Source of the DNA: Dehalococcoidia bacterium
GTDB lineage: Bacteria > Chloroflexota > Dehalococcoidia > GIF9 > UBA5629
DNA length: 64,000 nucleotides
Reading direction: 5' to 3'
Assembly: GCA_050011565.1 (NCBI GenBank)
Contig: JBEKIW010000004.1
Span: 60,553-124,552 of the forward strand
The translations under genes and the position numbers were made by a program. Below are positions 1 through 64,000 of this stretch, one piece after another. How positions within the stretch are numbered: position 1 is the stretch's first letter; every line of letters begins with the position of its first letter. Below the pieces are notes generated by a model that was given only the letters and a program-made list of their open reading frames with translations, did no database searches and was not told where the DNA came from.

Positions 1-96
1 ATAGACAAACGACCAAGCTAGCCGTTCTGGAGTTGGGTGTACAATTCTGGTTCTAAACGCGCAAATTTCTAGCAGATGGTGCAGAGGTATACTGGC

Positions 97-333
97 TCAG
101 CTAAGTTCCAGTACCGAATCTGGACTATTGAATGGTTCGCCGGTTGCTTGACTGTGTCCTATTGACCAAGGTGCTACTGTTTCACCGCAATACGGGCAAC
201 TTCTCATAGCGGGGTCAACATCAACATGGCAATGAACACATTTATGTGCCAAGCTCTCACCACAAAACCGGCAAAATAGCTGACCCCATCTGTTGGCTCC
301 GCCGCATTTTGGACAAGCTAATATATGTTCCAT
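97..333 (-). CDS. small double zinc-ribbon protein (hypothetical)
   Basis: 78-aa ORF with CPKCG...CRFCG and CVHCH...CPYCG cysteine pairs (two Zn-ribbon-like motifs). No other homology recognised. Confidence 0.35.
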   Translation of the reverse strand: MEHILACPKCGGANRWGQLFCRFCGESLAHKCVHCHVDVDPAMRSCPYCGETVAPWSIGHSQATGEPFNSPDSVLELS

Positions 334-629
334 GCTCTTTTTCGTTCCCCGTTTGCCAATCTAATCAGCTACGCATTTTCCGACGCCAATTGGGTACGCG
401 ATTCGCACTAGCTGATTTACCCCGTTTTTGGCTTCTTCTATATACAATAACGTGAATCAAAGCATTTTGGTTTAGGGACGATACTAATCACATTTATTGT
501 TCACTTCGGTAAAAAAAGAGTATGAATTAGTTGGACAGTATTTTCCCGCAAAGAAAGAGTTAAATAAAAGCAATCGCAAAACAGGCAAAATGCTTTACGG
601 CATGTTAAAATGTTAATCAGTTCAAGTTT

Positions 630-711
630 GGGGAAGTGTCGGAACTGGCAGACGAGCATGACCTAGGATCATGTGCCGCAAGGCGTAGGGGTTCGAGTCC
701 CCTCTTCCCCA
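630..711 (+). tRNA. tRNA-Leu (anticodon TAG)
   Basis: GGGGAAG acceptor stem pairing with CTTCCCC, D-loop AACTGGCAGA, anticodon loop CCTAGGAT, long variable arm, T-arm GGTTCGAGTCCCC. Resembles class II tRNA-Leu. Confidence 0.85.
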
Positions 712-804
712 GAATTGGATACAGTCCTACATATTTCTGTGCATCTGATTTTTTACTGTGTATAAACTGAGTCGAGCAACAGTTAAAATTGGAAGGAGAA
801 AGAA

Positions 805-1563
805 ATGGCTTATGAGAATCTGATATATGAAAAAAAGGATAGTGTGGCTAGGATAACTATCAATCGTCCCAGCGTGATGAATGCTATAACGCCGACGCTC
901 TTAGCGGAAATGAAGGCGGCGGTGCTGGAAGCTGGGAAGGACAGCGAGATAAAGGTGATAGTGCTCACCGGAGCCGGCCGTGCCTTTTCCGCGGGAGTGG
1001 ATTTAATAGCTCTGGGAGACCGCAAACTGGAAAGAGGAAAGGTGGGGCCTATATTGGATGACCCGGCTAGAGCTCTTATAGACACCATACAGGAGGTTCC
1101 GAAGGTTGTCATAGCTATGGTCAACGGATTTTGCATAACTGGGGCCATGGAAATCGTATTGGGCTGCGACCTGGTTGTGGCCGCGGAAGAAGCGAAATTC
1201 GGAGACACTCATGCCCGCTGGGGACTGCGACCTACCTGGGGCATGAGCCAGCGTTTGCCTCGCGCTATCGGAATGTTGAAGGCTAAAGAGCTATCATTCA
1301 CGGCTGATTTGATTACAGGAAAGGAAGCACAGCAATTAGGCCTGGTAAATATGGCAGTTCCGGCAGACAAACTGGAAGAGACTGTGCAAGAGCTGGTAAA
1401 GAAGTTGATGGCGAATAGCATGGCATCTCTGGCCGCTTACAAGTATCTTTACAATCAAGGCGCGAAAGATACACTGAAAAAGGGCCTGGAACTTGAAGCC
1501 AAGAGCGAGTTCGATATTAAGGATACAGAGGAGAGGCTGGCGAAGTTCAGGAAGAAAGACTAG
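805..1563 (+). CDS. enoyl-CoA hydratase/isomerase (crotonase family)
   Basis: 252 aa with crotonase-fold motifs (VIVLTGAGRAFSAGVDL, oxyanion-hole region GFCITGAMEIVLGCD). RBS GGAAGGAGAAAG 8 nt upstream of the ATG. Confidence 0.85.
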   Translation: MAYENLIYEKKDSVARITINRPSVMNAITPTLLAEMKAAVLEAGKDSEIKVIVLTGAGRAFSAGVDLIALGDRKLERGKVGPILDDPARALIDTIQEVPKVVIAMVNGFCITGAMEIVLGCDLVVAAEEAKFGDTHARWGLRPTWGMSQRLPRAIGMLKAKELSFTADLITGKEAQQLGLVNMAVPADKLEETVQELVKKLMANSMASLAAYKYLYNQGAKDTLKKGLELEAKSEFDIKDTEERLAKFRKKD

Positions 1564-1611
1564 GCCTTAGCGCTGGCTTCGACATAGACCTGGTGCAATT
1601 AGCGTAAGGAA

Positions 1612-2355
1612 TCAAAACACAACCTGGCAATTAACGCCCTGTTTTTTAAAGGCTGAGGCAAGCTCTTTACCTGTCAGAGAAAAGAAATCATCGTTCATTG
1701 CACCCTCTAACTTACATTTCCGATATACCCAGTCGCTGTAGTGATAGTTCATTCTGTCAATCAATACGTAATCCACCTTTCCCGATAGTAAGGCAGACAG
1801 TTCCTCGGCATGGGGAAGCATCGGCGCAATCATGGCAAAAGTCCTGATTCCCGCCTGATGTAGCTCATTCAGCGCGTTTATTCTTTCCTTAATCGGCGGC
1901 GTGTTTGGTTCGAAAAGTCGCCTTATATTATCATCTGCCGTAGTAACCGTTAGTCCAACTTCAATATCGCTAGCTTTTATAATCAATTCCTTATCACGTA
2001 AGACAAGCGGCGACTTGGTCTGGATGGTGATTGGCCAATCGTGTGCAACCAAGATTTCAAGGCACTTTCTTGTCAGTTCATATTTTGCTTCTATCGGCTG
2101 ATAGGCATCGCAGACTCCGCTTATCCACACCCTACCGCGTGGCTTCTTGTTTATCTCTTTCTGCAGCAGTTCCGGCGCATTAATCTTAACATCAACGAAT
2201 TCGCCCCAAGGTTCAATGTGACCGGTGGTCCTTTTCATAAACCGGGCATAGCAGTAAGTACAAGCATGCTGGCAGCCGGTATAGGCGTTGATGGTATAGT
2301 CGTAAACTTTTGATTTAGACAGGATACTTTTAGCGTAAATTTCTCGTACAATCAT
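1612..2355 (-). CDS. radical SAM protein, SplB/DNA-repair-photolyase-like (COG1533 type)
   Basis: N-terminal CQHACTYCY (CxxxCxxC) radical-SAM cluster motif. 247 aa, typical size for the SplB-like family. Confidence 0.65.
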   Translation of the reverse strand: MIVREIYAKSILSKSKVYDYTINAYTGCQHACTYCYARFMKRTTGHIEPWGEFVDVKINAPELLQKEINKKPRGRVWISGVCDAYQPIEAKYELTRKCLEILVAHDWPITIQTKSPLVLRDKELIIKASDIEVGLTVTTADDNIRRLFEPNTPPIKERINALNELHQAGIRTFAMIAPMLPHAEELSALLSGKVDYVLIDRMNYHYSDWVYRKCKLEGAMNDDFFSLTGKELASAFKKQGVNCQVVF

Positions 2356-2426
2356 GGATACAGAACTTTCAACGATGAATATTGTTTGGCCTATTAATAG
2401 GTGTGTATGTGGGTGGTATGGTAAAG

Positions 2427-3878
2427 CTATACTTTACCGAATTGGATACCGCATTTATATAGAATGAAAAGGGCTTTGATCGAGTCTCTTAGTGTAGGAT
2501 ATACCGGAAATCGCTCGTCCTCGAAAGCCTTTTTTACCATCAGATGATATCTTCTATCCTCTTCGTCCTCTGAATAGGCCTCCAGCGAAATGCATATCAT
2601 CACGGGTTTGCCGATTTCATCCCGGGCATAGCGGCAGCCATTAACCAGGAGTTCAACAAGCTCCTTAAAGTGTGCTTCAAAAGCTCCACCCAGTACATGC
2701 CTGAGATAGTTAATCTCATCGAGGTGCAGTACTATTGAATGTATTTTGCTATCCTGAGCCAGGATTTTTATGACGTCGGCAAGATTACCTGATGTCCCCG
2801 ACAAATTGTAGAATATAGGCCAGGCATCCAGGGGATTCCCGATGCTGGTTCCGGCTATCGGCACTATCTTCCTAAGTTCGGCTAATGTTTCTTTCTGGAA
2901 TTGGGGAACTTCCAGTCCGGCCTTTACACACACGTCGGTTTCGAGCACACTGAAACCACCGGAGTTCGTAATAATAGTGGTGCCTTTTCCGGTAGGAAAG
3001 GGTGAAGAGGTGAGTGCTAAGGTACCGTTTAGTAATTCGTCGAAGTCCTCGACTTGGGTTACGCCGGTCTGTTTGAAAATCGAGCTCCAGATTTCCGGCG
3101 AACCGGCAAGTGAACCTGTATGAGAGGACGCAGCCCGGCTACCGTGCTCGGTTACACCGCCTTTTAAGGCCAGGATCGGTTTTTTCCTGGCAGCTTCAGC
3201 CAAAGCCGATTTGAGTCGCTTACCGTTTCTCGTACCTTCCATGTATAAAGCTATGACTTTAGTGTCGGGGTCGTCTGCAAGATATTCCAGAAAATCGGGA
3301 CAGTCAAGGTCTACGGCATTACCGTAGCTGATTACCTTACTAAACTTCAGGTTTCTTATCTTCCCGAGGTTCAGGAATTCTACCCCAAAGGTGCCGCTTT
3401 GCGAAATGACTCCTATCGAACCTTCTTCAAACGAGGCATTGAAAGTGAAGCTTAACCCGGATTTGGAGCAATAGATTCCCATACAATTGGGGCCGATCAG
3501 TCTAATCTTGCCTTTAGCAATGTCTTTTACCTCGTTTTCTAACTTTTTCCTTTCTGGAAGCCCGGTCTCGCTAAAGCCTGCCGTGAAAATGTGTGCTGTC
3601 TTGACACCTTTTTCTATGCACTCGGCCAATACCTTCGGAACTTGCGTTGCCGGGACAGCAATGACAACATAATCGATGTTATCCTGGATATCGAGGATAC
3701 TGGGGTAGCATTTTTTGCCAGCAAGTTCACTATATCTTGGGTTCACCAGATACAGCTTGTCCCACATCTTCGAGTTCGTTAAAGATTGTGCGAATCCATT
3801 ATCCGTAGACGCGCCTATTAAGGCAACCGCTCGTGGGTTGAAGATATATTCAAATTCGACGGCGTCCTGTGTTTTCAT
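2427..3878 (-). CDS. acyl-CoA synthetase (NDP-forming) alpha-type / CoA-binding domain protein
   Basis: 483 aa. N-terminal CoA-binding Rossmann motif (AVALIGAS), then a succinyl-CoA-synthetase-like flavodoxin domain and ligase-CoA domain (GPNCMG, SQSGT). No ATP-grasp beta subunit gene is adjacent. Confidence 0.7.
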   Translation of the reverse strand: MKTQDAVEFEYIFNPRAVALIGASTDNGFAQSLTNSKMWDKLYLVNPRYSELAGKKCYPSILDIQDNIDYVVIAVPATQVPKVLAECIEKGVKTAHIFTAGFSETGLPERKKLENEVKDIAKGKIRLIGPNCMGIYCSKSGLSFTFNASFEEGSIGVISQSGTFGVEFLNLGKIRNLKFSKVISYGNAVDLDCPDFLEYLADDPDTKVIALYMEGTRNGKRLKSALAEAARKKPILALKGGVTEHGSRAASSHTGSLAGSPEIWSSIFKQTGVTQVEDFDELLNGTLALTSSPFPTGKGTTIITNSGGFSVLETDVCVKAGLEVPQFQKETLAELRKIVPIAGTSIGNPLDAWPIFYNLSGTSGNLADVIKILAQDSKIHSIVLHLDEINYLRHVLGGAFEAHFKELVELLVNGCRYARDEIGKPVMICISLEAYSEDEEDRRYHLMVKKAFEDERFPVYPTLRDSIKALFILYKCGIQFGKV

Positions 3879-4137
3879 TATTGCCTCCGATACATTTATA
3901 TCTCAAATTCACAGAGTTATTAGACAGCAGGCAGGCCCAGCTAGGCAAAAAGCGACACACTATTATAGTCCTGATTTTAAATTCATACAATTTGAGAGCC
4001 GGAATGCTAAGCTTGACTCATCATCGTAGCATTGATAAAATGCGACTATTAAGGCCGGTTAGCTTAACGATAGGGGACCTTTCCAGTATTGTTTTGTCAC
4101 TGCCAATTAGTTTACCAGCATTTTTGGTCCGTGATTG

Positions 4138-4180
4138 ACCTCTCGCTGATAAATGGCGCGAGGTTTTTGTTTGATTTAAT
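4138..4180 (+). terminator. hairpin plus T-tract in the thrS 5' leader (candidate attenuator)
   Basis: ACCTCTCGC-(9 nt loop)-GCGCGAGGT stem (9 bp, one mismatch) followed by TTTTTGTTTGATTT, about 25-50 nt upstream of the thrS start codons. The upstream gene is divergent, so this cannot be its terminator. Confidence 0.3.
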
Positions 4181-4187
4181 ATAGAAA

Positions 4188-5936
4188 TTGGAAATGGCTA
4201 TGGAAGAGAAAGAAGCGAGATTGGAAAAGATGCGGCATTCGGCGGCTCACGTGATGGCTGAAGCTGTCAAGGCCCTTTTTACGGGAGTTAAATTTGGCAT
4301 TGGTCCGGCTATTGAGGATGGTTTTTACTATGATTTTGAGCTTCCCCGACCTCTTGTGCCAGATGATTTGATAGCAATTGAAGCCAAGATGCGAGAGGTA
4401 ATTACCGGTAATTTTTCTTTTTCTCGAGAGGAGATAGGCAAAGCGAAAGCACACAAGTTATTTGCCGAGCAGCCTTACAAGTTGGAACTAATTGATGAGC
4501 TTTCGGATAAGAAGGTGACAATATATCGCCAGGGCTCTTTTGTCGACTTGTGCCGTGGTCCTCATGTAAATTCAACCGGCGAGATTAAAGCTTTTAGGCT
4601 TACCAGCATTGCCGGAGCCTACTGGCGAGGTGATGAAAGACGCCCCATGTTGCAAAGGATTTACGGGGTTGCCTTCGAAACCGATGCTGAGCTAGAGGGT
4701 TACCTCGCCCGGTTGGCTGAGGCGGCCAAGAGAGACCACAGGAAGTTGGGTAAGGAGCTCGACCTATTTAGCCTTCATGAAGAATTCGGCCCGGGATTGG
4801 TCCACTGGCACCCTAAAGGTGCTCTGGTTCGCCAGATTATTGAGGATTTCTGGAAAGCGGAGCACAGGAAACGAGGTTACGAAATCGTTTACACGCCACA
4901 TATAGCCAAGCTGAATTTGTGGAAAACCAGCGGGCACTGGGACTTTTATCGGGAGAATCTGTATTCGCCGATGGACGTGGAGGGACAGGAGTACATTGTC
5001 AAACCGATGAACTGCCTGGGGCATATCATGATATACAAGACCCAGTTGCGGAGTTATCGCAATCTACCCCTTCGCTATGCTGAACTGGGTACGGTTTATC
5101 GTTACGAGCGTTCTGGGGTATTGCACGGGCTGGCGCGGGTGCGTGGTTTCACCCAGGATGACGCTCATATTTTTTGTCGTCCTGATCAGATTGAAGCCGA
5201 AGTATCCGAGGCAGTGCGCCTGGCTAGATTTATGATGAAGACCTTTGGCTTTAATGAGTATGAGCTTCTCCTATCTACACGCCCCGACCATTATGCCGGC
5301 ACTATTCAGATTTGGGAAGAGGCTACGGAGGCACTGCGAAAGGTACTGGAAAGCCTTGGCCTTAAGTATACGATAGACCCCGGCGAAGGCGTCTTTTATG
5401 GCCCAAAAATCGATGTCAAGCTCAGGGATGCCTTGGGCCGCTTGTGGCAGGGGCCAACCATTCAAGTCGATTTTAATTTGCCTCAGCGTTTCGATGTCAA
5501 TTATATTGGTGAGGATGGCCTGGAACATCAAGTGGTTATGGTACATCGAACCGTTTTGGGAAGTATGGAACGTTTTATGGCCTGCTTGGTCGAAAATTAT
5601 GCCGGCGCTTTCCCCGTTTGGCTGTCACCAGTTCAGGTGGCTATCATACCTATCGCCGACCGTCATCTCAGCTATGCGAACCAGGTGGCGGATGAACTCA
5701 GAGAAAATGGCATCCGTGTCCAGGTTGATGCCCGCTCGGAGAGAATGAACTTAAAGATAAGAGAGGCGCAATTGATGAAGATCCCTTATATGTTTGTTGT
5801 TGGGGATAAAGAAATGGAGGCTTCTCAAGTCTCTCTTCGATTAAGGAGTGGAGAAGACTCAGGTTTGCTGCCGGTTTCTAAGTTCTTAGATAGAGTTAGA
5901 CCAATTATTGAAACTAAAGCGCCAGATAAACTTTGA
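4188..5936 (+). CDS. thrS: threonyl-tRNA synthetase (no N-terminal TGS domain)
   Basis: 582 aa. HxxxH editing-domain motif (HSAAHVMAEAV), class II aaRS motifs, anticodon-binding C-terminus. The start could be TTG at 4188 or ATG at 4194 or 4200. Confidence 0.9.
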   Translation: MEMAMEEKEARLEKMRHSAAHVMAEAVKALFTGVKFGIGPAIEDGFYYDFELPRPLVPDDLIAIEAKMREVITGNFSFSREEIGKAKAHKLFAEQPYKLELIDELSDKKVTIYRQGSFVDLCRGPHVNSTGEIKAFRLTSIAGAYWRGDERRPMLQRIYGVAFETDAELEGYLARLAEAAKRDHRKLGKELDLFSLHEEFGPGLVHWHPKGALVRQIIEDFWKAEHRKRGYEIVYTPHIAKLNLWKTSGHWDFYRENLYSPMDVEGQEYIVKPMNCLGHIMIYKTQLRSYRNLPLRYAELGTVYRYERSGVLHGLARVRGFTQDDAHIFCRPDQIEAEVSEAVRLARFMMKTFGFNEYELLLSTRPDHYAGTIQIWEEATEALRKVLESLGLKYTIDPGEGVFYGPKIDVKLRDALGRLWQGPTIQVDFNLPQRFDVNYIGEDGLEHQVVMVHRTVLGSMERFMACLVENYAGAFPVWLSPVQVAIIPIADRHLSYANQVADELRENGIRVQVDARSERMNLKIREAQLMKIPYMFVVGDKEMEASQVSLRLRSGEDSGLLPVSKFLDRVRPIIETKAPDKL

Positions 5937-5991
5937 TTTCATCTCGTGAATATGGTATATTTTTGCTCGATGGTTCCCTTCGTGTAAGGAG

Positions 5992-6552
5992 GTGAGGAGA
6001 AACATAGTCAAGGAATTACGCGTTAATCGACAAATTAGGTCTAAGGAGGTTCGACTTATAGGGGAGACAGGCGCACAGATGGGAGTATTTCCTGTTGAGA
6101 AGGCGTTACAGATGGCTAGTGAACGCAGTCTTGACCTGGTAGAGGTGGCGTCAAATTCAGTTCCTCCTGTATGTCGAATTCTTGACTATGGTAGGTACAG
6201 ATACGAGCAGACCAAAAAGGAGCGTAAAGCCCGCAAAAGTCAGAGAAATATTGTACTCAAGGAGATCAGAATCAGGCCTCGGGTGAAGGAACATGACCTC
6301 GATACCAAAATTAAGATAGCGCGGAAATTATTGGAGGATGGCGATAAAGTAAAGGTATTTGTGGTTTTTCGAGGGCGTGAGTTTACGCATCCTGAACTTG
6401 GTTTGAAACTTCTCAGAAAAGTGGCGGATGATTTGAAAGATATAGCGATGTTTGATGGCGCTCCGTCTTCAGCGGACCGTTTTATGAGCCTGGTGCTGTC
6501 ACCGAGTTCAAGTAAACACATTAAGAAACCAGCTATAGAGGAGAAAGTATAA
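5992..6552 (+). CDS. infC: translation initiation factor IF-3
   Basis: EVRLIGETGAQMGV and C-terminal domain typical of IF3. The start codon is uncertain (see findings). Confidence 0.85.
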   Translation: MRRNIVKELRVNRQIRSKEVRLIGETGAQMGVFPVEKALQMASERSLDLVEVASNSVPPVCRILDYGRYRYEQTKKERKARKSQRNIVLKEIRIRPRVKEHDLDTKIKIARKLLEDGDKVKVFVVFRGREFTHPELGLKLLRKVADDLKDIAMFDGAPSSADRFMSLVLSPSSSKHIKKPAIEEKV

Positions 6553-6756
6553 TTGCCGAAGCTTAAGACACATAAAGGGGCCCAGAGTCGATTGCACATC
6601 ACCGGCACGGGCAAAATAATGCGAGTTAAAGTTGGTAAAAGCCATTTAAGGCGTAAGAAACCGGCCAGGACCAAGCGTCTTTATGACGAGATGATTCCGG
6701 TTCAACCTGCTGATAAGGTTAGATTGAAGAAACTACTGCCTTACGGCATTAAATAG
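6553..6756 (+). CDS. rpmI: 50S ribosomal protein L35
   Basis: MPKLKTHKGAQSR...RRKKPARTKR, 67 aa. Follows infC directly. Confidence 0.85.
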   Translation: MPKLKTHKGAQSRLHITGTGKIMRVKVGKSHLRRKKPARTKRLYDEMIPVQPADKVRLKKLLPYGIK

Positions 6757-6771
6757 ATTAGGAGGAATTGA

Positions 6772-7131
6772 TTGCCACGAGTTAAAGGCGGAATAGTCAC
6801 CCATCGAAGACATAAAAAAGTATTAAAGTTAACAAAAGGGCATAAGGCTACCAGGCATTCTCTATTTCGACGTGCTCACGAGTCAATGTTGCATGCTTTA
6901 TCTTATGCCTATAGGCATCGCCGAGAGCGAAAGGGTGATATGAGGCGGTTGTGGATTGTAAGGATAAATGCTGCTGCCCGTGCTGAAGGGCTTTCTTACA
7001 GCCAGTTTATGGACGGGCTGAGAAAGGCCAATGTGGAAATCAACCGTAAAGCCTTGGCAGACATGGCAGTAAATGACCCGTCCAGCTTCTCCACGTTACT
7101 TTCGCTAGCTTCATCCAAAATTAAGAGCTAA
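6772..7131 (+). CDS. rplT: 50S ribosomal protein L20
   Basis: [23 protein letters not shown]..., 119 aa. TTG start preceded by TTAGGAGGAA. Confidence 0.85.
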
Positions 7132-7154
7132 AATCACCCTCACGTAGTGAGAAT

Positions 7155-8192
7155 ATGCTAAATCAAGTTGAAGAGCTTGCCTCTAAAGCTCTTGATGAGC
7201 TAGCTAAAGTCACCAATGTCAATGAGATTGAAGCGTGGCGAATCCGTTATTTAGGCAGAAAAAGTAATTTAATACATATTCTGCGTTCGTTGGCAACTGT
7301 GCCAATAAATGAAAGGCGTGAAGTCGGAGCCCGAGCCAACGAACTAAAGAAATCTCTGGAAACCGCTTTTGAAGAGAAGAAGGTTGATTTAGAAAGCGAT
7401 TCAGCCCTTCTCACCGGGCGTGAGACTTTAGATGTCACCTTACCCGGTCAGCAAATTCCCCTGGGCCGTCTCCATCCAACAACTCAAATACTTGAGGAGA
7501 TTTGTGACATTTTTAGCAGCATGGGTTTTCAAGTAGTGGAAGGGCCGGAGGTAGAATGGGACTATTATAATTTCGAAGCCCTCAACATGCCGGCAGACCA
7601 TCCGGCACGTGATATGTTTGCTACATTATGGGTGGACTTTGAGACTAAAACCGGCGACAGACCTATGCTCTTGAGGACTCACACTTCTCCAGTCCAGATA
7701 AGAGTAATGGAGAAAACACCTCCACCGATCAGAATAATAGCACCGGGGCGAGTTTATAGATACGAAGCCACAGATGCCACGCACGAGTGGATGTTTTATC
7801 AAGTTGAGGGGTTGGCAGTCGATAGAAACATAACCCTGGCCGACTTAAAAGGAACATTGTTTGAATTTGCTCGCCGCCTTTTTGGCGAGGACAGGAAATG
7901 TCGTTTTCGTTGTGATTACTTTCCTTTCGTAGAACCTGGCGTTGAGGTGGCTATTGATTGTCTGGTGTGTCATGGTGCTGGATGCAGGCTGTGCGACAAT
8001 AGCGGCTGGATTGAAATTCTGGGTGCGGGGATGGTGCATCCCGAAGTTCTTCGACGCCTTGGTATTGACCCTCAGATTTATTCAGGTTTCGCCTTCGGTA
8101 TGGGGGTGGAGCGTATTCCTATTCTTCGCTACGGCATAGATGACATTCGCCTTTTTTATGGTAACGACCTCAGGTTTCTGAAGCAGTTTTGA
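7155..8192 (+). CDS. pheS: phenylalanyl-tRNA synthetase alpha subunit
   Basis: 345 aa. Class II motifs ([29 protein letters not shown]). Conserved position after rplT. Confidence 0.9.
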
Positions 8193-8217
8193 GTCTATTT
8201 ATTGCCGAGACCTTAAT

Positions 8218-10623
8218 ATGAAAGTTTCACTTCGCTGGCTAAAAGAATACGTCGACTTTTCACTGCCGGTTGAGGAGTTGTCTGAACGGCTGACCATGGC
8301 AGGGTTAGAAGTTGGTGAGACAAAGGTAATTGGTGTAAATTGGGATAACATAGTAGTTGGCAAGATAATCGATGTTAATCCACATCCAAATGCCGACCGG
8401 CTGAAATTAGTAACCGTAGATTTAGGCAAACAGCATTCCACCGTGGTCTGCGGCGCACCTAACGTGGCCGTTGGTGACAAGGTGGCTTTTGCCCGGGTTG
8501 GAGCTCAACTCATAGATGGTCATAGCGGCGAAATGGTGCAATTAAAGCCAGCCAAGATTCGGGGCATTGTTTCTGAAGGGATGGTCTGCTCTGAGAAAGA
8601 ATTGGGGATTTCTGACAGTCATGAAGGTATTATGATTCTTCCCGGAGAAGCGATTATTGGTACTCCTTTGTCTGAATATATTGGCGATACGATTCTTGAC
8701 CTTGACATAACGCCAAACCGCCCCGATTGTCTATCCGTGATTGGTATCGCCAGGGAGATAGCGGCTCTAACGGGAAGCAAGATGAACGTTCCCGAAATTC
8801 ATTACAATGAGTCGGAAAGAGCGGTAGATTCCTATGCCGCTGTGCAAATAGTCGAACCGAACTTGTGTCCCAGGTATTGTGCCAGCTTGATGGCTGATAT
8901 CAAGGTAACTGAATCGCCGCAGTGGATGCAAGGAAGGCTGTTAGCTTGCGGTATGCGTCCCATTAATAATATCGTTGATGTTACCAACTATGTGATGCTG
9001 GAATACGGTCAGCCGCTTCATGCCTTCGACTTCAACGAGATACGCGGTAAACAGATTATCATACGCCGAGCTGCAAATGGTGAAGCCATAACTACGTTGG
9101 ACGGGGTACAGAGGACTCTCAACTCGAATATACTGGTGATTGCCGACAAAGAGAGAGCCATCGCTATTGCCGGTATAATGGGAGGAGCAGATTCTGAAGT
9201 TACAGAGAATACTACAACTGTTCTGATAGAGTCGGCGAATTTCAATCAGGCTGTTATTCATCGAGGAAGCCTTGGCCTCCGGCTGAGCAGTGAAGCATCG
9301 CTACGTTTTGAGAAAGGTCTTAGCCGAGACTTACCGCTAATAGCATTGAAACGGGCTACACAATTGTTGGCGGAGCTGGCTCAGGGCAAAGTGGCCAAAG
9401 GCATTATCGATGTTTATCCTGGCAAACAGCAGAAGGAGCCTATATTTTTTCCTGTCTCTGATGTTAGACGCCTTCTCGGAGTGGAGTTAAAGGCAGGCGA
9501 CGCATGCAAGACTTTGGAGCTACTTGGGTTTGGTTGTCGACAAGTGGAATATAATTCGCAACTTCAAGTAGTGGTCCCCTGGTGGCGCACGGACGTAAAT
9601 TGCACTGCCGATTTGGTTGAAGAGATAGCTCGCATTATAGGTTATGATAAAATCCCGACTACTATGCTGAGTGCCACGTTGTCAAGGTACGAGCCAGTGC
9701 CGATGCTGCATCTCAGACGACAACTGCGTAATATCCTTATCAGTTGTGGTTTTCAGGAAGTACTTACCTATTCCTTGACCAGTTTAGAGATGTTGGGGAT
9801 GCTTTCACCAGAGCTTCGTTTAATAGGCCCCAATCCGATGAAGGTGGCTAATCCGATGTCCAGAGAGCAAGAATATCTTAGGACCAGTCTAAGGGCTGGC
9901 CCGCTATCAGTTCTAGCTCGCAATGAAAGATATGAAGAGAACGGCATAAGACTTTTTGAGATTGGCAAGGTCTTTATGCCCAGGGAAATGGATTTGCCTG
10001 AAGAACACGAGATGCTTTGCGCTGTACTTAGTGGTTCCCAGCGCAGCTTATCCTGGCGCGGCGAAGAAGAGCCGGTTGATTTCTTCGTTGCCAAGGGAGT
10101 GGCAGAAACCATTTTATCACGGTTAGGAGTAGGGGTGAGATTTGAGTCAAGTCAAGACGAAAGCCTATTCCCCGGCAGAATCGCTGATATAGTGGTCGAA
10201 ACCCATAAATTGGGTACAGTTGGGGAACTGCACCCTAAAGTATCAAAAGCATTTGGAATTTCCGGGACTGCTTATCTTATTGAAATCGATTTGGATAAAT
10301 TATCATCCTTTACGGTCACTCTCAAAACATTTCAAGCCATCCCTCGATATCCGAGCACAAGTAGAGATATTGCGCTGCTGGTAGATGAAAAAGTAACATA
10401 TCAACAGATTTGTTTCATCATCCAGAGCTTTTCTCTAGTAAGCTCGGTTGTCCTTTTCGACTTCTATTTGGGAAAACAGGTGCCAGCGGGTAAGAAATCG
10501 CTGGCTTTCAGAATCGTTTACCAATCATCGACTCATACCTTGACCGATGGTGAAGTCGACGAAGTCCAGCAGCAAATTATCGATAAGCTGCAGCGCGAAT
10601 TAGGGGCCGTTTTGAGGAGTTGA
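8218..10623 (+). CDS. pheT: phenylalanyl-tRNA synthetase beta subunit
   Basis: 801 aa. N-terminal tRNA-binding (EMAP-like) domain, B3/4 and B5 domains, C-terminal FDX-ACB-like domain. Confidence 0.9.
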   Translation: MKVSLRWLKEYVDFSLPVEELSERLTMAGLEVGETKVIGVNWDNIVVGKIIDVNPHPNADRLKLVTVDLGKQHSTVVCGAPNVAVGDKVAFARVGAQLIDGHSGEMVQLKPAKIRGIVSEGMVCSEKELGISDSHEGIMILPGEAIIGTPLSEYIGDTILDLDITPNRPDCLSVIGIAREIAALTGSKMNVPEIHYNESERAVDSYAAVQIVEPNLCPRYCASLMADIKVTESPQWMQGRLLACGMRPINNIVDVTNYVMLEYGQPLHAFDFNEIRGKQIIIRRAANGEAITTLDGVQRTLNSNILVIADKERAIAIAGIMGGADSEVTENTTTVLIESANFNQAVIHRGSLGLRLSSEASLRFEKGLSRDLPLIALKRATQLLAELAQGKVAKGIIDVYPGKQQKEPIFFPVSDVRRLLGVELKAGDACKTLELLGFGCRQVEYNSQLQVVVPWWRTDVNCTADLVEEIARIIGYDKIPTTMLSATLSRYEPVPMLHLRRQLRNILISCGFQEVLTYSLTSLEMLGMLSPELRLIGPNPMKVANPMSREQEYLRTSLRAGPLSVLARNERYEENGIRLFEIGKVFMPREMDLPEEHEMLCAVLSGSQRSLSWRGEEEPVDFFVAKGVAETILSRLGVGVRFESSQDESLFPGRIADIVVETHKLGTVGELHPKVSKAFGISGTAYLIEIDLDKLSSFTVTLKTFQAIPRYPSTSRDIALLVDEKVTYQQICFIIQSFSLVSSVVLFDFYLGKQVPAGKKSLAFRIVYQSSTHTLTDGEVDEVQQQIIDKLQRELGAVLRS

Positions 10624-10730
10624 TTTATCGGTGACAGAAGTCTTCAAAAATTTTCTCTAATAAGCGAAAATTTTGATTTGATTTGCGTTATAATTGGATG
10701 TGATTATTTACAGGAAAGGGGTAGACAAGC

Positions 10731-12482
10731 GTGAAAACTAAAGTTTTCGCTCCGGTTTTATGCCTGGCTTTGCTTTTGACTATTTGTTTGGTAAGTCCTG
10801 TTCAGGCTGCAGCGGCAATGGCTCCTAATACTGGTGTGGTTGGGGCTACGGTGACCGTATCGGGACTGTTAAAAGGTACTTATTCTATTAAATGGGACAG
10901 CGTGGGAATCAAGAGTGGCAATCTATCTGGAGATGGTAGCGTCAGCTTCACAGTGCCTGATACCGCCGGAGGTAATCATATAGTTACAGTAGACAATCCG
11001 ACTGGTACTCAGGTATTGTCTGATACTTTCTCTGTTCTTCCGTCTCTAAGTGTCAGTCCAGATTCAGGTGTAGTCGGTGATGAAATCACTGTCAGCGGTA
11101 AGGGCTTCTTAGTCAGCGAAAACAACATTGTAGTTTCTTACGATGGCACAAGTGTGAAGACAGGAATCGCGGCCGGTAATACGGGCTCGTGGGAAACAAC
11201 TTTTTCCTTGCCAGCCTCTGCAAAAGGAAGTCGCACGGTCGATGCATCGGGGCAAACTACCAAGGCAAGTGACGTTCCCGATGTCACCGTGACCATAAAT
11301 CCCACCATCAGTATGACTCCTGTATCAGGTAATGTTGGCACCTCAGTTACCGTTAGCGGTACCGGCTTTGGCAAGAGTGAAGAAAGCATTCAAGTTACCT
11401 ACGATGGTGCCAGTGCTAAGACCGGGCTCAGTGCCGACACCAAAGGGTCTTGGAGTGCTGTCTTCAATATTCCTAACTCAACCAAAGGCGGGCATACAAT
11501 AGACGCCTCGGGTGCTTCCACAAATGCCGGTGATGTTCCGGATCTCACTTTTATCGTGTCTTCGGCCGTGACTGTTAAGCCCGCGTCCGGATCTGTAGGT
11601 GATGCTATCACCGTCGCCGGCTGCGGTTTCGGCGGGAGTGAAAGCGGCATTACAATAACGCTTGACGGTAACATTGTCAAGAGCGATATCGTAGCTAATA
11701 GCGAAGGATGCTGGAACTCATCTATGACAGTACCGTCAACTACCGCAGGCAATCATGTGATAGATGCCTATGGCGCTTCAACCACGGCCTCTGAAGTTGC
11801 GGATACTAAGTTGGTTGTTTTGTCCAAGATGACTCTGGAGCCTGCTGAGGGCCATGTGGGCAGTAATATAGCGATAAACGGTGCTGGTTTCGGAGCAGGT
11901 AAAGTGGTGACTCTTAAATATGACAGTACTGCCCTGGTTAACGAATACACCACCGATGATAAAGGCAATTTTCAGGCGAGCCTGGTAGCTCCTAAAAGTC
12001 CTGGCGGTAAGCATAACTTAACTGCTACCGATGCCGGCGGCGCCTCAGCCACAGCAGTTTTCAATATGGAAACAACTCCACCGTCAGTGCCACAAATTGT
12101 GTCGCCGAAGGAAGGCAGCAGGGTAGGCCTTTTCGACCGTATTACTGCTACTTTTGAGTGGGCTGCTGTTTCTGACCCCAGCGGTGTTAGCTACAGCTTG
12201 CAGATATCTACTCAATCTGATTTTGCAACTACGCTGCTGAGTAAGGAAAACCTGGCTGAGCCTAAGTATACTTTGACTGATGAGGAGGCTTTATCGCGAG
12301 GAAAATATTATTGGCGAGTTAAAGCTATAGATGGCGCCAGTAATGATAGCGGCTGGGCTCAGTCCATAGAATTTAAAGCCGGGCTAATGCCTCTATGGGC
12401 ATTCATACTTATCGTCATCGTTGCCGCCCTTTTCTTGACTCGTTTGTTTTTCTTTGTGCGTAATATGAGAAAGGAACACTAG
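10731..12482 (+). CDS. cell-surface protein with tandem Ig-like (IPT/TIG-like) repeats and a C-terminal TM anchor
   Basis: 583 aa. GTG start, signal peptide (LCLALLLTICLVSPVQA). At least five repeats of about 90 aa (consensus P.SG.VG..VTVSG.GF...E..I.VTYDG...KTG..AD..GSW...F.IP.ST.GGH.IDA.GAST.A..V.D). Conserved C-terminal module (YYWRVKAIDGASNDSGW), then a TM helix and a basic tail. Confidence 0.6.
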   Translation: MKTKVFAPVLCLALLLTICLVSPVQAAAAMAPNTGVVGATVTVSGLLKGTYSIKWDSVGIKSGNLSGDGSVSFTVPDTAGGNHIVTVDNPTGTQVLSDTFSVLPSLSVSPDSGVVGDEITVSGKGFLVSENNIVVSYDGTSVKTGIAAGNTGSWETTFSLPASAKGSRTVDASGQTTKASDVPDVTVTINPTISMTPVSGNVGTSVTVSGTGFGKSEESIQVTYDGASAKTGLSADTKGSWSAVFNIPNSTKGGHTIDASGASTNAGDVPDLTFIVSSAVTVKPASGSVGDAITVAGCGFGGSESGITITLDGNIVKSDIVANSEGCWNSSMTVPSTTAGNHVIDAYGASTTASEVADTKLVVLSKMTLEPAEGHVGSNIAINGAGFGAGKVVTLKYDSTALVNEYTTDDKGNFQASLVAPKSPGGKHNLTATDAGGASATAVFNMETTPPSVPQIVSPKEGSRVGLFDRITATFEWAAVSDPSGVSYSLQISTQSDFATTLLSKENLAEPKYTLTDEEALSRGKYYWRVKAIDGASNDSGWAQSIEFKAGLMPLWAFILIVIVAALFLTRLFFFVRNMRKEH

Positions 12483-12575
12483 AGATCGTTTCGCCGGGCA
12501 GGTTTATTTTTCTTAAAGTTGGTTAGTTTTGTCGGCAAAGAATAGGTCTGAGCAGCGTGTAAAAACGAGCGTGCC

Positions 12576-14285
12576 TTAATTCCCGCTAGCTTCACGGATT
12601 AACTTATCAATTTTCAAGGCTATCGCTTCCAATGGCACCAGTTCGGCTTGCTTTTCCTTGCGCCATTTTAGCTCTATACTCTGGCTTTGCAGAGTGCGGG
12701 GGCTTATGGTTAGGCGCAGCGGTATTCCCAGAAGGTCTGCATCGTTGAATTTGACACCCGGGGAATCGTCTCTGTCATCGTAGAGAACTTCAATGTTTCG
12801 ATTCGTCAGGTCCTGATAGACCTTCTCAGCAGCTTCAGCAACATCTGGATTTTCCAGACGGAGAGGGCAAAGGTAAACTTGATAAGGGGCAATGCTTAAG
12901 GGCCAGATAATACCTTTATCATCATGATTCTGCTCTATTGCTGCTGCCAGCAGCCTGCCAAGCCCGATGCCGTACGTACCCATGATAATTGGGCGCGACA
13001 CCCCATTTTGATCAAGAAAGGAGGCGCCAAGTTTCTCACTTAGAAAAGTGCCCAGTTTGAAGACATGGCCGACCTCGATTCCGAGGCTAGAAAAGAGTTT
13101 ACCACTGCATTTTGGGCAACCATCCTCGGGCCGAGCCGTGGAAATATCAGCTATTATGCTGACCTCGAAATCGCGGGGATAGTTAACGTTTTTGAGGTGA
13201 GTGTCCGGTTTATTGGCACCGGCAACGAAATTGGAGCCCAGGGTTATCGAATCATCGGCGATAATCTTGATTCCCTTCAAGCCAACCGGCGAAGCCGCAC
13301 CAGCAACTAACCCGGCTGTACTCACTTCGGCTTCCGTAGCCAGGCGCAATTCGGAGGATTTCAGGAGATTTCGGAGTTTCGTCTCGTTGACTTCCATATC
13401 ACCTCTGATGACCACGAAGACGAGCTCGCCATCAGCAGAATAAAAGACGGCTTTAAGCGTCTGATGTGGTGCCACGCCAACAAAATTAGCTACCTCTTCG
13501 ATGGTTTTTATATTCGGGGTCGATATTTCCTCGACAGGTAAAGCTGTTTTCATCTCGAATTTGGTTTTTTCGCTCTGAGCTTTTTCCAGGTTCGCGGCGT
13601 AGTCGCAGTTTACGCAATGGATGATTCCATCTTCACCGGTCTCGGCAATGAGCATAAACTCATGAGACTCCTTGCCGCCTATAGCGCCGCTGTCAGCTTC
13701 CACTATCGAGGCCGGTAAACCGCAGCGGGAATAAACGTTCTTGTAGGCCTGTATCATTTCTTGATATGTTCTATCTAAATCTGCCTCATCCGTATGGAAA
13801 CTGTAGAGGTCTTTCATAATGAATTCACGGACACGTAACAGCCCGCCTCGAGGTCGAGGTTCATCGCGAAACTTATTTTGGATTTGGTAGAGCAGAAGTG
13901 GTAAGTCGCGATAGCTTTGCACAAAATGTGCAACAAGGTCTGTAATGACCTCTTCATGGGTAGGCCCCAAGACTAATGTGTGTTCTCGTCGGTCGGTAAT
14001 AGTGAACAGTGTTTTGCCGAAAGCAGTATATCTGCCTGATTTCTCCCATAGTTCGAAGGGCTGGAGTGAAGGCAACATCAATTCCTGCCCTCCCGCTTTA
14101 TCCATTTCCTCTCGAATTATTTGCTCAATTTTCTTGAGCACCCTCCAACCCAAAGGCAAATAGGAATAAACACCAGCCGCTACCTGTTGAATCATGCCAG
14201 CCCGGAGTAACAACTGATGACTGGCGGTATCAGCTTCTGACGGTATTTCCTTTAGCGTTTTGCCAAACAAATTGGAAAATCTCAT
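12576..14285 (-). CDS. proS: prolyl-tRNA synthetase (bacterial type with INS editing domain)
   Basis: 569 aa. Class II motifs, inserted editing domain, C-terminal anticodon-binding domain. Confidence 0.9.
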   Translation of the reverse strand: MRFSNLFGKTLKEIPSEADTASHQLLLRAGMIQQVAAGVYSYLPLGWRVLKKIEQIIREEMDKAGGQELMLPSLQPFELWEKSGRYTAFGKTLFTITDRREHTLVLGPTHEEVITDLVAHFVQSYRDLPLLLYQIQNKFRDEPRPRGGLLRVREFIMKDLYSFHTDEADLDRTYQEMIQAYKNVYSRCGLPASIVEADSGAIGGKESHEFMLIAETGEDGIIHCVNCDYAANLEKAQSEKTKFEMKTALPVEEISTPNIKTIEEVANFVGVAPHQTLKAVFYSADGELVFVVIRGDMEVNETKLRNLLKSSELRLATEAEVSTAGLVAGAASPVGLKGIKIIADDSITLGSNFVAGANKPDTHLKNVNYPRDFEVSIIADISTARPEDGCPKCSGKLFSSLGIEVGHVFKLGTFLSEKLGASFLDQNGVSRPIIMGTYGIGLGRLLAAAIEQNHDDKGIIWPLSIAPYQVYLCPLRLENPDVAEAAEKVYQDLTNRNIEVLYDDRDDSPGVKFNDADLLGIPLRLTISPRTLQSQSIELKWRKEKQAELVPLEAIALKIDKLIREASGN

Positions 14286-14343
14286 ATATTTTTATCCCTA
14301 CCAGCGTTAAAGAAAGTTCGCAAGCTACGTCATTACTAACAAG

Positions 14344-14625
14344 TTATTCTATACTAAAGGGAGGATATTTGTCAGTTAGAAGCAGATAATAGCTGCTTAC
14401 CCTCGTATACCAGCGGACATAGCCGGCGACAAAAGTGAAAGCCCATTTGGGATATTTACCGGTAAAGAGAATAGCCCACCAGGAGATGAAGGCGATAACA
14501 CCGGAAGCAATGCCTAGAGCCCAAAGAATAATCGCGTGAGGTATAACCATGAAGGCTCTAAAGAAGGTGGTTAGCCGTGAAAGCTTCTCCGAATAACTTG
14601 TGCCGACGGTTATTGGGTATTCCAC
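14344..14625 (-). CDS. small membrane protein (DUF4389-like)
   Basis: 93 aa with two predicted TM helices. No catalytic motif. Confidence 0.4.
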   Translation of the reverse strand: MEYPITVGTSYSEKLSRLTTFFRAFMVIPHAIILWALGIASGVIAFISWWAILFTGKYPKWAFTFVAGYVRWYTRVSSYYLLLTDKYPPFSIE

Positions 14626-14708
14626 TTTATTCTCCTTTTTGTTTATATATGTTTACAAATGTCTTTATATTCTGTTCGGATGAAGTTTAGCTACAGGAAT
14701 ATATCTGT

Positions 14709-15761
14709 TTAATTTAGTAGGTTTTTAACTTCTGCCATAAGTGCCTTCAAGAAGTCTTTTTCAGCTACGGTGCTGACAACTTTGCCTTTTCTAAAAATGG
14801 CACCTTTGCCTCTGCCGCAGGCAATGCCGACGTCAGCTTCTTTCGCTTCGCCGGGACCATTGACAACGCAGCCCATAACAGCAACCTTGATGGGCTGGCT
14901 TATATCTCTTAAGCTGCTGTCTACGGATTCAGCAAGGCCGATAATATCGACTTCAGCCCGCCCACATGATGGGCAGCTTATCAAAGTAGGGCCGTGTTGG
15001 CGAAGACCAAGAGTTTTCAAAATCTCGTAGGCAGTGTTGACCTCTTCACATGGGTGGGCACTAAGAGAGACCCGTATGGTGTCGCCAATACCTTCATCAA
15101 GTAGTATACCAATACCAACAGCACTGCGGACAGCACCGGCTCTGGGGAGTCCCGCCTCAGTTATGCCCAGGTGCAAAGGATAAGATATTTTGGCGGCTAT
15201 TGCCCTGTAAGCTTCAACAGTAGTAGGCACGTCAAAGGCTTTCAGCGATACTTTGATCAAATCAAAGTCTAAACTTTCCAGCAGCTTGATTTGCTCCAGA
15301 GCTATATTCACCATGTGCTTAGAGGTAGATATGGATGGCTTCGATGCAGGCGGTAGGCTTCCTGCATTGATGCCGATACGAATGGGCACTTGCCTTTGCC
15401 TGGCTGCCTTTACTACTTCGGTAACTTGTTCCGGCTCTCGTATATTACCGGGGTTCAGACGAAGCCCATCGGCACCTGCTCTTAAGGACTCGAGGGCAAG
15501 CCGATAGTCGAAATGTATATCAGCAACAATTGGGATGGATGTTTTCTTCTTGATGTTTGAAATAGCCTGCGCAGCTTCAGAATCCGGTACAGCTACTCTG
15601 GCTATCTCACAGCCACAATCGGCGAGTTCATTAATCTGATTTACAGTAGCTTTTATATCTCTGGTGTCGGTTTTGGCCATTGATTGGACTGCAACAGGAG
15701 CATCACCGCCTATGGTTACGTCTCCAATTCTGATAGGTTTTGATTGCCTGCGTACTATCAA
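14709..15761 (-). CDS. ispG: 4-hydroxy-3-methylbut-2-en-1-yl diphosphate synthase (flavodoxin)
   Basis: 350 aa. TIM-barrel N-domain and C-terminal 4Fe-4S domain with CPSCGR...GCVVNGPGE. MEP pathway. Confidence 0.9.
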   Translation of the reverse strand: MIVRRQSKPIRIGDVTIGGDAPVAVQSMAKTDTRDIKATVNQINELADCGCEIARVAVPDSEAAQAISNIKKKTSIPIVADIHFDYRLALESLRAGADGLRLNPGNIREPEQVTEVVKAARQRQVPIRIGINAGSLPPASKPSISTSKHMVNIALEQIKLLESLDFDLIKVSLKAFDVPTTVEAYRAIAAKISYPLHLGITEAGLPRAGAVRSAVGIGILLDEGIGDTIRVSLSAHPCEEVNTAYEILKTLGLRQHGPTLISCPSCGRAEVDIIGLAESVDSSLRDISQPIKVAVMGCVVNGPGEAKEADVGIACGRGKGAIFRKGKVVSTVAEKDFLKALMAEVKNLLN

Positions 15762-16828
15762 GGTAAAATACTCTCTCCCTGAATAATATGTGTAACATCA
15801 AAGTAGCTTACCACAATAATCAGAAGCATTAGCACCGCGAAGCCTATAAGGTGGACAAGGCCCTCTCTTTTTGGGGATATCCTTTTTCCTCGCCGGACCC
15901 ATTCTAAAGCCACAAAGATTAGTCTGCCCCCATCGAGACCCGGGAAGGGGAAGATGTTAATTATGGCCAGGTTTATACTGATTAGCGCGGCAAATTCCAG
16001 CAGGGGGCTTATGCCGGCTTTAGCAATCTGACCGGTGATTTCGGCAATACCTATCGGTCCGGTTACTTGAGGTGGTGTTCCTCCAATGAACCACCCTACC
16101 ACTTCATTACGGAATAAAACGAGTATTTCCCAGCAATGAACTATACTTGAAGGCACCGCTTTCCAAATAGGGTCCGATTGGCGGACTGTTGTACTGTCTA
16201 CACCGATGATATTGATGCCGGTTGCCCCTTGCCCCTCAGGCGGATTCCATCTTGGCTTCAAACTTAGTTCCTTAGGAGGGAGTTCGTCGCTTTGAAGCAA
16301 AATATTTACCTGTGAGCCTAGGTAAAGCTGGATAAAATAACCAACATCGCTACGATTTTTAATTGTGTGACCGTTTATTGCTAGGATTGTATCTCCCGGC
16401 TCAATTCCAGCCATCTGAGCTGGTGAACCTGGGGCAACTTCTTGTACCTGTACTTTCTCGAGAATCATATTGTGCGGGATCATAAAACTGATAGAAAACA
16501 GTAATATGGGTAGCAAAATATTCATCAACGAGCCGGCACTGAGAACCAGAATTCGTACGGGGATGCTCTTGCTGGCGAGGCTTCCCGGCAGTGTTGGGTC
16601 TTCTTCTCCGACCATCTTGGTAAAGCCACCCAGAGGTATTGCATTTATAGAATACGTTGTCTCCCCTCGCCTGAAGCTGATGATCCTGGGCGGAAAACCT
16701 ATGCCGAATTCCTCCACCTTTACTCGAGCAAGCTTGGCGGTGATGAAATGCCCAAATTCATGGGCGAAGACAAGTAATATTAGTATGCCTATAAAACTGA
16801 CAATTGTAAGTACTATTGTTTCAATCAT
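15758..16828 (-). CDS. rseP: RIP metalloprotease RseP (M50 family)
   Basis: HEFGHF zinc motif at the N-terminus, PDZ domain, multiple TM helices. Overlaps ispG by 4 nt. Confidence 0.8.
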   Translation of the reverse strand: MIETIVLTIVSFIGILILLVFAHEFGHFITAKLARVKVEEFGIGFPPRIISFRRGETTYSINAIPLGGFTKMVGEEDPTLPGSLASKSIPVRILVLSAGSLMNILLPILLFSISFMIPHNMILEKVQVQEVAPGSPAQMAGIEPGDTILAINGHTIKNRSDVGYFIQLYLGSQVNILLQSDELPPKELSLKPRWNPPEGQGATGINIIGVDSTTVRQSDPIWKAVPSSIVHCWEILVLFRNEVVGWFIGGTPPQVTGPIGIAEITGQIAKAGISPLLEFAALISINLAIINIFPFPGLDGGRLIFVALEWVRRGKRISPKREGLVHLIGFAVLMLLIIVVSYFDVTHIIQGESILP

Positions 16829-16832
16829 AAAT

Positions 16833-17960
16833 TTACCTTGCTGCTGACTTCAGCGCCGTGTCTCTTGCCCACTCATCAGCTATTAAAATTTCTTCCAGAG
16901 TAGGGCTATCTATGCTCTGGTGTAAGCTAATGGTCTTGTCTATGATTTCTGCGATTTGGGGGAAAGCGATGCGCTGTTCAAGAAAAAGTTGGATAGCAAT
17001 CTCATCGGCGGCACAAAGTACAGCAGGGTAGGTTCCTCCTTTTTTCCCGGCATCCAATGCTAGTTGTAGGCAGGGAAACATGGCACAGTTTATTGTCTCA
17101 AAGGTCAGCGAATTCAATCGTGCGAGGTTCATGCGAGGCAAATTATCGTTGGCTAGCCGCTCGGGATACGACAAAGCATATTGAATGGCGAAACGCATAT
17201 CGGGGACACTAAGTTGAGCCTTAAGTGAGCCGTCAATAAATTCTACGAGAGAATGAATTATGCTCTGTGGATGAATTACTATTTCGATTTTGTTAAGGGG
17301 TATAGAAAAAAGCCAGCTAGCTTCGATTGTTTCCAGTCCCTTATTCATCAGGGTAGCCGAATCAATAGTAACTTTTTTCCCCATTTTCCATACCGGATGT
17401 TCTAGAGCTTCATCAACTGTAACCTTAGATAATCTTAAAGGTGAATGATGATAGAAAGGCCCTCCCGAAGCGGTGAGGATAAGCTGAGCTACCCCACCTT
17501 TCTCTCCTTGCAGGCATTGGTGTATGGCGCTGTGTTCGCTATCAATAGGCAGGATTTGTGCCTGCCGGAGTTTAGCCTCCTTCATAATAATTTCGCCTGC
17601 CATGACCAGCACTTCTTTATTGGCCAGAGCTATTTTTTTTCCTGACCTTATGGCTGCTAATGTCGGGGTCAGTCCTATTTTACCTGACGTGGCTACGACT
17701 ACCATGTTGACTTCTGGATGAGTGGCAACCTCTTCCATCGAAGAGAATTTGGTGTTGCCCGGAAGATTGAATCTGTGGGGTGAGTATACTAGTTTAGGCT
17801 GAAATTGACTTATTTGATCGCTGAGTAGGCTGGCATTTTTCCCACCGGCTAAACCTATTATCCTGAATTTGTCAGGGAAATCTCTTACTATGTCCAGGAC
17901 TTGCTGACCTATAGAACCTGTTGAGCCTATAACGGCTAGTTTTTTAATAACTTTACTCAT
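16833..17960 (-). CDS. dxr: 1-deoxy-D-xylulose 5-phosphate reductoisomerase
   Basis: 375 aa. N-terminal NADPH motif (LAVIGSTGSIGQQ), DXR catalytic and C-terminal domains. Confidence 0.9.
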   Translation of the reverse strand: MSKVIKKLAVIGSTGSIGQQVLDIVRDFPDKFRIIGLAGGKNASLLSDQISQFQPKLVYSPHRFNLPGNTKFSSMEEVATHPEVNMVVVATSGKIGLTPTLAAIRSGKKIALANKEVLVMAGEIIMKEAKLRQAQILPIDSEHSAIHQCLQGEKGGVAQLILTASGGPFYHHSPLRLSKVTVDEALEHPVWKMGKKVTIDSATLMNKGLETIEASWLFSIPLNKIEIVIHPQSIIHSLVEFIDGSLKAQLSVPDMRFAIQYALSYPERLANDNLPRMNLARLNSLTFETINCAMFPCLQLALDAGKKGGTYPAVLCAADEIAIQLFLEQRIAFPQIAEIIDKTISLHQSIDSPTLEEILIADEWARDTALKSAAR

Positions 17961-18751
17961 AATTTTGCCAGTTCTACGAAATAGTATACTATAACTCCCG
18001 TGAATATGAGACTGTCCACACGATCCAGCACGCCACCGTGTCCCGGTACTAGGTTGCCTGCGTCCTTGACGCCTGTGTTACGCTTAAGCAGTGACTCCAC
18101 TAAATCCCCAAGCTGTGCGAATATGCTGATAATGAAACCCGCAAGGGCTATCTGCCAGTAGCTGAAGGGCAACGTAAAGATTAAGCCGATAGTGAGAGAA
18201 GCCACAATACTGACTAACAGCCCGCCCATAGCTCCTTCCCAGGTTTTTCCGGAGCTTATTGACGGGGCAAGTGGGTGTTTGCCCCAGGCTCTGCCGACAA
18301 AAAAGGCGCTGGTATCATTGGCAAATGTGGTGAACATGGCCAAAAATACTAATTCCCTGCCCGATTCCAAGCCTCTGAGTTGGACCCAGTAGCTGAGCAT
18401 CCAGCCGATATAGAGGATAGCGGCCATCGTCCATACCCAGTTGGTAAAAGCCTGGTCTCTCGGGCGACGAAATAACAGCCAGATCAGGGATATAATTATT
18501 GCTGAGGTAATCAGGAAAGGTAATGTAGCCGGATATGGGCAGTGAGGACTGGCGATTATAAGTAGTACCCAGGCGATACCGAAATAGGTGATTGGCTGCA
18601 CTTTTAACCCGCCTGCCATTCGGTAGAACTCCCAGCTCGCAAGACCAGCCATGGCGGCTATTAAAAGTGTAAACCACGGTTCACCGAACCATATTATGGC
18701 GATCAGGAGTGGTAAGCCGACAAAAGCAGTTAGAATTCTATGCCTGAGCAT
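17957..18751 (-). CDS. cdsA: phosphatidate cytidylyltransferase
   Basis: 264 aa polytopic membrane protein with C-terminal CTP-transferase signature (GHGGVLDRVDSL). Overlaps dxr by 4 nt. Confidence 0.8.
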   Translation of the reverse strand: MLRHRILTAFVGLPLLIAIIWFGEPWFTLLIAAMAGLASWEFYRMAGGLKVQPITYFGIAWVLLIIASPHCPYPATLPFLITSAIIISLIWLLFRRPRDQAFTNWVWTMAAILYIGWMLSYWVQLRGLESGRELVFLAMFTTFANDTSAFFVGRAWGKHPLAPSISSGKTWEGAMGGLLVSIVASLTIGLIFTLPFSYWQIALAGFIISIFAQLGDLVESLLKRNTGVKDAGNLVPGHGGVLDRVDSLIFTGVIVYYFVELAKL

Positions 18752-18889
18752 ATTAATTCTTTGGCTCTGCGTGTCTTAAGTAGAGTTGGCCGCAGCGAGG
18801 GGCGTCAAATGTTGGTAGGGCTTGATTCATTGCATTTAACGTTTAGATTTATTTGCTGAAAAGGTGAGGGCTCGAAAGTTACGGAGTTC

Positions 18890-19447
18890 TTAGACCTCCA
18901 TTATCTCCTTTTCTTTGGTTTGTCCTATATTGTTTATTTTGTCCACGAAGTTGTCAGTAAGCTTTTGAAGCTGTTCAGAAGCACGTGCGCATTGGTCTTG
19001 TGATATTCCCTTGTCCTTTTCTGACTGCCTCAATTTTTCGATACCTTCGCGTCTTAAATTACGAAGAGCAATCCTAGAGTCTTCCAACCTTTTGTGAACT
19101 GCTTTGGTTAACTCTTTACGGCGTTCTTCGGTGAGCGGCGGAATGGGTATGCGCAGAACACGGCTGTCGCTTATTGGATTCAGGCCGAGGTCAGAGGTGA
19201 GAATGGCTTTCTCAATGCTTTTGATTGAACTACTGTCCCAGGGCTGTATAAGTATCATTTTGGCATCAGGGATTGAGATAGAAGCCATTTGGTTGATTGG
19301 AGTGAGGATGCCGTGATAATCAGCTTTTATATGCTCTACTAGAGCCGGTGAGGCACGTCCCGTTCGGATGGTCGCCAGGTCTCGGGTCAAAGCTTCGACA
19401 GCCTTTTGCATTTTGCCGTTGATTTCAGTGAGTATTTGCTCAATCAT
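18890..19447 (-). CDS. frr: ribosome recycling factor
   Basis: 185 aa, typical RRF sequence (LRIPIPPLTEERRKEL). Confidence 0.9.
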   Translation of the reverse strand: MIEQILTEINGKMQKAVEALTRDLATIRTGRASPALVEHIKADYHGILTPINQMASISIPDAKMILIQPWDSSSIKSIEKAILTSDLGLNPISDSRVLRIPIPPLTEERRKELTKAVHKRLEDSRIALRNLRREGIEKLRQSEKDKGISQDQCARASEQLQKLTDNFVDKINNIGQTKEKEIMEV

Positions 19448-19449
19448 TT

Positions 19450-20692
<1,243 letters not shown>

Positions 20693-20731
20693 GTTTCTCC
20701 TCCTTAATATATGGGTGGTATTATTGCTTTC

Positions 20732-21517
20732 CTATTTATTTTCATCTGGTGTAAAGATATGTGATTCCAGTAGTTGGCCCGGTTCTGTATCGGTTGGAGT
20801 GAGCTCAGCCCTTCCTATTTCGCCGGTCTCTTTAATCATCTTGCCTTCAAGAACGGCATCAGCTATCTTGCTGCATATAAGTTTTATAGCCTTTATGGCA
20901 TCATCGTTAGCTGGAATCAGGTAATCGATATCTTCCGGATCACAATTAGTGTCCACAATAGCCACTACCGGTATGCCGACCTTTTTTGTTTCAGCCAGAG
21001 CTATCTTTTCCTTAGTTGGGTCTATGATAAATATGGCGCCAGGAAGGGTAGTCATTTCCTTAAAGCCGCCAAGAAGCTTATTTAGCCGGGCTATTTCCTT
21101 TTCAACCTTCATTTTTTCTTTCTTAGACAGGTAATCTAACTCACCTTTATCCCTTTGGTCTTCGAGACGCACCAGATAATCTATTCTCGCCTGGATAGTG
21201 CTGAAGTTAGTTAACATTCCGCCCAGCCATCTTTGGTTGACATAATACATACCACACCGTTTGGCTTCATCTTCTACTATTTCCTGAGCTTGCTTTTTAG
21301 TACCCACAAAGAGAATGCTTTGCCCATTGCTGACCAAATCTCTAACATAATTATAGGCCCTGTCCAGCATGACTACGGTCTGTTCTAAGTCGATAATGTG
21401 GATACCGTTGCGCTGTGTAAATATATAGCTTTTCATACGTGGATGCCAGTGGCCCGTGAGGTGTCCGAAATGAGCCCCGGCTTCCAGTAGTTGTTTAACT
21501 GAGATAGACTCCGCCAA
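20732..21517 (-). CDS. rpsB: 30S ribosomal protein S2
   Basis: 261 aa, typical S2 sequence ([10 protein letters not shown]). Confidence 0.9.
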
Positions 21518-21743
21518 ATTGTAACCTCCTAATCATATTAAACAGGTGAAACCAAGTTTTTGCGACTTACATAGGATTTTTGCCAAAGCCGCTCATCAGT
21601 ATAACATAAGGTGATTTCTGAGGCAATTGAACACATGGGACGTTCATTTAAAATTAAGGTGGTCTGATAACCCAAATGAGATGATTCAGTCACCCAGGAC
21701 AATTTAGTAGATATGTCAAAACCTTTCAACGTTAAGGTAAAGA

Positions 21744-21772
21744 CTTAGCCCCTCTAGATAAGAGGGGCTAAG
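21744..21772 (-). terminator. perfect 11-bp inverted-repeat hairpin downstream of an acyl-CoA dehydrogenase gene
   Basis: CTTAGCCCCTC-TAGATAA-GAGGGGCTAAG. Lies just past the stop of the minus-strand gene ending at 21799. The U-tract is weak. Confidence 0.35.
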
Positions 21773-21798
21773 TGAAGTGCCCTTGCAGCGGGAAGCTC

Positions 21799-22932
21799 TT
21801 ATTTTAAACCAATTTCCCGGGCTACCAGCTCCCTGTGGTAGTCAGTACTACCGAAAGAGGTGTCTGCAGCTTTTGACCTGCGATAATAAAGTGGTATATC
21901 GTGGTCATAGCTGGTGGCAATACCGCCGTGTAATCTTATTGCCCATTGTCCCACATCCTTATAAACCTCGTTGATATATGCCTTTGCCAAGGAGGCTTCT
22001 TTGGCACAGGGTTGTCCCTCTGATTCCATCCAGGCTGCCTGATAGACTAAATAACGGCCGGTTTGCATTGACGTCCACATGTTAGCCATTATGTGCTGAA
22101 GTGCCTGGAAGGCTCCGATAGGTCTTTCGTACTGAACCCTTTCTTTTGAGTACGCGACGGTCATTTCGATGCATGTTTGCATGGCCCCGACGGACTCTGC
22201 GCACTTAGCAATAGACCCTTTGCGCAACATCATTTCCACAATAGGCCATCCTGCGTCTATCTTGCCCAGCATGTTTTTCTTGGGTACAGCTACGTTCTCA
22301 AAGCGCACCTCGCACAGTTTATCTGCGCCTATAGTTGGTATTACTTCGCAGTGTATTCCAGGGGTCTTGGAGTTCACTAGAAACAGTGTGATTCCTTTCT
22401 CTGGAGAATCCCCGTCTTTGGTTCGGGTAACACAGACGATATAATTAGCAACATGGGCCATTTCAACAAAGAGCTTTGTGCCATTTATTATGAAGTCATC
22501 CCCTTTAGGTGTTGCTTTGACGGAAATTCCAGAAGCATCGAAGGTCCCTTCAGCCTCCAGAAGCGCCATAGTCATAATCAAACCTCCGCTGGCTATTTTG
22601 GGTAGGAACTCTTTCTTTTGTTCCTCGGTCCCGGCTTCCAGGATAGGGAAGGTACTTATTACCGTAGGAATCAGCGGTCCCGGGAGTATATTTCTGCCTA
22701 CCTCCTCTAACAGGACTGTCAGGTCCTGGAAGGTATAACCAATACCCTCGTATTGTTCAGGGATAACCAACGCCATCCATCCCAGCTCAGCCATCTTCTT
22801 CCAGAGCTCGGGGGAATATCCCTTCTCACTCTTTTCAAGCTCTCTCACCAGAGTTTTTGGGCATTCCGTGGTAAGGAAGTCCCGTGATGCTTTCTTCAGA
22901 ATCTCTTGTGCTTCAGTAAATCTAAGGTCCAT
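21799..22932 (-). CDS. acyl-CoA dehydrogenase
   Basis: 377 aa with N-terminal alpha, middle beta-barrel and C-terminal alpha ACAD domains. Confidence 0.85.
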   Translation of the reverse strand: MDLRFTEAQEILKKASRDFLTTECPKTLVRELEKSEKGYSPELWKKMAELGWMALVIPEQYEGIGYTFQDLTVLLEEVGRNILPGPLIPTVISTFPILEAGTEEQKKEFLPKIASGGLIMTMALLEAEGTFDASGISVKATPKGDDFIINGTKLFVEMAHVANYIVCVTRTKDGDSPEKGITLFLVNSKTPGIHCEVIPTIGADKLCEVRFENVAVPKKNMLGKIDAGWPIVEMMLRKGSIAKCAESVGAMQTCIEMTVAYSKERVQYERPIGAFQALQHIMANMWTSMQTGRYLVYQAAWMESEGQPCAKEASLAKAYINEVYKDVGQWAIRLHGGIATSYDHDIPLYYRRSKAADTSFGSTDYHRELVAREIGLK

Positions 22933-22955
22933 GATTCCTCCTATCGAAACTTAAT

Positions 22956-24140
22956 TTATTTCATCCGGGGTAAGCCCAAGCCGTACCAGGCGATGATATT
23001 CCTTTGTATCTCGTTTGTACCCATGGAGATTATGGTTACGAAACACTCTTGGAATTTTTTCTCCCAGGCTCCGTGCATTGGGGCCCAGCGGGAGTTTTTG
23101 ACCTGACCATACGGGCCTGCGATGTCAGTGGCAACGAAAGCGAAGCGCTCGCCTAGCTCACTATAGAATATCTTTGCTGCTGACGCATCCATCAGTGCCA
23201 TCTCGTTCCTGTTTTGCAAGTCAGCTATTCGATAGGCGATGGCTTTGGCTGCTTCCAGTTCGCAGGCTAGCTGTGCCACCCGGTTGCGTACCAACGGGTC
23301 TTTCGACAGAAGTTTCCCGTTCCGTTTGGTTGTATTACAAAATTCGACCAGCTCTTCTAGTTCGCGGTACATGCCCATGATTTCACCCATTCCAGACCTC
23401 TCGAAGCCGGCTAAGAGATTGACTATAGCCCAGCCTTCGTTTTCCTGGCCCACGATGTTTTTCGCCGGCACATGAACATCATCGAAGTAAACTTCAGCAA
23501 ACGGGGCATCGCCATCAATATAGGGAATGGGTCGTACTGTTACGCCAGGGGTTTTCATATCGAGCAAGAGGAAGGTGATATTGTGGTGTTTGCGAGCTGC
23601 TGGGTCTGTCTTAAATACTCCAAACCCCCAATCAGCCCGATGAGCACCGGTATTCCAGGTCTTCTGGCCATTAATAACGTATTCATCACCCTTTTTTATT
23701 GCGGTGGCTGACAGAGTGGCCAAATCCGAGCCCGCATTTGGTTCGCTCCACAATTCGCACCACATAACCTCTCCTCGTGCAATGGGCGGCAGAAATTCTT
23801 TCTTTATTGGGTCGCTTGCCGCCTGTAGAAGGGTAGGAGCGAGCATTTGGATTCCAAAGATATCGACTCCAGGAATCCCGTGATATCCTCTTGCTTCGGC
23901 GAAGAGGACTTTGTCCATCATGGTGCCACTACCGCCGTATTCAGCGGGCCAGGCTAGACCAAGCCATCCCTTTTTAGCGAATTCCTTGGCGCAGTAAAGG
24001 TGGAATTGCCAGCATTCATCAACCTCAAACACGGCCTCCAATCCGATAAAACTTGCCGGCCTTTTTTTCTCGAGCTCCTTACAGAAATCGAAATACTCCT
24101 TTCTGTGCGCCTTTTCTTCTTGTGTTAGCTCAAAATCCAT
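22956..24140 (-). CDS. acyl-CoA dehydrogenase
   Basis: 394 aa, ACAD fold. Adjacent paralog of the previous gene. Confidence 0.85.
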   Translation of the reverse strand: MDFELTQEEKAHRKEYFDFCKELEKKRPASFIGLEAVFEVDECWQFHLYCAKEFAKKGWLGLAWPAEYGGSGTMMDKVLFAEARGYHGIPGVDIFGIQMLAPTLLQAASDPIKKEFLPPIARGEVMWCELWSEPNAGSDLATLSATAIKKGDEYVINGQKTWNTGAHRADWGFGVFKTDPAARKHHNITFLLLDMKTPGVTVRPIPYIDGDAPFAEVYFDDVHVPAKNIVGQENEGWAIVNLLAGFERSGMGEIMGMYRELEELVEFCNTTKRNGKLLSKDPLVRNRVAQLACELEAAKAIAYRIADLQNRNEMALMDASAAKIFYSELGERFAFVATDIAGPYGQVKNSRWAPMHGAWEKKFQECFVTIISMGTNEIQRNIIAWYGLGLPRMK

Positions 24141-24413
24141 GTGTGCCTCCTTTAAATGTTAAACTCCCTATGAAAGTGCCGCTGACAAGAGTTGATGTCG
24201 ACCATCGACCACTAGTCAATCGCCGCACCTAGGTTTCTAATCCATCTCAATTTGCTGTATCTAGTCTCAATTCCGAAGATTACCGACAATCTTCGTACGG
24301 GCAAATGCACTGATTGAGTCTCGGAAAAACCTTCTAAGCTCAACCCTCAATTACGCCCGTATATTATAATATAGATTTCGTCGTTTGGAAAGTATCTGAT
24401 ATCTCGTACTTAC

Positions 24414-25244
24414 CTAGGTCGACCGGTGATGGATTTCTTCAATTTTGTAATGCAGGATACCGGCCGGTGCCTTTACCTCGACGTTTTGCCCTTTTATACA
24501 TCCGAGCAAGGCTTGACCCATGGGTGAGGCAACTGAGATTTTGCCTTCCATTGCATTAGCTTCACTGATATCAACAAGTGTATAGCGTACCTGTTCTCCT
24601 GAAGCTATATCCCGTAGCACCGCCGTATCACCAAAACTTATTTCTCGGCTACCGGCTTGTTGCTCGTCCACTAAAGCAACCATTTTCAGAGTTGATTCCA
24701 GCTGTTTAATACGCGCCTCTACGTGTCCTTGATGCTCCCTGGCCGCTTCAAGAGGCGCATTTTCGCGGAAATCCTTATCTGAGGCAGCTTTCTTCAGTTC
24801 TTCAGCTATACGCGGGCGACCTTTTTTAAGGCTGTTAAGCTCCGCCTGTAAATCAGTGTAACCTTGATTAGTCAGCAATACCTTCCGGTAGGAGCGCCGT
24901 TTTATAGACGTAGATTTGGGTGGTGTTTTTTTGCTCTTCAGATGGACTGCAAGGTTCTTTTTGGTCATGCCCTGCTTGTGTATGTAAGTAAGAAAGTTTT
25001 TAATTATCCCTAATTTCTCGGCTACTTCAGTCGTTGAAGAGGTGATCTGCTCAGCATAGTTGGCGACTTCCGGAATGGTTAGCCCGATCAGCGGGCGTTT
25101 TTCTCCATACCAACGTACAAATTTGTATACTTCTTGTTGGGCTTTTAGCCTTTCGTCTGAGGATAATGTTAGAAGAAACTGAGTGGCAGCCTCTCCTAGA
25201 CTATAATCAGATAGAGCTGAATCAGGTGTGTTTTTTGAGGCCAT
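24414..25244 (-). CDS. GreA-family transcription elongation factor with an N-terminal extension of about 120 aa
   Basis: C-terminal 150 aa matches GreA (coiled coil DKDFRENAPLEAAREHQ, FKBP-like domain GDTAVLRD...GKISVASPMGQALLG). N-terminal 120 aa unrelated to GreA. Confidence 0.7.
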   Translation of the reverse strand: MASKNTPDSALSDYSLGEAATQFLLTLSSDERLKAQQEVYKFVRWYGEKRPLIGLTIPEVANYAEQITSSTTEVAEKLGIIKNFLTYIHKQGMTKKNLAVHLKSKKTPPKSTSIKRRSYRKVLLTNQGYTDLQAELNSLKKGRPRIAEELKKAASDKDFRENAPLEAAREHQGHVEARIKQLESTLKMVALVDEQQAGSREISFGDTAVLRDIASGEQVRYTLVDISEANAMEGKISVASPMGQALLGCIKGQNVEVKAPAGILHYKIEEIHHRST

Positions 25245-25329
25245 CCCTTTGCTCTAAGACGGCGTTAATAATAGAACATGGAGACGGGCTGTGTCAAATA
25301 TAGCGGGAATTCAGGTTTCTGATACCTCG

Positions 25330-26214
25330 CTATGATGATACTGCGTAGCCTATAAACTTGTAGGCCAGTTTAGCTGCCAGAAAGGCGCAGGAATCGGTGT
25401 AGTCCTTGGGGCACAGTTCCACCAGGTCGAAACCAATGACACGTTTATGACGAGTTACATAACTTAATAAATTCAGGACTTCGTGCCATTGCATTCCGCC
25501 TGGTTCAGGAGTGCCCACTGCCGGCATAACTGAAAGGTCAAAGACGTCTAAATCGATTGATACGTACACGTTGTCGCTTAATGAGGTTGTTATATTCTCA
25601 GGTGGAGCTAAATCTGAGCTTGATGTTGTGATATAGAAGGGATGCATTTTATTTTGGGTTAAAAACTCCCGCTCCTCCAAACTTAAGCTTCGTACTCCAA
25701 CTTGCACGATAGGGCAGAGTTCATGAATACGGCGCATTACGCAGGCATGGCTATATTTGGTTCCTAAATATTCGTCTCTGAGGTCGGCATGTGCATCTAG
25801 CTGCAGCACACAAACATCCTGCATCTTTTCTTTCAGGGCTTGAACCATGCCGAGGCTAAGGGAGTGCTCACCGCCAAACATTACAGGGAATTTCCCTTGT
25901 TTTACCAGTTCACCCGCAATACGATAAACCCGTTCAATCATCTTTTCCGGGCTATTTAACAAGGGTTGGACTGCCGGTAAAGTATGAATTCCGACTTTAT
26001 ATATCTCGCGGTTGAGTTCAATATCATAAAGTTCTAAATATTGCGAAGCGTTGATAATAGCCTGCGGCCCTTCGCGCGTGCCGCTATGCCATTCGGTAGT
26101 GCTGTCATAGGGCACTGGTAAAATCACCACTCTGGCAGTTTGCACGTCGGAGTAAGGGGATGACAATCCGGCGAAGTTTTGCCCGGGGGAGAGCAGGTCC
26201 TCTATGTTTTCCAT
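25330..26214 (-). CDS. speB: agmatinase (arginase/ureohydrolase family)
   Basis: 294 aa. Mn-binding motifs (GGEHS, DAHADL, SIDLDVFD). Confidence 0.8.
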   Translation of the reverse strand: MENIEDLLSPGQNFAGLSSPYSDVQTARVVILPVPYDSTTEWHSGTREGPQAIINASQYLELYDIELNREIYKVGIHTLPAVQPLLNSPEKMIERVYRIAGELVKQGKFPVMFGGEHSLSLGMVQALKEKMQDVCVLQLDAHADLRDEYLGTKYSHACVMRRIHELCPIVQVGVRSLSLEEREFLTQNKMHPFYITTSSSDLAPPENITTSLSDNVYVSIDLDVFDLSVMPAVGTPEPGGMQWHEVLNLLSYVTRHKRVIGFDLVELCPKDYTDSCAFLAAKLAYKFIGYAVSS

Positions 26215-26217
26215 ATC

Positions 26218-26613
26218 TCAAACTGAGCGGAGTTGAGCCGTATCCGCAACTTCGGGGAGTTCAGCCATCTTCCAATCGCGGTTTATAAGGCGACTTGACA
26301 GTCTAGTTAGTTGAAATTTGTCCTTGAAGTCCTTCACGACCTGCTCGGCATTAAAATTCTTGCAGGAGAAAACGTCTATATTTATGTAACAACGTTCGAC
26401 GAAAGTATGAATGCTGACATGGCTTTCGGCGATAAAAACGAATCCGGATATTCCCCAGTCTTCAGGCTTCGAGCCGATGTATTTAAAAACGTGCGGAGAT
26501 GAAATCTTTGTCATGTCAATCCGGGCAGGATATGAGTCCAACAGTTGATAGATAAATTGCTCATCCTGCATTAATCTTGGATTATCTCCATAGCCATCAA
26601 TAGTCAGATGCAT
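26218..26613 (-). CDS. speH: S-adenosylmethionine decarboxylase proenzyme (small pyruvoyl-dependent type)
   Basis: 131 aa. Self-cleavage motif FIAESHVSIHTFVE (the E-S site gives the pyruvoyl group). Confidence 0.85.
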   Translation of the reverse strand: MHLTIDGYGDNPRLMQDEQFIYQLLDSYPARIDMTKISSPHVFKYIGSKPEDWGISGFVFIAESHVSIHTFVERCYINIDVFSCKNFNAEQVVKDFKDKFQLTRLSSRLINRDWKMAELPEVADTAQLRSV

Positions 26614-26621
26614 GGTTCCCC

Positions 26622-27845
26622 CTAAAGCAAAATTCTCCTTAGCTCGAAAAGTGCTGCCGTGACCGCTCTTTGCTTTATTTGTAGGCGGTTACCAGGGTAG
26701 TTTTTAGCAAAACTCTGCTTACTCCGCCCGTCATCAAGGCTAACAAAGATGGTACCGATTGACTGCCCCTCAATTTCAGCGGGCCCCATTACCCCGGTGA
26801 GACCGACACCGATAGATGTCCTGAGCGTTTCTCTAGCCGTTGTTGCCATAGCCTCGCATGTTTCCATGCTTACAGTTCCGTATCGAGATATACACTGCGG
26901 GTCAAGGCCGAAAGCCGCTCTCGACGCTTCGCTATAAGCAACCAGTCCTCCCGCAAAATATTTAGAGCTGCCGGGAACATTGGTGATAACATTGGCTAAA
27001 GAACCACCAGTATAAGACTCCATAGTGGCAAGGGTTAGCTTTTTGGACGACAGTAAATTTCCGACGATGCTCTCCAGTGTTTCAGGGTCTGTTCCCCATA
27101 TATAATCATTTAAAATCCCCCTGATGTCACTTTCTCGTTGGTTAATAAGCTTTTGCGCTTTGTCTTCGGTCTGTGCTTTAGCCGTGATGCGCAGGTAAAT
27201 GCCATCAATTTTAGCATACGTAGCCAATGTCGGATTTGTAGAGGGAAGAAACGGGCTTGCTCTCTCGTCTACCTCTGCTTCGGTCAGGCCGAAGGTCTTA
27301 AGGGTTTTGGAAACAATTACAGCGCCGGATGACCTCTGTTGCAACCTGGGCACTATTTCTTTCGTCCACATCAATTCCATCTCACGTGGTGGGCCAGGCA
27401 TGGTAATAATTATTCGATTATCGTTTTCCACCCACCAGCCCGGTGCGGTGCCCCTGGGGTTCGGGACAATTTCTGCTGAGGGAATTACTGTAGCCTGCTT
27501 GATGTTGCTTGGTGGCATTTCTCTCTTGAAATATCTGAATAGCTCTTCGAATTTCTGGACGAGAGCGTAGTCAACCGTAAGTTTTTCTCCGAGGAACTCA
27601 GCTATTGCTTCTCGAGTGATATCATCTTGGGTCGGTCCTAAACCGCCGGTAGTGATAATGATATCGGATCTTTGCCATCCTTGCTTTAAGGTTTCGATTA
27701 GCCTGCCCTGGTTGTCGCCAACCATTGATATAAAGTTAAGGTCAAGGCCAAGCAAAGGTAGCTGGCTCGCGAGATAAGCGGAATTTGTATCGATGATGTC
27801 CCCCAAAAGAAGCTCGGTGCCAATCGAGATTATTTCTGCCTTCAT
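26622..27845 (-). CDS. cinA: CinA-family protein (competence/damage-inducible; MoCF-binding domain plus NMN deamidase domain)
   Basis: 407 aa. N-terminal MoaB/MogA-like domain (MKAEIISIGTELLLG), C-terminal CinA domain. Confidence 0.85.
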   Translation of the reverse strand: MKAEIISIGTELLLGDIIDTNSAYLASQLPLLGLDLNFISMVGDNQGRLIETLKQGWQRSDIIITTGGLGPTQDDITREAIAEFLGEKLTVDYALVQKFEELFRYFKREMPPSNIKQATVIPSAEIVPNPRGTAPGWWVENDNRIIITMPGPPREMELMWTKEIVPRLQQRSSGAVIVSKTLKTFGLTEAEVDERASPFLPSTNPTLATYAKIDGIYLRITAKAQTEDKAQKLINQRESDIRGILNDYIWGTDPETLESIVGNLLSSKKLTLATMESYTGGSLANVITNVPGSSKYFAGGLVAYSEASRAAFGLDPQCISRYGTVSMETCEAMATTARETLRTSIGVGLTGVMGPAEIEGQSIGTIFVSLDDGRSKQSFAKNYPGNRLQIKQRAVTAALFELRRILL

Positions 27846-27865
27846 CGTAAGTCGTGCCCGTTACG

Positions 27866-29161
27866 TCAACATCTAATCGTAGAAATTCCCAAGTATTTCT
27901 CTACCAATGCCATGGCGCAGTACTTGCCGCACATACTACAGGCTGGCCCGCCAGCGCTATATTTACTATGAATTGTTTTAACTTTTTCAGGGTCTAAAGA
28001 CAGCTCGGCCTGCAATTCCCAATCAAGGTTCTTCCTGGCCATTGACATTTTCCTATCCCATTCACTGGCTCGTTTTGTGCCTCTAACGATGTCGGCGGCG
28101 TGGGCGGCAATGCGCGAAGCTATTACACCGATTTTTACATCTTCAACATCCGGTAGTGAAAGATGTTCTGTGGGAGTGACATAACATAGAAAATCAGCTC
28201 CCGAAGCGGCAGCAATGGCACCGCCGATAGCTGCTGTAATGTGGTCATAGCCGGCACCGATGTCTGTTACCAGCGGGCCGAGAACATAAAACGGAGCGCC
28301 GTGACAGAGGCTCTTCTCTAGCTGAACATTAGCGGCAATTTGATTTAACGGTAGGTGTCCTGGTCCCTCAACCATTGTTTGCACCCCGGCTTCTCTACCA
28401 CGATCTACGAGTTCTCCGAGAGTAATCAGCTCTTCAACTTGAGCCCGGTCGGTGGCATCAGCTATGCTGCCGGGACGCATGCCATCACCCAGACTTAGAG
28501 TTACGTCAAATTTACGGGCTATATCTAACAGACGGTCAAAGTATTCATACAGCGGGTTCTCGCGGTCGTTGTATAATATCCAACCGATAAGAAATGCGCC
28601 TCCACGGGAGACAACATCGGTTAATCTTTTCTGATGTTTTAATCGGGCTATGGCGGCTCGAGTGACGCCGCAATGTACAGTCATAAAGTCGACGCCATCC
28701 TTTGCCTGCTGCTCAATAACAGAGAAGATTTGGTCTACAGACATGTTTACAATTGCACCATATCTTTCAATGGCTTCAATCCCTGTTTGGTATATCGGCA
28801 CAGTACCTACAGGTAAAGTACTGGCAGCTATGATAGATTGGCGGATCGCTGAGATGTCGCCCCCGGTACTCAGATCCATAACCGCATCAGCACCAAAGCG
28901 TGTAGCGGTAAGGAGCTTTTCCAGCTCGCTGTCCATGTTGCCATACTCTGACGAAGTGCCGATGTTGGCATTGACCTTAACCGAAAGCTCTACACCAATG
29001 CCACGTGAAACCAGGCTAGTATGATTAATGTTAGACGGGATTACTATTTTACCTTCAGCCACGTATTGCCCGACAATCTCAGGGCTTACGCTTTCCTGTT
29101 GCGCTACGTGTTTCACTTGGGGTGATAGTATACCCCGGTTTGCCAACTCCAATTGACCCAT
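27866..29161 (-). CDS. thiC: phosphomethylpyrimidine synthase
   Basis: 431 aa. Conserved ThiC core (HCGVT, C-terminal CSMCGKYCA cluster motif). Confidence 0.9.
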
Positions 29162-29174
29162 GTTATCTCCTAAA

Positions 29175-29222
29175 GAAAAAAACCAAGAGCTTTAGTAACC
29201 ACTACTAAACCCTTGGTTTGAT
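29175..29222 (-). terminator. intrinsic terminator forming the expression platform of the thiC TPP riboswitch
   Basis: Minus strand reads AACCAAGGGTTTAGTAGTGGTTACTAAAGCTCTTGGTTTTTTTC (imperfect stem with U7 tract), then RBS TAGGAGA and the thiC ATG. Confidence 0.6.
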
Positions 29223-29227
29223 TTACC

Positions 29228-29330
29228 GCTTCCCTACGCTTGTATTACCAAGGTCAGGTTCTGACGGTTCTCCGCAATAACGGAGTCTCAGCCTGGTTTA
29301 TTTTTCTGGGCACCCCTAGCGGTTAGCTAA
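29228..29330 (-). promoter_or_regulatory. TPP (THI-box) riboswitch aptamer
   Basis: Minus strand reads ...CTAGGGGTGCCCAG...GGCTGAGAC...CGTCAGAACCTGACCTTGGTAATACAAGCGTAGGGAA. Contains the invariant THI-box elements (GGGGUGCCC, CUGAGA, ACCUGAUCUGGAUAAUGCCAGCGUAGGGAA-like 3' half). Lies directly 5' of thiC. Confidence 0.8.
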
Positions 29331-29399
29331 AACCAATATTAAATATATCATATAACGACGCTGAGAAACAAGTAAATTTTTAGCGAAACCATTGCTTGA

Positions 29400-31025
29400 C
29401 TATCTTCTGGCTTTATATCGCCGCCAGGTTATTGTCGCCAAGCCCACTATCCCAGCGATAAACACTAGTGGGATAACCAGAGACAAAATAAGGACTCGAC
29501 TTGACATGGGTATTACTTCAAATTCGTTAGCATCTGACCACAACCCTTCATTGCCGATGTCATCCACAGCCATTACTCGCCAGGTATAGCTGCCTATAGT
29601 TACGATGTCATCTCTGGATAAACTGTACTCTGAATCTACCAGCCCTTTCTTTAAGACAGTCGGTGATGAAAAGTCATTACCATTGGCAATCTCCAAGTTG
29701 TACGTTGTTTTACCCTGGACTTTAATATCCGACCAATCAAATGTAACATCAGGCGCCACAAGTCCTCGTTTGTCAGCGCTTTGAAACGAGATGATTCCCA
29801 TCAGTTGCTTGGCTGTCCCAAGAAATACATCACCAACTGAATCAAAAACCGCTAATTTAGCTCCCTGCGCGGGGGATACTAGCGATGGTGCAGTAGGTGT
29901 GACTTTGTCGATTATGAAAATAGTTTCTGCCGAACCGCCTGCTCCTCCTGTAGCTTTCACTTTGTTTTCTTTGATAGTACTTTGAGGGGCTTCAAAACTG
30001 GTACTAAAGCTACCTTTATCGTCGGCAATGGCATTTGTACTGAGGTTAGTTCCTTCAAAGCTCAAGCTAATAGCTTCATCCTTGTTGAAGCCTGTTCCGT
30101 TAACAATGACCTTTGTCCCCTTGTTTCCCGAAGGCGGCTCTAATTGGATATTTGGAACCACGTTAAAATCCATATCAGGGATGATTCCTTTAGGTGTGAA
30201 ATCGCTACCAAAGATGCCAAGCAGGTGAGGTCCTTTAGTGGTGGGTGGAATATTCAAAGTAGCATTCAAGACTCCATCTGTGCCCGCTATAAGATTGACC
30301 AGGAATATTTGATTATCCCATGTAAAGGTGATCCCGTCCTCACTGGTTCGGAAGCCATATCCTTCTACTGTAATCTCCGTTCCTACCGGACCGGAGTTCG
30401 GTTGTATCTTAACAAATGGTGCAACAATGAATTTGTGCTCGCCGATTTCAGAGGCATCAGTCGAACTGCTGAAAGCACTGATATAGTATTCACCCTTAGT
30501 CGGCTCGGGGGCGTCAAAATTGACGCTCCACATACCGAGATGGTTGGCAGTAGCAGAAAACGGGAGGGCGGTTTTATTCCACGTTACTTTAATATCTTTT
30601 TCGAAGCAGACGAAGCCGTTACCAGTAACCGTAAGCGATGTATATGGCCGGCCAATACGCGGAAATATTTCTATTCCGGGCAATACGGTGAATGTAGCTG
30701 ATGCGGTGCTGCCGGTCCAATTGCTGTCGTCTGTAATTCTAATGGTGTAGCTGCCTCGACAGACTGTTGGTACCTGCAAATCGAATGCTAACTCACCAGT
30801 GTCAGATATAGGTACCTTGCTCAATATAATTTGTTTATCCCAGTAGATGGTAGCCAATCGGCCGGAGAATCCATCACCGCTGATATGCACGGATGTATTG
30901 ACGGTGCCTGACGTAGGCGCTATCGTAATATTAGAAGCATGAGTGGGTACAGGGGAGGCCAGAAATATGAGCGGGAGAACAATAATTATAGCTAAGAACG
31001 TAAGTAAAACTTTAGAATGTGCCAA
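29400..31025 (-). CDS. cell-surface protein with tandem Ig-like repeats and a C-terminal TM anchor (paralog of 10731..12482)
   Basis: 541 aa. Signal peptide, repeated GxGF...T(F/W)D...G domains, C-terminal module YTWRVMAVDDIGNEGLW matching YYWRVKAIDGASNDSGW of the paralog, terminal TM helix and RRYKARR tail. Confidence 0.6.
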   Translation of the reverse strand: MAHSKVLLTFLAIIIVLPLIFLASPVPTHASNITIAPTSGTVNTSVHISGDGFSGRLATIYWDKQIILSKVPISDTGELAFDLQVPTVCRGSYTIRITDDSNWTGSTASATFTVLPGIEIFPRIGRPYTSLTVTGNGFVCFEKDIKVTWNKTALPFSATANHLGMWSVNFDAPEPTKGEYYISAFSSSTDASEIGEHKFIVAPFVKIQPNSGPVGTEITVEGYGFRTSEDGITFTWDNQIFLVNLIAGTDGVLNATLNIPPTTKGPHLLGIFGSDFTPKGIIPDMDFNVVPNIQLEPPSGNKGTKVIVNGTGFNKDEAISLSFEGTNLSTNAIADDKGSFSTSFEAPQSTIKENKVKATGGAGGSAETIFIIDKVTPTAPSLVSPAQGAKLAVFDSVGDVFLGTAKQLMGIISFQSADKRGLVAPDVTFDWSDIKVQGKTTYNLEIANGNDFSSPTVLKKGLVDSEYSLSRDDIVTIGSYTWRVMAVDDIGNEGLWSDANEFEVIPMSSRVLILSLVIPLVFIAGIVGLATITWRRYKARR

Positions 31026-31213
31026 TTTATACCCTTCCTCAATATTTTGTCGTTAAACAAAGTAGTTTATAGTGGTGGGAAGGAAAAATCAAATCAAAAT
31101 CCTTGGGGATGTCAAAACTTGTGCTGGGGTTATCGCTACCATTAATACGAAGTTGGCTTGACAATGCAAACGTCATATTGATAGACTTTCGCCGGTTGGG
31201 TATTTCTTAGCGT

Positions 31214-31287
31214 GGCCCCGTGGTGTAGCGGACTAACATGCCACCCTGTCACGGTGGAGATCGTGGGTTCGAATCCCATCGGGGTCG
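31214..31287 (+). tRNA. tRNA-Asp (anticodon GTC)
   Basis: GGCCCCG acceptor stem pairing with CGGGGTC, D-arm GTGGTGTAGCGG, anticodon loop CTGTCAC, T-arm GGTTCGAATCCC. Confidence 0.85.
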
Positions 31288-31367
31288 CATTCTTTATGTG
31301 CAAGTGGAATTTCCGAACCCGGATTCATTCAATCAAGATATTGCCAGTTACCTGATTTTAAAAGCAA

Positions 31368-32966
31368 TTAGCCCAGCTTACGCAGTTCCGCTCTCAAAAC
31401 TTTGCCTAAAAGGTTCTTAGGCAATGCGTCAATAAATTCTACACTCTTAGGCGTTTTAAAGGTGGGCAGGCATTCCTTGCAAAAAGCTATCATCTCTTGT
31501 TCGTTAGCTTGCTCCTGCGCTTTGAGCACAACGAAAGCCTTTATTTCTTCTCCATAGGTCTTATCCGGGACGCCGATAACACCGGCTTCGGCAACCTTGT
31601 GATTTCGATAAAGAACCTCTTCTATTTCTCGTGGAGATACATTTTCTCCCCCACGGATGATAATATCCTTTTTCCGATCAGTGATGTACAGATAACCGTC
31701 TTCATCCATATAGCCTATATCACCTGTGTAAAGCCAGCCGTTCCTGATAGCCTGTGCTGTATCCTCAGGCAGGTTCCAGTAGCCTTTCATCAAAGTAGGG
31801 CCCTTTACTACGATCTCGCCTCGTTGTCCCTGCGGTAGCTCGTGGTCGTTGTCGTCAAAAACTTTGATAACGTTGCATCTTAACAGGTTCTTGCCGATAG
31901 AGCCGTATTTAGGCGGGAGGTCAACCGGTTGTCCGGTGGTAGTGGCTCCCGATTCGGTTAGCCCCCAACCTTCTTTTATATCCACTCCTGTCTTTTCTTT
32001 CCACCTCAAGGCGATTTCCACAGGAAGTGCTGCTCCGCCGGAATTGCAGGATTGAAGTGAACTTAAATCGTATTTGTCCAGGTCTGGGAAATCCAGCATC
32101 TGTATGTACATGGTGGGCACCGCTGCCATATGTGTAATCTTAAATGATTGAATCGCTTTCAGGGCTTCCTCGACATTCCACCACCTGAGCACGACAGCTC
32201 TTCCACCTACGAAGGAACCCATAATGCTGAAGGCAATGCCATATGAGTGAGAAAGAGGCAGCACCCCCAGGCTGATCGTGGTCCGACTAACGCCGGTAAT
32301 ACCCAGCGATTCTTCGATTGGTTTAAGTGTCTTGGGGTCTATGGAATAGATTGTTGAGCGAACAGTCAGTGGCAGGTGGATGAGGACATATTCAAAAAAG
32401 CATAGGGCATTGATGTAAAGAGAATAGTGGGTATGCATCACTCCTTTAGGCTGACCTGTGGTGCCGGCAGTGTAGATTAAAGCTGCAACATCATTGTTAT
32501 CGGTTTCTTCTGCAATTAGTTCGTCTGAGCTATCGGACATCAGTTTACGGTATGAGAGCGTCCCGGGAATGTCATCTTTGTCGGTCAAGATGATATATTT
32601 CAACTTGGGAGCCTGTTTCTGTGCCTCTAGAATCCATCCCAGATAATCCGAGCTGGTAAGTAAAGCTTTGGCTCCGCAATCGCGATATATATAAGAGGCC
32701 TGGTCAGGCCGAAGCAGCGGATTTAAAGGTACTACTATGCCACCTATCTTGTATATGGCAGGGAAAGCTGAAAATACAGGCGGGCTGTTTGGCATCTGCA
32801 CCGCTACCTGGTCCCCTTTGCCGATTCCAAGCCCCTTTAATGCATTGCCCAGTTGATTGGCGGTGCGATTTGTTTCAGCGTTGGTATACCATCTGCCTTC
32901 GAAGTAGATACTCTCATACTCCCCGAACCTTTTAACATTGTCCTCGATGAGACTACCGATATTCAT
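31368..32966 (-). CDS. AMP-dependent acyl-CoA synthetase/ligase
   Basis: 532 aa. AMP-binding motif (YTAGTTGQPKGV), TGD and C-terminal lysine region. Confidence 0.85.
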   Translation of the reverse strand: MNIGSLIEDNVKRFGEYESIYFEGRWYTNAETNRTANQLGNALKGLGIGKGDQVAVQMPNSPPVFSAFPAIYKIGGIVVPLNPLLRPDQASYIYRDCGAKALLTSSDYLGWILEAQKQAPKLKYIILTDKDDIPGTLSYRKLMSDSSDELIAEETDNNDVAALIYTAGTTGQPKGVMHTHYSLYINALCFFEYVLIHLPLTVRSTIYSIDPKTLKPIEESLGITGVSRTTISLGVLPLSHSYGIAFSIMGSFVGGRAVVLRWWNVEEALKAIQSFKITHMAAVPTMYIQMLDFPDLDKYDLSSLQSCNSGGAALPVEIALRWKEKTGVDIKEGWGLTESGATTTGQPVDLPPKYGSIGKNLLRCNVIKVFDDNDHELPQGQRGEIVVKGPTLMKGYWNLPEDTAQAIRNGWLYTGDIGYMDEDGYLYITDRKKDIIIRGGENVSPREIEEVLYRNHKVAEAGVIGVPDKTYGEEIKAFVVLKAQEQANEQEMIAFCKECLPTFKTPKSVEFIDALPKNLLGKVLRAELRKLG

Positions 32967-33073
32967 GATTCCTCTTTCCCCGGCTTTCTAATTTTAGGCG
33001 GTAACCGATTTTAACTGCCCTGAAGGTTGATAGGATAGTACACTTGTAGATTTTCAACGTCAAGTCTTGTGAA

Positions 33074-33099
33074 ATATATAGGAATTTATTCCTATATAT
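33074..33099. promoter_or_regulatory. perfect inverted repeat (candidate operator) in the divergent intergenic region
   Basis: ATATATAGGAA-TTTA-TTCCTATATAT: 11-bp arms, 4-nt spacer. Sits between the divergently transcribed CoA ligase (start 32966) and the HMGCS-like gene (start 33200). Confidence 0.35.
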
Positions 33100-33199
33100 A
33101 CTTGTCTGAAGTTGCAAAGGTTTGACTGGTAACGGGGGCTGTGCTAGTCTACAGTTACTGTTTTTTCCGTCCAACAATTGTTAATCAGGAGGTTAATTA

Positions 33200-34642
33200 A
33201 TGGTAGGCATTAAATCATACGGCGCTTACATCCCAAGGTATCGGATAAATCACAATACAATCTTTTCTGCAGTAGGGTTCCTTGGTACTTTTCCGCCACC
33301 GGGTGAGAACGCAGTTGCCAACCATGATGAGGATACGCTTAGCATGGCAGTAGCTGCCGGCGTTGATTGCTTGAATAGCATGAAAAGAGAGGAGATAGAA
33401 GGACTCTATCTGGCAACCACCAGCCAGCCCTATATGTTAAGGCAGAACTCAGCATTAGTGGCGGCTGCACTGGACCTGCAAAATAATATTAGAACTGCAG
33501 ATTTCCTTGGCTCTAACAAGGCAGGAACGGGTGCACTTCTTTCTGCCTTTGACGCCGTCAAAGGCGGTACATTAACCAATGTACTGGTCTGTGCCTCTGA
33601 TTGCCGTGTAAGTAAACCGGGTAGCTCGCAAGAGCCTCTATATGGTGATGCCGCTGCCGCTGTCCTTATGAGCAGTGATGACGTCATTGCTACACTCGAA
33701 GGTCACTTTTCTATATCTTATGATTTTCCTGACCGCTGGAAAGCAACCAGTGATAAATTTGAACATGCCTGGGAAGATAGGTTTATTCGCGACGCGGGCT
33801 ATACCAAGATTATACCCGAGGCAATTTCCGGCCTGCTGAAAAAGTACAACTTAGCTATTACTGACTTCACCAAAATTGCATTTCCTGACCTTTATCCTAG
33901 AGAACATGCCGCGATAGTCAAACGATTGGGCGCCGACCCTCGCCAGATTCAGACATCGTTGCTGGATAAAGTCGGTGATAGCGGTGCGGCTTCGCCCCTG
34001 ATGATGCTGGTGGCAGCGCTGGAAGATGCCAAGCCAGGGGATAAGATAATGGTTGCCAGCTTCGGAAATGGCAGCGATGCTATGTTTTTCCAGGTAACTG
34101 AAAAGATTAAGAAGATAGGTGATAGGCGTGGCATAAAGAAGAATTTGGAGACGAAAAAGGAGCTTGCCAGTTACGAAAAATACCTCGCCTTTCGTAATCT
34201 GACACCTGTGGAGTTGGGGATGCGGGGTGAAATAGGTTTTCGCACTCCCATGTCTACATTGTTCAGGGAACGAGAAACAGTTTTGGCCCTGTGCGGCTCT
34301 AAATGTAAGCGTTGCGGGACGCCGCAATATCCACGCCAAAGAATATGCGTTAATCCTGACTGTGGTGCTGTAGACCAAATGGAGGGCTATCGTTTTTCTG
34401 ATAAAAAAGGTGTGCTGTTTACTTATACAGGTGACAATCTGGCAGCCAGCATTGACCCGCCCGCGATTTATGGGTTCGTAGATTTTGATGGCGGAGGAAG
34501 GTTCTGGTTTGACATTACTGATTGCGACCTGGACTCGACTAAAGTGGGCATGCCTGTGGAGATGACCTTTCGCAGGAGATATGTTGATGAGAGCGGTGGT
34601 GTTTATGGCTATTCCTGGAAAGCAATGCCAGTGCGTGCCTAA
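33200..34642 (+). CDS. HMG-CoA-synthase-like (UPF0219 / archaeal-type) domain fused to a C-terminal DUF35 (Zn-ribbon plus OB-fold) domain
   Basis: The N-terminal MVGIKSYGAYIPRYRI opening and thiolase-like fold over about 350 aa resemble archaeal-type HMGCS. The C-terminal 130 aa have CGSKCKRCG...CVNPDCG (Zn ribbon) followed by an OB-fold (FVDFDGGGRFWFDI...MPVEMTFRR), typical of DUF35. Confidence 0.7.
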   Translation: MVGIKSYGAYIPRYRINHNTIFSAVGFLGTFPPPGENAVANHDEDTLSMAVAAGVDCLNSMKREEIEGLYLATTSQPYMLRQNSALVAAALDLQNNIRTADFLGSNKAGTGALLSAFDAVKGGTLTNVLVCASDCRVSKPGSSQEPLYGDAAAAVLMSSDDVIATLEGHFSISYDFPDRWKATSDKFEHAWEDRFIRDAGYTKIIPEAISGLLKKYNLAITDFTKIAFPDLYPREHAAIVKRLGADPRQIQTSLLDKVGDSGAASPLMMLVAALEDAKPGDKIMVASFGNGSDAMFFQVTEKIKKIGDRRGIKKNLETKKELASYEKYLAFRNLTPVELGMRGEIGFRTPMSTLFRERETVLALCGSKCKRCGTPQYPRQRICVNPDCGAVDQMEGYRFSDKKGVLFTYTGDNLAASIDPPAIYGFVDFDGGGRFWFDITDCDLDSTKVGMPVEMTFRRRYVDESGGVYGYSWKAMPVRA

Positions 34643-34674
34643 GCGTCAAAACTGACTTTACGGAGGATACGAAA

Positions 34675-35877
34675 ATGGCAGAAGGTATTAGAGATAAGGT
34701 AGCTATCATCGGCATGGGCTGTACAAAATTTGGTGAGTTGTGGGATAAAGGCGCTGAAGACCTGATGGTGGACGCCTTCCAGGAATGCATTGAGGACGCC
34801 GGTATGGAAAAGAAGGATATCCAGGCAGCCTGGTTTGGCGTGCATTTTGAGGAGCAAAGTGTGGGAAAAGGGGCTACCTCTATGGCACTAGCGCTAAAGC
34901 TTCCTTTTATTCCTGTTACCAGGGTTGAAAACTTCTGCGCTACCGGCACGGAAGCTCTGAGAGGGGCTTGTTACGGCGTAGCTTCGGGGGCATACGATAT
35001 CGCTTTAGCCTTAGGTGTGGAAAAGCTAAAGGATACCGGGTATGGCGGCCTTCCCGGCGGCCAGGGCCTTTTAGGGTCCAGAAATGCGCTTATAATGCCT
35101 AAAATAACAGCACCGGGAAGTTTTGCCATGCTGGCGACGAGGTATTTCGCAGTGTACAGCCTCAGCCCCGAAGAAGGTAAGAAAATGCTGGCCAGGGTAT
35201 CAGCCAAAAGCCATCATAATGGTTCTTTGAACCCCAAGGCACATCTGCGACGCGAAATAACTGTGGAGCAGGTTATGAATGCTCCAATAATTGCCTGGCC
35301 GCTGGGGCTTTTCGATTGCTGCGGTGTCAGCGATGGTTCGGCAGCAGCTATCGTAACCACAGCTGAGCTGGCTAAAAAGTTCAGGCCTGACCCCGTATAT
35401 ATCAAATCTCTCCAGATTGCCTTAAGTTCGGGCGAGGAATTGATGTATACCAAATGGGATGGCGCGCATGTCGAGACCGGATTTCGCGCCGGAGTTCAAG
35501 CCTATAAAGAGGCCGGAGTTAAAAATCCGCGTAAAGAAATTAGCATGGCTGAAGTACATGACTGCTTCTCCATAACCGAAGCGGTAACTATGGAGGATTT
35601 GCAGTTCAGTCCCCGAGGAAAGGTTAAAGAAGATATCGAGGCTGGACGTTTCAATCTGGACGGCGAGCAGCCTGTTCAGCCCGACGGCGGATTGAAATGT
35701 TTCGGGCATCCTATCGGTGCCTCCGGCCTGCGTATGATGTACGAGATGTATAAGCAGCTGCAGGGCAAAGCCCAGTTGCCGGAACGACAGTTAAAGAACC
35801 CCAAGCTGGGATTAACTCATAATATGGGTGGCTTTCCGGCCATGAATATTGTTAGCGTGGCCATTGTTGGGTTATAA
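34675..35877 (+). CDS. thiolase-like protein (SCP-x / nonspecific lipid-transfer-protein type)
   Basis: 400 aa. N-terminal catalytic Cys region (VENFCATGTEALRGA), C-terminal GHPIGASGLRMM and CCGVSDG motifs. Confidence 0.8.
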   Translation: MAEGIRDKVAIIGMGCTKFGELWDKGAEDLMVDAFQECIEDAGMEKKDIQAAWFGVHFEEQSVGKGATSMALALKLPFIPVTRVENFCATGTEALRGACYGVASGAYDIALALGVEKLKDTGYGGLPGGQGLLGSRNALIMPKITAPGSFAMLATRYFAVYSLSPEEGKKMLARVSAKSHHNGSLNPKAHLRREITVEQVMNAPIIAWPLGLFDCCGVSDGSAAAIVTTAELAKKFRPDPVYIKSLQIALSSGEELMYTKWDGAHVETGFRAGVQAYKEAGVKNPRKEISMAEVHDCFSITEAVTMEDLQFSPRGKVKEDIEAGRFNLDGEQPVQPDGGLKCFGHPIGASGLRMMYEMYKQLQGKAQLPERQLKNPKLGLTHNMGGFPAMNIVSVAIVGL

Positions 35878-36202
35878 GACGGAAGAATGAACTTAAAAGG
35901 CAGGCTGTGGCTGATGGTGCGCCGGCGATATTTGACCTATATCAGGAAAGGGTATATGCTGGGCAGTAATTTACGTCTGATGCTATTGACATGCTGTGGT
36001 ATAATATTTGCCGTACCTCCGATTGTATTTTGTATTGAATATGCTATAAACTGGTCACATGAATAAAAAACAAATCTTATTAGTGGAAGGGGGTGGTCGT
36101 ATCGAGTGAATAAGACCAAGCATGCCGGGGCAAACATCGGTCGATGGTGTTTGTCAGCAAATTTGTCCTTAAGAGGAAATGTTTTAGGAGGTTAATGGCT
36201 AA

Positions 36203-38092
36203 GTGAAAAAAGTTCTGTTCTTATTGTTTACCTGTCTCTTACTTGTAGCGATTGTACTTCCTGCCTGTAAGCCTGGTCCAGCAGTTACCGGGCCAGTAAT
36301 AAAGATAGGCGTCATCGGGCCGATGCAATATATACAGGGCGAGCATCACTGGTGGGGTGCTGAGATGGCTCGTGATGAAATAAATGCGGCAGGTGGTGTA
36401 AAGGTCCTCCCTGACCAGCCCCCGTATATGGTTGAGCTAATCAAAGCAGACTCCAATGAAATAAACAGCATTACCGATGCCTCCGCGGCCATGGAAAAGT
36501 TGATAACGGTAGACAAGGCACAATTTGTGGTCGGGGGCTTCAGGACGGAAGCTGTCTTCCCCATGCAGGAAGTCGCCATGGACAACAAGATAATTTTCAT
36601 GAATTGTGGCGCGGCTACACTTGCACTACAAACGCCGGTGTTGACGAATTATGACCGCTATAAGTACTACTTCAGAGTCACTCCATTCCAATCCGGCTAT
36701 CTAGTCCAGAATGTGTTAATGTCAATGTCAATGGCCGAAAAAATAATAAAAGAGGATACCGGGATACAAAGGCCGTTGAATGCTGCTGTCTTTACTGAAG
36801 GGGCGCAGTGGGCTGATGCCATAACGTCAATCATGCAATCGCTGATTCCTACGAAGCTGGGTATGAAAGTCGTTGGCACATGGAGACCATCGCCTACAGC
36901 CACAGATTGTAATGCCGAGATGGCAGCTATACAAGCTGCTAACACCGACATTATCGGTGAAGTTATATCCGGCCCGCTTGGTGTACCATATGCCAGGTCA
37001 TGGGGCGAGCTGAAAGTACCGGCAGCTTCAGTGGGCATTAACGTTGAGTCCCAGGCTTTCACCTTCTGGGAAGCGACTCAGCATTTCGGCAACTTGGAGA
37101 CTGGCCTGGTTACATTAGCTGAGAACACAGCGGTTACGCCGAAGACTGTCCCGTTCTACAATGCCTTTGTAGCGAAGACCGGACAGCCACCCATATATAC
37201 TGGTGCCGGCACTTACGATGCCGTCTATACCTTGGCAGAAGCCATAACCCGGGCAGGGACTCTGGATTCAGATGCCGTGGTTGCTGAGCTGGAAAAGACG
37301 GATAGAGTTGGGGCTGGGGCCCGCCTTGTATTTACGGGTATTGATGATCCGTCGAAGGATCCTCACGACGTGACCTACGGTCCCGGATTTTCAACGGGTA
37401 TCGCCGGGCAGTGGCAGGATGGAAAATTGGTAGGTGTCTGGCCGAACCCTAACTATGTCGGGTATGTTCCGAATGATGCCTGGAAAACGGTGTCATATGA
37501 GGGAATGGTTAAGTGGATACCACGCCCCGAGCTAATCGACAAGTTGAAGGCCGAGGCGGCTACGCAACCGGCGGCACCCCCAGCGGGAGAACAACCTGCA
37601 GCACCTCCGGCGGGAGAACAGCCGGCAGCACCTCCAGCAGCAGGATTAGCGACTTACACCAACACCGAGTATGGTTTCTCCGTTCAATATCCTGGTGACT
37701 GGGTAGCGCGACCAGAGCTCATCATTAAGCCTGAATTCCAAAAGGCTGCATACGGTGTATCTGGCTTTGTTCCAGGGTTTGTTGCTTATGCCTTTGCTAA
37801 TCCTCCGGAGGAGTCTAAAGATTGGATCGTTACGTCTTTCAAGGCGACAGGCAATACAATGCCTAAAGTGACCTCAGACATCAAACAGGAGACTCTGGCG
37901 GATGGTACTCAAGCTTACACGTATAAAGCAAGCTATGTATCTGCCACTGGATATGGGATAGAGTCGTACGTCCTCGATGCAGATAAGGGAACCACCCGGT
38001 TTCGTGTGAATGTATTTACTATACCTGATATGGCTCCTATGGATGAGGCGCTGGCTTCGCAAGTTGCTCACTCTTTGACCTTTACAAAGTAA
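36203..38092 (+). CDS. Liv-type ABC transporter substrate-binding lipoprotein fused to a Pro-rich linker and a PsbP-like C-terminal domain
   Basis: 629 aa. GTG start, lipobox LPACK. Residues 30-440 are a periplasmic-binding-protein type I (LivK family) fold. Residues 455-480 are PAGEQPAAP x3. The C-terminal 150 aa begin YTNTEYGFSVQYPGDWV (PsbP-like hallmark). Confidence 0.7.
   Translation: MKKVLFLLFTCLLLVAIVLPACKPGPAVTGPVIKIGVIGPMQYIQGEHHWWGAEMARDEINAAGGVKVLPDQPPYMVELIKADSNEINSITDASAAMEKLITVDKAQFVVGGFRTEAVFPMQEVAMDNKIIFMNCGAATLALQTPVLTNYDRYKYYFRVTPFQSGYLVQNVLMSMSMAEKIIKEDTGIQRPLNAAVFTEGAQWADAITSIMQSLIPTKLGMKVVGTWRPSPTATDCNAEMAAIQAANTDIIGEVISGPLGVPYARSWGELKVPAASVGINVESQAFTFWEATQHFGNLETGLVTLAENTAVTPKTVPFYNAFVAKTGQPPIYTGAGTYDAVYTLAEAITRAGTLDSDAVVAELEKTDRVGAGARLVFTGIDDPSKDPHDVTYGPGFSTGIAGQWQDGKLVGVWPNPNYVGYVPNDAWKTVSYEGMVKWIPRPELIDKLKAEAATQPAAPPAGEQPAAPPAGEQPAAPPAAGLATYTNTEYGFSVQYPGDWVARPELIIKPEFQKAAYGVSGFVPGFVAYAFANPPEESKDWIVTSFKATGNTMPKVTSDIKQETLADGTQAYTYKASYVSATGYGIESYVLDADKGTTRFRVNVFTIPDMAPMDEALASQVAHSLTFTK
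37571..37645 (+). repeat. 27-nt tandem repeat (about 2.7 copies) encoding the PAGEQPAAP linker
   Basis: GCGGCACCCCCAGCGGGAGAACAACCT / GCAGCACCTCCGGCGGGAGAACAGCCG / GCAGCACCTCCAGCAGCAGGA. Confidence 0.7.
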
Positions 38093-38234
38093 CCATTTTA
38101 AATATTAGCGAGACCCCAGGCCAACGCCTGGGGTCTCGCCAGAGGCTTATCAGACGAATTGCCGGTCGGCAGTTTTTGAGGACGGCAAGCCTAGATTGAG
38201 AATGTTATATGGCAAATTAGCAAAAGGAGATGCG

Positions 38235-38879
38235 ATGACGAACAAGACATACAAATTCGTAACAGTGTTAATGGTCATGCTGCTTGTTCTGGGTCTGGCC
38301 TTAGTGGCCTGCAAGGCACCGGCTGAAACAGTAACGCCACCGGCTCCACCCGAACAACAAGCGACGCCACCGGCTGAACAACAAGCGACGCCACCGGCTG
38401 AACAACCAGCTACACCGCCGGCTGCACACCAACTGACATATACAGCTAAAACATATACTAATAGCCAGTATGGCTTCTCAATCCAGTACCCAAAGGATTG
38501 GGTAGAGCGCCCCGAAATCGCCAATGGGAGCCTTATCATTGCCTTCGGTGTACCCGGGTTCGTTCCTGGCGTAAGTATGAGTGTACGTGATGCAAATGAA
38601 CCTATGACTGCCGATTGGGTCGTGGCAGCGAATACGGCTGAGGGGAACACGAAGGTTAAAGTTACGTCACCTCCGACAGAGACAACTCTGTTTGACGGCA
38701 CGCCGGCAGTTCAGTACGTATCGAAGTTTACGTCTGGACAATACGACATTGTTTCTTTTGCCACCAGCACAGACAAGAACGGCAAGCGGATTCGTGCCAC
38801 TGTATGGACTATAGACGCGTTCTCTCCTTACGATGAGGCACTGTTCTCTGAGATAGCACACACCTTGTCAGTTAAATAA
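38235..38879 (+). CDS. PsbP-like domain lipoprotein with a Pro-rich linker
   Basis: The start is more likely the ATG at 38235 (RBS AAAGGAGA) than the ORF-track 38196. Lipobox LALVACK, PPAEQQAT x3 linker, then YTNSQYGFSIQYPKDWVERPE... This is homologous to the C-terminal domain of the upstream SBP. Confidence 0.6.
   Translation: MTNKTYKFVTVLMVMLLVLGLALVACKAPAETVTPPAPPEQQATPPAEQQATPPAEQPATPPAAHQLTYTAKTYTNSQYGFSIQYPKDWVERPEIANGSLIIAFGVPGFVPGVSMSVRDANEPMTADWVVAANTAEGNTKVKVTSPPTETTLFDGTPAVQYVSKFTSGQYDIVSFATSTDKNGKRIRATVWTIDAFSPYDEALFSEIAHTLSVK
38333..38420 (+). repeat. 24-nt tandem repeat (about 3 copies) encoding the PPAEQQAT linker
   Basis: CCACCGGCTGAACAACAAGCGACG repeated, with minor variation. 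Confidence 0.7.
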
Positions 38880-39013
38880 GAAATCGTTTTAGTCCTGTAT
38901 GGAGGCTGCAGGCCGGTTACAGTCTGTAGTCTCCATGAAGGTTAGCGGAACAAGTATGCCGTTTGGTACCGTAGAGTTAGGCAAGTAAGATTGAAGGTTA
39001 GGTAAGATAAGAT

Positions 39014-39886
39014 ATGGTTGAAGGAATTATAGTTCAGACTCTGGTGAAAGGAAGTGTATATGCGCTCCTGGCTCTCGGTTTCGCCCTAATCTTTGGGGTA
39101 GCCCGGGTGCTACAGCTGTCGCATACCGCGTTTTACATGCTGGCAGCCTACGGGATATTTGCTTTCGCCAGCTTACTCGGTTGGAGTCCGATTGTGTCCA
39201 TTATCCTGTCTATAGTCATTACTACCGGGCTGGGGCTTCTGGTGTACAAGCTACTTATCGACCGTGTACGTGAGCACCACGTAACCGTGATGCTGATAAC
39301 CCTGGCTGTAGCCATGATGTTTCAGCAGATCATGATTATTGCCTTCTCAGGTCAATATCGTTCAGCGCCGGCTTTTGTCACAGGATACTGGGAAATACTC
39401 GGCGTAAAAGTCGTCTTCCAGAATTTGCTGGTATTTGCTGGTGCGGCGGTTGTTCTGCTCATCGTATGGGCGCTTTTGTCAAAGACAAGACTGGGTATTG
39501 CCATCAGGGCTACCGCTCAGGACACCGAAATTGCCAATCTAATGGGGATAAATGTCTCCACTATACTGTTCACGGTTATGGGTATTGCCGCGGCACTGGC
39601 CGCGGTTGCCGGCGTGCTGGTGGCTCCAACGTTGGTCCTTGAACCTGGTATGCTGTGGCCTCCATTCGTCATGGTCATGGCGATAATTACTCTGGGTGGT
39701 CTGGGAAGCGTCAAGGGAAGTGTCATCGGAGCTTTTATTCTGGCCCTGGTTGAAACCCTGGTTGTTTTCTTGCTGCCTACCGGTGCCTTTCTTAAGGGGG
39801 CCGCCGCCTTGCTGGTCATGGTGATAGTACTCATTGTAAGGCCTGAGGGTCTATTTGGCGTAGTTTTCGAAGAGGAGAGATTGTAA
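39014..39886 (+). CDS. branched-chain-amino-acid-type ABC transporter permease (LivH family)
   Basis: 290 aa with about 8 TM helices, LivH-like. Confidence 0.85.
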   Translation: MVEGIIVQTLVKGSVYALLALGFALIFGVARVLQLSHTAFYMLAAYGIFAFASLLGWSPIVSIILSIVITTGLGLLVYKLLIDRVREHHVTVMLITLAVAMMFQQIMIIAFSGQYRSAPAFVTGYWEILGVKVVFQNLLVFAGAAVVLLIVWALLSKTRLGIAIRATAQDTEIANLMGINVSTILFTVMGIAAALAAVAGVLVAPTLVLEPGMLWPPFVMVMAIITLGGLGSVKGSVIGAFILALVETLVVFLLPTGAFLKGAAALLVMVIVLIVRPEGLFGVVFEEERL

Positions 39887-39887
39887 A

Positions 39888-40937
39888 TTGCTAAGTAGAT
39901 TATTTAAAGATTTTCAGGGCGATGTAGTGGCCATACCGGGCAGGTTAATAGCTTTAATTTTCTTTGTGCTCTTGTTTCTAATTCCTGCATTTACACAGCA
40001 GCCTTACATACTGCGTATGCTGATTTTTACGAATATGTTCGTTATCTTCGCCGTAAGCTGGGATTTTATATCCGGCTATACCGGCCAGTTGAACTTCGGT
40101 CATGCCCTCTTCTTCGGGGTGGCCGCCTACACGACAGCTTTGCTGAACAGGGGAGGCGACCTGGGCCCGCACTGGCCAATATGGGTAACCATACCGCTGG
40201 GTGCCATTGCAGCGGTAATAGCCGGCGTTGTCATGTGTTTGCCGGCATTGAGGTTGAGGGGACCCTATCTGGCTCTGGTAACCCTGGCGTTTCCACTTAT
40301 TCTTCTCGGGGTTATTTTCTCTTTTACCAAGTTTACCGGTGGTGAGTTAGGAATTTCCGGTATTGACCGCATTTCCGATTCCAGAACAGTAGAGTACTAC
40401 ATCTCAGTGCTCGTCATGATCGTCTCGGTATTCATAATGTGGAAGCTTACGGATGCCCAGAGCGGCCTGGTCAGGACAGGGATTATTCTTCATGCTATAC
40501 GCGAGGATGAAATTGCAGCTCGCGCCAGCGGAATAAATACAATACGATATAAGCTGTTCGCCTTTGCTGTAGGCGGCTTCTTCGCCGGAATAGCAGGCGG
40601 CTTTTATGCGCACTTCCTGAGAATTGCCGGTCCTTCCTCCCTGGACCTTACATTGTCGTTCCAAGCCATAATATGGACTGTTTTCGGAGGTATTGTTAGC
40701 ATTTACGGGGCGGTGGTGGGGGTTTATATACTTTATCCTCTGATGGAGTCCCTGCGTTCTATCTCGGAGTACCGGATGTTAATCTTTGCCGTCATAGTGA
40801 TACTGATTCTTCTTTTCATGCCTGAAGGCATTGCCGTCTGGATACGGGACAAGATTGAGAGACAATGTCCACGTTGCAAGCTGACTAATGTGTCATGGCG
40901 TCATACCTGTAGAGCTTGCAGCGCTGACCTGTACTAG
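39888..40937 (+). CDS. ABC transporter permease (LivM family) with a C-terminal CxxC..CxxC tail
   Basis: 349 aa polytopic. Last 30 aa: CPRCKLTNVSWRHTCRACSADLY. Confidence 0.85.
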   Translation: MLSRLFKDFQGDVVAIPGRLIALIFFVLLFLIPAFTQQPYILRMLIFTNMFVIFAVSWDFISGYTGQLNFGHALFFGVAAYTTALLNRGGDLGPHWPIWVTIPLGAIAAVIAGVVMCLPALRLRGPYLALVTLAFPLILLGVIFSFTKFTGGELGISGIDRISDSRTVEYYISVLVMIVSVFIMWKLTDAQSGLVRTGIILHAIREDEIAARASGINTIRYKLFAFAVGGFFAGIAGGFYAHFLRIAGPSSLDLTLSFQAIIWTVFGGIVSIYGAVVGVYILYPLMESLRSISEYRMLIFAVIVILILLFMPEGIAVWIRDKIERQCPRCKLTNVSWRHTCRACSADLY

Positions 40938-40989
40938 GGGATGCTTGGATAAGTAAAAGCTTACAATCTTCTGGGAAAAGCTAGAGATT

Positions 40990-41739
40990 CTAGAGGCCGA
41001 GATACGTCTTTCTGATAGTTTCGTCTTTGAGCAACTCTGCAGCTGTTCCTTGGGCGATGATATGGCCTCTTGACATAACGTAATTTCTTACTGAGAGGCT
41101 AAAAGCGAAACTGACATCTTGTTCAGCCAGTAAAATAGTAACACCCAGTTCGCGGTAAATCTCTTCTACACGTTTAAACAGGTCCTGCTTTAATTTTGGT
41201 GCCAGGCCGCTTGAGGGTTCGTCAACCATCATGAACTTAGGGCGACGCATCAACGACCTGCCAATAGCCAGCATTTGACGTTCACCGCCGGATAGTGTTC
41301 CCGATATTTGATTCTGTCGTTCTTTCAGTCTGGGAAAGAGCTCATAGACCTTTTCCATGCTACTATTAATTGCCTTCTGGTCCTTGACAAGATAAGCGCC
41401 GGCCAGCAGGTTATCTTTAACCGTCATTTCAACAAATGGCCTGCCTCGCTCCGGGCAAAGGAGCAGACCTCTTTTGGCTATATCAGATGCCGACAGATTT
41501 TCAATCCTCTCACCCTCGAACTCTATAATCCCATCGAAGGTTATATCAGCCTGTCTGGTTCCTTTTGAGACCTCTTTCTCCCACTTTATTAATCCTGCCA
41601 TAGCCCTGAGTAAGGTGCTCTTTCCGGCACCGTTGGGGCCGACAAGGCTCACCAATTCGCCTTTTTCTACATTAAGGCTGGCGTCATCCAGCACCGTGGC
41701 CGTGTCGTAACGGACGGTTACGTTTTTAACTTCCAGCAA
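40990..41739 (-). CDS. ABC transporter ATP-binding protein (LivF family)
   Basis: Walker A GPNGAGKST, signature LSGGERQ, Walker B MMVDEPS. Confidence 0.85.
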   Translation of the reverse strand: MLEVKNVTVRYDTATVLDDASLNVEKGELVSLVGPNGAGKSTLLRAMAGLIKWEKEVSKGTRQADITFDGIIEFEGERIENLSASDIAKRGLLLCPERGRPFVEMTVKDNLLAGAYLVKDQKAINSSMEKVYELFPRLKERQNQISGTLSGGERQMLAIGRSLMRRPKFMMVDEPSSGLAPKLKQDLFKRVEEIYRELGVTILLAEQDVSFAFSLSVRNYVMSRGHIIAQGTAAELLKDETIRKTYLGL

Positions 41740-42499
41740 TGAGCACCTCCTTACCTGTGTAAGCTTCGATTACTACGGGGTTTTTGGATATTTCTTCAGG
41801 TGTGCCTGTAGCGATGATTTCGCCAAAGCAAAGTACAATTACTCTGTCTACTATCTTCATCAGCTCACTAAGCTTGTGCTCTATGATAAGCATAGCCGGC
41901 CCTTCACTATGAAGCCGGCCGAATCTCCCGCCTTTGTGTAACCGTTTCATTGATTTGGCCACAAGCTCGGTTTCGGCTGGGTTCAATCCGCCGAAAGGCT
42001 CATCGAGGATAAGCAACTCCGGTTCGGTGGCAATAGCTCTGGCTACCTCCAGCCGCTTTAAATCCCCGTGTGCTAGAATAGAAGCCGGTTCTAGAGCCAT
42101 GTCGGCGATACCTACGAATTCCAAAGCGTCTCGTGCCTTTACCTCGACTCTTTTGACCCATTCGCCTCGCTTGGATATCCTCGGGCAGAGACAACCTACC
42201 ATAACGTTAGCTATGATAGGCAAATGGCGGAAAGGTTTTACTACCTGGAAAGTTCCCACCATACCTCTCTGGACAATATCCCACGATCGTTTTCTGGTTA
42301 TATCTTTGCCGTCAAGTATGACTTTTCCTGAATCCGGCCTCAATATGCCGAGTAAGCAGCGTATGAGTGTGGTCTTGCCCGAACCGTTTGGCCCAATCAG
42401 GCCGACGATTTCATCTCTTTCTATCTTGAAGCTCACATTATTAACAGCAGATAGACCGCCGAAGGTCTTGGTTAAATTTTCGACTTCTAGAAACGCCAT
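41726..42499 (-). CDS. ABC transporter ATP-binding protein (LivG family)
   Basis: Walker A GPNGSGKTT, Walker B LILDEPFGGLNP. Its start lies 7 nt after the upstream CoA ligase stop. Confidence 0.85.
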   Translation of the reverse strand: MAFLEVENLTKTFGGLSAVNNVSFKIERDEIVGLIGPNGSGKTTLIRCLLGILRPDSGKVILDGKDITRKRSWDIVQRGMVGTFQVVKPFRHLPIIANVMVGCLCPRISKRGEWVKRVEVKARDALEFVGIADMALEPASILAHGDLKRLEVARAIATEPELLILDEPFGGLNPAETELVAKSMKRLHKGGRFGRLHSEGPAMLIIEHKLSELMKIVDRVIVLCFGEIIATGTPEEISKNPVVIEAYTGKEVLIAGS

Positions 42500-42506
42500 T
42501 TTATAG

Positions 42507-44216
42507 CTACTCCTCTCTCAGCTCACGACGAGATACTTTGCCGACATCTGTTTTAGGCACCTCGCCTCTGAACTCGACGATTGTGGGACACTTATAATCA
42601 GCTAGCCTCTCCTGGCAATATTTCATGATATCCAGCTCTGATAGCTTCCCTCTGGCTTCTGTCTCGAGGACAACTACTGCTTTTACTTTCTCTCCAACCT
42701 CGGGGTCGGGAACTCCGATTACACCCGTCTCCTTGATTTGAGGATGAGCCGCCAGGACTTCTTCTACCTCCCTGGCATATACAATCTTGCCCTTGTGCTT
42801 AATCATATCACGTTTTCTGTCGTAGAAAAAGAAATAGCCGTCTTGATCCATTCTGCACAAGTCGCCGGTACGAAGCCAGATTTCACCGTCTATATTGACA
42901 AATGTTTCACTGGTTGCCTCCGGGTTTTTCCAGTATCCTTTGGCTACTTGTGGACCCTTTATTATAAGCTCGCCTATCTCGCCAACAGAAAGAAAATTGT
43001 TGCTATCGGGGTCGACTATGGCAGCCACGGTATTAGGTAGAGGTACACCGAAAGAGCCGACTTTTGTTTTGCCGAATGGGTTGACAATTCCCACAGAAGT
43101 TGTTTCAGTCATCCCCCAGCCCTCGTGGATTTTGGAGCCCGTCCTTTTCTCCCAGCCTTTAGCCGTGTCCTCAAGTAGGATGTCGGCGCCGGAGATAAGA
43201 ACTTTGACGCGCTTCCAATTGACTCTGTCGGTGCGGTGGTAATCTCGAAGATATTCATATAAGGCCGCCACGCTGTAGAAAATAGTTGCATGGTAAGTTT
43301 CCATGGCGTTGAGTAAGTCGTCAAGGTCGATGGTGGTGAATATCACCAGGGTGTATCCCTGCGCCAGACCACCCGCCACCAACACCGCCTGGCCATAGAT
43401 ATGATAGAAGGGCAAATAAGCTAAAATGGTTTCCTTGCCTTCTTGCGTAACATCGCCCCAGAAATTTGCGGCTATATGTTCGGATACGTTAATGTTTTCG
43501 TGGGTTATCATAACACCTTTGGGTAGTCCCGTTGTCCCTCCGGTGTAGGGAAGAGTTACCAGGTCCTCCTTATTGTTGAATTCGATTTTCGGTGGATTGG
43601 GTGGATATTTCTTAATCAAGTCTTTGAATAGATAGAATCCCTCTCTATGGTAGAGCTCGGCAGGCGGTGCTGCCATCTTCTGGTAGACGGCACGGAGTAC
43701 GCTGCTGCCCATGAACCTTTTCAGCCACGGTATATAATCGGCGATATTTACCAGGATGACCTTATCCAGCTTGACTTCTGCCCGTTCGACGTTATCATAG
43801 AGATTATCCTGGCAGATAATTATGGTGGCGCCGCTGTCTTCAATTTGATGTTTGATTTCGGGGCTGACATAGAAAGGACTGATGGCAGTTAAAATGGCTC
43901 CAGCCTTTAAAGCTCCGAAAAAGGCTATGATGAACTGGGGTGAGTTCAGAAGTAGTAAAGCGACTCTATCCCCCTTTTTAACTCCTAAGTCCTGGAGAGC
44001 TGTGGCGAATCTATCGACATGGTCTCTTAGCTCGCGGTAGCTCATCTTCCTGCCATAGAATATTACGGCAGTTCTATCCTTCCATTTGTCTGTGGCTTCG
44101 TTAAAGATGTCAACTGCGGACTTATCCGCCATTTTTATGTCCGCCGGCACCTCCGGGAGATAGAACTTCAGCCACGGTCTGGATTCGTATATTGCCTTGT
44201 TGGTATCGGCCGCCAT
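42507..44216 (-). CDS. AMP-dependent acyl-CoA synthetase/ligase
   Basis: AMP-binding motifs (YTGGTTGLPKGV, GWGMTE, TGD). The start is taken at the internal ATG (44214-44216), which has a perfect RBS AAAGGAGGAGGTGA. The ORF-track 5' extension MLYFAPNKGGGDI appears to be leader sequence. Confidence 0.85.
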   Translation of the reverse strand: MAADTNKAIYESRPWLKFYLPEVPADIKMADKSAVDIFNEATDKWKDRTAVIFYGRKMSYRELRDHVDRFATALQDLGVKKGDRVALLLLNSPQFIIAFFGALKAGAILTAISPFYVSPEIKHQIEDSGATIIICQDNLYDNVERAEVKLDKVILVNIADYIPWLKRFMGSSVLRAVYQKMAAPPAELYHREGFYLFKDLIKKYPPNPPKIEFNNKEDLVTLPYTGGTTGLPKGVMITHENINVSEHIAANFWGDVTQEGKETILAYLPFYHIYGQAVLVAGGLAQGYTLVIFTTIDLDDLLNAMETYHATIFYSVAALYEYLRDYHRTDRVNWKRVKVLISGADILLEDTAKGWEKRTGSKIHEGWGMTETTSVGIVNPFGKTKVGSFGVPLPNTVAAIVDPDSNNFLSVGEIGELIIKGPQVAKGYWKNPEATSETFVNIDGEIWLRTGDLCRMDQDGYFFFYDRKRDMIKHKGKIVYAREVEEVLAAHPQIKETGVIGVPDPEVGEKVKAVVVLETEARGKLSELDIMKYCQERLADYKCPTIVEFRGEVPKTDVGKVSRRELREE

Positions 44217-44246
44217 TATGTCACCTCCTCCTTTATTTGGAGCAAA

Positions 44247-44256
44247 GTATAGCACA
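44247..44256 (-). promoter_or_regulatory. extended -10 promoter element TGcTATACT for the downstream CoA ligase
   Basis: Minus strand reads TGTGCTATACT, about 30 nt upstream of the ligase ATG. A duplicate sits at 46366-46376. Confidence 0.35.
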
Positions 44257-44500
44257 GTGTTTGTATTTTGCCAATGTGACTGAGATGTTTGGTGGTTATA
44301 TTAAAGTACGAACGAAATATACGCAGGATTGAGTTTTGCGAATTTAACAGCGTTCGCCCTGGTACTTTCATAACAGCACCAAATTCTAAGCTAGAGCAGA
44401 TTGTTGCCCATTTCTTTTGTTCGGTTGATAGGCTCTTTGCCGGCATCTAAGGCAGGCTTGTGAAAGGCTACATCAGTATCGCTTCAATGTCAAGCCGGTT

Positions 44501-46333
44501 TTACAGCTCGTCCTCTCTCAATTCCCGCCTAGATACTTTGCCGACATCTGTCTTTGGCACTTCACCCCTGAACTCTACGATTCTGGGACATTTATAGTGC
44601 GCCATATGTTCCGCGCAATATTTCATGATTTCTTCTTCGGAGACTTTGCCTCTGGCGTCCGTCTCGAGGACGACGATGGCTTTGACTTTCTCTCCGACGT
44701 TTTTGTCGGGAACCCCGATTACACCCGCCTCTTTGACCAGTGGATGCGCTTTCAGTACCTCCTCCACCTCCCTGGCGAATACCGCCAGGCCCTTATATTT
44801 AATCATGTCACGTTTTCTATCGTAGAAAAAGAAATAGCCTTCTTTGTCCATTCTGGCCAGGTCGCCGGTTCGAAGCCATGTTTCGCCGCCGATTTTGACG
44901 AACATTTTCTTCGTCTCTTCCGGATTATGCCAGTATCCTGGGGATATTTGTGGACCCCTGACGGCAAGCTCGCCTATCTCGCCAACAGGCAGAAATTTGG
45001 TGCTTTCAGGACTGAGTATTCCAGCTACTGTGTTACACATGGGGACGCCGAAAGAACCGACCTTCGGCCTGCCGTATGGACTACCCATTCCAATAGAGCT
45101 AGTCTCAGTCATACCCCAGCCCTCATGTATTTTAGTATTTGTCCGTTTCTCCCAACCTATCGCCGTATCTTCAAGAAGGGCATCGGCGCCGGAGACGAGA
45201 ACTTTGAGGCGCTTCCAGTTAATTCTGTCCGTACGTTGATAATCTCTGAGGTACTCATACAAAGACGGGACGCTGAAGAAAATAGTTGCCTTGTAGCTTT
45301 CGATGGCATTTAAGATGTCGTCGAGGTCGGGGGTGGTGAATATCACCAGGGTGTAGCCCTGAGCCAGACCACCCAACATAATCACTGCCTGACCGTAGAT
45401 ATGGTAAAAGGGCAAATATGCCAGTATGGTCTCTTTGCCTTCCTGGACAATATTTCCCCAGAACTCTGAGCCTATGTACCTGGCTGCAGTGATATTATAG
45501 TGGGTTATCATAGCTCCTTTGGGAAGTCCTGTTGTGCCGCCGGTATAGGGCAGGGTTACCAGGTCCTCATGAATATTGAACTTGATTTTTGGCGGCTTGG
45601 GCGGATATTTCTTAATCAAGTCCTGTAATTGATAAATTCCTTCTCTTTCATATATCTCAGAAGGTGGTGCTGCCATCTTCTGGTATACAGCCCTGAGTAT
45701 GCTGCTGCCCAGGAACTTTTTTAGCCCGGGTAAATATTCTGCAATACTGGTCAGGATAACCTTATCCAGTTTGACTCCTGACCGTTCCACATTTTCATAA
45801 AGTATATCCTGGCAGACGATTATCCGGGCGCCGCTGTCTTCAATTTGATGTTTGATTTCGGGACTAACATAAACAGGACTGATGGCAGTCAGTATAGCTC
45901 CAGCCTTCAGGGCGCCGAAATAGGCTATGATGAATTGAGGTGAGTTCAGGAGCAGTAAAGCAACCCTATCACCTTTTTTGACTCCCAGGTCCTGCAAGGC
46001 TGTGGCGAATCTATCGACGTGGTCTCTTAATTCGCGGTAGCTTATTTTTCTACCGTAGAATATTACGGCGGTCCTATCCTTCCATTTAGTTGTAGCTTCA
46101 TCGAAGGTTTCGACTGCGGATTTTTCCGGTATTTTGACATCCGCGGGCACCTCTTTGAGGTAAAACTTCAGCCATGGTCTTTTTTCATATATTGCCTTGT
46201 TTGGGTCAGCCTTTGGAGCAGCTTTCTTTACTTGAGCTTTCTTTAGTTGAGCTTTCTTTAGTTGAGCTTTCTTTAGTTGAGCTTTCTTTGGGTGAGCCTT
46301 CTTTGGGTGGGACTTCTTTGGGTGAGCCTTCAT
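44501..46333 (-). CDS. AMP-dependent acyl-CoA synthetase/ligase with a lysine-rich N-terminal repeat tail
   Basis: Paralog of 42507..44216, about 75% identical by eye. The start is taken at ATG 46331-46333, preceded by TTAGGAGGAGACGACACA. The N-terminus is MKAHPKKSHPKKAHPKKAQLKKAQLKKAQLKKAQVKKAAPK. Confidence 0.8.
   Translation of the reverse strand: MKAHPKKSHPKKAHPKKAQLKKAQLKKAQLKKAQVKKAAPKADPNKAIYEKRPWLKFYLKEVPADVKIPEKSAVETFDEATTKWKDRTAVIFYGRKISYRELRDHVDRFATALQDLGVKKGDRVALLLLNSPQFIIAYFGALKAGAILTAISPVYVSPEIKHQIEDSGARIIVCQDILYENVERSGVKLDKVILTSIAEYLPGLKKFLGSSILRAVYQKMAAPPSEIYEREGIYQLQDLIKKYPPKPPKIKFNIHEDLVTLPYTGGTTGLPKGAMITHYNITAARYIGSEFWGNIVQEGKETILAYLPFYHIYGQAVIMLGGLAQGYTLVIFTTPDLDDILNAIESYKATIFFSVPSLYEYLRDYQRTDRINWKRLKVLVSGADALLEDTAIGWEKRTNTKIHEGWGMTETSSIGMGSPYGRPKVGSFGVPMCNTVAGILSPESTKFLPVGEIGELAVRGPQISPGYWHNPEETKKMFVKIGGETWLRTGDLARMDKEGYFFFYDRKRDMIKYKGLAVFAREVEEVLKAHPLVKEAGVIGVPDKNVGEKVKAIVVLETDARGKVSEEEIMKYCAEHMAHYKCPRIVEFRGEVPKTDVGKVSRRELREDEL
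46221..46333. repeat. 15-nt tandem DNA repeat (about 7 copies) encoding the K-K-A-(Q/H)-(L/P) tail
   Basis: GCTTTCTTTAGTTGA x3, then GCTTTCTTTGGGTGA / GCCTTCTTTGGGTGG / GACTTCTTTGGGTGA. Confidence 0.7.
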
Positions 46334-46365
46334 TGTGTCGTCTCCTCCTAATTTGCTAAGCGTCA

Positions 46366-46376
46366 AGTATAACACA
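46366..46376 (-). promoter_or_regulatory. extended -10 promoter element TGtTATACT for CoA ligase paralog 2
   Basis: Minus strand reads TGTGTTATACTTGAC... followed by the RBS and ATG, matching the architecture of the leader at 44217-44260. Confidence 0.35.
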
Positions 46377-46580
46377 TTATACTCGTATTTTGCTACTGTG
46401 TATGAAGTGCTGGTTATGCTGTTTTTAAGTCCGGAATATCCGGTTTATTGCCACGCAGGCTCTGGAATTGATAAAATACGCTACTATAGATGATTGCGGC
46501 TTAAATTAGCAGGTAATACCTGGCGCCGTTCACAATATAATCAGATGGGTTCGTCAAACATTAACCACAAGGAGGCTCGA

Positions 46581-47078
46581 GTGAGAAACAATAAAAAACA
46601 TTGGTTTCTGCTTTTGGGACTTATCGTCCTGCTGCTCAGTTCTGTCGTCGGTTGTGGTCAGCCGGGATTCACGGCATATACCAATGATTTGGGAGGGTAT
46701 AGTATTAGTTATCCGCTCAGTTGGAAGGGCGAGGTTTCTAAAGACGGGACAACATTCCTAATAGCATCTCCGACCCGCGTGGCTTCGGTCATGATATATG
46801 TAGCAGATTCCATGTCAGCTCAAACTGCTGCCCAACGTTGGCTTATGTCATTGGGAACACATTGGTCTGAAATAGCTCAAATAGAAAATAAACCAATGGA
46901 AGGCTTCTGGAACTGGTATGTTTCATATGACTATAATGCGGATACTGGCCCGTTTCACGGAGAGGCTTACTTCAAGAGCACTGCAGACCACCTCTATAGA
47001 TTGGATACGGCAGCAGATTCGGCTGGATACAAGAATTATCCCTTCTCTATGATAATCTCATCATTTAAGCTGAAGTGA
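46581..47078 (+). CDS. PsbP-like domain lipoprotein (third paralog)
   Basis: Probable GTG start at 46581 after GGAGG. Lipobox VVGCGQ. YTNDLGGYSISYPLSWKGEV... is homologous to the domains at 38235..38879 and the SBP C-terminus. Confidence 0.55.
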   Translation: MRNNKKHWFLLLGLIVLLLSSVVGCGQPGFTAYTNDLGGYSISYPLSWKGEVSKDGTTFLIASPTRVASVMIYVADSMSAQTAAQRWLMSLGTHWSEIAQIENKPMEGFWNWYVSYDYNADTGPFHGEAYFKSTADHLYRLDTAADSAGYKNYPFSMIISSFKLK

Positions 47079-47249
47079 TTCATTCCGCTATAAATCACTC
47101 AGTCTAAATTTAACGGCCGCTATACATCCTCTTTAGATAGGGCTTCACCTTATCAAGGTAACCAGCCATTTCTATAGGCTTCCGGTGACCGTCTATAACC
47201 CAATCTTCACCTAATTTTCACGCAATATTTGTATTTTCTTCGTCGTATT

Positions 47250-47277
47250 TTCACATTTGTCTGTTATGCTATATAGT
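47250..47277 (+). promoter_or_regulatory. sigma70-like promoter for the CBS-domain gene
   Basis: TTCACA, 16-nt spacer, TATAGT. Lies 43 nt upstream of the ATG at 47321. Confidence 0.3.
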
Positions 47278-47320
47278 CAAAGGTCGAAAAGTTAAAGTAG
47301 AAAAGAATAAGGAGGCAGCC

Positions 47321-47764
47321 ATGTTGATACGTGACATAATGACAACTAACGTAGTCTCGATTCCAAGCACTACTTCGTTAGCTGATGCCAGGAGAATAAT
47401 GGATGTCCACGGGGTGAAGCATTTGCCGGTAATAGATAAGGAAAAACTGGTAGGCATGGTCACCCTGAATGCGCTGGACAAAGCAGGACCCTCTGCCATA
47501 ACCACTTTCAGCAAGCAAGAGCTTAATTACCTGTTAAACAGGTTGACTGTCAAGGAAGTCATGAGCAGGGACCTGATCACCATTTCTCCAGATGACACCG
47601 TTGTGGAAGCAGTGGCTTTAGCCCGACTGAATAAGTCGAGGTTATTGCTGGCCATGGAGGACGGTCACCTGGTAGGGATAGTTACTACCAGCGATTTCTT
47701 CTATAACGTGCTTGACCGAATACTGGGTATAGGCCAGACCGATGCCATGGTTTTAGCGCACTAA
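47321..47764 (+). CDS. CBS-domain pair protein
   Basis: 147 aa with two CBS motifs (IMTTNVVSIPSTTSLADARRIMDVHGVKHLPV; VMSRDLITISPDDTVVEAVALARLNKSRLLLA). Confidence 0.7.
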   Translation: MLIRDIMTTNVVSIPSTTSLADARRIMDVHGVKHLPVIDKEKLVGMVTLNALDKAGPSAITTFSKQELNYLLNRLTVKEVMSRDLITISPDDTVVEAVALARLNKSRLLLAMEDGHLVGIVTTSDFFYNVLDRILGIGQTDAMVLAH

Positions 47765-47789
47765 GTCAAAGGGGAGAGCTGAAATAGAA

Positions 47790-47833
47790 GGCGGATATCT
47801 GGTTTCGATGTCAGGTATCCGCCGCTATTTTTG
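47790..47833 (+). terminator. intrinsic terminator after the CBS gene
   Basis: GGCGGATATCTGG-(8 nt)-TCAGGTATCCGCC forms a 13-bp stem (two G-U pairs), followed by GCTATTTTTGTG. Confidence 0.6.
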
Positions 47834-47860
47834 TGCGAGCACGGATACCAGCCGCCTTTC

Positions 47861-47903
47861 CTAAAAGACGAGAAACCAGCGCTGGTCACGACGCTGGTTT
47901 CTC
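47861..47903 (+). terminator. second hairpin with a 12-bp stem
   Basis: GAGAAACCAGCG-CTGGTCACGA-CGCTGGTTTCTC, then TGTTTGGTT. It contains the self-palindrome CCAGCGCTGG. Confidence 0.4.
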
Positions 47904-48264
47904 TGTTTGGTTAAGGGGGCGATGACTCGCCTAATTAGTACAACGTAATAAATCGACGAAAGTTTAGGCCGGCTACGGTTGAGGTTCAGAAAAATTTATA
48001 ACTGCTTTGGGATAATCATTTGTTCAGACCGCGAGCCACGAGCTCCCGGGAGAACACCCTTCCAGAACGCTCCTGGCATGGCTCACCTCCTGTGACGTTA
48101 AGGTTCCCCTGAGAAATAAGATATCATACAAGCCCGCCAATAGCCATAGTGGGTTATATAATTGTCCGTTCGCTACTGCTAATGCCATTGCCCAAAATAT
48201 ACTTTAAAGACTATATATTTGTGTTGATTACGAGTCATAGAGAGTAATTAAAGTTTGTTAGTAA

Positions 48265-49107
48265 AAATGGGTTAGTTCATTTGTAGAACTCTATTATTTC
48301 TCCTCTCCTAGGTTAATCTTTAGAGAAATTACTGATGAGCCACCCCATCGTCTGTTGGCGACTTACGTAACTGAAACATTTGTACACAACCCAAGTGTTC
48401 TAAACGCCTGTTTTATAGAAACAGATTATTCTCACCTTTACTTCCTTGCATTGATAAACTCGTCACTTTTGTCTGAATATTTTTATCGAACAAGTCCAAA
48501 GTCGGGCAAGGGACTATTTCCGAAAGTATTAGTCGAAGACATTAGGAGATTTCCCATACGCCGCGTCTCCTTTACCACACTTCGTGAACGGCGTGAGGCA
48601 TTGGTCGGTCAAGGCCGCCAGCTTTACGAGGTAGATCCGTCAAGCGTAGTCGCGTTCGTGGAAGAGCGTCTTTCCGCTCAACCGGAAGAATCAGATGTGG
48701 TGCATGACCTGCTGGCTTTCCTGGCGGAGGAGATGATACGGCTCAACAAAGAGAAGCAGTCCAGGATTAAAGTGTTTTTATCCTGGCTTGAGAAGGAGAT
48801 ACTGAAAGGCTCCGTTGAAGACCAGAAGAACAAGACAAAGATAAAGGACTTCTATAACAATACCTTTGAGGATTTGCTGGATGTGCTTAAGAAAAATAAG
48901 ATTATCCCGGACCCGTGCCCGTCCAACATACGGGACATTATAGCCAGTGAATTTTCGGCGGCTGTGAATGCCCTTACTCCACTAAAGACTCGAATCAAAG
49001 TAACCGATGACCTCATTGACCAGATAGTCTATAGACTCTACAGCCTTACCGATGATGAAATATCCATCGTGGAAGGCAGTATTACCACGACAACTCGAAC
49101 AAAATGA
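48265..49107 (+). pseudogene. fragment of a type IIG restriction-modification / BREX PglX-like protein (C-terminal TaqI_C-like specificity region only)
   Basis: The translation (..PRLIFREITDEPPHRLLATYVTETFVHNPSVLNACF...FLALINSSLLSEYFYR...FPKVLVEDIRRFPI...) resembles the C-terminal specificity region of gamma-class N6-adenine methyltransferase / type IIG enzymes. The reading frame is closed by TAA at 48262, there is no ATG, and the N-terminal methyltransferase domain is absent. Upstream is 590 nt of AT-rich non-coding DNA. Confidence 0.5.
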
Positions 49108-49210
49108 GTTTGTGAGATTGCCACGTCGCTACACTCCTCGCAATGACATGGGGAGAGAGTTCGCAATGACAGGTTAGGGCTTGGCGGTTATTTACCGGCA
49201 GGTTAGTAAA

Positions 49211-50359
49211 TCAGATTTTGGAGAACAACCTTCCCAACAAGGGACTTTCTATTAGAATGGCTCCATCGGGGCAGGTTTCCTGACAGCAGTAGCAGCGGAT
49301 ACAGCGGTCGTAGTTGTGCCTGGGCGGCTGGGACCTGTCACCTTCATACCAATCGACGGCTTTGGGGTGGACGGGACACATCTTAACGCAGATACCGCAT
49401 AGGTCACACCTGGCTTTATCGATAACGGGCCTCTGGGTTATTCTGTTTTTGATGAAGGTACTGAACCGGCCGCCGGTACTATGGGCTGGAGGCGTTCGGT
49501 TTACCTCAAAGCTGGGGTCGAAAAAGGAATCTATGTCTCCGCCTGTCAGCTCAATATTCTCAGCGTGGTATGTTCCCAGCTTGGCTGCTTCACCCGGCTG
49601 GCTGGTGGGTACGATGGCGGGATTAAGGTTAATAATACGGCAGGCTGTGGCATCCAGGGCTATGGGGTCGCTGGAGAATAACAGGACATTTAACTGCTTC
49701 GGCTTGCCGCTCCTGGGACCGTTACCCTCCATGGCTGTAATCCCATCCAAAATGTAAAGGCGTGGCTTTATAAGCGTATTCAAATCAACCAGCATGGTGG
49801 CGAAATCGTAGGGGTCAGGCAGTTTAACGTGGTACTGGCTCTTGAGCAGGCCAGGGATGCAGCCGAATTGATTCTTTACGGCTCCGGTAAATAGCGTAAG
49901 GCCGTGCGTTTTGAGCCGGGGCAAGCTTACCAGGCCGTCAGCCTCCAGCACGCCATTGGCAATGACGAATTTCTTGACCAGCAGGGCATTCTTATGGCTG
50001 ACCGACTTCCCGGAATCGAAATCGGCTAATTTGAGCTCCAGCTCGTCACCAACCTGCTTCAAGCCGGCTCGTCTGATATTGGGCTCGCATTTGCCGAAGG
50101 CCGGGGAGTCGCCATAAGACACGACGGCGCCGGCTTCTTTGAAGAGGCCGGCTACGGCTCTGAATACGGCAGTATGCGTGGTCACGCCGTTATTGGGACT
50201 GGTGCCAATCAATACATTGGGTTTCAGTACGATTCTGTCACCGGATTTGACGAAGGCGGAGACGCCACCGAGCAGGTCGAGCCCGGCTCGAACGGCTGTC
50301 AACACCTCATTACTATCGTAGGAAACGCATTTAACGAGCGCGACTTTTGATTTATTCAT
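49211..50359 (-). CDS. DUF362-domain protein with a C-terminal 2x[4Fe-4S] ferredoxin domain
   Basis: 382 aa. C-terminal CDLCGICVKMCP and CIRCYCCQETCP motifs. Confidence 0.7.
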   Translation of the reverse strand: MNKSKVALVKCVSYDSNEVLTAVRAGLDLLGGVSAFVKSGDRIVLKPNVLIGTSPNNGVTTHTAVFRAVAGLFKEAGAVVSYGDSPAFGKCEPNIRRAGLKQVGDELELKLADFDSGKSVSHKNALLVKKFVIANGVLEADGLVSLPRLKTHGLTLFTGAVKNQFGCIPGLLKSQYHVKLPDPYDFATMLVDLNTLIKPRLYILDGITAMEGNGPRSGKPKQLNVLLFSSDPIALDATACRIINLNPAIVPTSQPGEAAKLGTYHAENIELTGGDIDSFFDPSFEVNRTPPAHSTGGRFSTFIKNRITQRPVIDKARCDLCGICVKMCPVHPKAVDWYEGDRSQPPRHNYDRCIRCYCCQETCPDGAILIESPLLGRLFSKI

Positions 50360-50468
50360 GGGTGGTTCTTCCTGTCGGGTGAATGTTAAGACGATGGGGG
50401 AACAAAAGTCAAAAGTTAAAAGCTAAAAGTCAAAAATTGGGGGATAATTTTTACGTCAGCGTGCGGAG

Positions 50469-51719
50469 TCAGGCCTGGCTGTCCTTTTTCAGGATATAGT
50501 CCCGGACAATTTTAAGAGATGCTTCAACCAGCTCCGGTTCAATAGATTCAGGGACATCATCCGGTGTGTGATACACGAGGTCCTCACCGAATTTTCCGAT
50601 ATCAAAGCTAATACCCGCCATATTGATGGCTTCAACGCCGAGCTTGCCGAATTCAGCGGCATCCGTGCTGCCGGCACCGAAGGGCATAGAGGCGATTCGG
50701 GCGGGATAACCCAGCGATTTAGCAGTATCCACACAATCCTGCGCCATGGCACGGGACAGCCTCACGGTTGAATTCAGGTCTTTGTCCAGAAAAGTGAGGT
50801 CTTTGAGCTTGTAAAGCGTGTCGATATTAAAGACATAGGTCTTGGTGTTCAGCAATTCTTGGCCGTGTTTATTACAGAAGGCACGCGCGCCGCGGAGCCC
50901 GGCTTCCTCGGCATCGAAAGAGGCTACTATTAAGCGGGTGTGACGCAGAGGATTTTTGCCCGCTTTTTTAGCCTGATGGAATAGCCGGGCCGTCTCGCCG
51001 GCAACGGCTACGGCAATCATGTCATCGCCGGCAGCGGGAGATACCTCTCCCGTGGTGAAGAAGGCCAGCGGCAGCTGGAAAATGCCGCCGACCATCAGGG
51101 CCACAGGTACCCAGAGTAGGATCCCGTCGGGAACAGGGACTTGAAACAAGGCCAGCACGATCCAAATCAGCGAGACGAGGAAGCCGAGCAGCAAAAACAG
51201 TATGCCGGCGTTGATTAGCCTGGCATAGTATTTCGGGGCATAAGCCAGTAGCTGAAAGACATAGGCGGCGTCATGATGGGCGCTGACCACGACCTGCTGC
51301 TTTACCTCGCCTTCAGGTTCGATAGAGCCGTAGACGTTGTAGCCGGTGGCTTTGGGGAAATAGGGGTCGAGCAATTCCCAGTAGCGGACAAACTGGGCAT
51401 AAAACATGAAGATTGCCAGGCCGTAGACGACAAGCGCCGTCAGCGGGAGCCCGAAATATAATAGAACAGCGCCGGCAAAATAAAGGACGACGAGGGCGGG
51501 GATATATTTCAGGAAGCTCTTAGGGTGGACCGTGAAATCTTCCACGTGCACCGAGCCCGGGTCACAGTGCTTAATGAATTCCTGTTTTATGCGGTCGGCG
51601 GCATTTTTACAGGCTTCCGTTCCAGCCAGGCGGTTGGGGTAGTTCTGAACGACTTCATCGGTGAAGTTGAAGACTCGACGGACGTGGGTTTTGGTTATGT
51701 TCAGGCTGCGGGTTTTCAT
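50469..51719 (-). CDS. M28-family zinc peptidase with membrane-spanning insert
   Basis: 416 aa. SAHHDAAY and DAEEAGLRGA metal-binding motifs. A central block of TM helices is present. Confidence 0.65.
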   Translation of the reverse strand: MKTRSLNITKTHVRRVFNFTDEVVQNYPNRLAGTEACKNAADRIKQEFIKHCDPGSVHVEDFTVHPKSFLKYIPALVVLYFAGAVLLYFGLPLTALVVYGLAIFMFYAQFVRYWELLDPYFPKATGYNVYGSIEPEGEVKQQVVVSAHHDAAYVFQLLAYAPKYYARLINAGILFLLLGFLVSLIWIVLALFQVPVPDGILLWVPVALMVGGIFQLPLAFFTTGEVSPAAGDDMIAVAVAGETARLFHQAKKAGKNPLRHTRLIVASFDAEEAGLRGARAFCNKHGQELLNTKTYVFNIDTLYKLKDLTFLDKDLNSTVRLSRAMAQDCVDTAKSLGYPARIASMPFGAGSTDAAEFGKLGVEAINMAGISFDIGKFGEDLVYHTPDDVPESIEPELVEASLKIVRDYILKKDSQA

Positions 51720-51767
51720 GGCGTTGTCTGCTGCCTATGTTAAGGCGCAGGTGGATGGTTGTCAACT

Positions 51768-51875
51768 GGAAATCCCCCTTTATCCCCCTTTTTCAAAGGG
51801 GGAAATAGGCTTCTCCCTTTCCTAAAGGGAGATTGAGAGGGATTTTACCTTCTTACAAATCCCCCTTTATCCGCT
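51768..51875. repeat. structured intergenic repeat element, copy A (one full unit of about 77 nt plus a partial unit)
   Basis: AATCCCCCTTTATCCCCCTTTTTCAAAGGGGGAAATAGGCTTCTCCCTTTCCTAAAGGGAGATTGAGAGGGATTTTA, then CAAATCCCCCTTTATCC. Nested palindromes: CCCCCTTT/AAAGGGGG, TCTCCCTTT/AAAGGGAGA, outer AATCCC/GGGATT. Confidence 0.65.
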
Positions 51876-52024
51876 CGAGCGCATTTCCGTTATTTTTGAC
51901 ACTTTACTGAATAGGTTGTACCATTCTCTGCCCAATGATATGTATTTCCAACGACCGAGCGAGTCAAGATTCGGATGGCTTTCAGCTATTCGACCTTTCG
52001 CGAAGTCTATTTTAAGGAGGACTA

Positions 52025-52801
52025 ATGAAGCGTTATAAATACCTGTTATTGTGTCTAACTATTGTCGTGTCTATTGTCTCACTGGGTGGTTGTCTTGTAT
52101 CATCCTCTACTCAGTCTGAAATCCAACTACCAACCCCAAGCAGTACACCGGCGATGCCGCAGATTGGGGCACTGGTTACCTTGCCCAGCTTTGCCGATTT
52201 GACGGATACCGTTAAGCGTTCGGTGGTAGCCATTGACACCGAGACCGTTGTTACCAGAAGATATATTCAGCGCACTATCCCGGGTGCCGGCTCGGGATGG
52301 ATAATCGATGAAAGCGGCATCATCGTAACCAATAATCATGTAATCGAAGGTGCACAAACTATTACGGTGGAACTGGAAAACGGTAAGACGTACACTCCAG
52401 TAAGCATCAAAACTGACCCCGATTCCGATATAGCGATACTTAAGATTAATGCCGGGAAGCTACCGGCTCTCAAAGTTGGTGATGCCTCGAAGCTGAGGGT
52501 TGGGGATTGGGTGGTAGCGGTAGGAAACGCGCTGGGAATGGGCATAAGTGTTAAAGACGGTATCGTCAGTCGTCTCGGCGTGAGCATTCAAATATCTCCA
52601 AGTGAAACGTATTCCAATCTAATTGAAACCAATGCCGCAATTAATCCCGGCAACAGCGGCGGTCCGCTGGTCAACCTGGCGGGAGAGGTAATCGGCATAA
52701 CCAGCCTGAAACTCGCTATTGGCGGCGTCGAAGGGATGGGATATGCCATAAATATAGAAGATGCGCTGCCGGTGATTCAGAGGCTATTCAAATCAATTTA
52801 G
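52025..52801 (+). CDS. secreted trypsin-like serine protease (S1C/HtrA-like, no PDZ domain), lipoprotein
   Basis: 258 aa. Lipobox LGGC. His (TNNHV), Asp (DIAILK) and Ser (GNSGGPLVN) catalytic triad motifs. Confidence 0.8.
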   Translation: MKRYKYLLLCLTIVVSIVSLGGCLVSSSTQSEIQLPTPSSTPAMPQIGALVTLPSFADLTDTVKRSVVAIDTETVVTRRYIQRTIPGAGSGWIIDESGIIVTNNHVIEGAQTITVELENGKTYTPVSIKTDPDSDIAILKINAGKLPALKVGDASKLRVGDWVVAVGNALGMGISVKDGIVSRLGVSIQISPSETYSNLIETNAAINPGNSGGPLVNLAGEVIGITSLKLAIGGVEGMGYAINIEDALPVIQRLFKSI

Positions 52802-52886
52802 TTTACCCGCTTAAATAGAAGCGATGATTTATGATTCTTGCTAATTGTGGTAAATTTTAGGCTGAATGAAATCAAAGGAGGGCTAT

Positions 52887-53084
52887 ATGGCGGCAAAAAG
52901 TGAATATCAACGGCAGCTAACTATTCTTTTAATATCTTTTCTGGCAGGCTATTTCGGTCTGGACCGTTTCTACCGGGGAGAAATAGCACTGGGCGTTATT
53001 AAGATGATAACATGTGGCGGCCTTGGAGTGTGGTATTTAGTGGATGTAGCTATTGCTGCCTATCAATTTGGAAAGCTTGACTAA
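52887..53084 (+). CDS. TM2-domain small membrane protein
   Basis: FGLDRFYRGEIALGVIKMITCGGLGVWYLVD matches the TM2 domain signature. The start is likely the ATG at 52887 after AAGGAGGG (the ORF track begins at 52866). Confidence 0.6.
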   Translation: MAAKSEYQRQLTILLISFLAGYFGLDRFYRGEIALGVIKMITCGGLGVWYLVDVAIAAYQFGKLD

Positions 53085-53110
53085 TCCCGAAGCTAACCGT
53101 TAAATTAAGG

Positions 53111-53138
53111 CCTTTTCACCTGAGGGCAGGTGACAGCT
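53111..53138 (+). terminator. hairpin after the TM2 gene
   Basis: TCACCTG-AGGG-CAGGTGA. 7-bp stem with no clear U-tract, so it is weak. Confidence 0.25.
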
Positions 53139-53143
53139 AGAGC

Positions 53144-53289
53144 AAAAATCCCCCTTAATCCCCCTTTTTCTAAGGGGGAGACGAAGAATAAAAGTTAGAA
53201 GTAGGGATTTAAGATCCCCCTTAACCCCCCTTTTCCAAAGGGGGAAATAGACCTCTCCCTTTCGTAAAGGGAGATTGAGAGGGATTTTA
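53144..53289. repeat. structured intergenic repeat element, copy B (a diverged partial unit plus one full unit)
   Basis: ...AAAATCCCCCTTAATCCCCCTTTTTCTAAGGGGGAG...TAGGGATTTAAG ATCCCCCTTAACCCCCCTTTTCCAAAGGGGGAAATAGACCTCTCCCTTTCGTAAAGGGAGATTGAGAGGGATTTTA. The full unit is about 90% identical to copy A. Confidence 0.65.
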
Positions 53290-53290
53290 G

Positions 53291-54580
53291 CTACATTGCC
53301 GGGTTCGTGACGTGTCCGAGAAATAAGATCGCCCCTGTTTGAATGTCCCGAATTAGAAAGATAAAGGGGCGGTCAATGGTCACATCAACAACGTTCAATT
53401 GTAACGATGTGGTTGTCATAACAACCGCCGTAGCGGCGGCTGCCTCCGTGCCGACTTCGTCGACAGAAACAAATGCCTTATGAATCACGTCCGATATGTA
53501 TAGATCGCGCTTGCCGTCCATGCCTGAAAAATCAGCGTTCTCGGTAAAAGCCACCGGCATACCCATAGCACTGAGGGCTTTCTTCAGGCTGAAGTCGGAG
53601 GAGAATTCGTATTTGGGCATAGTCAACACGACTCGCTTGGAAGCTAAGCTGGCAATAATTCCGTCGACCTTACCGGCATCCAGAGACCTTTCAAACGTAG
53701 TGAACTGGCCGGGCTGAGGCAGCAGAATCACCATGGAAAGCTCGCTTCCGTCATAGGGCAATTCCACCGCCTGATAATCATCACCTTCTGCATAGGCAAA
53801 CGATTTTGTCTGTTTCATCATTGGCACGGTGACTTCACTGCCGGAGAGCAAGTGAAAGGTGCCATCGGCGGTGGCATCTTTCTCGAAGGGGAACTGCCAG
53901 GCGGCGTTGAAGTAGATGGCGTTGGTCAGGACCAGGCGGGTCATGGCGTCGATAGCGCCCGGTGGAATCAGGTCTTTAATCCTGCCTTCCGTCTGGTCGC
54001 TTACCCAGTCGTTAATAGTGACGCGCGATGGTTCAGGTGCGTTTATGAAATCGAGCGTTCTGATGCCGGCGCCGTAGTTCTCAGCCAGGATATCGAGGAA
54101 CTCCTGGAGAAAGGCGTAGCCCTTTTGTCCCCAGATGGCATTTACGATATTGAGTCTGAAGCCTTTCTCATCCTTGCCTTTGGCGCCCTGGCCACGCTGG
54201 CTTAGTTCTATATCCAGGCTATTGAGCGCCGGGTGAAGCAGTTCCTGCGGCAGAGTATAGTGGAGCGTGTTTGCCATTTGCTGCGCCGTATCGCCGCGGG
54301 CGCCGGCATAGGTCATAGCCAGTGCCAGCGAAATGCTGTAGGGTGAAAAGAAAACGTTTTCATCTCCTTTGATTTGTTGATAGGCGTCAAAGGCAAATGC
54401 GTTGTTGCCGTTTACCAGCGCGGCCAGGTCAGCCTGACTGGCGACTGGAGAAGTTATTCTTTGCTTATCCGATTTTACTGTCTGGCTTACCGGCTGCGCA
54501 CCAGGCGGCACGATACAGGCTGAACTGCCAATCAACATCATAGCAACTAAAATAACCGAAACCAGCAAATTGTTTTTCAT
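53291..54580 (-). CDS. serpin (serine protease inhibitor), lipoprotein
   Basis: 429 aa. Lipobox GSSAC. Serpin core motifs (FNAAWQFPF; hinge EVGTEAAAATAVVM typical of inhibitory serpins; C-terminal PFIFLIRD). Confidence 0.8.
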   Translation of the reverse strand: MKNNLLVSVILVAMMLIGSSACIVPPGAQPVSQTVKSDKQRITSPVASQADLAALVNGNNAFAFDAYQQIKGDENVFFSPYSISLALAMTYAGARGDTAQQMANTLHYTLPQELLHPALNSLDIELSQRGQGAKGKDEKGFRLNIVNAIWGQKGYAFLQEFLDILAENYGAGIRTLDFINAPEPSRVTINDWVSDQTEGRIKDLIPPGAIDAMTRLVLTNAIYFNAAWQFPFEKDATADGTFHLLSGSEVTVPMMKQTKSFAYAEGDDYQAVELPYDGSELSMVILLPQPGQFTTFERSLDAGKVDGIIASLASKRVVLTMPKYEFSSDFSLKKALSAMGMPVAFTENADFSGMDGKRDLYISDVIHKAFVSVDEVGTEAAAATAVVMTTTSLQLNVVDVTIDRPFIFLIRDIQTGAILFLGHVTNPAM

Positions 54581-54668
54581 GTTTTATTCCCTCCTAGTCT
54601 ACTCTATCACCATGAATAACGAAGCGGCCTGGCAAAGGTTTAGCAAGCCACAGTGCGCAGGCGGTTTC

Positions 54669-55112
54669 TCAAGGTACACATATGATTTCCGGCTCGTGTT
54701 CCGGCTGCGGACGGGCACCTCCTTCAGCGAAGATGTGTACCGCCTGATAAACATAGCACGCCCTGGACTTACACATACCATCCTCAAGGCAGATTTCCCT
54801 CAGAATTTCATCAGCCCGCTGCCGGTGAACCCTATAATCGAGGACGCCTTCCCGCATCAACTGATACAGGGCGTCGTGAACGAGAGAGCCACGCATGAAG
54901 TCTCTGGTATCGATGGTCGGTCCGCTGGGCCCGTCCCAGGCATAATACTTGTTGATAGATAAAATCCCCTGCGGGGACAAGGACAGGAATTTAGCCAGTT
55001 TGCGCCTGATAGCCTTGAGAGGTTTGAGGTCGATTTTAATCGTGTAGTCTTTCATCACCTGGTACTTATAACTCGTCAGGTTCCTATAACAAACCTTTGA
55101 CATGTTCACCAC
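54669..55112 (-). CDS. DUF1353-like hypothetical protein
   Basis: 147 aa. YAWDGPSGP...SLVHDALYQ resembles the DUF1353 family, which is often phage-associated. Weak call. Confidence 0.4.
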   Translation of the reverse strand: MVNMSKVCYRNLTSYKYQVMKDYTIKIDLKPLKAIRRKLAKFLSLSPQGILSINKYYAWDGPSGPTIDTRDFMRGSLVHDALYQLMREGVLDYRVHRQRADEILREICLEDGMCKSRACYVYQAVHIFAEGGARPQPEHEPEIICVP

Positions 55113-55170
55113 CTCCTATATTCCTTCAGTAACAGTGCCTTGTACGGCTCGCCTAAGAGGATTCATAAAT

Positions 55171-56118
55171 CTAGGTAACAGACTCCAGCACCTCTTGTAT
55201 GGCTCTCTCTGTCAATTGCAGGAATGTATCATACGCTCCTAAATCCAATTTCCCTTCCGCTATAATTTTACCGATAGGTCTATCCATAATGTTGGCTATA
55301 ATATACTGACACAATGGGTCCATTAATTTCAGTGCCCAAAGTTCCCTCTCTGTAGGCGGCTCAATTATCTTCAGTTCCTCGGCTACTTTCAAATCCCATG
55401 GAATACTATTTTTCACATCCTCAACGTCTGCCTCATCCTGCCAGGGGAATACCTCAGCTAAATACAGCACATGGGTATGAGGGTCGAATCTGAAAACTCC
55501 TCTGTCAGTGACCACGGCTGAAGGTCCTCCTCCAACTAAATTCGCCTTCTTCCTGGCATCGGGACTGCCATCGAGGAAACCTGCCTCGGTCATGTAGTCG
55601 AGTTTTTCCACCCATTGCCTTGGGTTAAACTCCGCGGTATACACTATTCTCCCCGCCGATGATGCTATGTCGGCTCCGCCGCCGCTACCATTCATCTTCA
55701 TTTGTCGTCCAATTATATAACTAACATTAACATTTCCAAACATATCCATTTGGGCAAACCCCAGATAAGACATATCAATAAAGCCCGATTGTTGGTCTAT
55801 GAACGTCTCAGGAAGGCCCTGATGACACATAGCCATGGCGCCTGCCGAGTTATCAGCCGGGCTGATCAGGACGGAAACGCTGGCAAATCCCACATATCCT
55901 GCCTCGGCCACCAGTACTACATTTGGCGTATGTACCAGCTTGGCTATGGCACCGGCGAGGTCCGAAATGCCAATGCCAACAAACACAGTCTCTCTATCTT
56001 CCACTTCCCTTGACCCGGCGCAGCATACCAGCACCGGCGGCTCATATCTCTTCTTCATTGCATCGAGCTGCCGCCGTGAATATTTCTCTCGCGTGGTATA
56101 TAAATGTCCCATTTTCAT
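55171..56118 (-). CDS. CoA-transferase family I, beta subunit (GctB / 3-oxoacid CoA-transferase B like)
   Basis: 315 aa. VFVGIGISDLAGAIAKL...VAEAGYVG region typical of beta subunits. Confidence 0.7.
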   Translation of the reverse strand: MKMGHLYTTREKYSRRQLDAMKKRYEPPVLVCCAGSREVEDRETVFVGIGISDLAGAIAKLVHTPNVVLVAEAGYVGFASVSVLISPADNSAGAMAMCHQGLPETFIDQQSGFIDMSYLGFAQMDMFGNVNVSYIIGRQMKMNGSGGGADIASSAGRIVYTAEFNPRQWVEKLDYMTEAGFLDGSPDARKKANLVGGGPSAVVTDRGVFRFDPHTHVLYLAEVFPWQDEADVEDVKNSIPWDLKVAEELKIIEPPTERELWALKLMDPLCQYIIANIMDRPIGKIIAEGKLDLGAYDTFLQLTERAIQEVLESVT

Positions 56119-56146
56119 ACCTCTCTTATATTTTTATTAATATCCC

Positions 56147-57199
56147 TCACCCGGGTATATTGTTTAGCTTATGTTCTGCTTTAGCCAGTCTATCCAGTTT
56201 TTCCCATCCTATCTTGTCGCAATATCCGAAGTGAGTTTTGGGGCCATAAACCCATTCATCGATCCACTTCAAAGCTCCTTCGCGACTCTGCCTCTGTAGT
56301 AAGAGTGACACGAAGCTTAGACCGTCCATTGTATAGCATCCAAAGCAACCTGCAGGATGGCAATTAAAGGGAAGGTGGACAACGGCATCGGTGCAATAGG
56401 CTGGTATCACCGTCAGCCCCGGGTTCTCATATATCTTTTCGGTGGGAACAATTTCCTCAGCAAGCAGCACTACATGTTTAGCTGCCCTGGCTTTCCAGTA
56501 ATCCGTTCCTTTAAAGCCCCATATCTGACCATTTCCTCTTCGGTCTGCCTTCTGAACTGAGATGAAGGCGACATCCGGTTTGTAAGCCGGGATAAGCAGC
56601 AGCGGCTTGTTCTCATACGGGTCATTTATGACCTTGATATCTTTATTGTATTTGGGGATATCGGTGCCAAGTGAGGAGCGGCAGGGCATGAAGGGGACAT
56701 TGATTGCCCCGGCCATGAGTCTCAGCGAAATTTCAAAATTCGTCCAGTCTACGATCTTGAGCCAGGGTAAATCAGACTTAACCTTATCTTTCGGCGTGGC
56801 TAAAACACCACCCGCCTCAACCGGGCGCGGTACACCCTCCTTTATACCGCGCTCCAGCGCCGGCGTGCCGGAAATACCACCCACCTGGCGCGTCATGTTA
56901 TACGCTATATCTATCCTATCGAGCACCCCCAACTCTACCAGCAGGTCTATACCCTCAAAATTTCCGCTCTCATCTATAATAGATAAATTTTTCTTTCCTT
57001 GACGTGCTATCTCCCTCATAATGGCTTCAGGCTGCCTGCACATGACAAAACCACCTATACAAAATGAATCTCCATCATGCAGAAACGTTTCCACTGCTTC
57101 CTTCTCCGTCATCACCTTACGCAATCTCTTTTTGTAATGTGCGTCTTTGGCTCTCTCCTCATAATTTATTGTTTCAAGCCCTTTTATTGCCATTTTCAC
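56147..57199 (-). CDS. CoA-transferase family I, alpha subunit (GctA-like)
   Basis: 350 aa. GDSFCIGGF and PYENKPLLLIPA regions typical of alpha subunits. Adjacent to the beta subunit. Confidence 0.7.
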   Translation of the reverse strand: MKMAIKGLETINYEERAKDAHYKKRLRKVMTEKEAVETFLHDGDSFCIGGFVMCRQPEAIMREIARQGKKNLSIIDESGNFEGIDLLVELGVLDRIDIAYNMTRQVGGISGTPALERGIKEGVPRPVEAGGVLATPKDKVKSDLPWLKIVDWTNFEISLRLMAGAINVPFMPCRSSLGTDIPKYNKDIKVINDPYENKPLLLIPAYKPDVAFISVQKADRRGNGQIWGFKGTDYWKARAAKHVVLLAEEIVPTEKIYENPGLTVIPAYCTDAVVHLPFNCHPAGCFGCYTMDGLSFVSLLLQRQSREGALKWIDEWVYGPKTHFGYCDKIGWEKLDRLAKAEHKLNNIPG

Positions 57200-57398
57200 A
57201 ATGCCCCCTTTTATAAATTTTCTAGAAACTAGATTATCCAGTAGCTTTAAGGTTTTTTACTTCGATGGAGAACACCTGGTTTCTGGAATACCATGAGTTA
57301 GATAATCCGGTATCGACTTCAGGTGGGTTATACTATATCTCGCCAGCTTGTGATTACTGAGCTACTCAGGTTGTCACTACTAGGTCTTCTACGAATGG

Positions 57399-57472
57399 TC
57401 GGGGTGGCCGGATTCGAACCGGCGACCACCTGAACCCCATTCAGGTGCGCTACCAGGCTGCGCTACACCCCG
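57399..57472 (-). tRNA. tRNA-Pro (anticodon GGG)
   Basis: Reverse complement CGGGGTGTAGCGCAGCCTGGTAGCGCACCTGAATGGGGTTCAGGTGGTCGCCGGTTCGAATCCGGCCACCCCGA. Anticodon loop ATGGGGT. Confidence 0.85.
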
Positions 57473-57567
57473 CGTGGCTTTGAATTAGTCAATATGGTAT
57501 CATAAGTCCCTAATTAGAACAATCCAGGTTTAGCTTCAGTTAGTTTAAGCAGGAGAGGGTTCGAAAG

Positions 57568-58842
57568 TTGGCTAAGAAACATATTAAAACCGAAGTAAAA
57601 CCGCTGCCTACCAAGCGGCAGTTGTCCAGGCACCGTCGCCAGCAGCGTATCCAGCACATCATTTACATTGCCGGGACCGTATTTTTAGCTTTGCTCATTG
57701 CTTTCGTCGCCTATGGATACTGGGACGTTCAGATTAAACCGTTTCATCAGCCGGCGGCGAAAATTAATGGTACCACCTATGATATGGGCTATTACGTAAA
57801 GATGCTTGAGCTTTATAGTAAAGGGCAGGATGCTTCCCAGACCGCGACCATGGCAGATAACCTTATCAAAGTCATGCAATATAACGAGGCAGTGGCTAGG
57901 TCAGCGCCGGAAGTCGGTATAAGTGTTAGCAATGATGAGATAAATAGCACTTTGAAGACTTTGACACTTCCAAATGAGAAGGTGTACAGGGACGCAATTG
58001 GTTCTACAACTCTGGCAAACAAATTAGTTCAGAACTATTTTGATAAGGAAGTGCCGACCAGCACCGAACAGGTGGAGGTCCAGGCATTGTTCGTGGAAAG
58101 CGCCGATGTAGCCGACAAGCTAGCAGCCAGGATTGCGGCAGGAGATAATTTTACGGCACTGGCGGAGGAATATTCGCTGGAACCGATTACTAAGGATAAT
58201 GGCGGGAACCTGGGCTGGCTGCCTAAAGGTTTCGCCGATATGTTGCTGGGGAATTTAGGCAATTCGGCGCTCAAGGACCTTCCATTTACACTTGAGCCGG
58301 GACAGCTCAGCCAGCCGACTTTTGATGGGATGGTCAGTAAATCAATCGGTTACTGGGTGGTGCTAGTGACTGAAAAGGACCCTACAAAGGGTAGCCATGT
58401 CAGGGCTATTCTAACAGGAAGCCGGCATGATGCCGAGGCGATAAGAGCCAAGATAGTTGCCGGGGAGGATTTTGCGAGTCTGGTTAAAACCTATTCGCAG
58501 GATTACACTAGCGCTTCCGATAATGGCGATATGGGCTGGACGGGAGAAGGTACAATCACCAACAGGCTGGTTAGGGGGATGGCAGTGCCTCTCGAAATTG
58601 GCGCTGTAAGTCAACCGGCGGCTGATAGCTCTGTTCAAACCCTGGGAGGTTTTTGGCTGGTCAGAGTGTTGAACAAAGATGAAAACCGGGTGCTGGATGA
58701 CAGTACCAGGCAAACGCTGAGAACGGGACTCTTTGAAAAATGGATGACTGAGAAAATGAAGGATGATTCGGTGGAAACGTTACTAACCGAAGACCAGAAA
58801 GCGTGGGCAATAAACCTCGTTGTTAAGAGCAGGGGTCAATAA
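57568..58842 (+). CDS. membrane-anchored peptidyl-prolyl cis-trans isomerase (PrsA/SurA-like, parvulin domains)
   Basis: 424 aa. N-terminal TM helix. Two parvulin-like segments (GGNLGWLPKGF..., GDMGWTGEG...). Confidence 0.7.
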   Translation: MAKKHIKTEVKPLPTKRQLSRHRRQQRIQHIIYIAGTVFLALLIAFVAYGYWDVQIKPFHQPAAKINGTTYDMGYYVKMLELYSKGQDASQTATMADNLIKVMQYNEAVARSAPEVGISVSNDEINSTLKTLTLPNEKVYRDAIGSTTLANKLVQNYFDKEVPTSTEQVEVQALFVESADVADKLAARIAAGDNFTALAEEYSLEPITKDNGGNLGWLPKGFADMLLGNLGNSALKDLPFTLEPGQLSQPTFDGMVSKSIGYWVVLVTEKDPTKGSHVRAILTGSRHDAEAIRAKIVAGEDFASLVKTYSQDYTSASDNGDMGWTGEGTITNRLVRGMAVPLEIGAVSQPAADSSVQTLGGFWLVRVLNKDENRVLDDSTRQTLRTGLFEKWMTEKMKDDSVETLLTEDQKAWAINLVVKSRGQ

Positions 58843-58844
58843 CT

Positions 58845-60143
58845 ATGGCGGCCAGGAAGAGTATTAATATCGGTTTGATGGGGTTGGGTGTAATCGGCGG
58901 TGGCATGGTCAAGGTCCTGATGAATAAACCGGACACTTTGGCCAGAGAAGCCGGCAGCAAGCTGGTTCTTAAAAAGGTGTTGGAGAAGGACCTGGCTAAG
59001 CATGGCGCATTAGGCGTCGACCGCGCTATTTTTACCACAAGGGTCGAAGACCTGGTGGAGAACCCGGAAATAGACGTAATCGTGGAGCTTATGGGCGGCG
59101 AACATCCTGCCTTTGAATATATAAGGGACGCTCTAGCCCATGGCAAGCATGTGGTTACCGCCAACAAAGAGGTCATGTCCAAGCACTGGGCGGAGCTTTT
59201 GACTGCAGCTCGTGACCATAACGCTTGTCTTCGCTATGAGGCAAGCGTTGGCGGAGGCATACCTCTAATTGCTCCCTTCCAGGAAGACCTGGTGGCTAAC
59301 GATGTTTCAGCTATCTACGCCATCGTAAACGGCACTACCAACTATATTTTGACTCGAATGGCCAAGGAAGGGCTGGATTTTGCCGTGGCTTTGAAAAATG
59401 CGCAGGAATTAGGCTATGCCGAGGCTAACCCGACAAATGATATAGAAGGAATAGATGCGGCTTATAAGCTGGCTATATTAACGACCATAGCTTTCGGTAC
59501 CGAAGTAAAGCCGGACAATGTGTATCACGAGGGAATTTCGCGGCTTCAGGCCCGTGATTTTCGCTATGCACGTGAACTGGGCTATGCCATAAAGCTGCTG
59601 GCTATTGCCAAAGGAAATAAGGATTCCATCGAAGCTCGTGTTCACCCTGTCTTTATACCGGAGGACTCGCTGCTGGCCAAGGTAGACGGAGTTTATAATG
59701 CCATTTTGGTCGAAGGCGACCTGGTCGGACAGGTTATCTTCTATGGTGAGGGAGCCGGTCCCAGGGCAACTTCGAGTGCCGTTGTTTCGGATATAATCAA
59801 GATAGCCCAGGATATTAATAACGGGAAACCCAGTGCACCGAGATTGCCTTTTGCCAGCGGGCGGACTGTTATGCCCATGGCCGAGATAAAGACTCGATAC
59901 TATATGAGGATGAGCGTGGCTGACCAGCCGGGAGTTTTAGCACAGATTTCCAGGATACTGGGCGACCATGCCATCAGTATTTCTTCAGTGATTCAGAAGG
60001 AGACCGACGCGTCTACCAGGGTTGCCGAGATTGTGATAATGACTCATCCGGCGGAAGAGCAGGCAGTTCAGCAGGCGCTTAAAGAGACCAAGCATCTGGG
60101 TGTGGTCAAAGAAATCAGCAACTTCGTCAGAGTTGAGGCTTAG
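58845..60143 (+). CDS. hom: homoserine dehydrogenase
   Basis: 432 aa. NAD-binding N-domain ([14 protein letters not shown]), catalytic domain, C-terminal ACT domain. Confidence 0.9.
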
Positions 60144-60151
60144 GTGTAACC

Positions 60152-61204
60152 ATGGAACGCGGAGTTTTGTTCAGATACCGTGATTTGCTACCGGTTACTC
60201 AAGCCACGCCCATGATAACCCTGGGTGAGGGCAGTACCCCCCTGGTCAGGTCGCTTTACCTGGAGAAGGAGCTTGGCTGCGGCGGGCTTTATTTTAAGCT
60301 CGAGGGGTGTAATCCTACCGGCTCTTTCAAGGACCGGGGCATGGTGGTGGCTATAGCCAAGGCTGTGGAAGAAGGCAGTCGCAGCGTCATTTGTGCGTCT
60401 ACCGGAAATACCAGCGCCTCGGCTGCTGCCTACGGAGCCAGATTCGGCCTCGATGTGGTGGTTATGGTGCCCAAAGGTAAGATAGCCCTGGGTAAGATGG
60501 CTCAGGCGATTGCTTACGGGGCCAAGATTATCGCCGTACAGGGCAACTTCGACCAGGCGCTGCAGATAGTCCGCAGCCTGGCGGAAAAGCATCCGGTTAC
60601 GCTGGTCAATTCGCTAAACCCGTATAGAATTCAAGGTCAGAAGACGGCGGCGTTTGAGATTGTGGATGATTTGGGTGATGCTCCCGACTACTTTTTTATC
60701 CCCGTTGGTAATGCCGGAAATATTACCGCCTACTGGAAAGGTTTTGTAGAATACAAAAAGGCGGGCAGGGCTAGCCGGACTCCGAAGATGATGGGCTTTC
60801 AGGCTGAAGGTGCCGCGCCCATAGTCAAGGGCAAGGTCATCGACAGGCCGAAAACCTTAGCGACGGCAATCCGCATCGGTAACCCAGCCAGCTGGAAGGG
60901 GGCAGTGGCGGCTCGAGATGAATCCGGCGGCGTAATCGATTCAGTGACTGACGATGAGATTCTGGCTGCCTATAAGCTTCTGGCGAGGAAGGAAGGCGTT
61001 TTCGGCGAACCGGCCTCAGCGGCGTCGGTGGCCGGGCTTATCAAGATGGTCAAACAGGGGTTGAATCTTTCCGGTAAAAAAGTGGTCTGTATCATCACCG
61101 GCACCGGGCTGAAAGACCCAAACCTGCCGGCAAAGTTCGCCGAGCCTTTTCCAGAATTGCCCGCTGACATAAAAGCAGTTGAGCGAACCTTAGGGTGGAG
61201 TTGA
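60152..61204 (+). CDS. thrC: threonine synthase
   Basis: 350 aa. PLP-lysine motif ([10 protein letters not shown]), glycine-rich loop. Confidence 0.9.
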
Positions 61205-61240
61205 CATTAGCCGCCACCGCAAGTATAAAGAGACCTGCCA

Positions 61241-61819
61241 ATGCCTAGAGTAAGAACAGCCAGCGTCGGTGAATTCTATCAGCATTATCCCAAAGTAGCG
61301 GCTATACTTACGGTAAACGCCGGAGGCAAGAAGAACGCCATGGCCGCCGCCTGGCACAGCGCCATTTCCTATAAGCCTCCGCTTTATGGAGTGGCTGTAT
61401 CACCCAAGAGGTATACTTATAAACTTATCGTAGAATCCGGAGAGTTCGGCATTAACTTCATGCCCTTTGAAGCTGCCGAGCTTATCGCTTCGGTCGGCGG
61501 CAGCGGCGGCAGTGAAATGGATAAGTTTCGTAAGTTTAATGTAGCGGAAGAGAAGCCCTTGAAAACGACGGTGCCAATACTGAGAGAGGCATATGCCGCT
61601 TATGAGTGCAAACTTGTGGATAATAAAACCTATGGCGACCATGCCTGGATGGTGGGTGAAATTGTGGCGGTGCATTTTACCGACGATTTATTCACTGACA
61701 AGGGAACACTTGATGTTAGCAAGCTGAATCCGGCGCTTTATCTGGGAGCTGAACTTTACATAACTGCTAAGAGAGAATCGGTTCGATTGCTGGACCGGGA
61801 GACTTACGGAAGGCGTTAG
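61241..61819 (+). CDS. flavin-reductase-like domain protein
   Basis: 192 aa split-barrel FMN-binding fold ([15 protein letters not shown]). Confidence 0.7.
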
Positions 61820-61847
61820 AAAAAAGTTATCTAAGAGGAGGGCAGCA

Positions 61848-62414
61848 GTGGTTGACATGCCTAAGATCGAAGCCGCGGTACTTTCTATAATTAAGGCCAT
61901 CGGGGAGGACCCTCAAAGGGAAGGCCTGCGGGATACGCCGCAGCGCATTGCTGACATGTATACTGAGCTTTTTTCGGGTTTGAATATGGATGCCAAAGCG
62001 GAGTTGACCGTGGGTTTTGAGGTGGGACATCATGAAATGGTGATACTCAGAGATATTCCTTTTTACTCTATGTGCGAGCATCATTTTTTACCGTTTTATG
62101 GAGTGGCTCATGTGGGCTATATTCCCAGTGAAGAGGGGCGGGTTGTCGGGGTGAGCAAGCTGGCGCGGGTAGTGGATATCTTTGCTAAACGGCTTCAATT
62201 GCAGGAGCGGATGACGTCACAGATTGCCGATGCCATTTGCGAAGCTCTGCAACCGGACGGTGTGGCGGTGGTCATTCAAGCCGAGCATTTATGCATGACC
62301 ATGCGCGGCATTAAGAAGCCGGGGAGCAACGTTATAACTTCGGCCACCAGGGGACTTTTCCGCAGCAGAGCGGCCACACGCGCCGAGTTCCTGTCGTTAG
62401 TCCAAGGCAGATAA
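61848..62414 (+). CDS. folE: GTP cyclohydrolase I
   Basis: 188 aa. CEHHFLPF and catalytic His/Cys motifs. Possibly a GTG start. Confidence 0.9.
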
Positions 62415-62437
62415 TTTATTCATGGCGCAGGGACTCG

Positions 62438-63106
62438 ATGGGTACTGTATCGAAAGCTAAAATGGAAGCTAAAAACCTGATACCACCGTTTATCTCAGAG
62501 GTCAAGGGATTTCTTGACGAGGACGAGGGCTTAAGGTTGTTTGAACTGGCCTCCGAAGCTTGTTCGCTTGGCCCCTGTCTCGAGATTGGCAGCTTTTGTG
62601 GGAAGTCCACTATATATATTGGGACTGCCTGTAAAATAAAGGGGAGGACGTTGTTCTCAATCGACCATCATCGAGGTTCGGAGGAACAACAACCCGGCCA
62701 GCCTTACTTCGATTCTGACCTTATGGATAGCGAGTCCGGCCTGATTGACAGCCTTCCTTATTTTCGTGCCGTCATAAAAAAGGCCGGATTGGACGATGTT
62801 GTGGTGCCCATGGTAACCAAATCCCATGTCGCAGCTAAAGATTGGGAGACGCCTTTGGGCTTAGTGTTCATAGACGGTGGCCACAGCTACGAAACAGTTA
62901 TTACAGACTATGAGTGCTGGTGTCCGCATTTGCTGCTTGGTGGGTTCCTTGTCTTCCATGACGTCTTTTTAGACCCGGCTGAAGGCGGGCGGGCTCCTTA
63001 TGAAGTTTACAAGCTGGCGCTGGCCTCAGGTCAGTTTGAAGAACTGCCGATGACGAAGACATTAGGTGCGCTACGGTATTGCCAGCCCATGATGGTCAAG
63101 AAGTAG
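62438..63106 (+). CDS. class I SAM-dependent methyltransferase (Methyltransf_24/CmcI-like)
   Basis: 222 aa. LEIGSFCGKST SAM-binding motif I, VFIDGGHSYE motif. Confidence 0.6.
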   Translation: MGTVSKAKMEAKNLIPPFISEVKGFLDEDEGLRLFELASEACSLGPCLEIGSFCGKSTIYIGTACKIKGRTLFSIDHHRGSEEQQPGQPYFDSDLMDSESGLIDSLPYFRAVIKKAGLDDVVVPMVTKSHVAAKDWETPLGLVFIDGGHSYETVITDYECWCPHLLLGGFLVFHDVFLDPAEGGRAPYEVYKLALASGQFEELPMTKTLGALRYCQPMMVKK

Positions 63107-63958
63107 ACTTGTCGCCGACATAGGCCGGAGCATATCGGCCGCTAGGACTACCGCTGCCGATGTCCAGGTTGGCTTTTCTTCAGGCCAGATCTCCTTGGTT
63201 GGCAATGCTATGCCGTAGAAGTAGGCGCCGTCATCATCCCGCAACTGGTGAATCCAATTATAAACAGTTGCCGAGTCTTTGTATTCGCCGTGTACAGCCA
63301 GGGCAATAGACAGCTCACTTGTTTCAGCGGCCGTGACCCATCCCTGTTCCAGGCTACAGAGACAGCCAAATCCATCGATGACGAATTTATCCCACCAACT
63401 GGACAAACGACGCTTGGCATCGTCGCCGTCGACGACACGGCACATCGCCGGGTAATACCAGTCCATAGCAAATGTAAATCTATTTTCCTGCGGTGTGGTA
63501 AGTACACAGGGCAGTTTATTAATTGCTTTTACCAGAGCGGCATTTGCCATTTTCCAGTCAGTTCTGTCCTCCTCCAAGATTGAGGCAATAGAAAGAGCGC
63601 TCTTAATACTCAAATATGTTGAGCTACAACTACTTATTAATGCCGTGGGATATATAGTGCCGGCGCTATCTCTAGCCCAGTAGATTTCGCCATTAGGTCC
63701 TCTCATATCTAGTACGAAGTCGATAGCAGCCCGTACAGCCGGCCACACCTTCTTGAGAGAAGCAACATCACCGGTGCTCAGGTAATGGTGCCATACCCCT
63801 ACGGCAATATATGAAATGCTATGTGAAACCTTGTAGGTTTCAAGCGGTTCACCATCTTTGTACGACGCATACCAGCTCCCATCCTCAAGTTGAATTTCGG
63901 ATAGCCACTCATAGGCTCGCCGTGCTTCGCCATGAAAATTCCCCACATCTAACGCCAT
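63071..63958 (-). CDS. hypothetical alpha/alpha-toroid-like protein (prenyltransferase/squalene-oxidase-repeat-like?); N-terminus may lie beyond the window edge
   Basis: 295 aa with repeated aromatic-rich QxxxDGSW-type segments (LEDGSWYASY, DDDGAYFYG). Overlaps the 3' end of the methyltransferase gene. Weak family assignment. Confidence 0.4.
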   Translation of the reverse strand: MALDVGNFHGEARRAYEWLSEIQLEDGSWYASYKDGEPLETYKVSHSISYIAVGVWHHYLSTGDVASLKKVWPAVRAAIDFVLDMRGPNGEIYWARDSAGTIYPTALISSCSSTYLSIKSALSIASILEEDRTDWKMANAALVKAINKLPCVLTTPQENRFTFAMDWYYPAMCRVVDGDDAKRRLSSWWDKFVIDGFGCLCSLEQGWVTAAETSELSIALAVHGEYKDSATVYNWIHQLRDDDGAYFYGIALPTKEIWPEEKPTWTSAAVVLAADMLRPMSATSLLLDHHGLAIP

Positions 63959-64000
63959 CGCGTTTTCAACATGTGTCCACGTGTCTGTAATCCCCCCCTG

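Follow-up and report, generated by a model that had tools for sequence, protein, structure and literature searches.

BoxC/PIT-type repeat modules in a Dehalococcoidia genome, with DUF559/YcjD proteins as candidate partner nucleases

Two intergenic sites in the 64-kb stretch of Dehalococcoidia DNA analysed herein (referred to throughout as the window) carry paired repeat modules that can be assigned, on their three-block build, to the BoxC/PIT/intrastrand-triplex class, of which they would form a new, Dehalococcoidia member. The modules follow a single architecture, are of this class by build, are very widely spread and lie between genes without regard to strand. The class was noticed in Escherichia coli in the early 1990s as BoxC (Bergler/Bachellier), described as PIT (potential intrastrand triplex) by Hoyne and Maher in 2000 and as TM_ECO by Holder et al. 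in 2015, the three names denoting the same repeats (PMC4666352); both its origin and the protein acting on it are obscure (PMC4666352). The reading that we consider likely as a whole is that the window repeats are dispersed intergenic DNA elements of the BoxC/PIT class, nicked by a nuclease and copied or lost during repair, with a DUF559 protein as the candidate enzyme.

Both sites had been described in an earlier note, made from the sequence alone, as bearing two copies of a repeat of about 90 % identity, and measurement agrees: the full units at 51772–51846 (site A) and 53214–53288 (site B) are 91 % identical, each with a partial unit beside it, and a repeat search of the window returns a 79-nt direct repeat (51772–51850 versus 53214–53292) at the same 91 % identity. 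The ranges first proposed, 51768–51875 and 53144–53289, cover the full and partial units alike. Nested palindromes are present as described, CCCCCTTTTTCAAAGGGGG at 51784–51802 and TCTCCCTTTCCTAAAGGGAGA at 51812–51832, each with a second copy at site B, as is the outer inverted repeat; neither palindrome occurs elsewhere in the 64-kb window, for a chance expectation of 0.00–0.04. The ~77-nt units each consist of two ~34-nt modules, inverted with respect to one another and of different subtype, a CCCCC-type left (L) and a CTCCC-type right (R) module, and the 34-nt L module is present in three copies (Table 1). Within a module the order is pyrimidine arm, loop, purine arm, 3-nt loop and a third block mirroring one of the arms. 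At site A, the L module combines one purine with two pyrimidine blocks, reading C-C-G on the plus strand and C-G-G on the minus strand, and in the R module the pyrimidine and purine arms are followed by a mirror image of the purine arm (e.g. TCTCCCTTT-CCT-AAAGGGAGA-TTG-AGAGGGATT). The degenerate partial units noted earlier are represented by a 16-nt fragment at site A that is 100 % identical to the start of the L module, and at site B a short apparent remnant of an R-module end.

Table 1. Modules, module remnants and adjoining promoter-like sites at sites A and B (window coordinates)
Feature	Position	Strand	Sequence or blocks	Remarks
L module, site A	51770–51803	+	AAATCCCCCT-TTA-TCCCCCTTT-TTC-AAAGGGGGA	Detector match 51772–51803 (− strand)
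L–R spacer, site A	51804–51811	No strand	AATAGGCT	8 nt; site B copy AATAGACC
R module, site A	51812–51846	+	TCTCCCTTT-CCT-AAAGGGAGA-TTG-AGAGGGATTT	Detector match 51812–51843 (+ strand)
Truncated L-module start, site A	51857–51872	+	AAATCCCCCTTTATCC	Exact direct repeat of 51770–51785
Older L module, site B	53146–53179	+	AAATCCCCCT-TAA-TCCCCCTTT-TTC-TAAGGGGGA	94 %; detector match 53148–53179 (− strand)
Apparent R-module-end remnant, site B	53204–53210	+	GGGATTT	Read from the sequence
L module of complete unit, site B	53212–53245	+	AGATCCCCCT-TAA-CCCCCCTTT-TCC-AAAGGGGGA	Detector match 53214–53245 (− strand)
R module, site B	53254–53288	+	TCTCCCTTT-CGT-AAAGGGAGA-TTG-AGAGGGATTT	Detector match 53254–53285 (+ strand)
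Promoter-like site of M28 peptidase	51737–51765	−	TTGACA-17-TAACAT	Abuts left end of site A; kept in L317
Promoter-like site of protease	51896–51924	+	TTGACA-17-TACCAT	Right of site A element; kept in L317

A strict triplex-motif detector, set for the window matches to 8-nt stems with at most one mismatch, finds five modules in the 64 kb, every one of them at sites A and B; 100 dinucleotide shuffles yield 0.03 modules on average and never more than 1. All five possess the three blocks by which BoxC/PIT elements are recognised. As RNA, the units fold at approximately −38 kcal/mol (z −3.1 to −3.9), in line with the folding check proposed earlier, and the predicted fold is either a single long hairpin or two hairpins within an outer stem. 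The unit, for which a cruciform or three-way junction had been predicted earlier, does not represent a separate type of three-way-junction element, being instead an inverted pair of BoxC-type modules.

The likeness to BoxC/TM_ECO is close, with both displaying a ~9-nt pyrimidine stem, a 3–6-nt loop and the complementary purine stem, followed, after a further loop of 3 nt (TTA in TM_ECO type A, TTG or TAA in the window modules), by a mirror of the purine stem, and both being intergenic, strand-neutral, widespread, arranged as inverted pairs of two subtypes and located at loci with extra rearrangement between strains. The E. coli elements are multi-copy, and the window family is probably so as well. 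Holder et al. (2015) describe the same block pattern in more than 260 genomes, intergenic and without strand bias, along with inverted A+B pairs and an increased rate of between-strain rearrangement at the loci (PMC4666352); the CCCCC and CTCCC pair of the window corresponds to their type A and type B pair. A difference is found in the arms, which are CCCCCTTT/CTCCCTTT with A/T-rich ends here and CCCTCNCCC in TM_ECO. Because of these arms the published TM_ECO pattern, CCCTCNCCC-N3-6-GGGNGAGGG-N3-GGGNGAGGG, is unmatched by the window modules, which thus belong to the class without being TM_ECO proper. The hosts differ also, a Dehalococcoidia metagenome-assembled genome here as opposed to proteobacteria and cyanobacteria for the BoxC class, and the recurrence of one exact variant across many phyla is unreported for TM_ECO. 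With regard to the triplex itself, the CD/NMR evidence concerns TM_ECO only (PMC4666352), whilst the window modules are known from sequence and hairpin energies; Holder et al. found neither a triplex in vivo nor a link to mobile elements (PMC4666352). H-DNA and other mirror-repeat triplex sequences resemble the modules in having a homopurine–homopyrimidine mirror repeat and in being associated with instability and breakpoints, but the modules combine this repeat with a hairpin, whereby one strand supplies all three strands, and they form a short dispersed repeat family as opposed to a long tract.

Beyond the window, the hairpin-1 pattern is found at at least 120 loci in GTDB genomes of many phyla, where calculation predicts ~9, and the R-module pattern at at least 120 loci in metagenomes, including three contigs (L141, L165 and L170) that come from the metagenome of the window and add to its two sites, or five modules. 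A purely local duplication, the outcome that the earlier note had set against its own reading, is therefore refuted by the at least 120 loci listed in each scan. The flank AAATCCCCCT, which was outside the search pattern, is 82–92 % conserved in 130 listed matches from many phyla; a position table of 130 modules reveals conservation of the loop bases and of the non-pairing third block; and many of the 122 listed metagenome matches to the R module show consistent pairing with a CCCCC-type L module. One module variant is common to many phyla, nearly base for base, for which simple vertical descent is no explanation. Across all loci examined, the third block is a mirror of the purine arm in 284 cases versus a direct copy in 30. 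Modules occur singly, head-to-head, tail-to-tail and as direct pairs among the matches listed, and 121 of the 142 listed sites are intergenic, i.e. outside long ORFs by a crude ORF calling. Single modules point in either direction about equally often with respect to the genes beside them (14 vs 13 and 11 vs 8). A blast analysis of phage and plasmid collections with the unit gives weak partial matches, three of which, on plasmids, are genuine family members on reading. In full-text literature the module sequence strings are unmatched; the E. coli-type string GGGTTAGGGTGAGGGG alone retrieves a paper, PMC4666352.

The dispersed, REP-like nature of these structured repeats had been anticipated, and a REP/REPIN family moved by a RAYT (a Y1 HUH transposase), with the module as REP and the 77-nt unit as REPIN, would accord with short palindromes that are single, inverted-paired or clustered, that are mostly intergenic and that occupy convergent more often than divergent gene spacers (25 vs 12 among the listed sites). 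The two palindromic subtypes in alternating orientation likewise recall the Y and Z units of BIMEs, which share the singles, pairs, clusters and intergenic placement. Nonetheless, movement by RAYT is quite unlikely. The foot of the module is without the GTAG/CGTC tag that is the defining feature of REPs (PMC3733652), reading AAAT / A-T-C instead when 130 modules are tabulated by position. A jackhmmer search with RAYT/IS200 probes locates a single RAYT (L177, confirmed by the Pfam model Y1_Tnp) in a total of ~2 Mb around ~280 module loci, and the repeats on either side of this gene are GTAG REPs of its own, of GTAGCACAGGC type, not BoxC-type modules. Published abstracts portray REPIN/RAYT systems as lineage-specific and vertically inherited, unlike a module sequence common to many phyla.

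The gene context described earlier (protease, TM2 protein and serpin) matches the ORFs found. Site A is situated between the divergent genes for an M28 peptidase (50469–51719, minus strand) and a trypsin-like protease (52025–52801, plus strand), and site B between the TM2 gene (52887–53084, plus strand) and the stop codon (53291–53293) of the serpin (53291–54580, minus strand), with its R module ending 2 nt from that codon. The local effect of both sites is probably neutral, A lying in a divergent-promoter spacer and B between convergent gene ends. The two promoter-like sites of Table 1 are context, being outside the site A element. As a matter of annotation, the repeats give rise to spurious small ORFs (e.g. 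51661–51825) and lengthen real ones at the C-terminus, as in DUF559 C-termini ending IPLTPPFTKGE.

A role at the level of RNA, be it as terminator, mRNA-stabilising 3′ hairpin, translational element or small RNA, would be in keeping with the strong predicted folds, with the closeness of the site B R module to the serpin stop, where a terminator-like match is found (53274–53254, minus strand), and with a purine block that resembles a Shine–Dalgarno sequence before the start codon at several loci (e.g. AGGGGGATTTATG before DUF559). We regard such a role as unlikely. Site A is upstream of both divergent promoter-like sites, not at a 3′ end; single modules face either way; terminator-like matches show no excess (3 vs 1.9 in shuffles); and PIT/BoxC elements of E. 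coli showed neither promoter nor terminator activity (PMC4666352), all of which speaks against the transcription terminator suggested in the earlier note. The small structured RNA that it also entertained finds no counterpart in Rfam (15), where no family matches at E<10 apart from microRNA-type noise (14–21 bits, E 0.6–7), and a gathering-threshold scan of the whole window returns a TPP riboswitch and two tRNAs only. Moreover, the conserved loop bases and non-pairing third block are unneeded for an RNA hairpin.

Comparison with close relatives (L317/L318; 82–92 % DNA identity) demonstrates rapid gain and loss of modules, with breakpoints at the module edge. Both sites retain the left module alone in the relatives. 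At site A this L module is kept at the orthologous position, with the aligned block stopping at 51803, and the R module is missing; at site B the older L module is kept, with the aligned block stopping at 53156–53181, and both modules of the complete unit are missing. L317 is additionally without one 10-nt pyrimidine block. The indels at both sites begin exactly at the 3′ edge of the L module, in support of the link to rearrangement proposed earlier; one indel consists of an 807-nt gene. Past 51803 the window has 76 nt versus 962 nt in the relative, inclusive of an SDR gene, and past ~53181 it has 103 versus 208 nt. The truncated L-module start of site A lies at the right-hand breakpoint of the stretch in which window and relatives diverge. 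For annotation, the modules mark spots of gene-content difference between close strains.

These same relatives bear on two further readings. In the first, the two copies are recombination sites delimiting a mobile cassette of protease and TM2 gene, as might be thought from the 1.3-kb segment that they flank and from module pairs 2–3 kb apart at four other loci (L003, L008, L032 and L088). The order M28–protease–TM2–serpin is, however, unchanged in the relatives, where the variable parts are the SDR gene and short repeat-rich stretches beside the modules, and the bracketing of protease and TM2 as a unit is rejected because this synteny is kept. There is also no integrase or recombinase among the genes neighbouring the two sites. 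We consider a mobile cassette very improbable. Integron attC sites were considered separately and discarded, as the core sites RYYYAAC/GTTRRRY are absent on inspection and the neighbouring genes include no integrase.

In the second, the unit is a MITE of the classical kind, derived from an IS by deletion, with terminal inverted repeats AAATCCC...GGGATTT, and moved by a DDE transposase. The outer inverted repeat and the presence/absence polymorphism between relatives would suit this, but inspection of the two window copies and of ~40 complete L–R units reveals no target-site duplication, a check that had been proposed at the outset. Nor is any transposase family enriched near ~280 loci, or a parent IS found, and all-vs-all clustering of ORFs at 120 and then ~280 loci yields no transposase or integrase enrichment, the clusters being generic families and a single phage group. 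Lone modules and the reverse (R–L) order both exist, unlike in an element with fixed terminal repeats. The label REP/MITE-like is a fair one for the family; a classical MITE is very improbable.

For the BoxC/PIT-class reading, a candidate enzyme is hinted at by the genes that modules flank. Although the 64-kb window itself holds no DUF559 gene, metagenome contigs of Chloroflexi carry one at a fixed position between carA and carB with window-type L and R modules on both sides, and the other genes there are without them. (Many short contigs had hinted at a multi-copy mobile gene; the Chloroflexi copies looked up are all at the carA–carB position, and this notion was dropped.) In a plasmid collection, DUF559 loci found by protein similarity have the strict motif within 400 nt in nine of 13 cases, and in a 40-kb stretch of Deinococcus the sole strict motif is 18 nt from the DUF559 gene. 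The strict detector misses cyanobacterial variants with 6–7-nt stems (L299, L300 and L307) and E. coli variants with mismatches (L309), and, as it is too strict for these, a polarity-controlled hairpin count was added. By this count, pyrimidine-to-purine hairpins are located no more than 250 nt from the gene at 24 of 38 DUF559 loci in IMG/VR, at a density of 2.33 per kb near the gene versus 0.17 per kb elsewhere, and hairpins of reverse polarity number 0 near the gene and 4 far from it. The strict three-block motif is near the gene at only six of 39 viral-contig loci, which indicates that the link is to hairpin-type modules generally, plus a family subset, and not to every DUF559 gene.

In E. 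coli the DUF559 gene is ycjD, next to which are found TM_ECO no. 9, as published, and two modules of degenerate sequence. Among 60 genomes spread across the species, those with ycjD (n=37) have 16–33 other BoxC copies (median 22), and those without it (n=23) have 1–19 (median 5), an approximately fourfold difference (Mann–Whitney p = 9e-9) that is correlative and confounded by phylogeny, since the presence of ycjD follows phylogroups. O157:H7 is an instance in which ycjD is absent, yet 19 copies are present. The literature searched on DUF559/ycjD makes no mention of a link to repeats, and the words ycjD and endonuclease are absent from the text of Holder et al. (2015; PMC4666352).

The DUF559 protein has features that would befit a nuclease. 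The candidate partner possesses the fold of Vsr and a conserved acidic/His motif (PF04480; PDB 3HRL), its D..E-x-D-G-x-x-H residues are invariant across phyla, and the 3HRL structure, of a Neisseria protein, bears the label endonuclease-like. The substrates of Vsr, in very-short-patch repair, are T:G mismatches at Dcm sites, which it nicks. For DUF559 proteins we know of no substrate, and of no nuclease activity on BoxC-type repeats. The association brings to mind the RAYT system, in that a small, usually single-copy nuclease gene is found amid repeats that are cognate (RAYT) or candidates for being so (DUF559); it differs in the PD-(D/E)XK Vsr fold in place of HUH/Y1, in the third mirror block, in cross-phylum conservation and in having no GTAG/CGTC tag. 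Overall, DUF559 genes are usually flanked by modules in several phyla, which suggests which enzyme may act on the repeats, although the adjacency is equally readable as genes inserting beside modules or modules accumulating beside genes. That DUF559/YcjD Vsr-fold endonucleases are the cognate enzymes of BoxC/PIT/triplex-motif repeats, maintaining or moving non-autonomous modules genome-wide, is put forward tentatively, as a serious possibility.

The mechanism envisaged for BoxC/PIT-class modules begins with DNA rendered single-stranded for a short time by replication, repair or transcription, in which a module may fold to a hairpin or triplex. The foot of the folded module would then be nicked by a nuclease specific for structure or sequence, and repair from other copies, by gene conversion or template switching, would copy, delete or swap the adjoining DNA. 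The candidate for this nuclease is the Vsr-fold DUF559/YcjD endonuclease, whose own genes are flanked by the module variant of the host, in a relation that may be analogous to that between RAYT transposases and REP/REPIN repeats.

The window thus adds a Dehalococcoidia member to a dispersed repeat class that is known yet unexplained. The main product is a testable hypothesis, as DUF559 genes are flanked by modules far above chance and BoxC copies in E. coli track ycjD, and the question is directly addressable, given that E. coli is open to genetics and that the structure of a DUF559 protein has been solved (3HRL). If the hypothesis is true, a small, mostly single-copy PD-(D/E)XK gene would be bracketed by its own repeat variant, and the window elements would be non-autonomous members of the system. 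This would explain both the conservation of modules across phyla and the collapse of BoxC copies in E. coli lineages lacking ycjD, and would constitute a second counterpart to RAYT–REPIN, of different mechanism, in many bacterial phyla.

The intergenic sites A (51768-51875) and B (53144-53289) share a direct repeat of 79 nt (51772-51850 versus 53214-53292, 91% identity), the left part of which, 34 nt in length, occurs three times (51770-51803, 53146-53179 and 53212-53245). The two copies of about 77 nt and about 90% identity, with partial units, that the earlier note had described from the sequence are therefore borne out by this repeat and by partial repeats of 34 and 16 nt. The same holds for their nested palindromes, which occur at these two sites and, against a chance expectation of 0.00-0.04, nowhere else in the 64-kb window. 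As RNA or DNA, the unit is predicted to form either a single long hairpin or two hairpins within an outer AAATCCC/GGGATTT stem, with a predicted RNA folding energy of about -38 kcal/mol (z -3.1 to -3.9). The 16-nt exact direct repeat, AAATCCCCCTTTATCC, lies at site A (51770-51785 and 51857-51872) with 71 nt of the element in between, and could have been left by slippage or by a template switch from one pyrimidine block to another. At site B, the element ends 2 nt short of the serpin stop codon.

Genes beside the two repeat sites and structured RNAs of the window (window positions)
Feature	Position	Strand	Remark
M28 peptidase gene	50469-51719	minus	left neighbour of site A, divergent from protease gene
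Trypsin-like protease gene	52025-52801	plus	right neighbour of site A
TM2 gene	52887-53084	plus	left neighbour of site B
Serpin gene	53291-54580	minus	right neighbour of site B
TPP riboswitch	29214-29327	minus	Rfam gathering-level match, 69 bits
tRNA gene	31214-31287	plus	Rfam gathering-level match
tRNA gene	57399-57472	minus	Rfam gathering-level match

Rather than being the basic element, the 77-nt unit is an inverted pair of two modules of about 34 nt separated by an 8-nt spacer. The left module (L, CCCCC type) reads AAATCCCCCT-TTA-TCCCCCTTT-TTC-AAAGGGGGA, and the right (R, CTCCC type) TCTCCCTTT-CCT-AAAGGGAGA-TTG-AGAGGGATTT. Both comprise three blocks, namely a pyrimidine arm, a complementary purine arm and a third block, which in R (AGAGGGATT) mirrors the purine arm AAAGGGAGA and does not copy it directly; L is the R design seen from the opposite strand. 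Amongst discriminating arms in all fetched loci, the third block is a mirror in 284 cases versus a direct copy in 30. A strict three-block detector (8-nt blocks, at most one mismatch) returns five motifs in the window, all at sites A and B, compared with a mean of 0.03 in 100 dinucleotide shuffles. A 54-aa ORF (51661-51825, plus strand) has the site A L module within its reading frame (…EIPLYPPFSKGEIGFSLS). ORFs of this kind, produced by repeats, are likely annotation artefacts, and so are the stretches that repeats add to the C-termini of genuine genes, for example of the DUF559 family (YcjD, PF04480; putative endonucleases of the Vsr fold).

The three-block build is common to the intrastrand triplex motif repeats of E. 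coli (BoxC, PIT or TM_ECO), whilst the arm sequences differ; the window modules therefore belong to this class, but are not TM_ECO itself. Accordingly, the window element is a BoxC/PIT/triplex-motif repeat pair, and its modules are an addition to the known class with arm sequences of their own. TM_ECO motifs were described by Holder et al. 2015 (PMC4666352), a study reached via the E. coli-type string GGGTTAGGGTGAGGGG, which reports 23 copies in E. coli MG1655, all intergenic and without strand bias, with inverted pairs at five sites, each uniting type A and type B without exception. The motifs occur in more than 260 genomes, cyanobacteria being especially rich; single strands adopt a stable triplex fold in vitro, with none detected in vivo, and promoter and terminator activity is absent (PMC4666352). 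The same study found more between-strain rearrangement at TM loci than at control loci, and no common function amongst flanking genes. Older GenBank annotation has BoxC at 56 bp and 33 copies.

The earlier note had favoured a REP/MITE-like family, of which the dispersed, short palindromic character stands; the GTAG/CGTC tag typical of REPs, however, is absent from the modules. A classical MITE is rejected, as target-site duplications, looked for at repeat copies, a parent IS and an enriched transposase were all not found at module loci. A RAYT-driven REP is likewise rejected, since about 2 Mb covering the module loci contains a single RAYT, accompanied by GTAG REPs of its own; so is an integron attC, since core sites are absent. 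A RAYT-like gene on one fetched contig (L177, 8090-8720; Pfam Y1_Tnp, 23.2 bits) lies between the classical GTAG REPs GTAGCACAGGCCTCCGTGCCTGTGAGC and GCTCACAGGCAGGGACGCCTGTGCTAC, and an R module is found 7 kb away. The suggestion of a terminator or small RNA is not upheld: the unit matches no Rfam family (the riboswitch and two tRNA genes are the sole gathering-level matches in the window), terminator-like matches in the region do not exceed shuffles, and site A has a promoter-like site on each side, the two being divergent and both conserved in relatives.

Comparison with three relatives of 82-92% DNA identity (L317, from NCBI MAG GCA_049694415.1, and L318 and L319, from JGI) reveals turnover at both sites within a constant gene order of DUF362-M28-protease-TM2-serpin. 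Alignment with a relative covers M28 and the site A L module and ends at 51803, past which 76 nt in the window (spacer, R module and truncated L) take the place of 962 nt in the relative, including an 807-nt short-chain dehydrogenase (SDR, adh_short) gene that all three relatives have between M28 and the protease and that the window lacks. The boundary of this difference (window 51804-51879 versus L317 1876-2837) is the L module foot. Alignment restarts at 51880, takes in the protease and TM2 genes and continues across the first site B L module as far as about 53181, beyond which 103 nt (a remnant and a complete L-R unit) stand against about 208 nt of other repeats in relatives. From these two end points it follows that each difference sets in precisely where a conserved L module has its 3' foot. 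L317 has lost a pyrimidine block of 10 nt from its site B module. The protease/TM2 pair, which had been thought to form a bracketed segment, is not variable, and the bracketing is best read as two adjacent intergenic sites both being occupied, not as a cassette. Other short repeats surround modules, including GTCATTGCGAGCGAAGCGAAGCAATC-like and TCATTCTGAGC...GAAGAATG-like hairpins (L317 4160-4360, L318 4160-4367), with further short-repeat flanks in fetched loci L153, L216, L226, L241, L157, L178 and L234, which suggests that several small palindromic families occupy common intergenic sites.

The modules are spread across phyla and are strand-neutral at the DNA level. Searching one genome of each GTDB species for the hairpin-1 pattern gives at least 120 loci versus about 9 expected (our own calculation, uniform base composition), and a metagenome scan with the R-module pattern a further set of at least 120; the dispersed family that the earlier note expected thus exists. 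Matches listed derive from Chloroflexota, Thermodesulfobacteriota, Gamma- and Betaproteobacteria, Nitrospirota, Patescibacteria, Aminicenantes and others, and amongst the 130 listed the upstream block AAATCCCCCT, which lay outside the search pattern, is 82-92% conserved, and the module loop has a conserved C. In the metagenome matches listed, R is regularly paired with L, either as L-8 nt-R, the window arrangement, or as R-0 to 20 nt-L. Modules also occur on three other contigs (L141, L165 and L170) of the window's own metagenome sample (JGI 3300018018), the source of the Dehalococcoidia MAG to which the window belongs. A profile search yields 242 modules in 124 loci (singles in 51 loci; 27 head-to-head, 39 tail-to-tail and 32 direct pairs). 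Judged by crude ORF calling, 121 of 142 sites fall between genes (25 in convergent, 12 in divergent and 57 in tandem arrangement), and single modules display no orientation preference relative to genes. Cyanobacterial and Acinetobacter plasmids likewise contain family members, as do 40 IMG/VR contigs. Nine related viral contigs amongst L247-L286 (IMG/VR; e.g. L251 2150-2171, L257 2477-2498) carry an L module beside apparent phage structural (capsid-region) genes, and Haemophilus phage SuMu has a partial match within its portal gene region. The Photobacterium sp. GJ3 chromid harbours two tandem arrays (L308 20350-21935 and 36550-39920) in which 14-18 triplex-type modules recur about every 145 nt; the first array begins about 50 nt past a DUF559 gene.

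There is a statistical association of modules with DUF559 genes, although none lies within the 64-kb window. ORF clustering around module loci returned a DUF559/Vsr-like protein of about 130 aa (PF04480 and PF18741) in eight loci. In Chloroflexi contigs its gene is invariably placed between carA and carB, followed by variable genes, and L/R modules of the window type flank it on both sides, but not other genes there; in some a module ends right at the start codon (AGGGGGATTTATG) and the ORF runs into the downstream L module, whilst the ortholog in L221 has no upstream module. On metagenome contigs L287-L297 (e.g. L293 2501-3835, L294 2501-3780), the strain-variable genes include SLFN_AlbA_2, a CAP12-PCTIR TIR-domain protein and small ORFs, and many contigs end there; the interval looks like a small defence or variable-gene hotspot within the pyrimidine operon. 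For loci picked by protein similarity alone, a strict motif lies within 400 nt of the gene in 9 of 13 inspected plasmid loci (Deinococcus, two species, Photobacterium, Azospirillum, Neisseria, Sphingomonas, Qipengyuania and Synechocystis), with shorter-stem versions on both sides in Pseudanabaena and PCC 7002, and in a 40-kb Deinococcus stretch the sole strict motif is 18 nt upstream of the gene. In 24 of 38 IMG/VR loci, the gene lies no more than 250 nt from a perfect pyrimidine-to-purine hairpin; hairpin density is 2.33 per kb close to the gene and 0.17 per kb in the rest of these loci, and for hairpins of opposite polarity the counts are 0 near the gene and 4 farther away. The strict motif lies nearby in only 6 of 39 viral-contig loci, and the link is therefore not universal. 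This adjacency may instead arise because DUF559 genes insert at modules, or because modules accumulate beside them.

In E. coli, ycjD (b1289) encodes an annotated DUF559 protein, and the 367-bp ycjD-fabI spacer contains published TM_ECO no. 9 (1,351,204-1,351,239) and two degenerate modules, one overlapping the ycjD 3' end. The 56-nt module is dispersed, at a median of 16 places per genome. When ycjD and its modules were searched against 5,426 complete genomes, ycjD was present in 3,378; amongst 60 listed genomes, evenly spaced down the ranking, the 37 with ycjD have 16-33 further module places (median 22) versus 1-19 (median 5) in the 23 without (Mann-Whitney p = 9e-9), the latter ranging from 1 in O25b:H4 to 19 in O157:H7. 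O157:H7 (e.g. NZ_CP066756.1), lacking ycjD with 19 BoxC-like places, is an exception that could reflect recent ycjD loss or another factor. Without offering an explanation, Holder et al. 2015 (PMC4666352) recorded 29 motifs for strain 55989 and a single one for IHE3034. A recent paper describes ycjD and the eefRABCD operon as mutually exclusive at the fabI-sapF locus and tracking phylogroups, so that phylogeny confounds the correlation.

YcjD was placed near Vsr in the PD-(D/E)XK superfamily by a 2005 study, PDB 3HRL is a DUF559 structure labelled endonuclease-like, and a D..E-x-D-G-x-x-H motif is invariant in a DUF559 alignment from five phyla; in literature on DUF559 and on ycjD, no link of the protein to repeats was found. 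Once single-stranded, modules would fold, and a candidate DUF559 nuclease might recognise the fold or the sequence and nick there, with repair from other module copies then spreading, deleting or replacing adjacent DNA. Such an action of DUF559 on modules would be analogous to that which RAYTs are thought to exert on REPs and REPINs. The main value of the window repeats is this DUF559 lead, by which an old question about BoxC is made testable.

Follow-up and report, generated by a model that had tools for sequence, protein, structure and literature searches.

Secreted proteases encoded side by side with a proteinaceous inhibitor are known from the staphopain–staphostatin pairs and from the KLIKK protease–potempin operons of Tannerella forsythia, and in both cases the partners are co-transcribed and co-conserved. 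Among bacterial serpins, chloropin from Chlorobium limicola (8GXV) and miropin (5NCS) are exported, full-length proteins with a canonical inhibitory hinge. Chloropin was reported to be most efficient against thrombin-like proteases, and what prokaryotic serpins target physiologically is still called elusive (PMC10090351). If a serpin were consistently found next to a protease, that protease would be a candidate target open to testing. The human leukocyte elastase inhibitor SERPINB1 (4GA7) is an intracellular clade-B serpin that has no signal peptide and carries Cys or Phe at P1. On the protease side, canonical members of the HtrA family (HtrA, DegP, DegQ, DegS, and HhoA; MEROPS S1C) are soluble in the periplasm and possess one or two PDZ domains, through which activation and oligomerisation are controlled. 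The residues favoured by DegP at P1 are Val, Ala, Thr, and Ile (PMC3195437), and human HTRA1 cuts the loop of alpha-1-antitrypsin at the canonical P1–P1′ bond, with some complex formed and largely substrate behaviour (PMC4203740).

We analysed a window of 64,000 nucleotides from a Dehalococcoidia bacterium (GCA_050011565.1 JBEKIW010000004.1:60553-124552), in which a serpin gene lies next to the gene of an HtrA-type protease. An ORF check of positions 52025–55112 confirmed four genes at exactly the coordinates below, and the two serpin segments were read directly from the sequence.

52025–52801, plus strand: PDZ-less S1C (HtrA/DegP-type) serine protease, predicted lipoprotein, 258 aa (Pfam Trypsin_2, E 1.1e-31)
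52866–53084, plus strand: TM2-domain small membrane protein, 72 aa (PF05154, E 1.5e-14)
53291–54580, minus strand: serpin, 429 aa, predicted lipoprotein (Cys22) with inhibitory-type hinge (PF00079, E 7.5e-119)
53396–53458, minus strand: predicted reactive-centre loop of the serpin, P17 to P4′, aa 375–395, EVGTEAAAATAVVMTTT up to P1 and SLQL from P1′
54515–54580, minus strand: predicted signal peptide and lipobox of the serpin, aa 1–22, MKNNLLVSVILVAMMLIGSSA-C
54669–55112, minus strand: DUF1353-like protein, 147 aa from GTG or 144 aa from ATG at 55103 (phrog_1158, E 4.5e-27)

The protease and TM2 genes form one unit on the plus strand, with the TM2 gene starting 64 nt downstream of the protease, and the DUF1353-like gene, 88 nt upstream of the serpin, forms a second unit with it on the minus strand. 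The two units are convergent, as the original prediction had described them. The protease and serpin genes differ from the staphopain–staphostatin and KLIKK–potempin pairs in this convergent arrangement and in that some close relatives carry only one of them.

The serpin and its reactive-centre loop

The profile search, which could have placed the protein outside the serpin superfamily (MEROPS I4), matched PF00079 over its full length (profile positions 2–370 of 370), in agreement with the original prediction of a serpin. Among solved structures, the best match is SERPINB1 (E 2.2e-76, residues 54–427), followed by chloropin (1.4e-74) and miropin (4.3e-55), and 172 PDB serpins align with the protein end to end at E < 1e-30. 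AlphaFold2 models reached a mean pLDDT of 40.9 with a 22-sequence alignment and 46.1 with a 57-sequence alignment, low values explained by the closeness of the available homologues, none of which is below 57% identity; the fold assignment therefore rests on the matches to solved serpins.

The serpin is predicted to be exported, as chloropin and miropin are, and shares with them the full-length bacterial serpin domain and the canonical inhibitory hinge. Unlike either, it carries a lipobox cysteine and a conserved linker motif. The lipobox reads LIGSSA-C22; Cys22 does not vary among 22 homologues and reaches at least 90% conservation in a set of 57, and a lipobox-type tetrapeptide is present in 102 of 120 serpin homologues. 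An extra N-terminal motif, S37-D-K-x-R-x-T-S-P45, is strongly conserved and lies outside the Pfam serpin domain. The protein has more than 8000 database matches, of which the named ones belong to Dehalococcoidia, Chloroflexota, or Anaerolineae, and the family occurs in at least 554 GTDB species-representative genomes, almost all of them Chloroflexota. It also stands apart from chloropin and miropin as a member of a family that extends across Chloroflexota and whose reactive loop is conserved. In the literature on serpins in Dehalococcoidia or Chloroflexi we found a passing mention in a figure legend and nothing functional. A family of predicted lipid-anchored serpins with a conserved P1-Thr loop is widespread in Dehalococcoidia and Anaerolineae and little studied.

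The hinge reads E375-V-G-T-E-A-A-A-A-T-A-V-V and includes the GTEAAAATAVV stretch that had been called canonical in the original prediction. Its first part, E375-V-G-T-E-A-A-A-A-T384, agrees with the inhibitory-class pattern E-x-G-T/S-x-A-A-A-x-T, in which P12–P9 are small and uncharged and include no proline, and every sequence hallmark of the inhibitory class is present. The P17–P8 form E-x-G-T-E-A-A-A-[AS]-T was matched in 120 of 120 homologues, and neither proline nor a charged residue was seen at P12–P9 in the window's serpin or the homologues shown. A small, uncharged, proline-free hinge is a feature that serpins without inhibitory function typically lose.

By counting from P17 only, P1 is predicted to be Thr391 and P1′ to be Ser392. 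Pairwise alignment to SERPINB1 places the predicted P1 in register with Cys344, 17 residues from P17 to P1. The two proteins share an identical GTEAAAATA hinge and, in this alignment, an equal P17-to-P1 length, whereas the window's serpin, with its predicted lipoprotein anchor and P1 Thr, differs from the intracellular SERPINB1 in location and P1 residue. The predicted Thr is likewise to be set against the thrombin-like proteases on which chloropin is most efficient. Of the 120 homologues, 98 carry Thr at the predicted P1 and 108 carry one of Val, Ala, Thr, or Ile there; 107 have Ala or Ser at P1′, and 94 have Met at P4. The family-wide loop consensus is A-V-[IV]-M-x-[LA]-T/[AS]-x-P, with the slash at the predicted scissile bond. 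The loop is nearly identical in a homologue with a neighbouring protease (P0016, AATSAPMPEE) and in one without (P0022, AATSAPMPEK). The conserved loop fits HtrA-type or elastase-type targets in general, and its conservation across the whole family suggests that these organisms, or their habitat, probably have the target class in common.

The PDZ-less protease and the small genes

The catalytic domain of the protease matches those of HtrA, DegP, DegQ, DegS, and HhoA at E values of 1e-42 to 1e-29. Its best solved relatives are DegP, MucD, HhoA, and HtrA1 (1.2e-42 for DegP-like/MucD), over the protease domain only. The triad H105, D135, and S211, within NNHV, DSDIA, and GNSGGP, aligns to DegP-like proteases, so that the conserved His-Asp-Ser triad and the GNSGGP motif are common to the window's protease and the HtrA family. 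The description of the protein as HtrA-like in the original prediction therefore holds for the catalytic domain and fails for the PDZ domain, which is wholly missing. No PDZ domain was matched in Pfam, and the NCBIfam HtrA models stayed below cut-off and covered the protease part only; TIGR02037, aligned at profile positions 56–229 of 434, fell short because the PDZ part is absent. Aligned to a 376-aa S1C protease from Chloroflexota, the protein covers residues 7–271 and goes no further, and its C terminus coincides with the point where the PDZ domain starts in relatives of 370–380 aa. A C-terminal PDZ domain is present in relatives at 46–63% identity and absent from all orthologues at 64% or above. 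Pseudogenisation as the cause of the loss was rejected: the stop codon lies only 64 nt before the TM2 start, and dozens of orthologues (60–97% identity) keep a length of about 255–275 aa.

The lipobox of the protease reads SLGG-C23, and the cysteine is kept in every orthologue read, which points to a lipid-anchored protein, in contrast to the soluble canonical HtrA members. With lipobox cysteines conserved in the homologues of both, the claim that serpin and protease are lipoproteins stands as a prediction; as predicted exported lipoproteins, the two would share a compartment, on the same membrane face. A Shine-Dalgarno sequence, AAGGAGG, is found 5 nt upstream of the protease start. The promoter scan also gave a plausible promoter, TTGACA-17-TACCAT, upstream of the protease; promoter-scan counts were not above shuffled expectation.

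Both small genes named in the original prediction were recovered. The TM2 assignment is clear, with PF05154 scoring 54.3 bits against a gathering cut-off of 27.9, and the gene is present in every lineage that has the syntenic block, including the protease-less L001 and L005 and the serpin-less L171. For the DUF1353-like gene, PF07087 scored 21.2 bits, just under its cut-off of 22.5, in addition to the phrog_1158 match, and direct reading revealed the motif WDGPSGP...HDALY. Its product has no signal peptide. The gene is 79% identical in L001; in L003 it is broken into two reading frames, and L005, L016, and L174 lack it.

Gene order in relatives

The arrangement DUF362–M28–...–protease–TM2, convergent with the serpin, was found in four lineages, namely the window, L003/L011, L016/L091, and L174. 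These are close relatives that share the whole block, with proteases at least 83% and DUF362 proteins 88–94% identical, and a conserved order is therefore expected from common descent alone. The serpin and TM2 genes occur without the protease in L001/L002 (serpin 89% identical) and L005/L012 (77%), in L001 at the same chromosomal site. Conversely, L171 has the protease (79%) and TM2 at the same chromosomal site and no serpin.

No serpin was found within 5 kb of the PDZ-less orthologues in L173 and L176, and in L172, where the 75% protease orthologue lies in a non-syntenic setting, a serpin fragment is found 4.7 kb from it. The orthologues on metagenome contigs L092–L094 (77–79% identity) sit on contigs too short for neighbours. 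Seen from the protease side, a serpin is adjacent in four of the eight informative PDZ-less orthologue loci, and the L172 fragment adds one more case, an association that exceeds that of a random gene and is not negligible. Seen from the serpin side, the protease family was detected within 8 kb in 3 of 80 species-level serpin loci (L011, L016, and L013 only), even at E < 0.05. ORF clustering within 4 kb of the serpin at these 80 loci gave no recurrent protease partner; no neighbour recurs in more than 10, and the top clusters are an ECF sigma factor and a Beta_propel protein. The juxtaposition of protease and serpin is real, but it is restricted to one lineage and dispensable.

Repeats, composition, and competing explanations

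Two stretches of palindromic repeat flank the protease and TM2 genes.

51770–51875, no strand assigned: palindromic intergenic element, a full copy of about 80 nt and a short partial copy (repeat detection, hairpin fold)
53146–53292, no strand assigned: palindromic element copies, partial at 53146–53185 and full at 53212–53292 (repeat detection, fold z −3.8 to −4.2)

The first, with the M28 peptidase and protease genes diverging on either side of it, folds into a hairpin of −38 kcal/mol (z −3.1). The second occupies the interval on which the TM2 and serpin genes converge, their stop codons being 206 nt apart, and its hairpin at 53254–53274 was returned by the terminator scan as a terminator-like site on the minus strand, after the serpin. 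The only repeats near the locus are the direct copies at 51772–51850 and 53214–53292 (79 nt, 91% identical). The original prediction had placed the serpin inside a repeat-bounded segment; the copies enclose no genes other than the protease and TM2, the second lies right against the serpin stop codon, and both the serpin and the DUF1353-like gene lie outside. The same element family is scattered in the intergenic DNA of L001, L003, and L016, with at least six sites in L001, and is found also at loci without the protease. The repeats are dispersed palindromic intergenic elements, not island boundaries. They matched no Rfam family in a scan of 51–58 kb, where the sole match was a tRNA-Pro gene 2.3 kb from the locus.

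The serpin gene is surrounded by syntenic core chromosome with tRNA synthetase genes and genes of amino-acid and CoA metabolism. The comparison of GC content and codon usage proposed in the original prediction was run on serpin and protease against the window and was unremarkable: the serpin gene has a GC z of +1.4 and a codon-distance z of −0.24, the protease gene +0.2 and −0.53, and both lie within the window's range for GC, GC3, and codon usage. The ORFs and Pfam matches at 49–58 kb include no integrase, transposase, or other gene for mobility. The reading that the direct repeats delimit an island, either mobile or transferred recently, in keeping with repeats that flank protease and TM2, with gene content that differs among relatives, and with the adjoining phage-family DUF1353 gene and the nearby tRNA-Pro, is scarcely credible given hairpin elements spread over many intergenic regions of relatives, a serpin that they do not enclose, the lack of mobility genes in that interval, and ordinary composition in both genes. 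The serpin is moreover diverging in step with its neighbours. Since it is normal in composition and syntenic in position, nothing points to recent horizontal transfer, and the patchy, often horizontally acquired distribution ascribed to bacterial serpins does not describe this widely distributed family. That the fold is kept for a role as chaperone, carrier, or binding protein is very unlikely: the conserved S37–P45 motif hints at a further interaction, but the inhibitory hinge is uniform among the homologues, and both chloropin and miropin, its closest characterised relatives among bacteria, are inhibitors.

The original prediction went further and joined the two proteins into a protease/inhibitor pair on the cell surface that might control processing of the large repeat surface proteins or protect them. 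In such a dedicated pair, the serpin would be the cognate regulator of the adjacent PDZ-less protease, replacing PDZ-based control and limiting surface-protein proteolysis. Adjacency in four lineages, the serpin fragment near the non-syntenic orthologue, the membrane face that both are predicted to share, and a predicted P1 Thr that suits the DegP preference speak for this reading; the missing regulatory domain invites the idea of an external regulator, and HTRA1 does cut a serpin loop at the canonical bond with some complex. Yet alpha-1-antitrypsin behaved largely as a substrate in that study, and the co-transcription and conserved co-occurrence of a cognate pair are both lacking here, as convergent genes are not one transcript and relatives keep either gene without the other (serpin in L001 and L005, protease in L171 at the same site). 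The four adjacent cases share one block, the protease is absent from 77 of the 80 species-level serpin loci, and the loop stays the same with or without a neighbouring protease. A dedicated pair is thus unlikely. No evidence was found for a link to large repeat surface proteins, for which the sole candidates are two IPT/TIG-domain proteins 20–40 kb away. We also think it quite improbable that a small-clade serpin acts as external regulator of a PDZ-less HtrA protease, or that Chloroflexota lipoprotein serpins control their own HtrA-type envelope proteases. If true, serpin/HtrA regulation would be the first endogenous bacterial pair of its kind and would give prokaryotic serpins a physiological target.

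We regard it as probable, taking the following as a whole, that the serpin is an ordinary member of the large Chloroflexota (Dehalococcoidia/Anaerolineae) lipoprotein-serpin family, that it and the unit of PDZ-less HtrA-type protease and TM2 are chance tail-to-tail neighbours, and that the locus, on an uncultured Dehalococcoidia chromosome, lies where gene content varies between the DUF362/ferredoxin gene and a PpiC-type rotamase gene. On this chance-neighbour reading, the serpin would be exported, would be fixed to the outer face of the cytoplasmic membrane by a lipid anchor, and would act as a suicide-substrate inhibitor. A target protease would attack the Thr391–Ser392 region of the exposed loop, and the cleaved loop would then insert into beta-sheet A and trap the acyl-enzyme. 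Likely targets would be serine proteases that accept a small or beta-branched P1, with HtrA-type envelope proteases in general and elastase- or subtilisin-like environmental proteases as candidates. The neighbouring PDZ-less protease may be one of them; the serpin's role does not require it, nor does it depend on the serpin. The value of the locus is a cheap biochemical hypothesis, with this protease and its PDZ-containing paralogues as putative serpin targets. Of the lipidation genes, neither Lgt nor LspA was found within the window, and an LGT gene is present on the contig of relative L007.

Genes of the serpin locus and their products

ORF calling recovered all four genes named in the original prediction at exactly these positions:

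52025–52801, + strand: protease of 258 aa (Trypsin_2, E = 1.1e-31)
52866–53084, + strand: TM2 protein (PF05154, E = 1.5e-14)
53291–54580, − strand: serpin of 429 aa (Pfam PF00079, entire profile, E = 7.5e-119)
54669–55112, − strand: DUF1353-like gene (slightly under the Pfam cut-off; phage family phrog_1158, E = 4.5e-27)

As proposed, the protease/TM2 and DUF1353/serpin units converge tail to tail, with a gap of 206 nt between the TM2 and serpin stop codons. The window contents are those of a core chromosome, including Thr-, Phe-, and Pro-tRNA synthetases, a branched-chain amino-acid ABC transporter, acyl-CoA synthetases, thiolase, and homoserine dehydrogenase. The phrog_1158 family is annotated as "tail assembly chaperone", and no other phage genes lie near the DUF1353-like gene. 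Translation of this gene probably starts not from the GTG at 55112 but from the ATG at 55103, which is preceded by GGAGG at a distance of 8 nt; its orthologue in the related contig L003 (2871–3310) is split into two reading frames, either by a frameshift or by a sequencing error.

The identification of the serpin was borne out by end-to-end alignment with solved serpins, of which human SERPINB1 (2.2e-76) and the bacterial chloropin (8GXV, 1.4e-74) match best. Miropin scores 4.3e-55 and, with chloropin, is among the closest characterised bacterial relatives. The homologue search scored at least 8000 proteins, all with E values of 1e-20 or better, and the best 120 of these (56–97% identical) were used for residue counts. 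The N terminus, MKNNLLVSVILVAMMLIGSSA-C22, comprises a signal peptide with a terminal lipobox-type cysteine. While the surrounding residues vary, Cys22 never changes in an alignment of 22 sequences and is at least 90% conserved in one of 57, and a lipobox tetrapeptide is present in 102 of the best 120 homologues. The linker that joins the lipid anchor to the Pfam serpin domain (from residue 58) carries a conserved motif, S37-D-K-x-R-x-T-S-P45 (window 54446–54472, − strand), in which S37, R41, and P45 show no variation across 57 homologues.

The predicted canonical hinge is indeed present as E375-V-G-T-E-A-A-A-A-T384, which corresponds to the inhibitory-serpin consensus, and the motif occurs in all of the best 120 homologues. 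Counting 17 residues from P17 places P1 at Thr391 and P1' at Ser392, and pairwise alignment puts Thr391 in register with the P1 residue of SERPINB1, Cys344. The reactive loop is conserved family-wide, as the counts across these 120 homologues reveal: Ala at P7 (118), Val at P6 (118), Met at P4 (94), Thr at P1 (98), Ala or Ser at P1' (107), and Pro at P3' (117). The sole oddity of the window's loop is a Gln at P3'. AlphaFold2 models of the serpin reached pLDDT values of 41 and 46 in two runs, the homologues being too similar to one another. At the level of sequence, the serpin qualifies on every count as a member of the inhibitory class.

The best solved relatives of the protease are DegP-like/MucD, HhoA, DegP, DegQ, HTRA1, and DegS (E = 1e-42 to 1e-29). 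It retains the catalytic triad H105 (NNHV), D135 (DSDIA), and S211 (GNSGGP) as well as a lipobox, SLGG-C23, whose cysteine is shared by each of the orthologues examined (PIGC, MGGC, SVGC, SIGC, LVGC, and ISSC). At least one PDZ domain is a defining feature of the HtrA family, whereas the window protease has none; the label "HtrA-like" therefore holds for the catalytic domain but not for the PDZ domain. The protein ends exactly where PDZ starts in Chloroflexota relatives of 365–385 aa, and it aligns with residues 7–271 of one such homologue, the 376-aa P0200, at 56% identity. Orthologues at ~60% to 97% identity are all ~255–275 residues long and PDZ-less, which excludes a truncated pseudogene and marks the protease, as judged from these sequences, as a member of a stable PDZ-less subfamily.

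Distribution of the serpin and its gene neighbourhood

The original prediction described bacterial serpins as patchily distributed and often horizontally acquired. For this serpin, that is contradicted by the at least 8000 homologues, by the presence of a relative in at least 554 GTDB species genomes, by normal composition, and by divergence roughly in step with the neighbouring genes. Among the matches listed, the named homologues come from Dehalococcoidia, Chloroflexota, or Anaerolineae MAGs, and the nearest species-representative genome, a Dehalococcoidia MAG, encodes the serpin at 81% identity. The proposed check of GC content and codon usage was unremarkable for both the serpin (GC z +1.4, GC3 z +1.8, codon-usage distance z −0.24) and the protease (GC z +0.2, codon-usage distance z −0.53), and GC content is higher in the nearby M28 and DUF362 genes than in the serpin. 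The serpin has diverged roughly in step with its syntenic neighbours: identities to L003 are 81% for the serpin, 88% for the protease, 87% for M28, 93% for DUF362, and 93–95% for the CoA-transferases. A recent phylogeny is reported to have found no evidence for inter-kingdom transfer (PMC10090351). Serpins 66–67% identical to the window's were seen on two short archaeal-binned contigs, one from a Methanosarcinales MAG (L022, 4.8 kb) and one from a Bathyarchaeia MAG (L074, 5.3 kb), reflecting either mis-binning or transfer to archaea. Our literature search found no paper on Dehalococcoidia serpins.

Gene arrangement at related serpin loci, with serpin identity to the window
L001/L002, 89%: M28, TM2, serpin, DUF1353; protease absent
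L003/L011, 81%: as in the window
L174, 81%: as in the window
L005/L012, 77%: TM2 and serpin only, other neighbours different
L016/L091, 69%: as in the window

In the window, L174, L003, and L016, the serpin is adjoined by PDZ-less protease orthologues of at least 83% identity. At the same chromosomal site, L171 has the protease (79%) and TM2 but lacks the serpin; DUF362 borders the site on one side, and PpiC-rotamase, homoserine dehydrogenase, and PALP border it on the other. At one and the same locus, each gene is therefore found without the other. No serpin lies within 5 kb of the protease in L173 (75%) or L176 (66%), and in L172 (75%) a serpin fragment lies 4.7 kb off, at the contig end and in a different context. 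More distant protease relatives (46–63% identical), the PDZ-containing L097 and L101 and the 274-aa PDZ-less L099, are also without a serpin. Seen from the serpin, among 80 species-representative loci with flanks of up to 8 kb (tblastn, E < 0.05), the protease family is present in three: adjacent to the serpin in L011 and L016, and as a 52%-identical PDZ-containing relative 2.7 kb away in L013. Among these 80 loci, no single neighbour is present more than 10 times.

In the most recurrent neighbourhood, seen at 9–10 of the 80 loci, the genes for an ECF-type sigma factor (Sigma70_r2, r4_2) and a Beta_propel (PF09826) protein of 700 aa immediately precede the serpin on the same strand, as in L045 (5176–9296, gap ~57 nt), L090 (~5021–9218), and ~8 others among L011–L090. 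This hints at control of the serpin family by an envelope-stress-type sigma factor.

Comparison with L001, L003, L171, and L174 also revealed that the interval from the DUF362/ferredoxin gene to the PpiC-type rotamase gene (window 50469–57472) is a hotspot of variable content. M28, SDR, CDGSH, protease, TM2, serpin, and DUF1353 genes are gained or lost among close relatives, as are CoA-transferases, Exo_endo_phos, amidohydrolase, Metallophos, and DUF5679. Of all genes in the block, TM2 is retained most consistently (L001, L005, L016, L171, and L174): L001 and L005, which lack the protease, keep it together with the serpin, and L171, which lacks the serpin, keeps it upstream of the protease. 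Just upstream of the PDZ-less protease, L172 and L173 encode an unrelated protein of 73 aa for which two transmembrane segments are predicted.

Palindromic repeats near the locus

The serpin had been placed inside a repeat-bounded segment; the repeats in fact bracket the protease and TM2 genes and leave the serpin outside. The only repeats near the locus are these:

51772–51850 and 53214–53292: 79-nt pair, 91% identical
~51857 and 53146–53185: partial copies
51770–51875, 53146–53185, and 53212–53292: extents of the repeat family in the window

The repeats fold as long imperfect hairpins (−38 to −42 kcal/mol, z −3.1 to −4.2) of ~75–80 nt, in which an outer stem encloses two GC-rich hairpins, and an Rfam scan matched them to no family. 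Members were detected by blastn in many intergenic regions of relatives, with several sites each in L003 and L016 and at least six in L001 (among them ~4209–4260, 9288–9340, 9843–9895, 11185–11493, and 16797–16833). One L001 copy follows the serpin stop codon and another lies between TM2 and M28, despite the absence of the protease. The repeats are a dispersed REP/MITE-like family of this Dehalococcoidia lineage and possibly act as bidirectional terminators; their intergenic dispersal excludes a role as island boundaries. No mobility genes were found between 49 and 58 kb among the ORFs and Pfam matches, and the locus failed every test for a mobile island.

Proposed inhibitory mechanism and candidate targets

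The serpin would probably be exported, lipid-anchored to the outer face of the membrane, and able to inhibit serine proteases by the standard suicide-substrate mechanism of serpins. Its predicted P1 Thr, replaced by Ala, Ser, or Ile in variants, would suit proteases that accept small or beta-branched residues. At P1, Escherichia coli DegP favours Val, Ala, Thr, or Ile (PMC3195437), and the predicted P1 falls within this set in 108 of the best 120 homologues. Elastase-type enzymes would fit as well. Human HTRA1 cuts alpha-1-antitrypsin at the canonical P1–P1' bond and forms some complex with it, and the authors were undecided whether alpha-1-antitrypsin is an inhibitor or a substrate (PMC4203740). 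From the P1 fit and this precedent, the PDZ-less protease next door, predicted to share the serpin's compartment, emerges as a plausible target.

That the serpin serves as the dedicated regulator of this protease is nevertheless unlikely. The predicted DegP-type P1 and the predicted common compartment speak for such a pair, but either gene is found without its partner at this chromosomal site, and the reactive loop is essentially unchanged with the neighbouring protease (homologue P0016, AATSAPMPEE) or without it (P0022, AATSAPMPEK). The locus failed the tests of co-transcription and co-conservation for a cognate module. Of the proposed protease/inhibitor pair, the genes are real and the target plausible; the relationship, on the genomic evidence, is not obligatory. 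Regulation of PDZ-less or general HtrA-type envelope proteases by the serpin appears more doubtful still, and the physiological targets of most prokaryotic serpins are still elusive (PMC10090351). Overall, the genes had been annotated correctly and the speculation about them was reasonable, but the system is not unusual.

The pair had also been suggested to control the processing of large repeat surface proteins, or to protect them. These are probably the two IPT/TIG-domain proteins at 10731–12482 (+, 583 aa) and 29400–31025 (−, 541 aa), which lie 20–40 kb from the serpin, and no link between them and the serpin was seen.

Closer to the locus, a 250-aa ORF at 48355–49107 (+) matches only the C-terminal TaqI_C specificity domain and is apparently what is left of a type IIG/MmeI-like restriction-modification enzyme; L001, L171, and L174 encode the full-length enzyme (917–1059 aa) at this site. 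At 46196–46330, a 15-nt tandem repeat in seven overlapping registers encodes KKAHP/KKAQL pentapeptide repeats at the N terminus of an AMP-binding acyl-CoA synthetase (44501–46375, −). The adjoining gene at 42507–44255 is a paralogue of this synthetase, with ~75% nucleotide identity over 300 nt at the 5' end.
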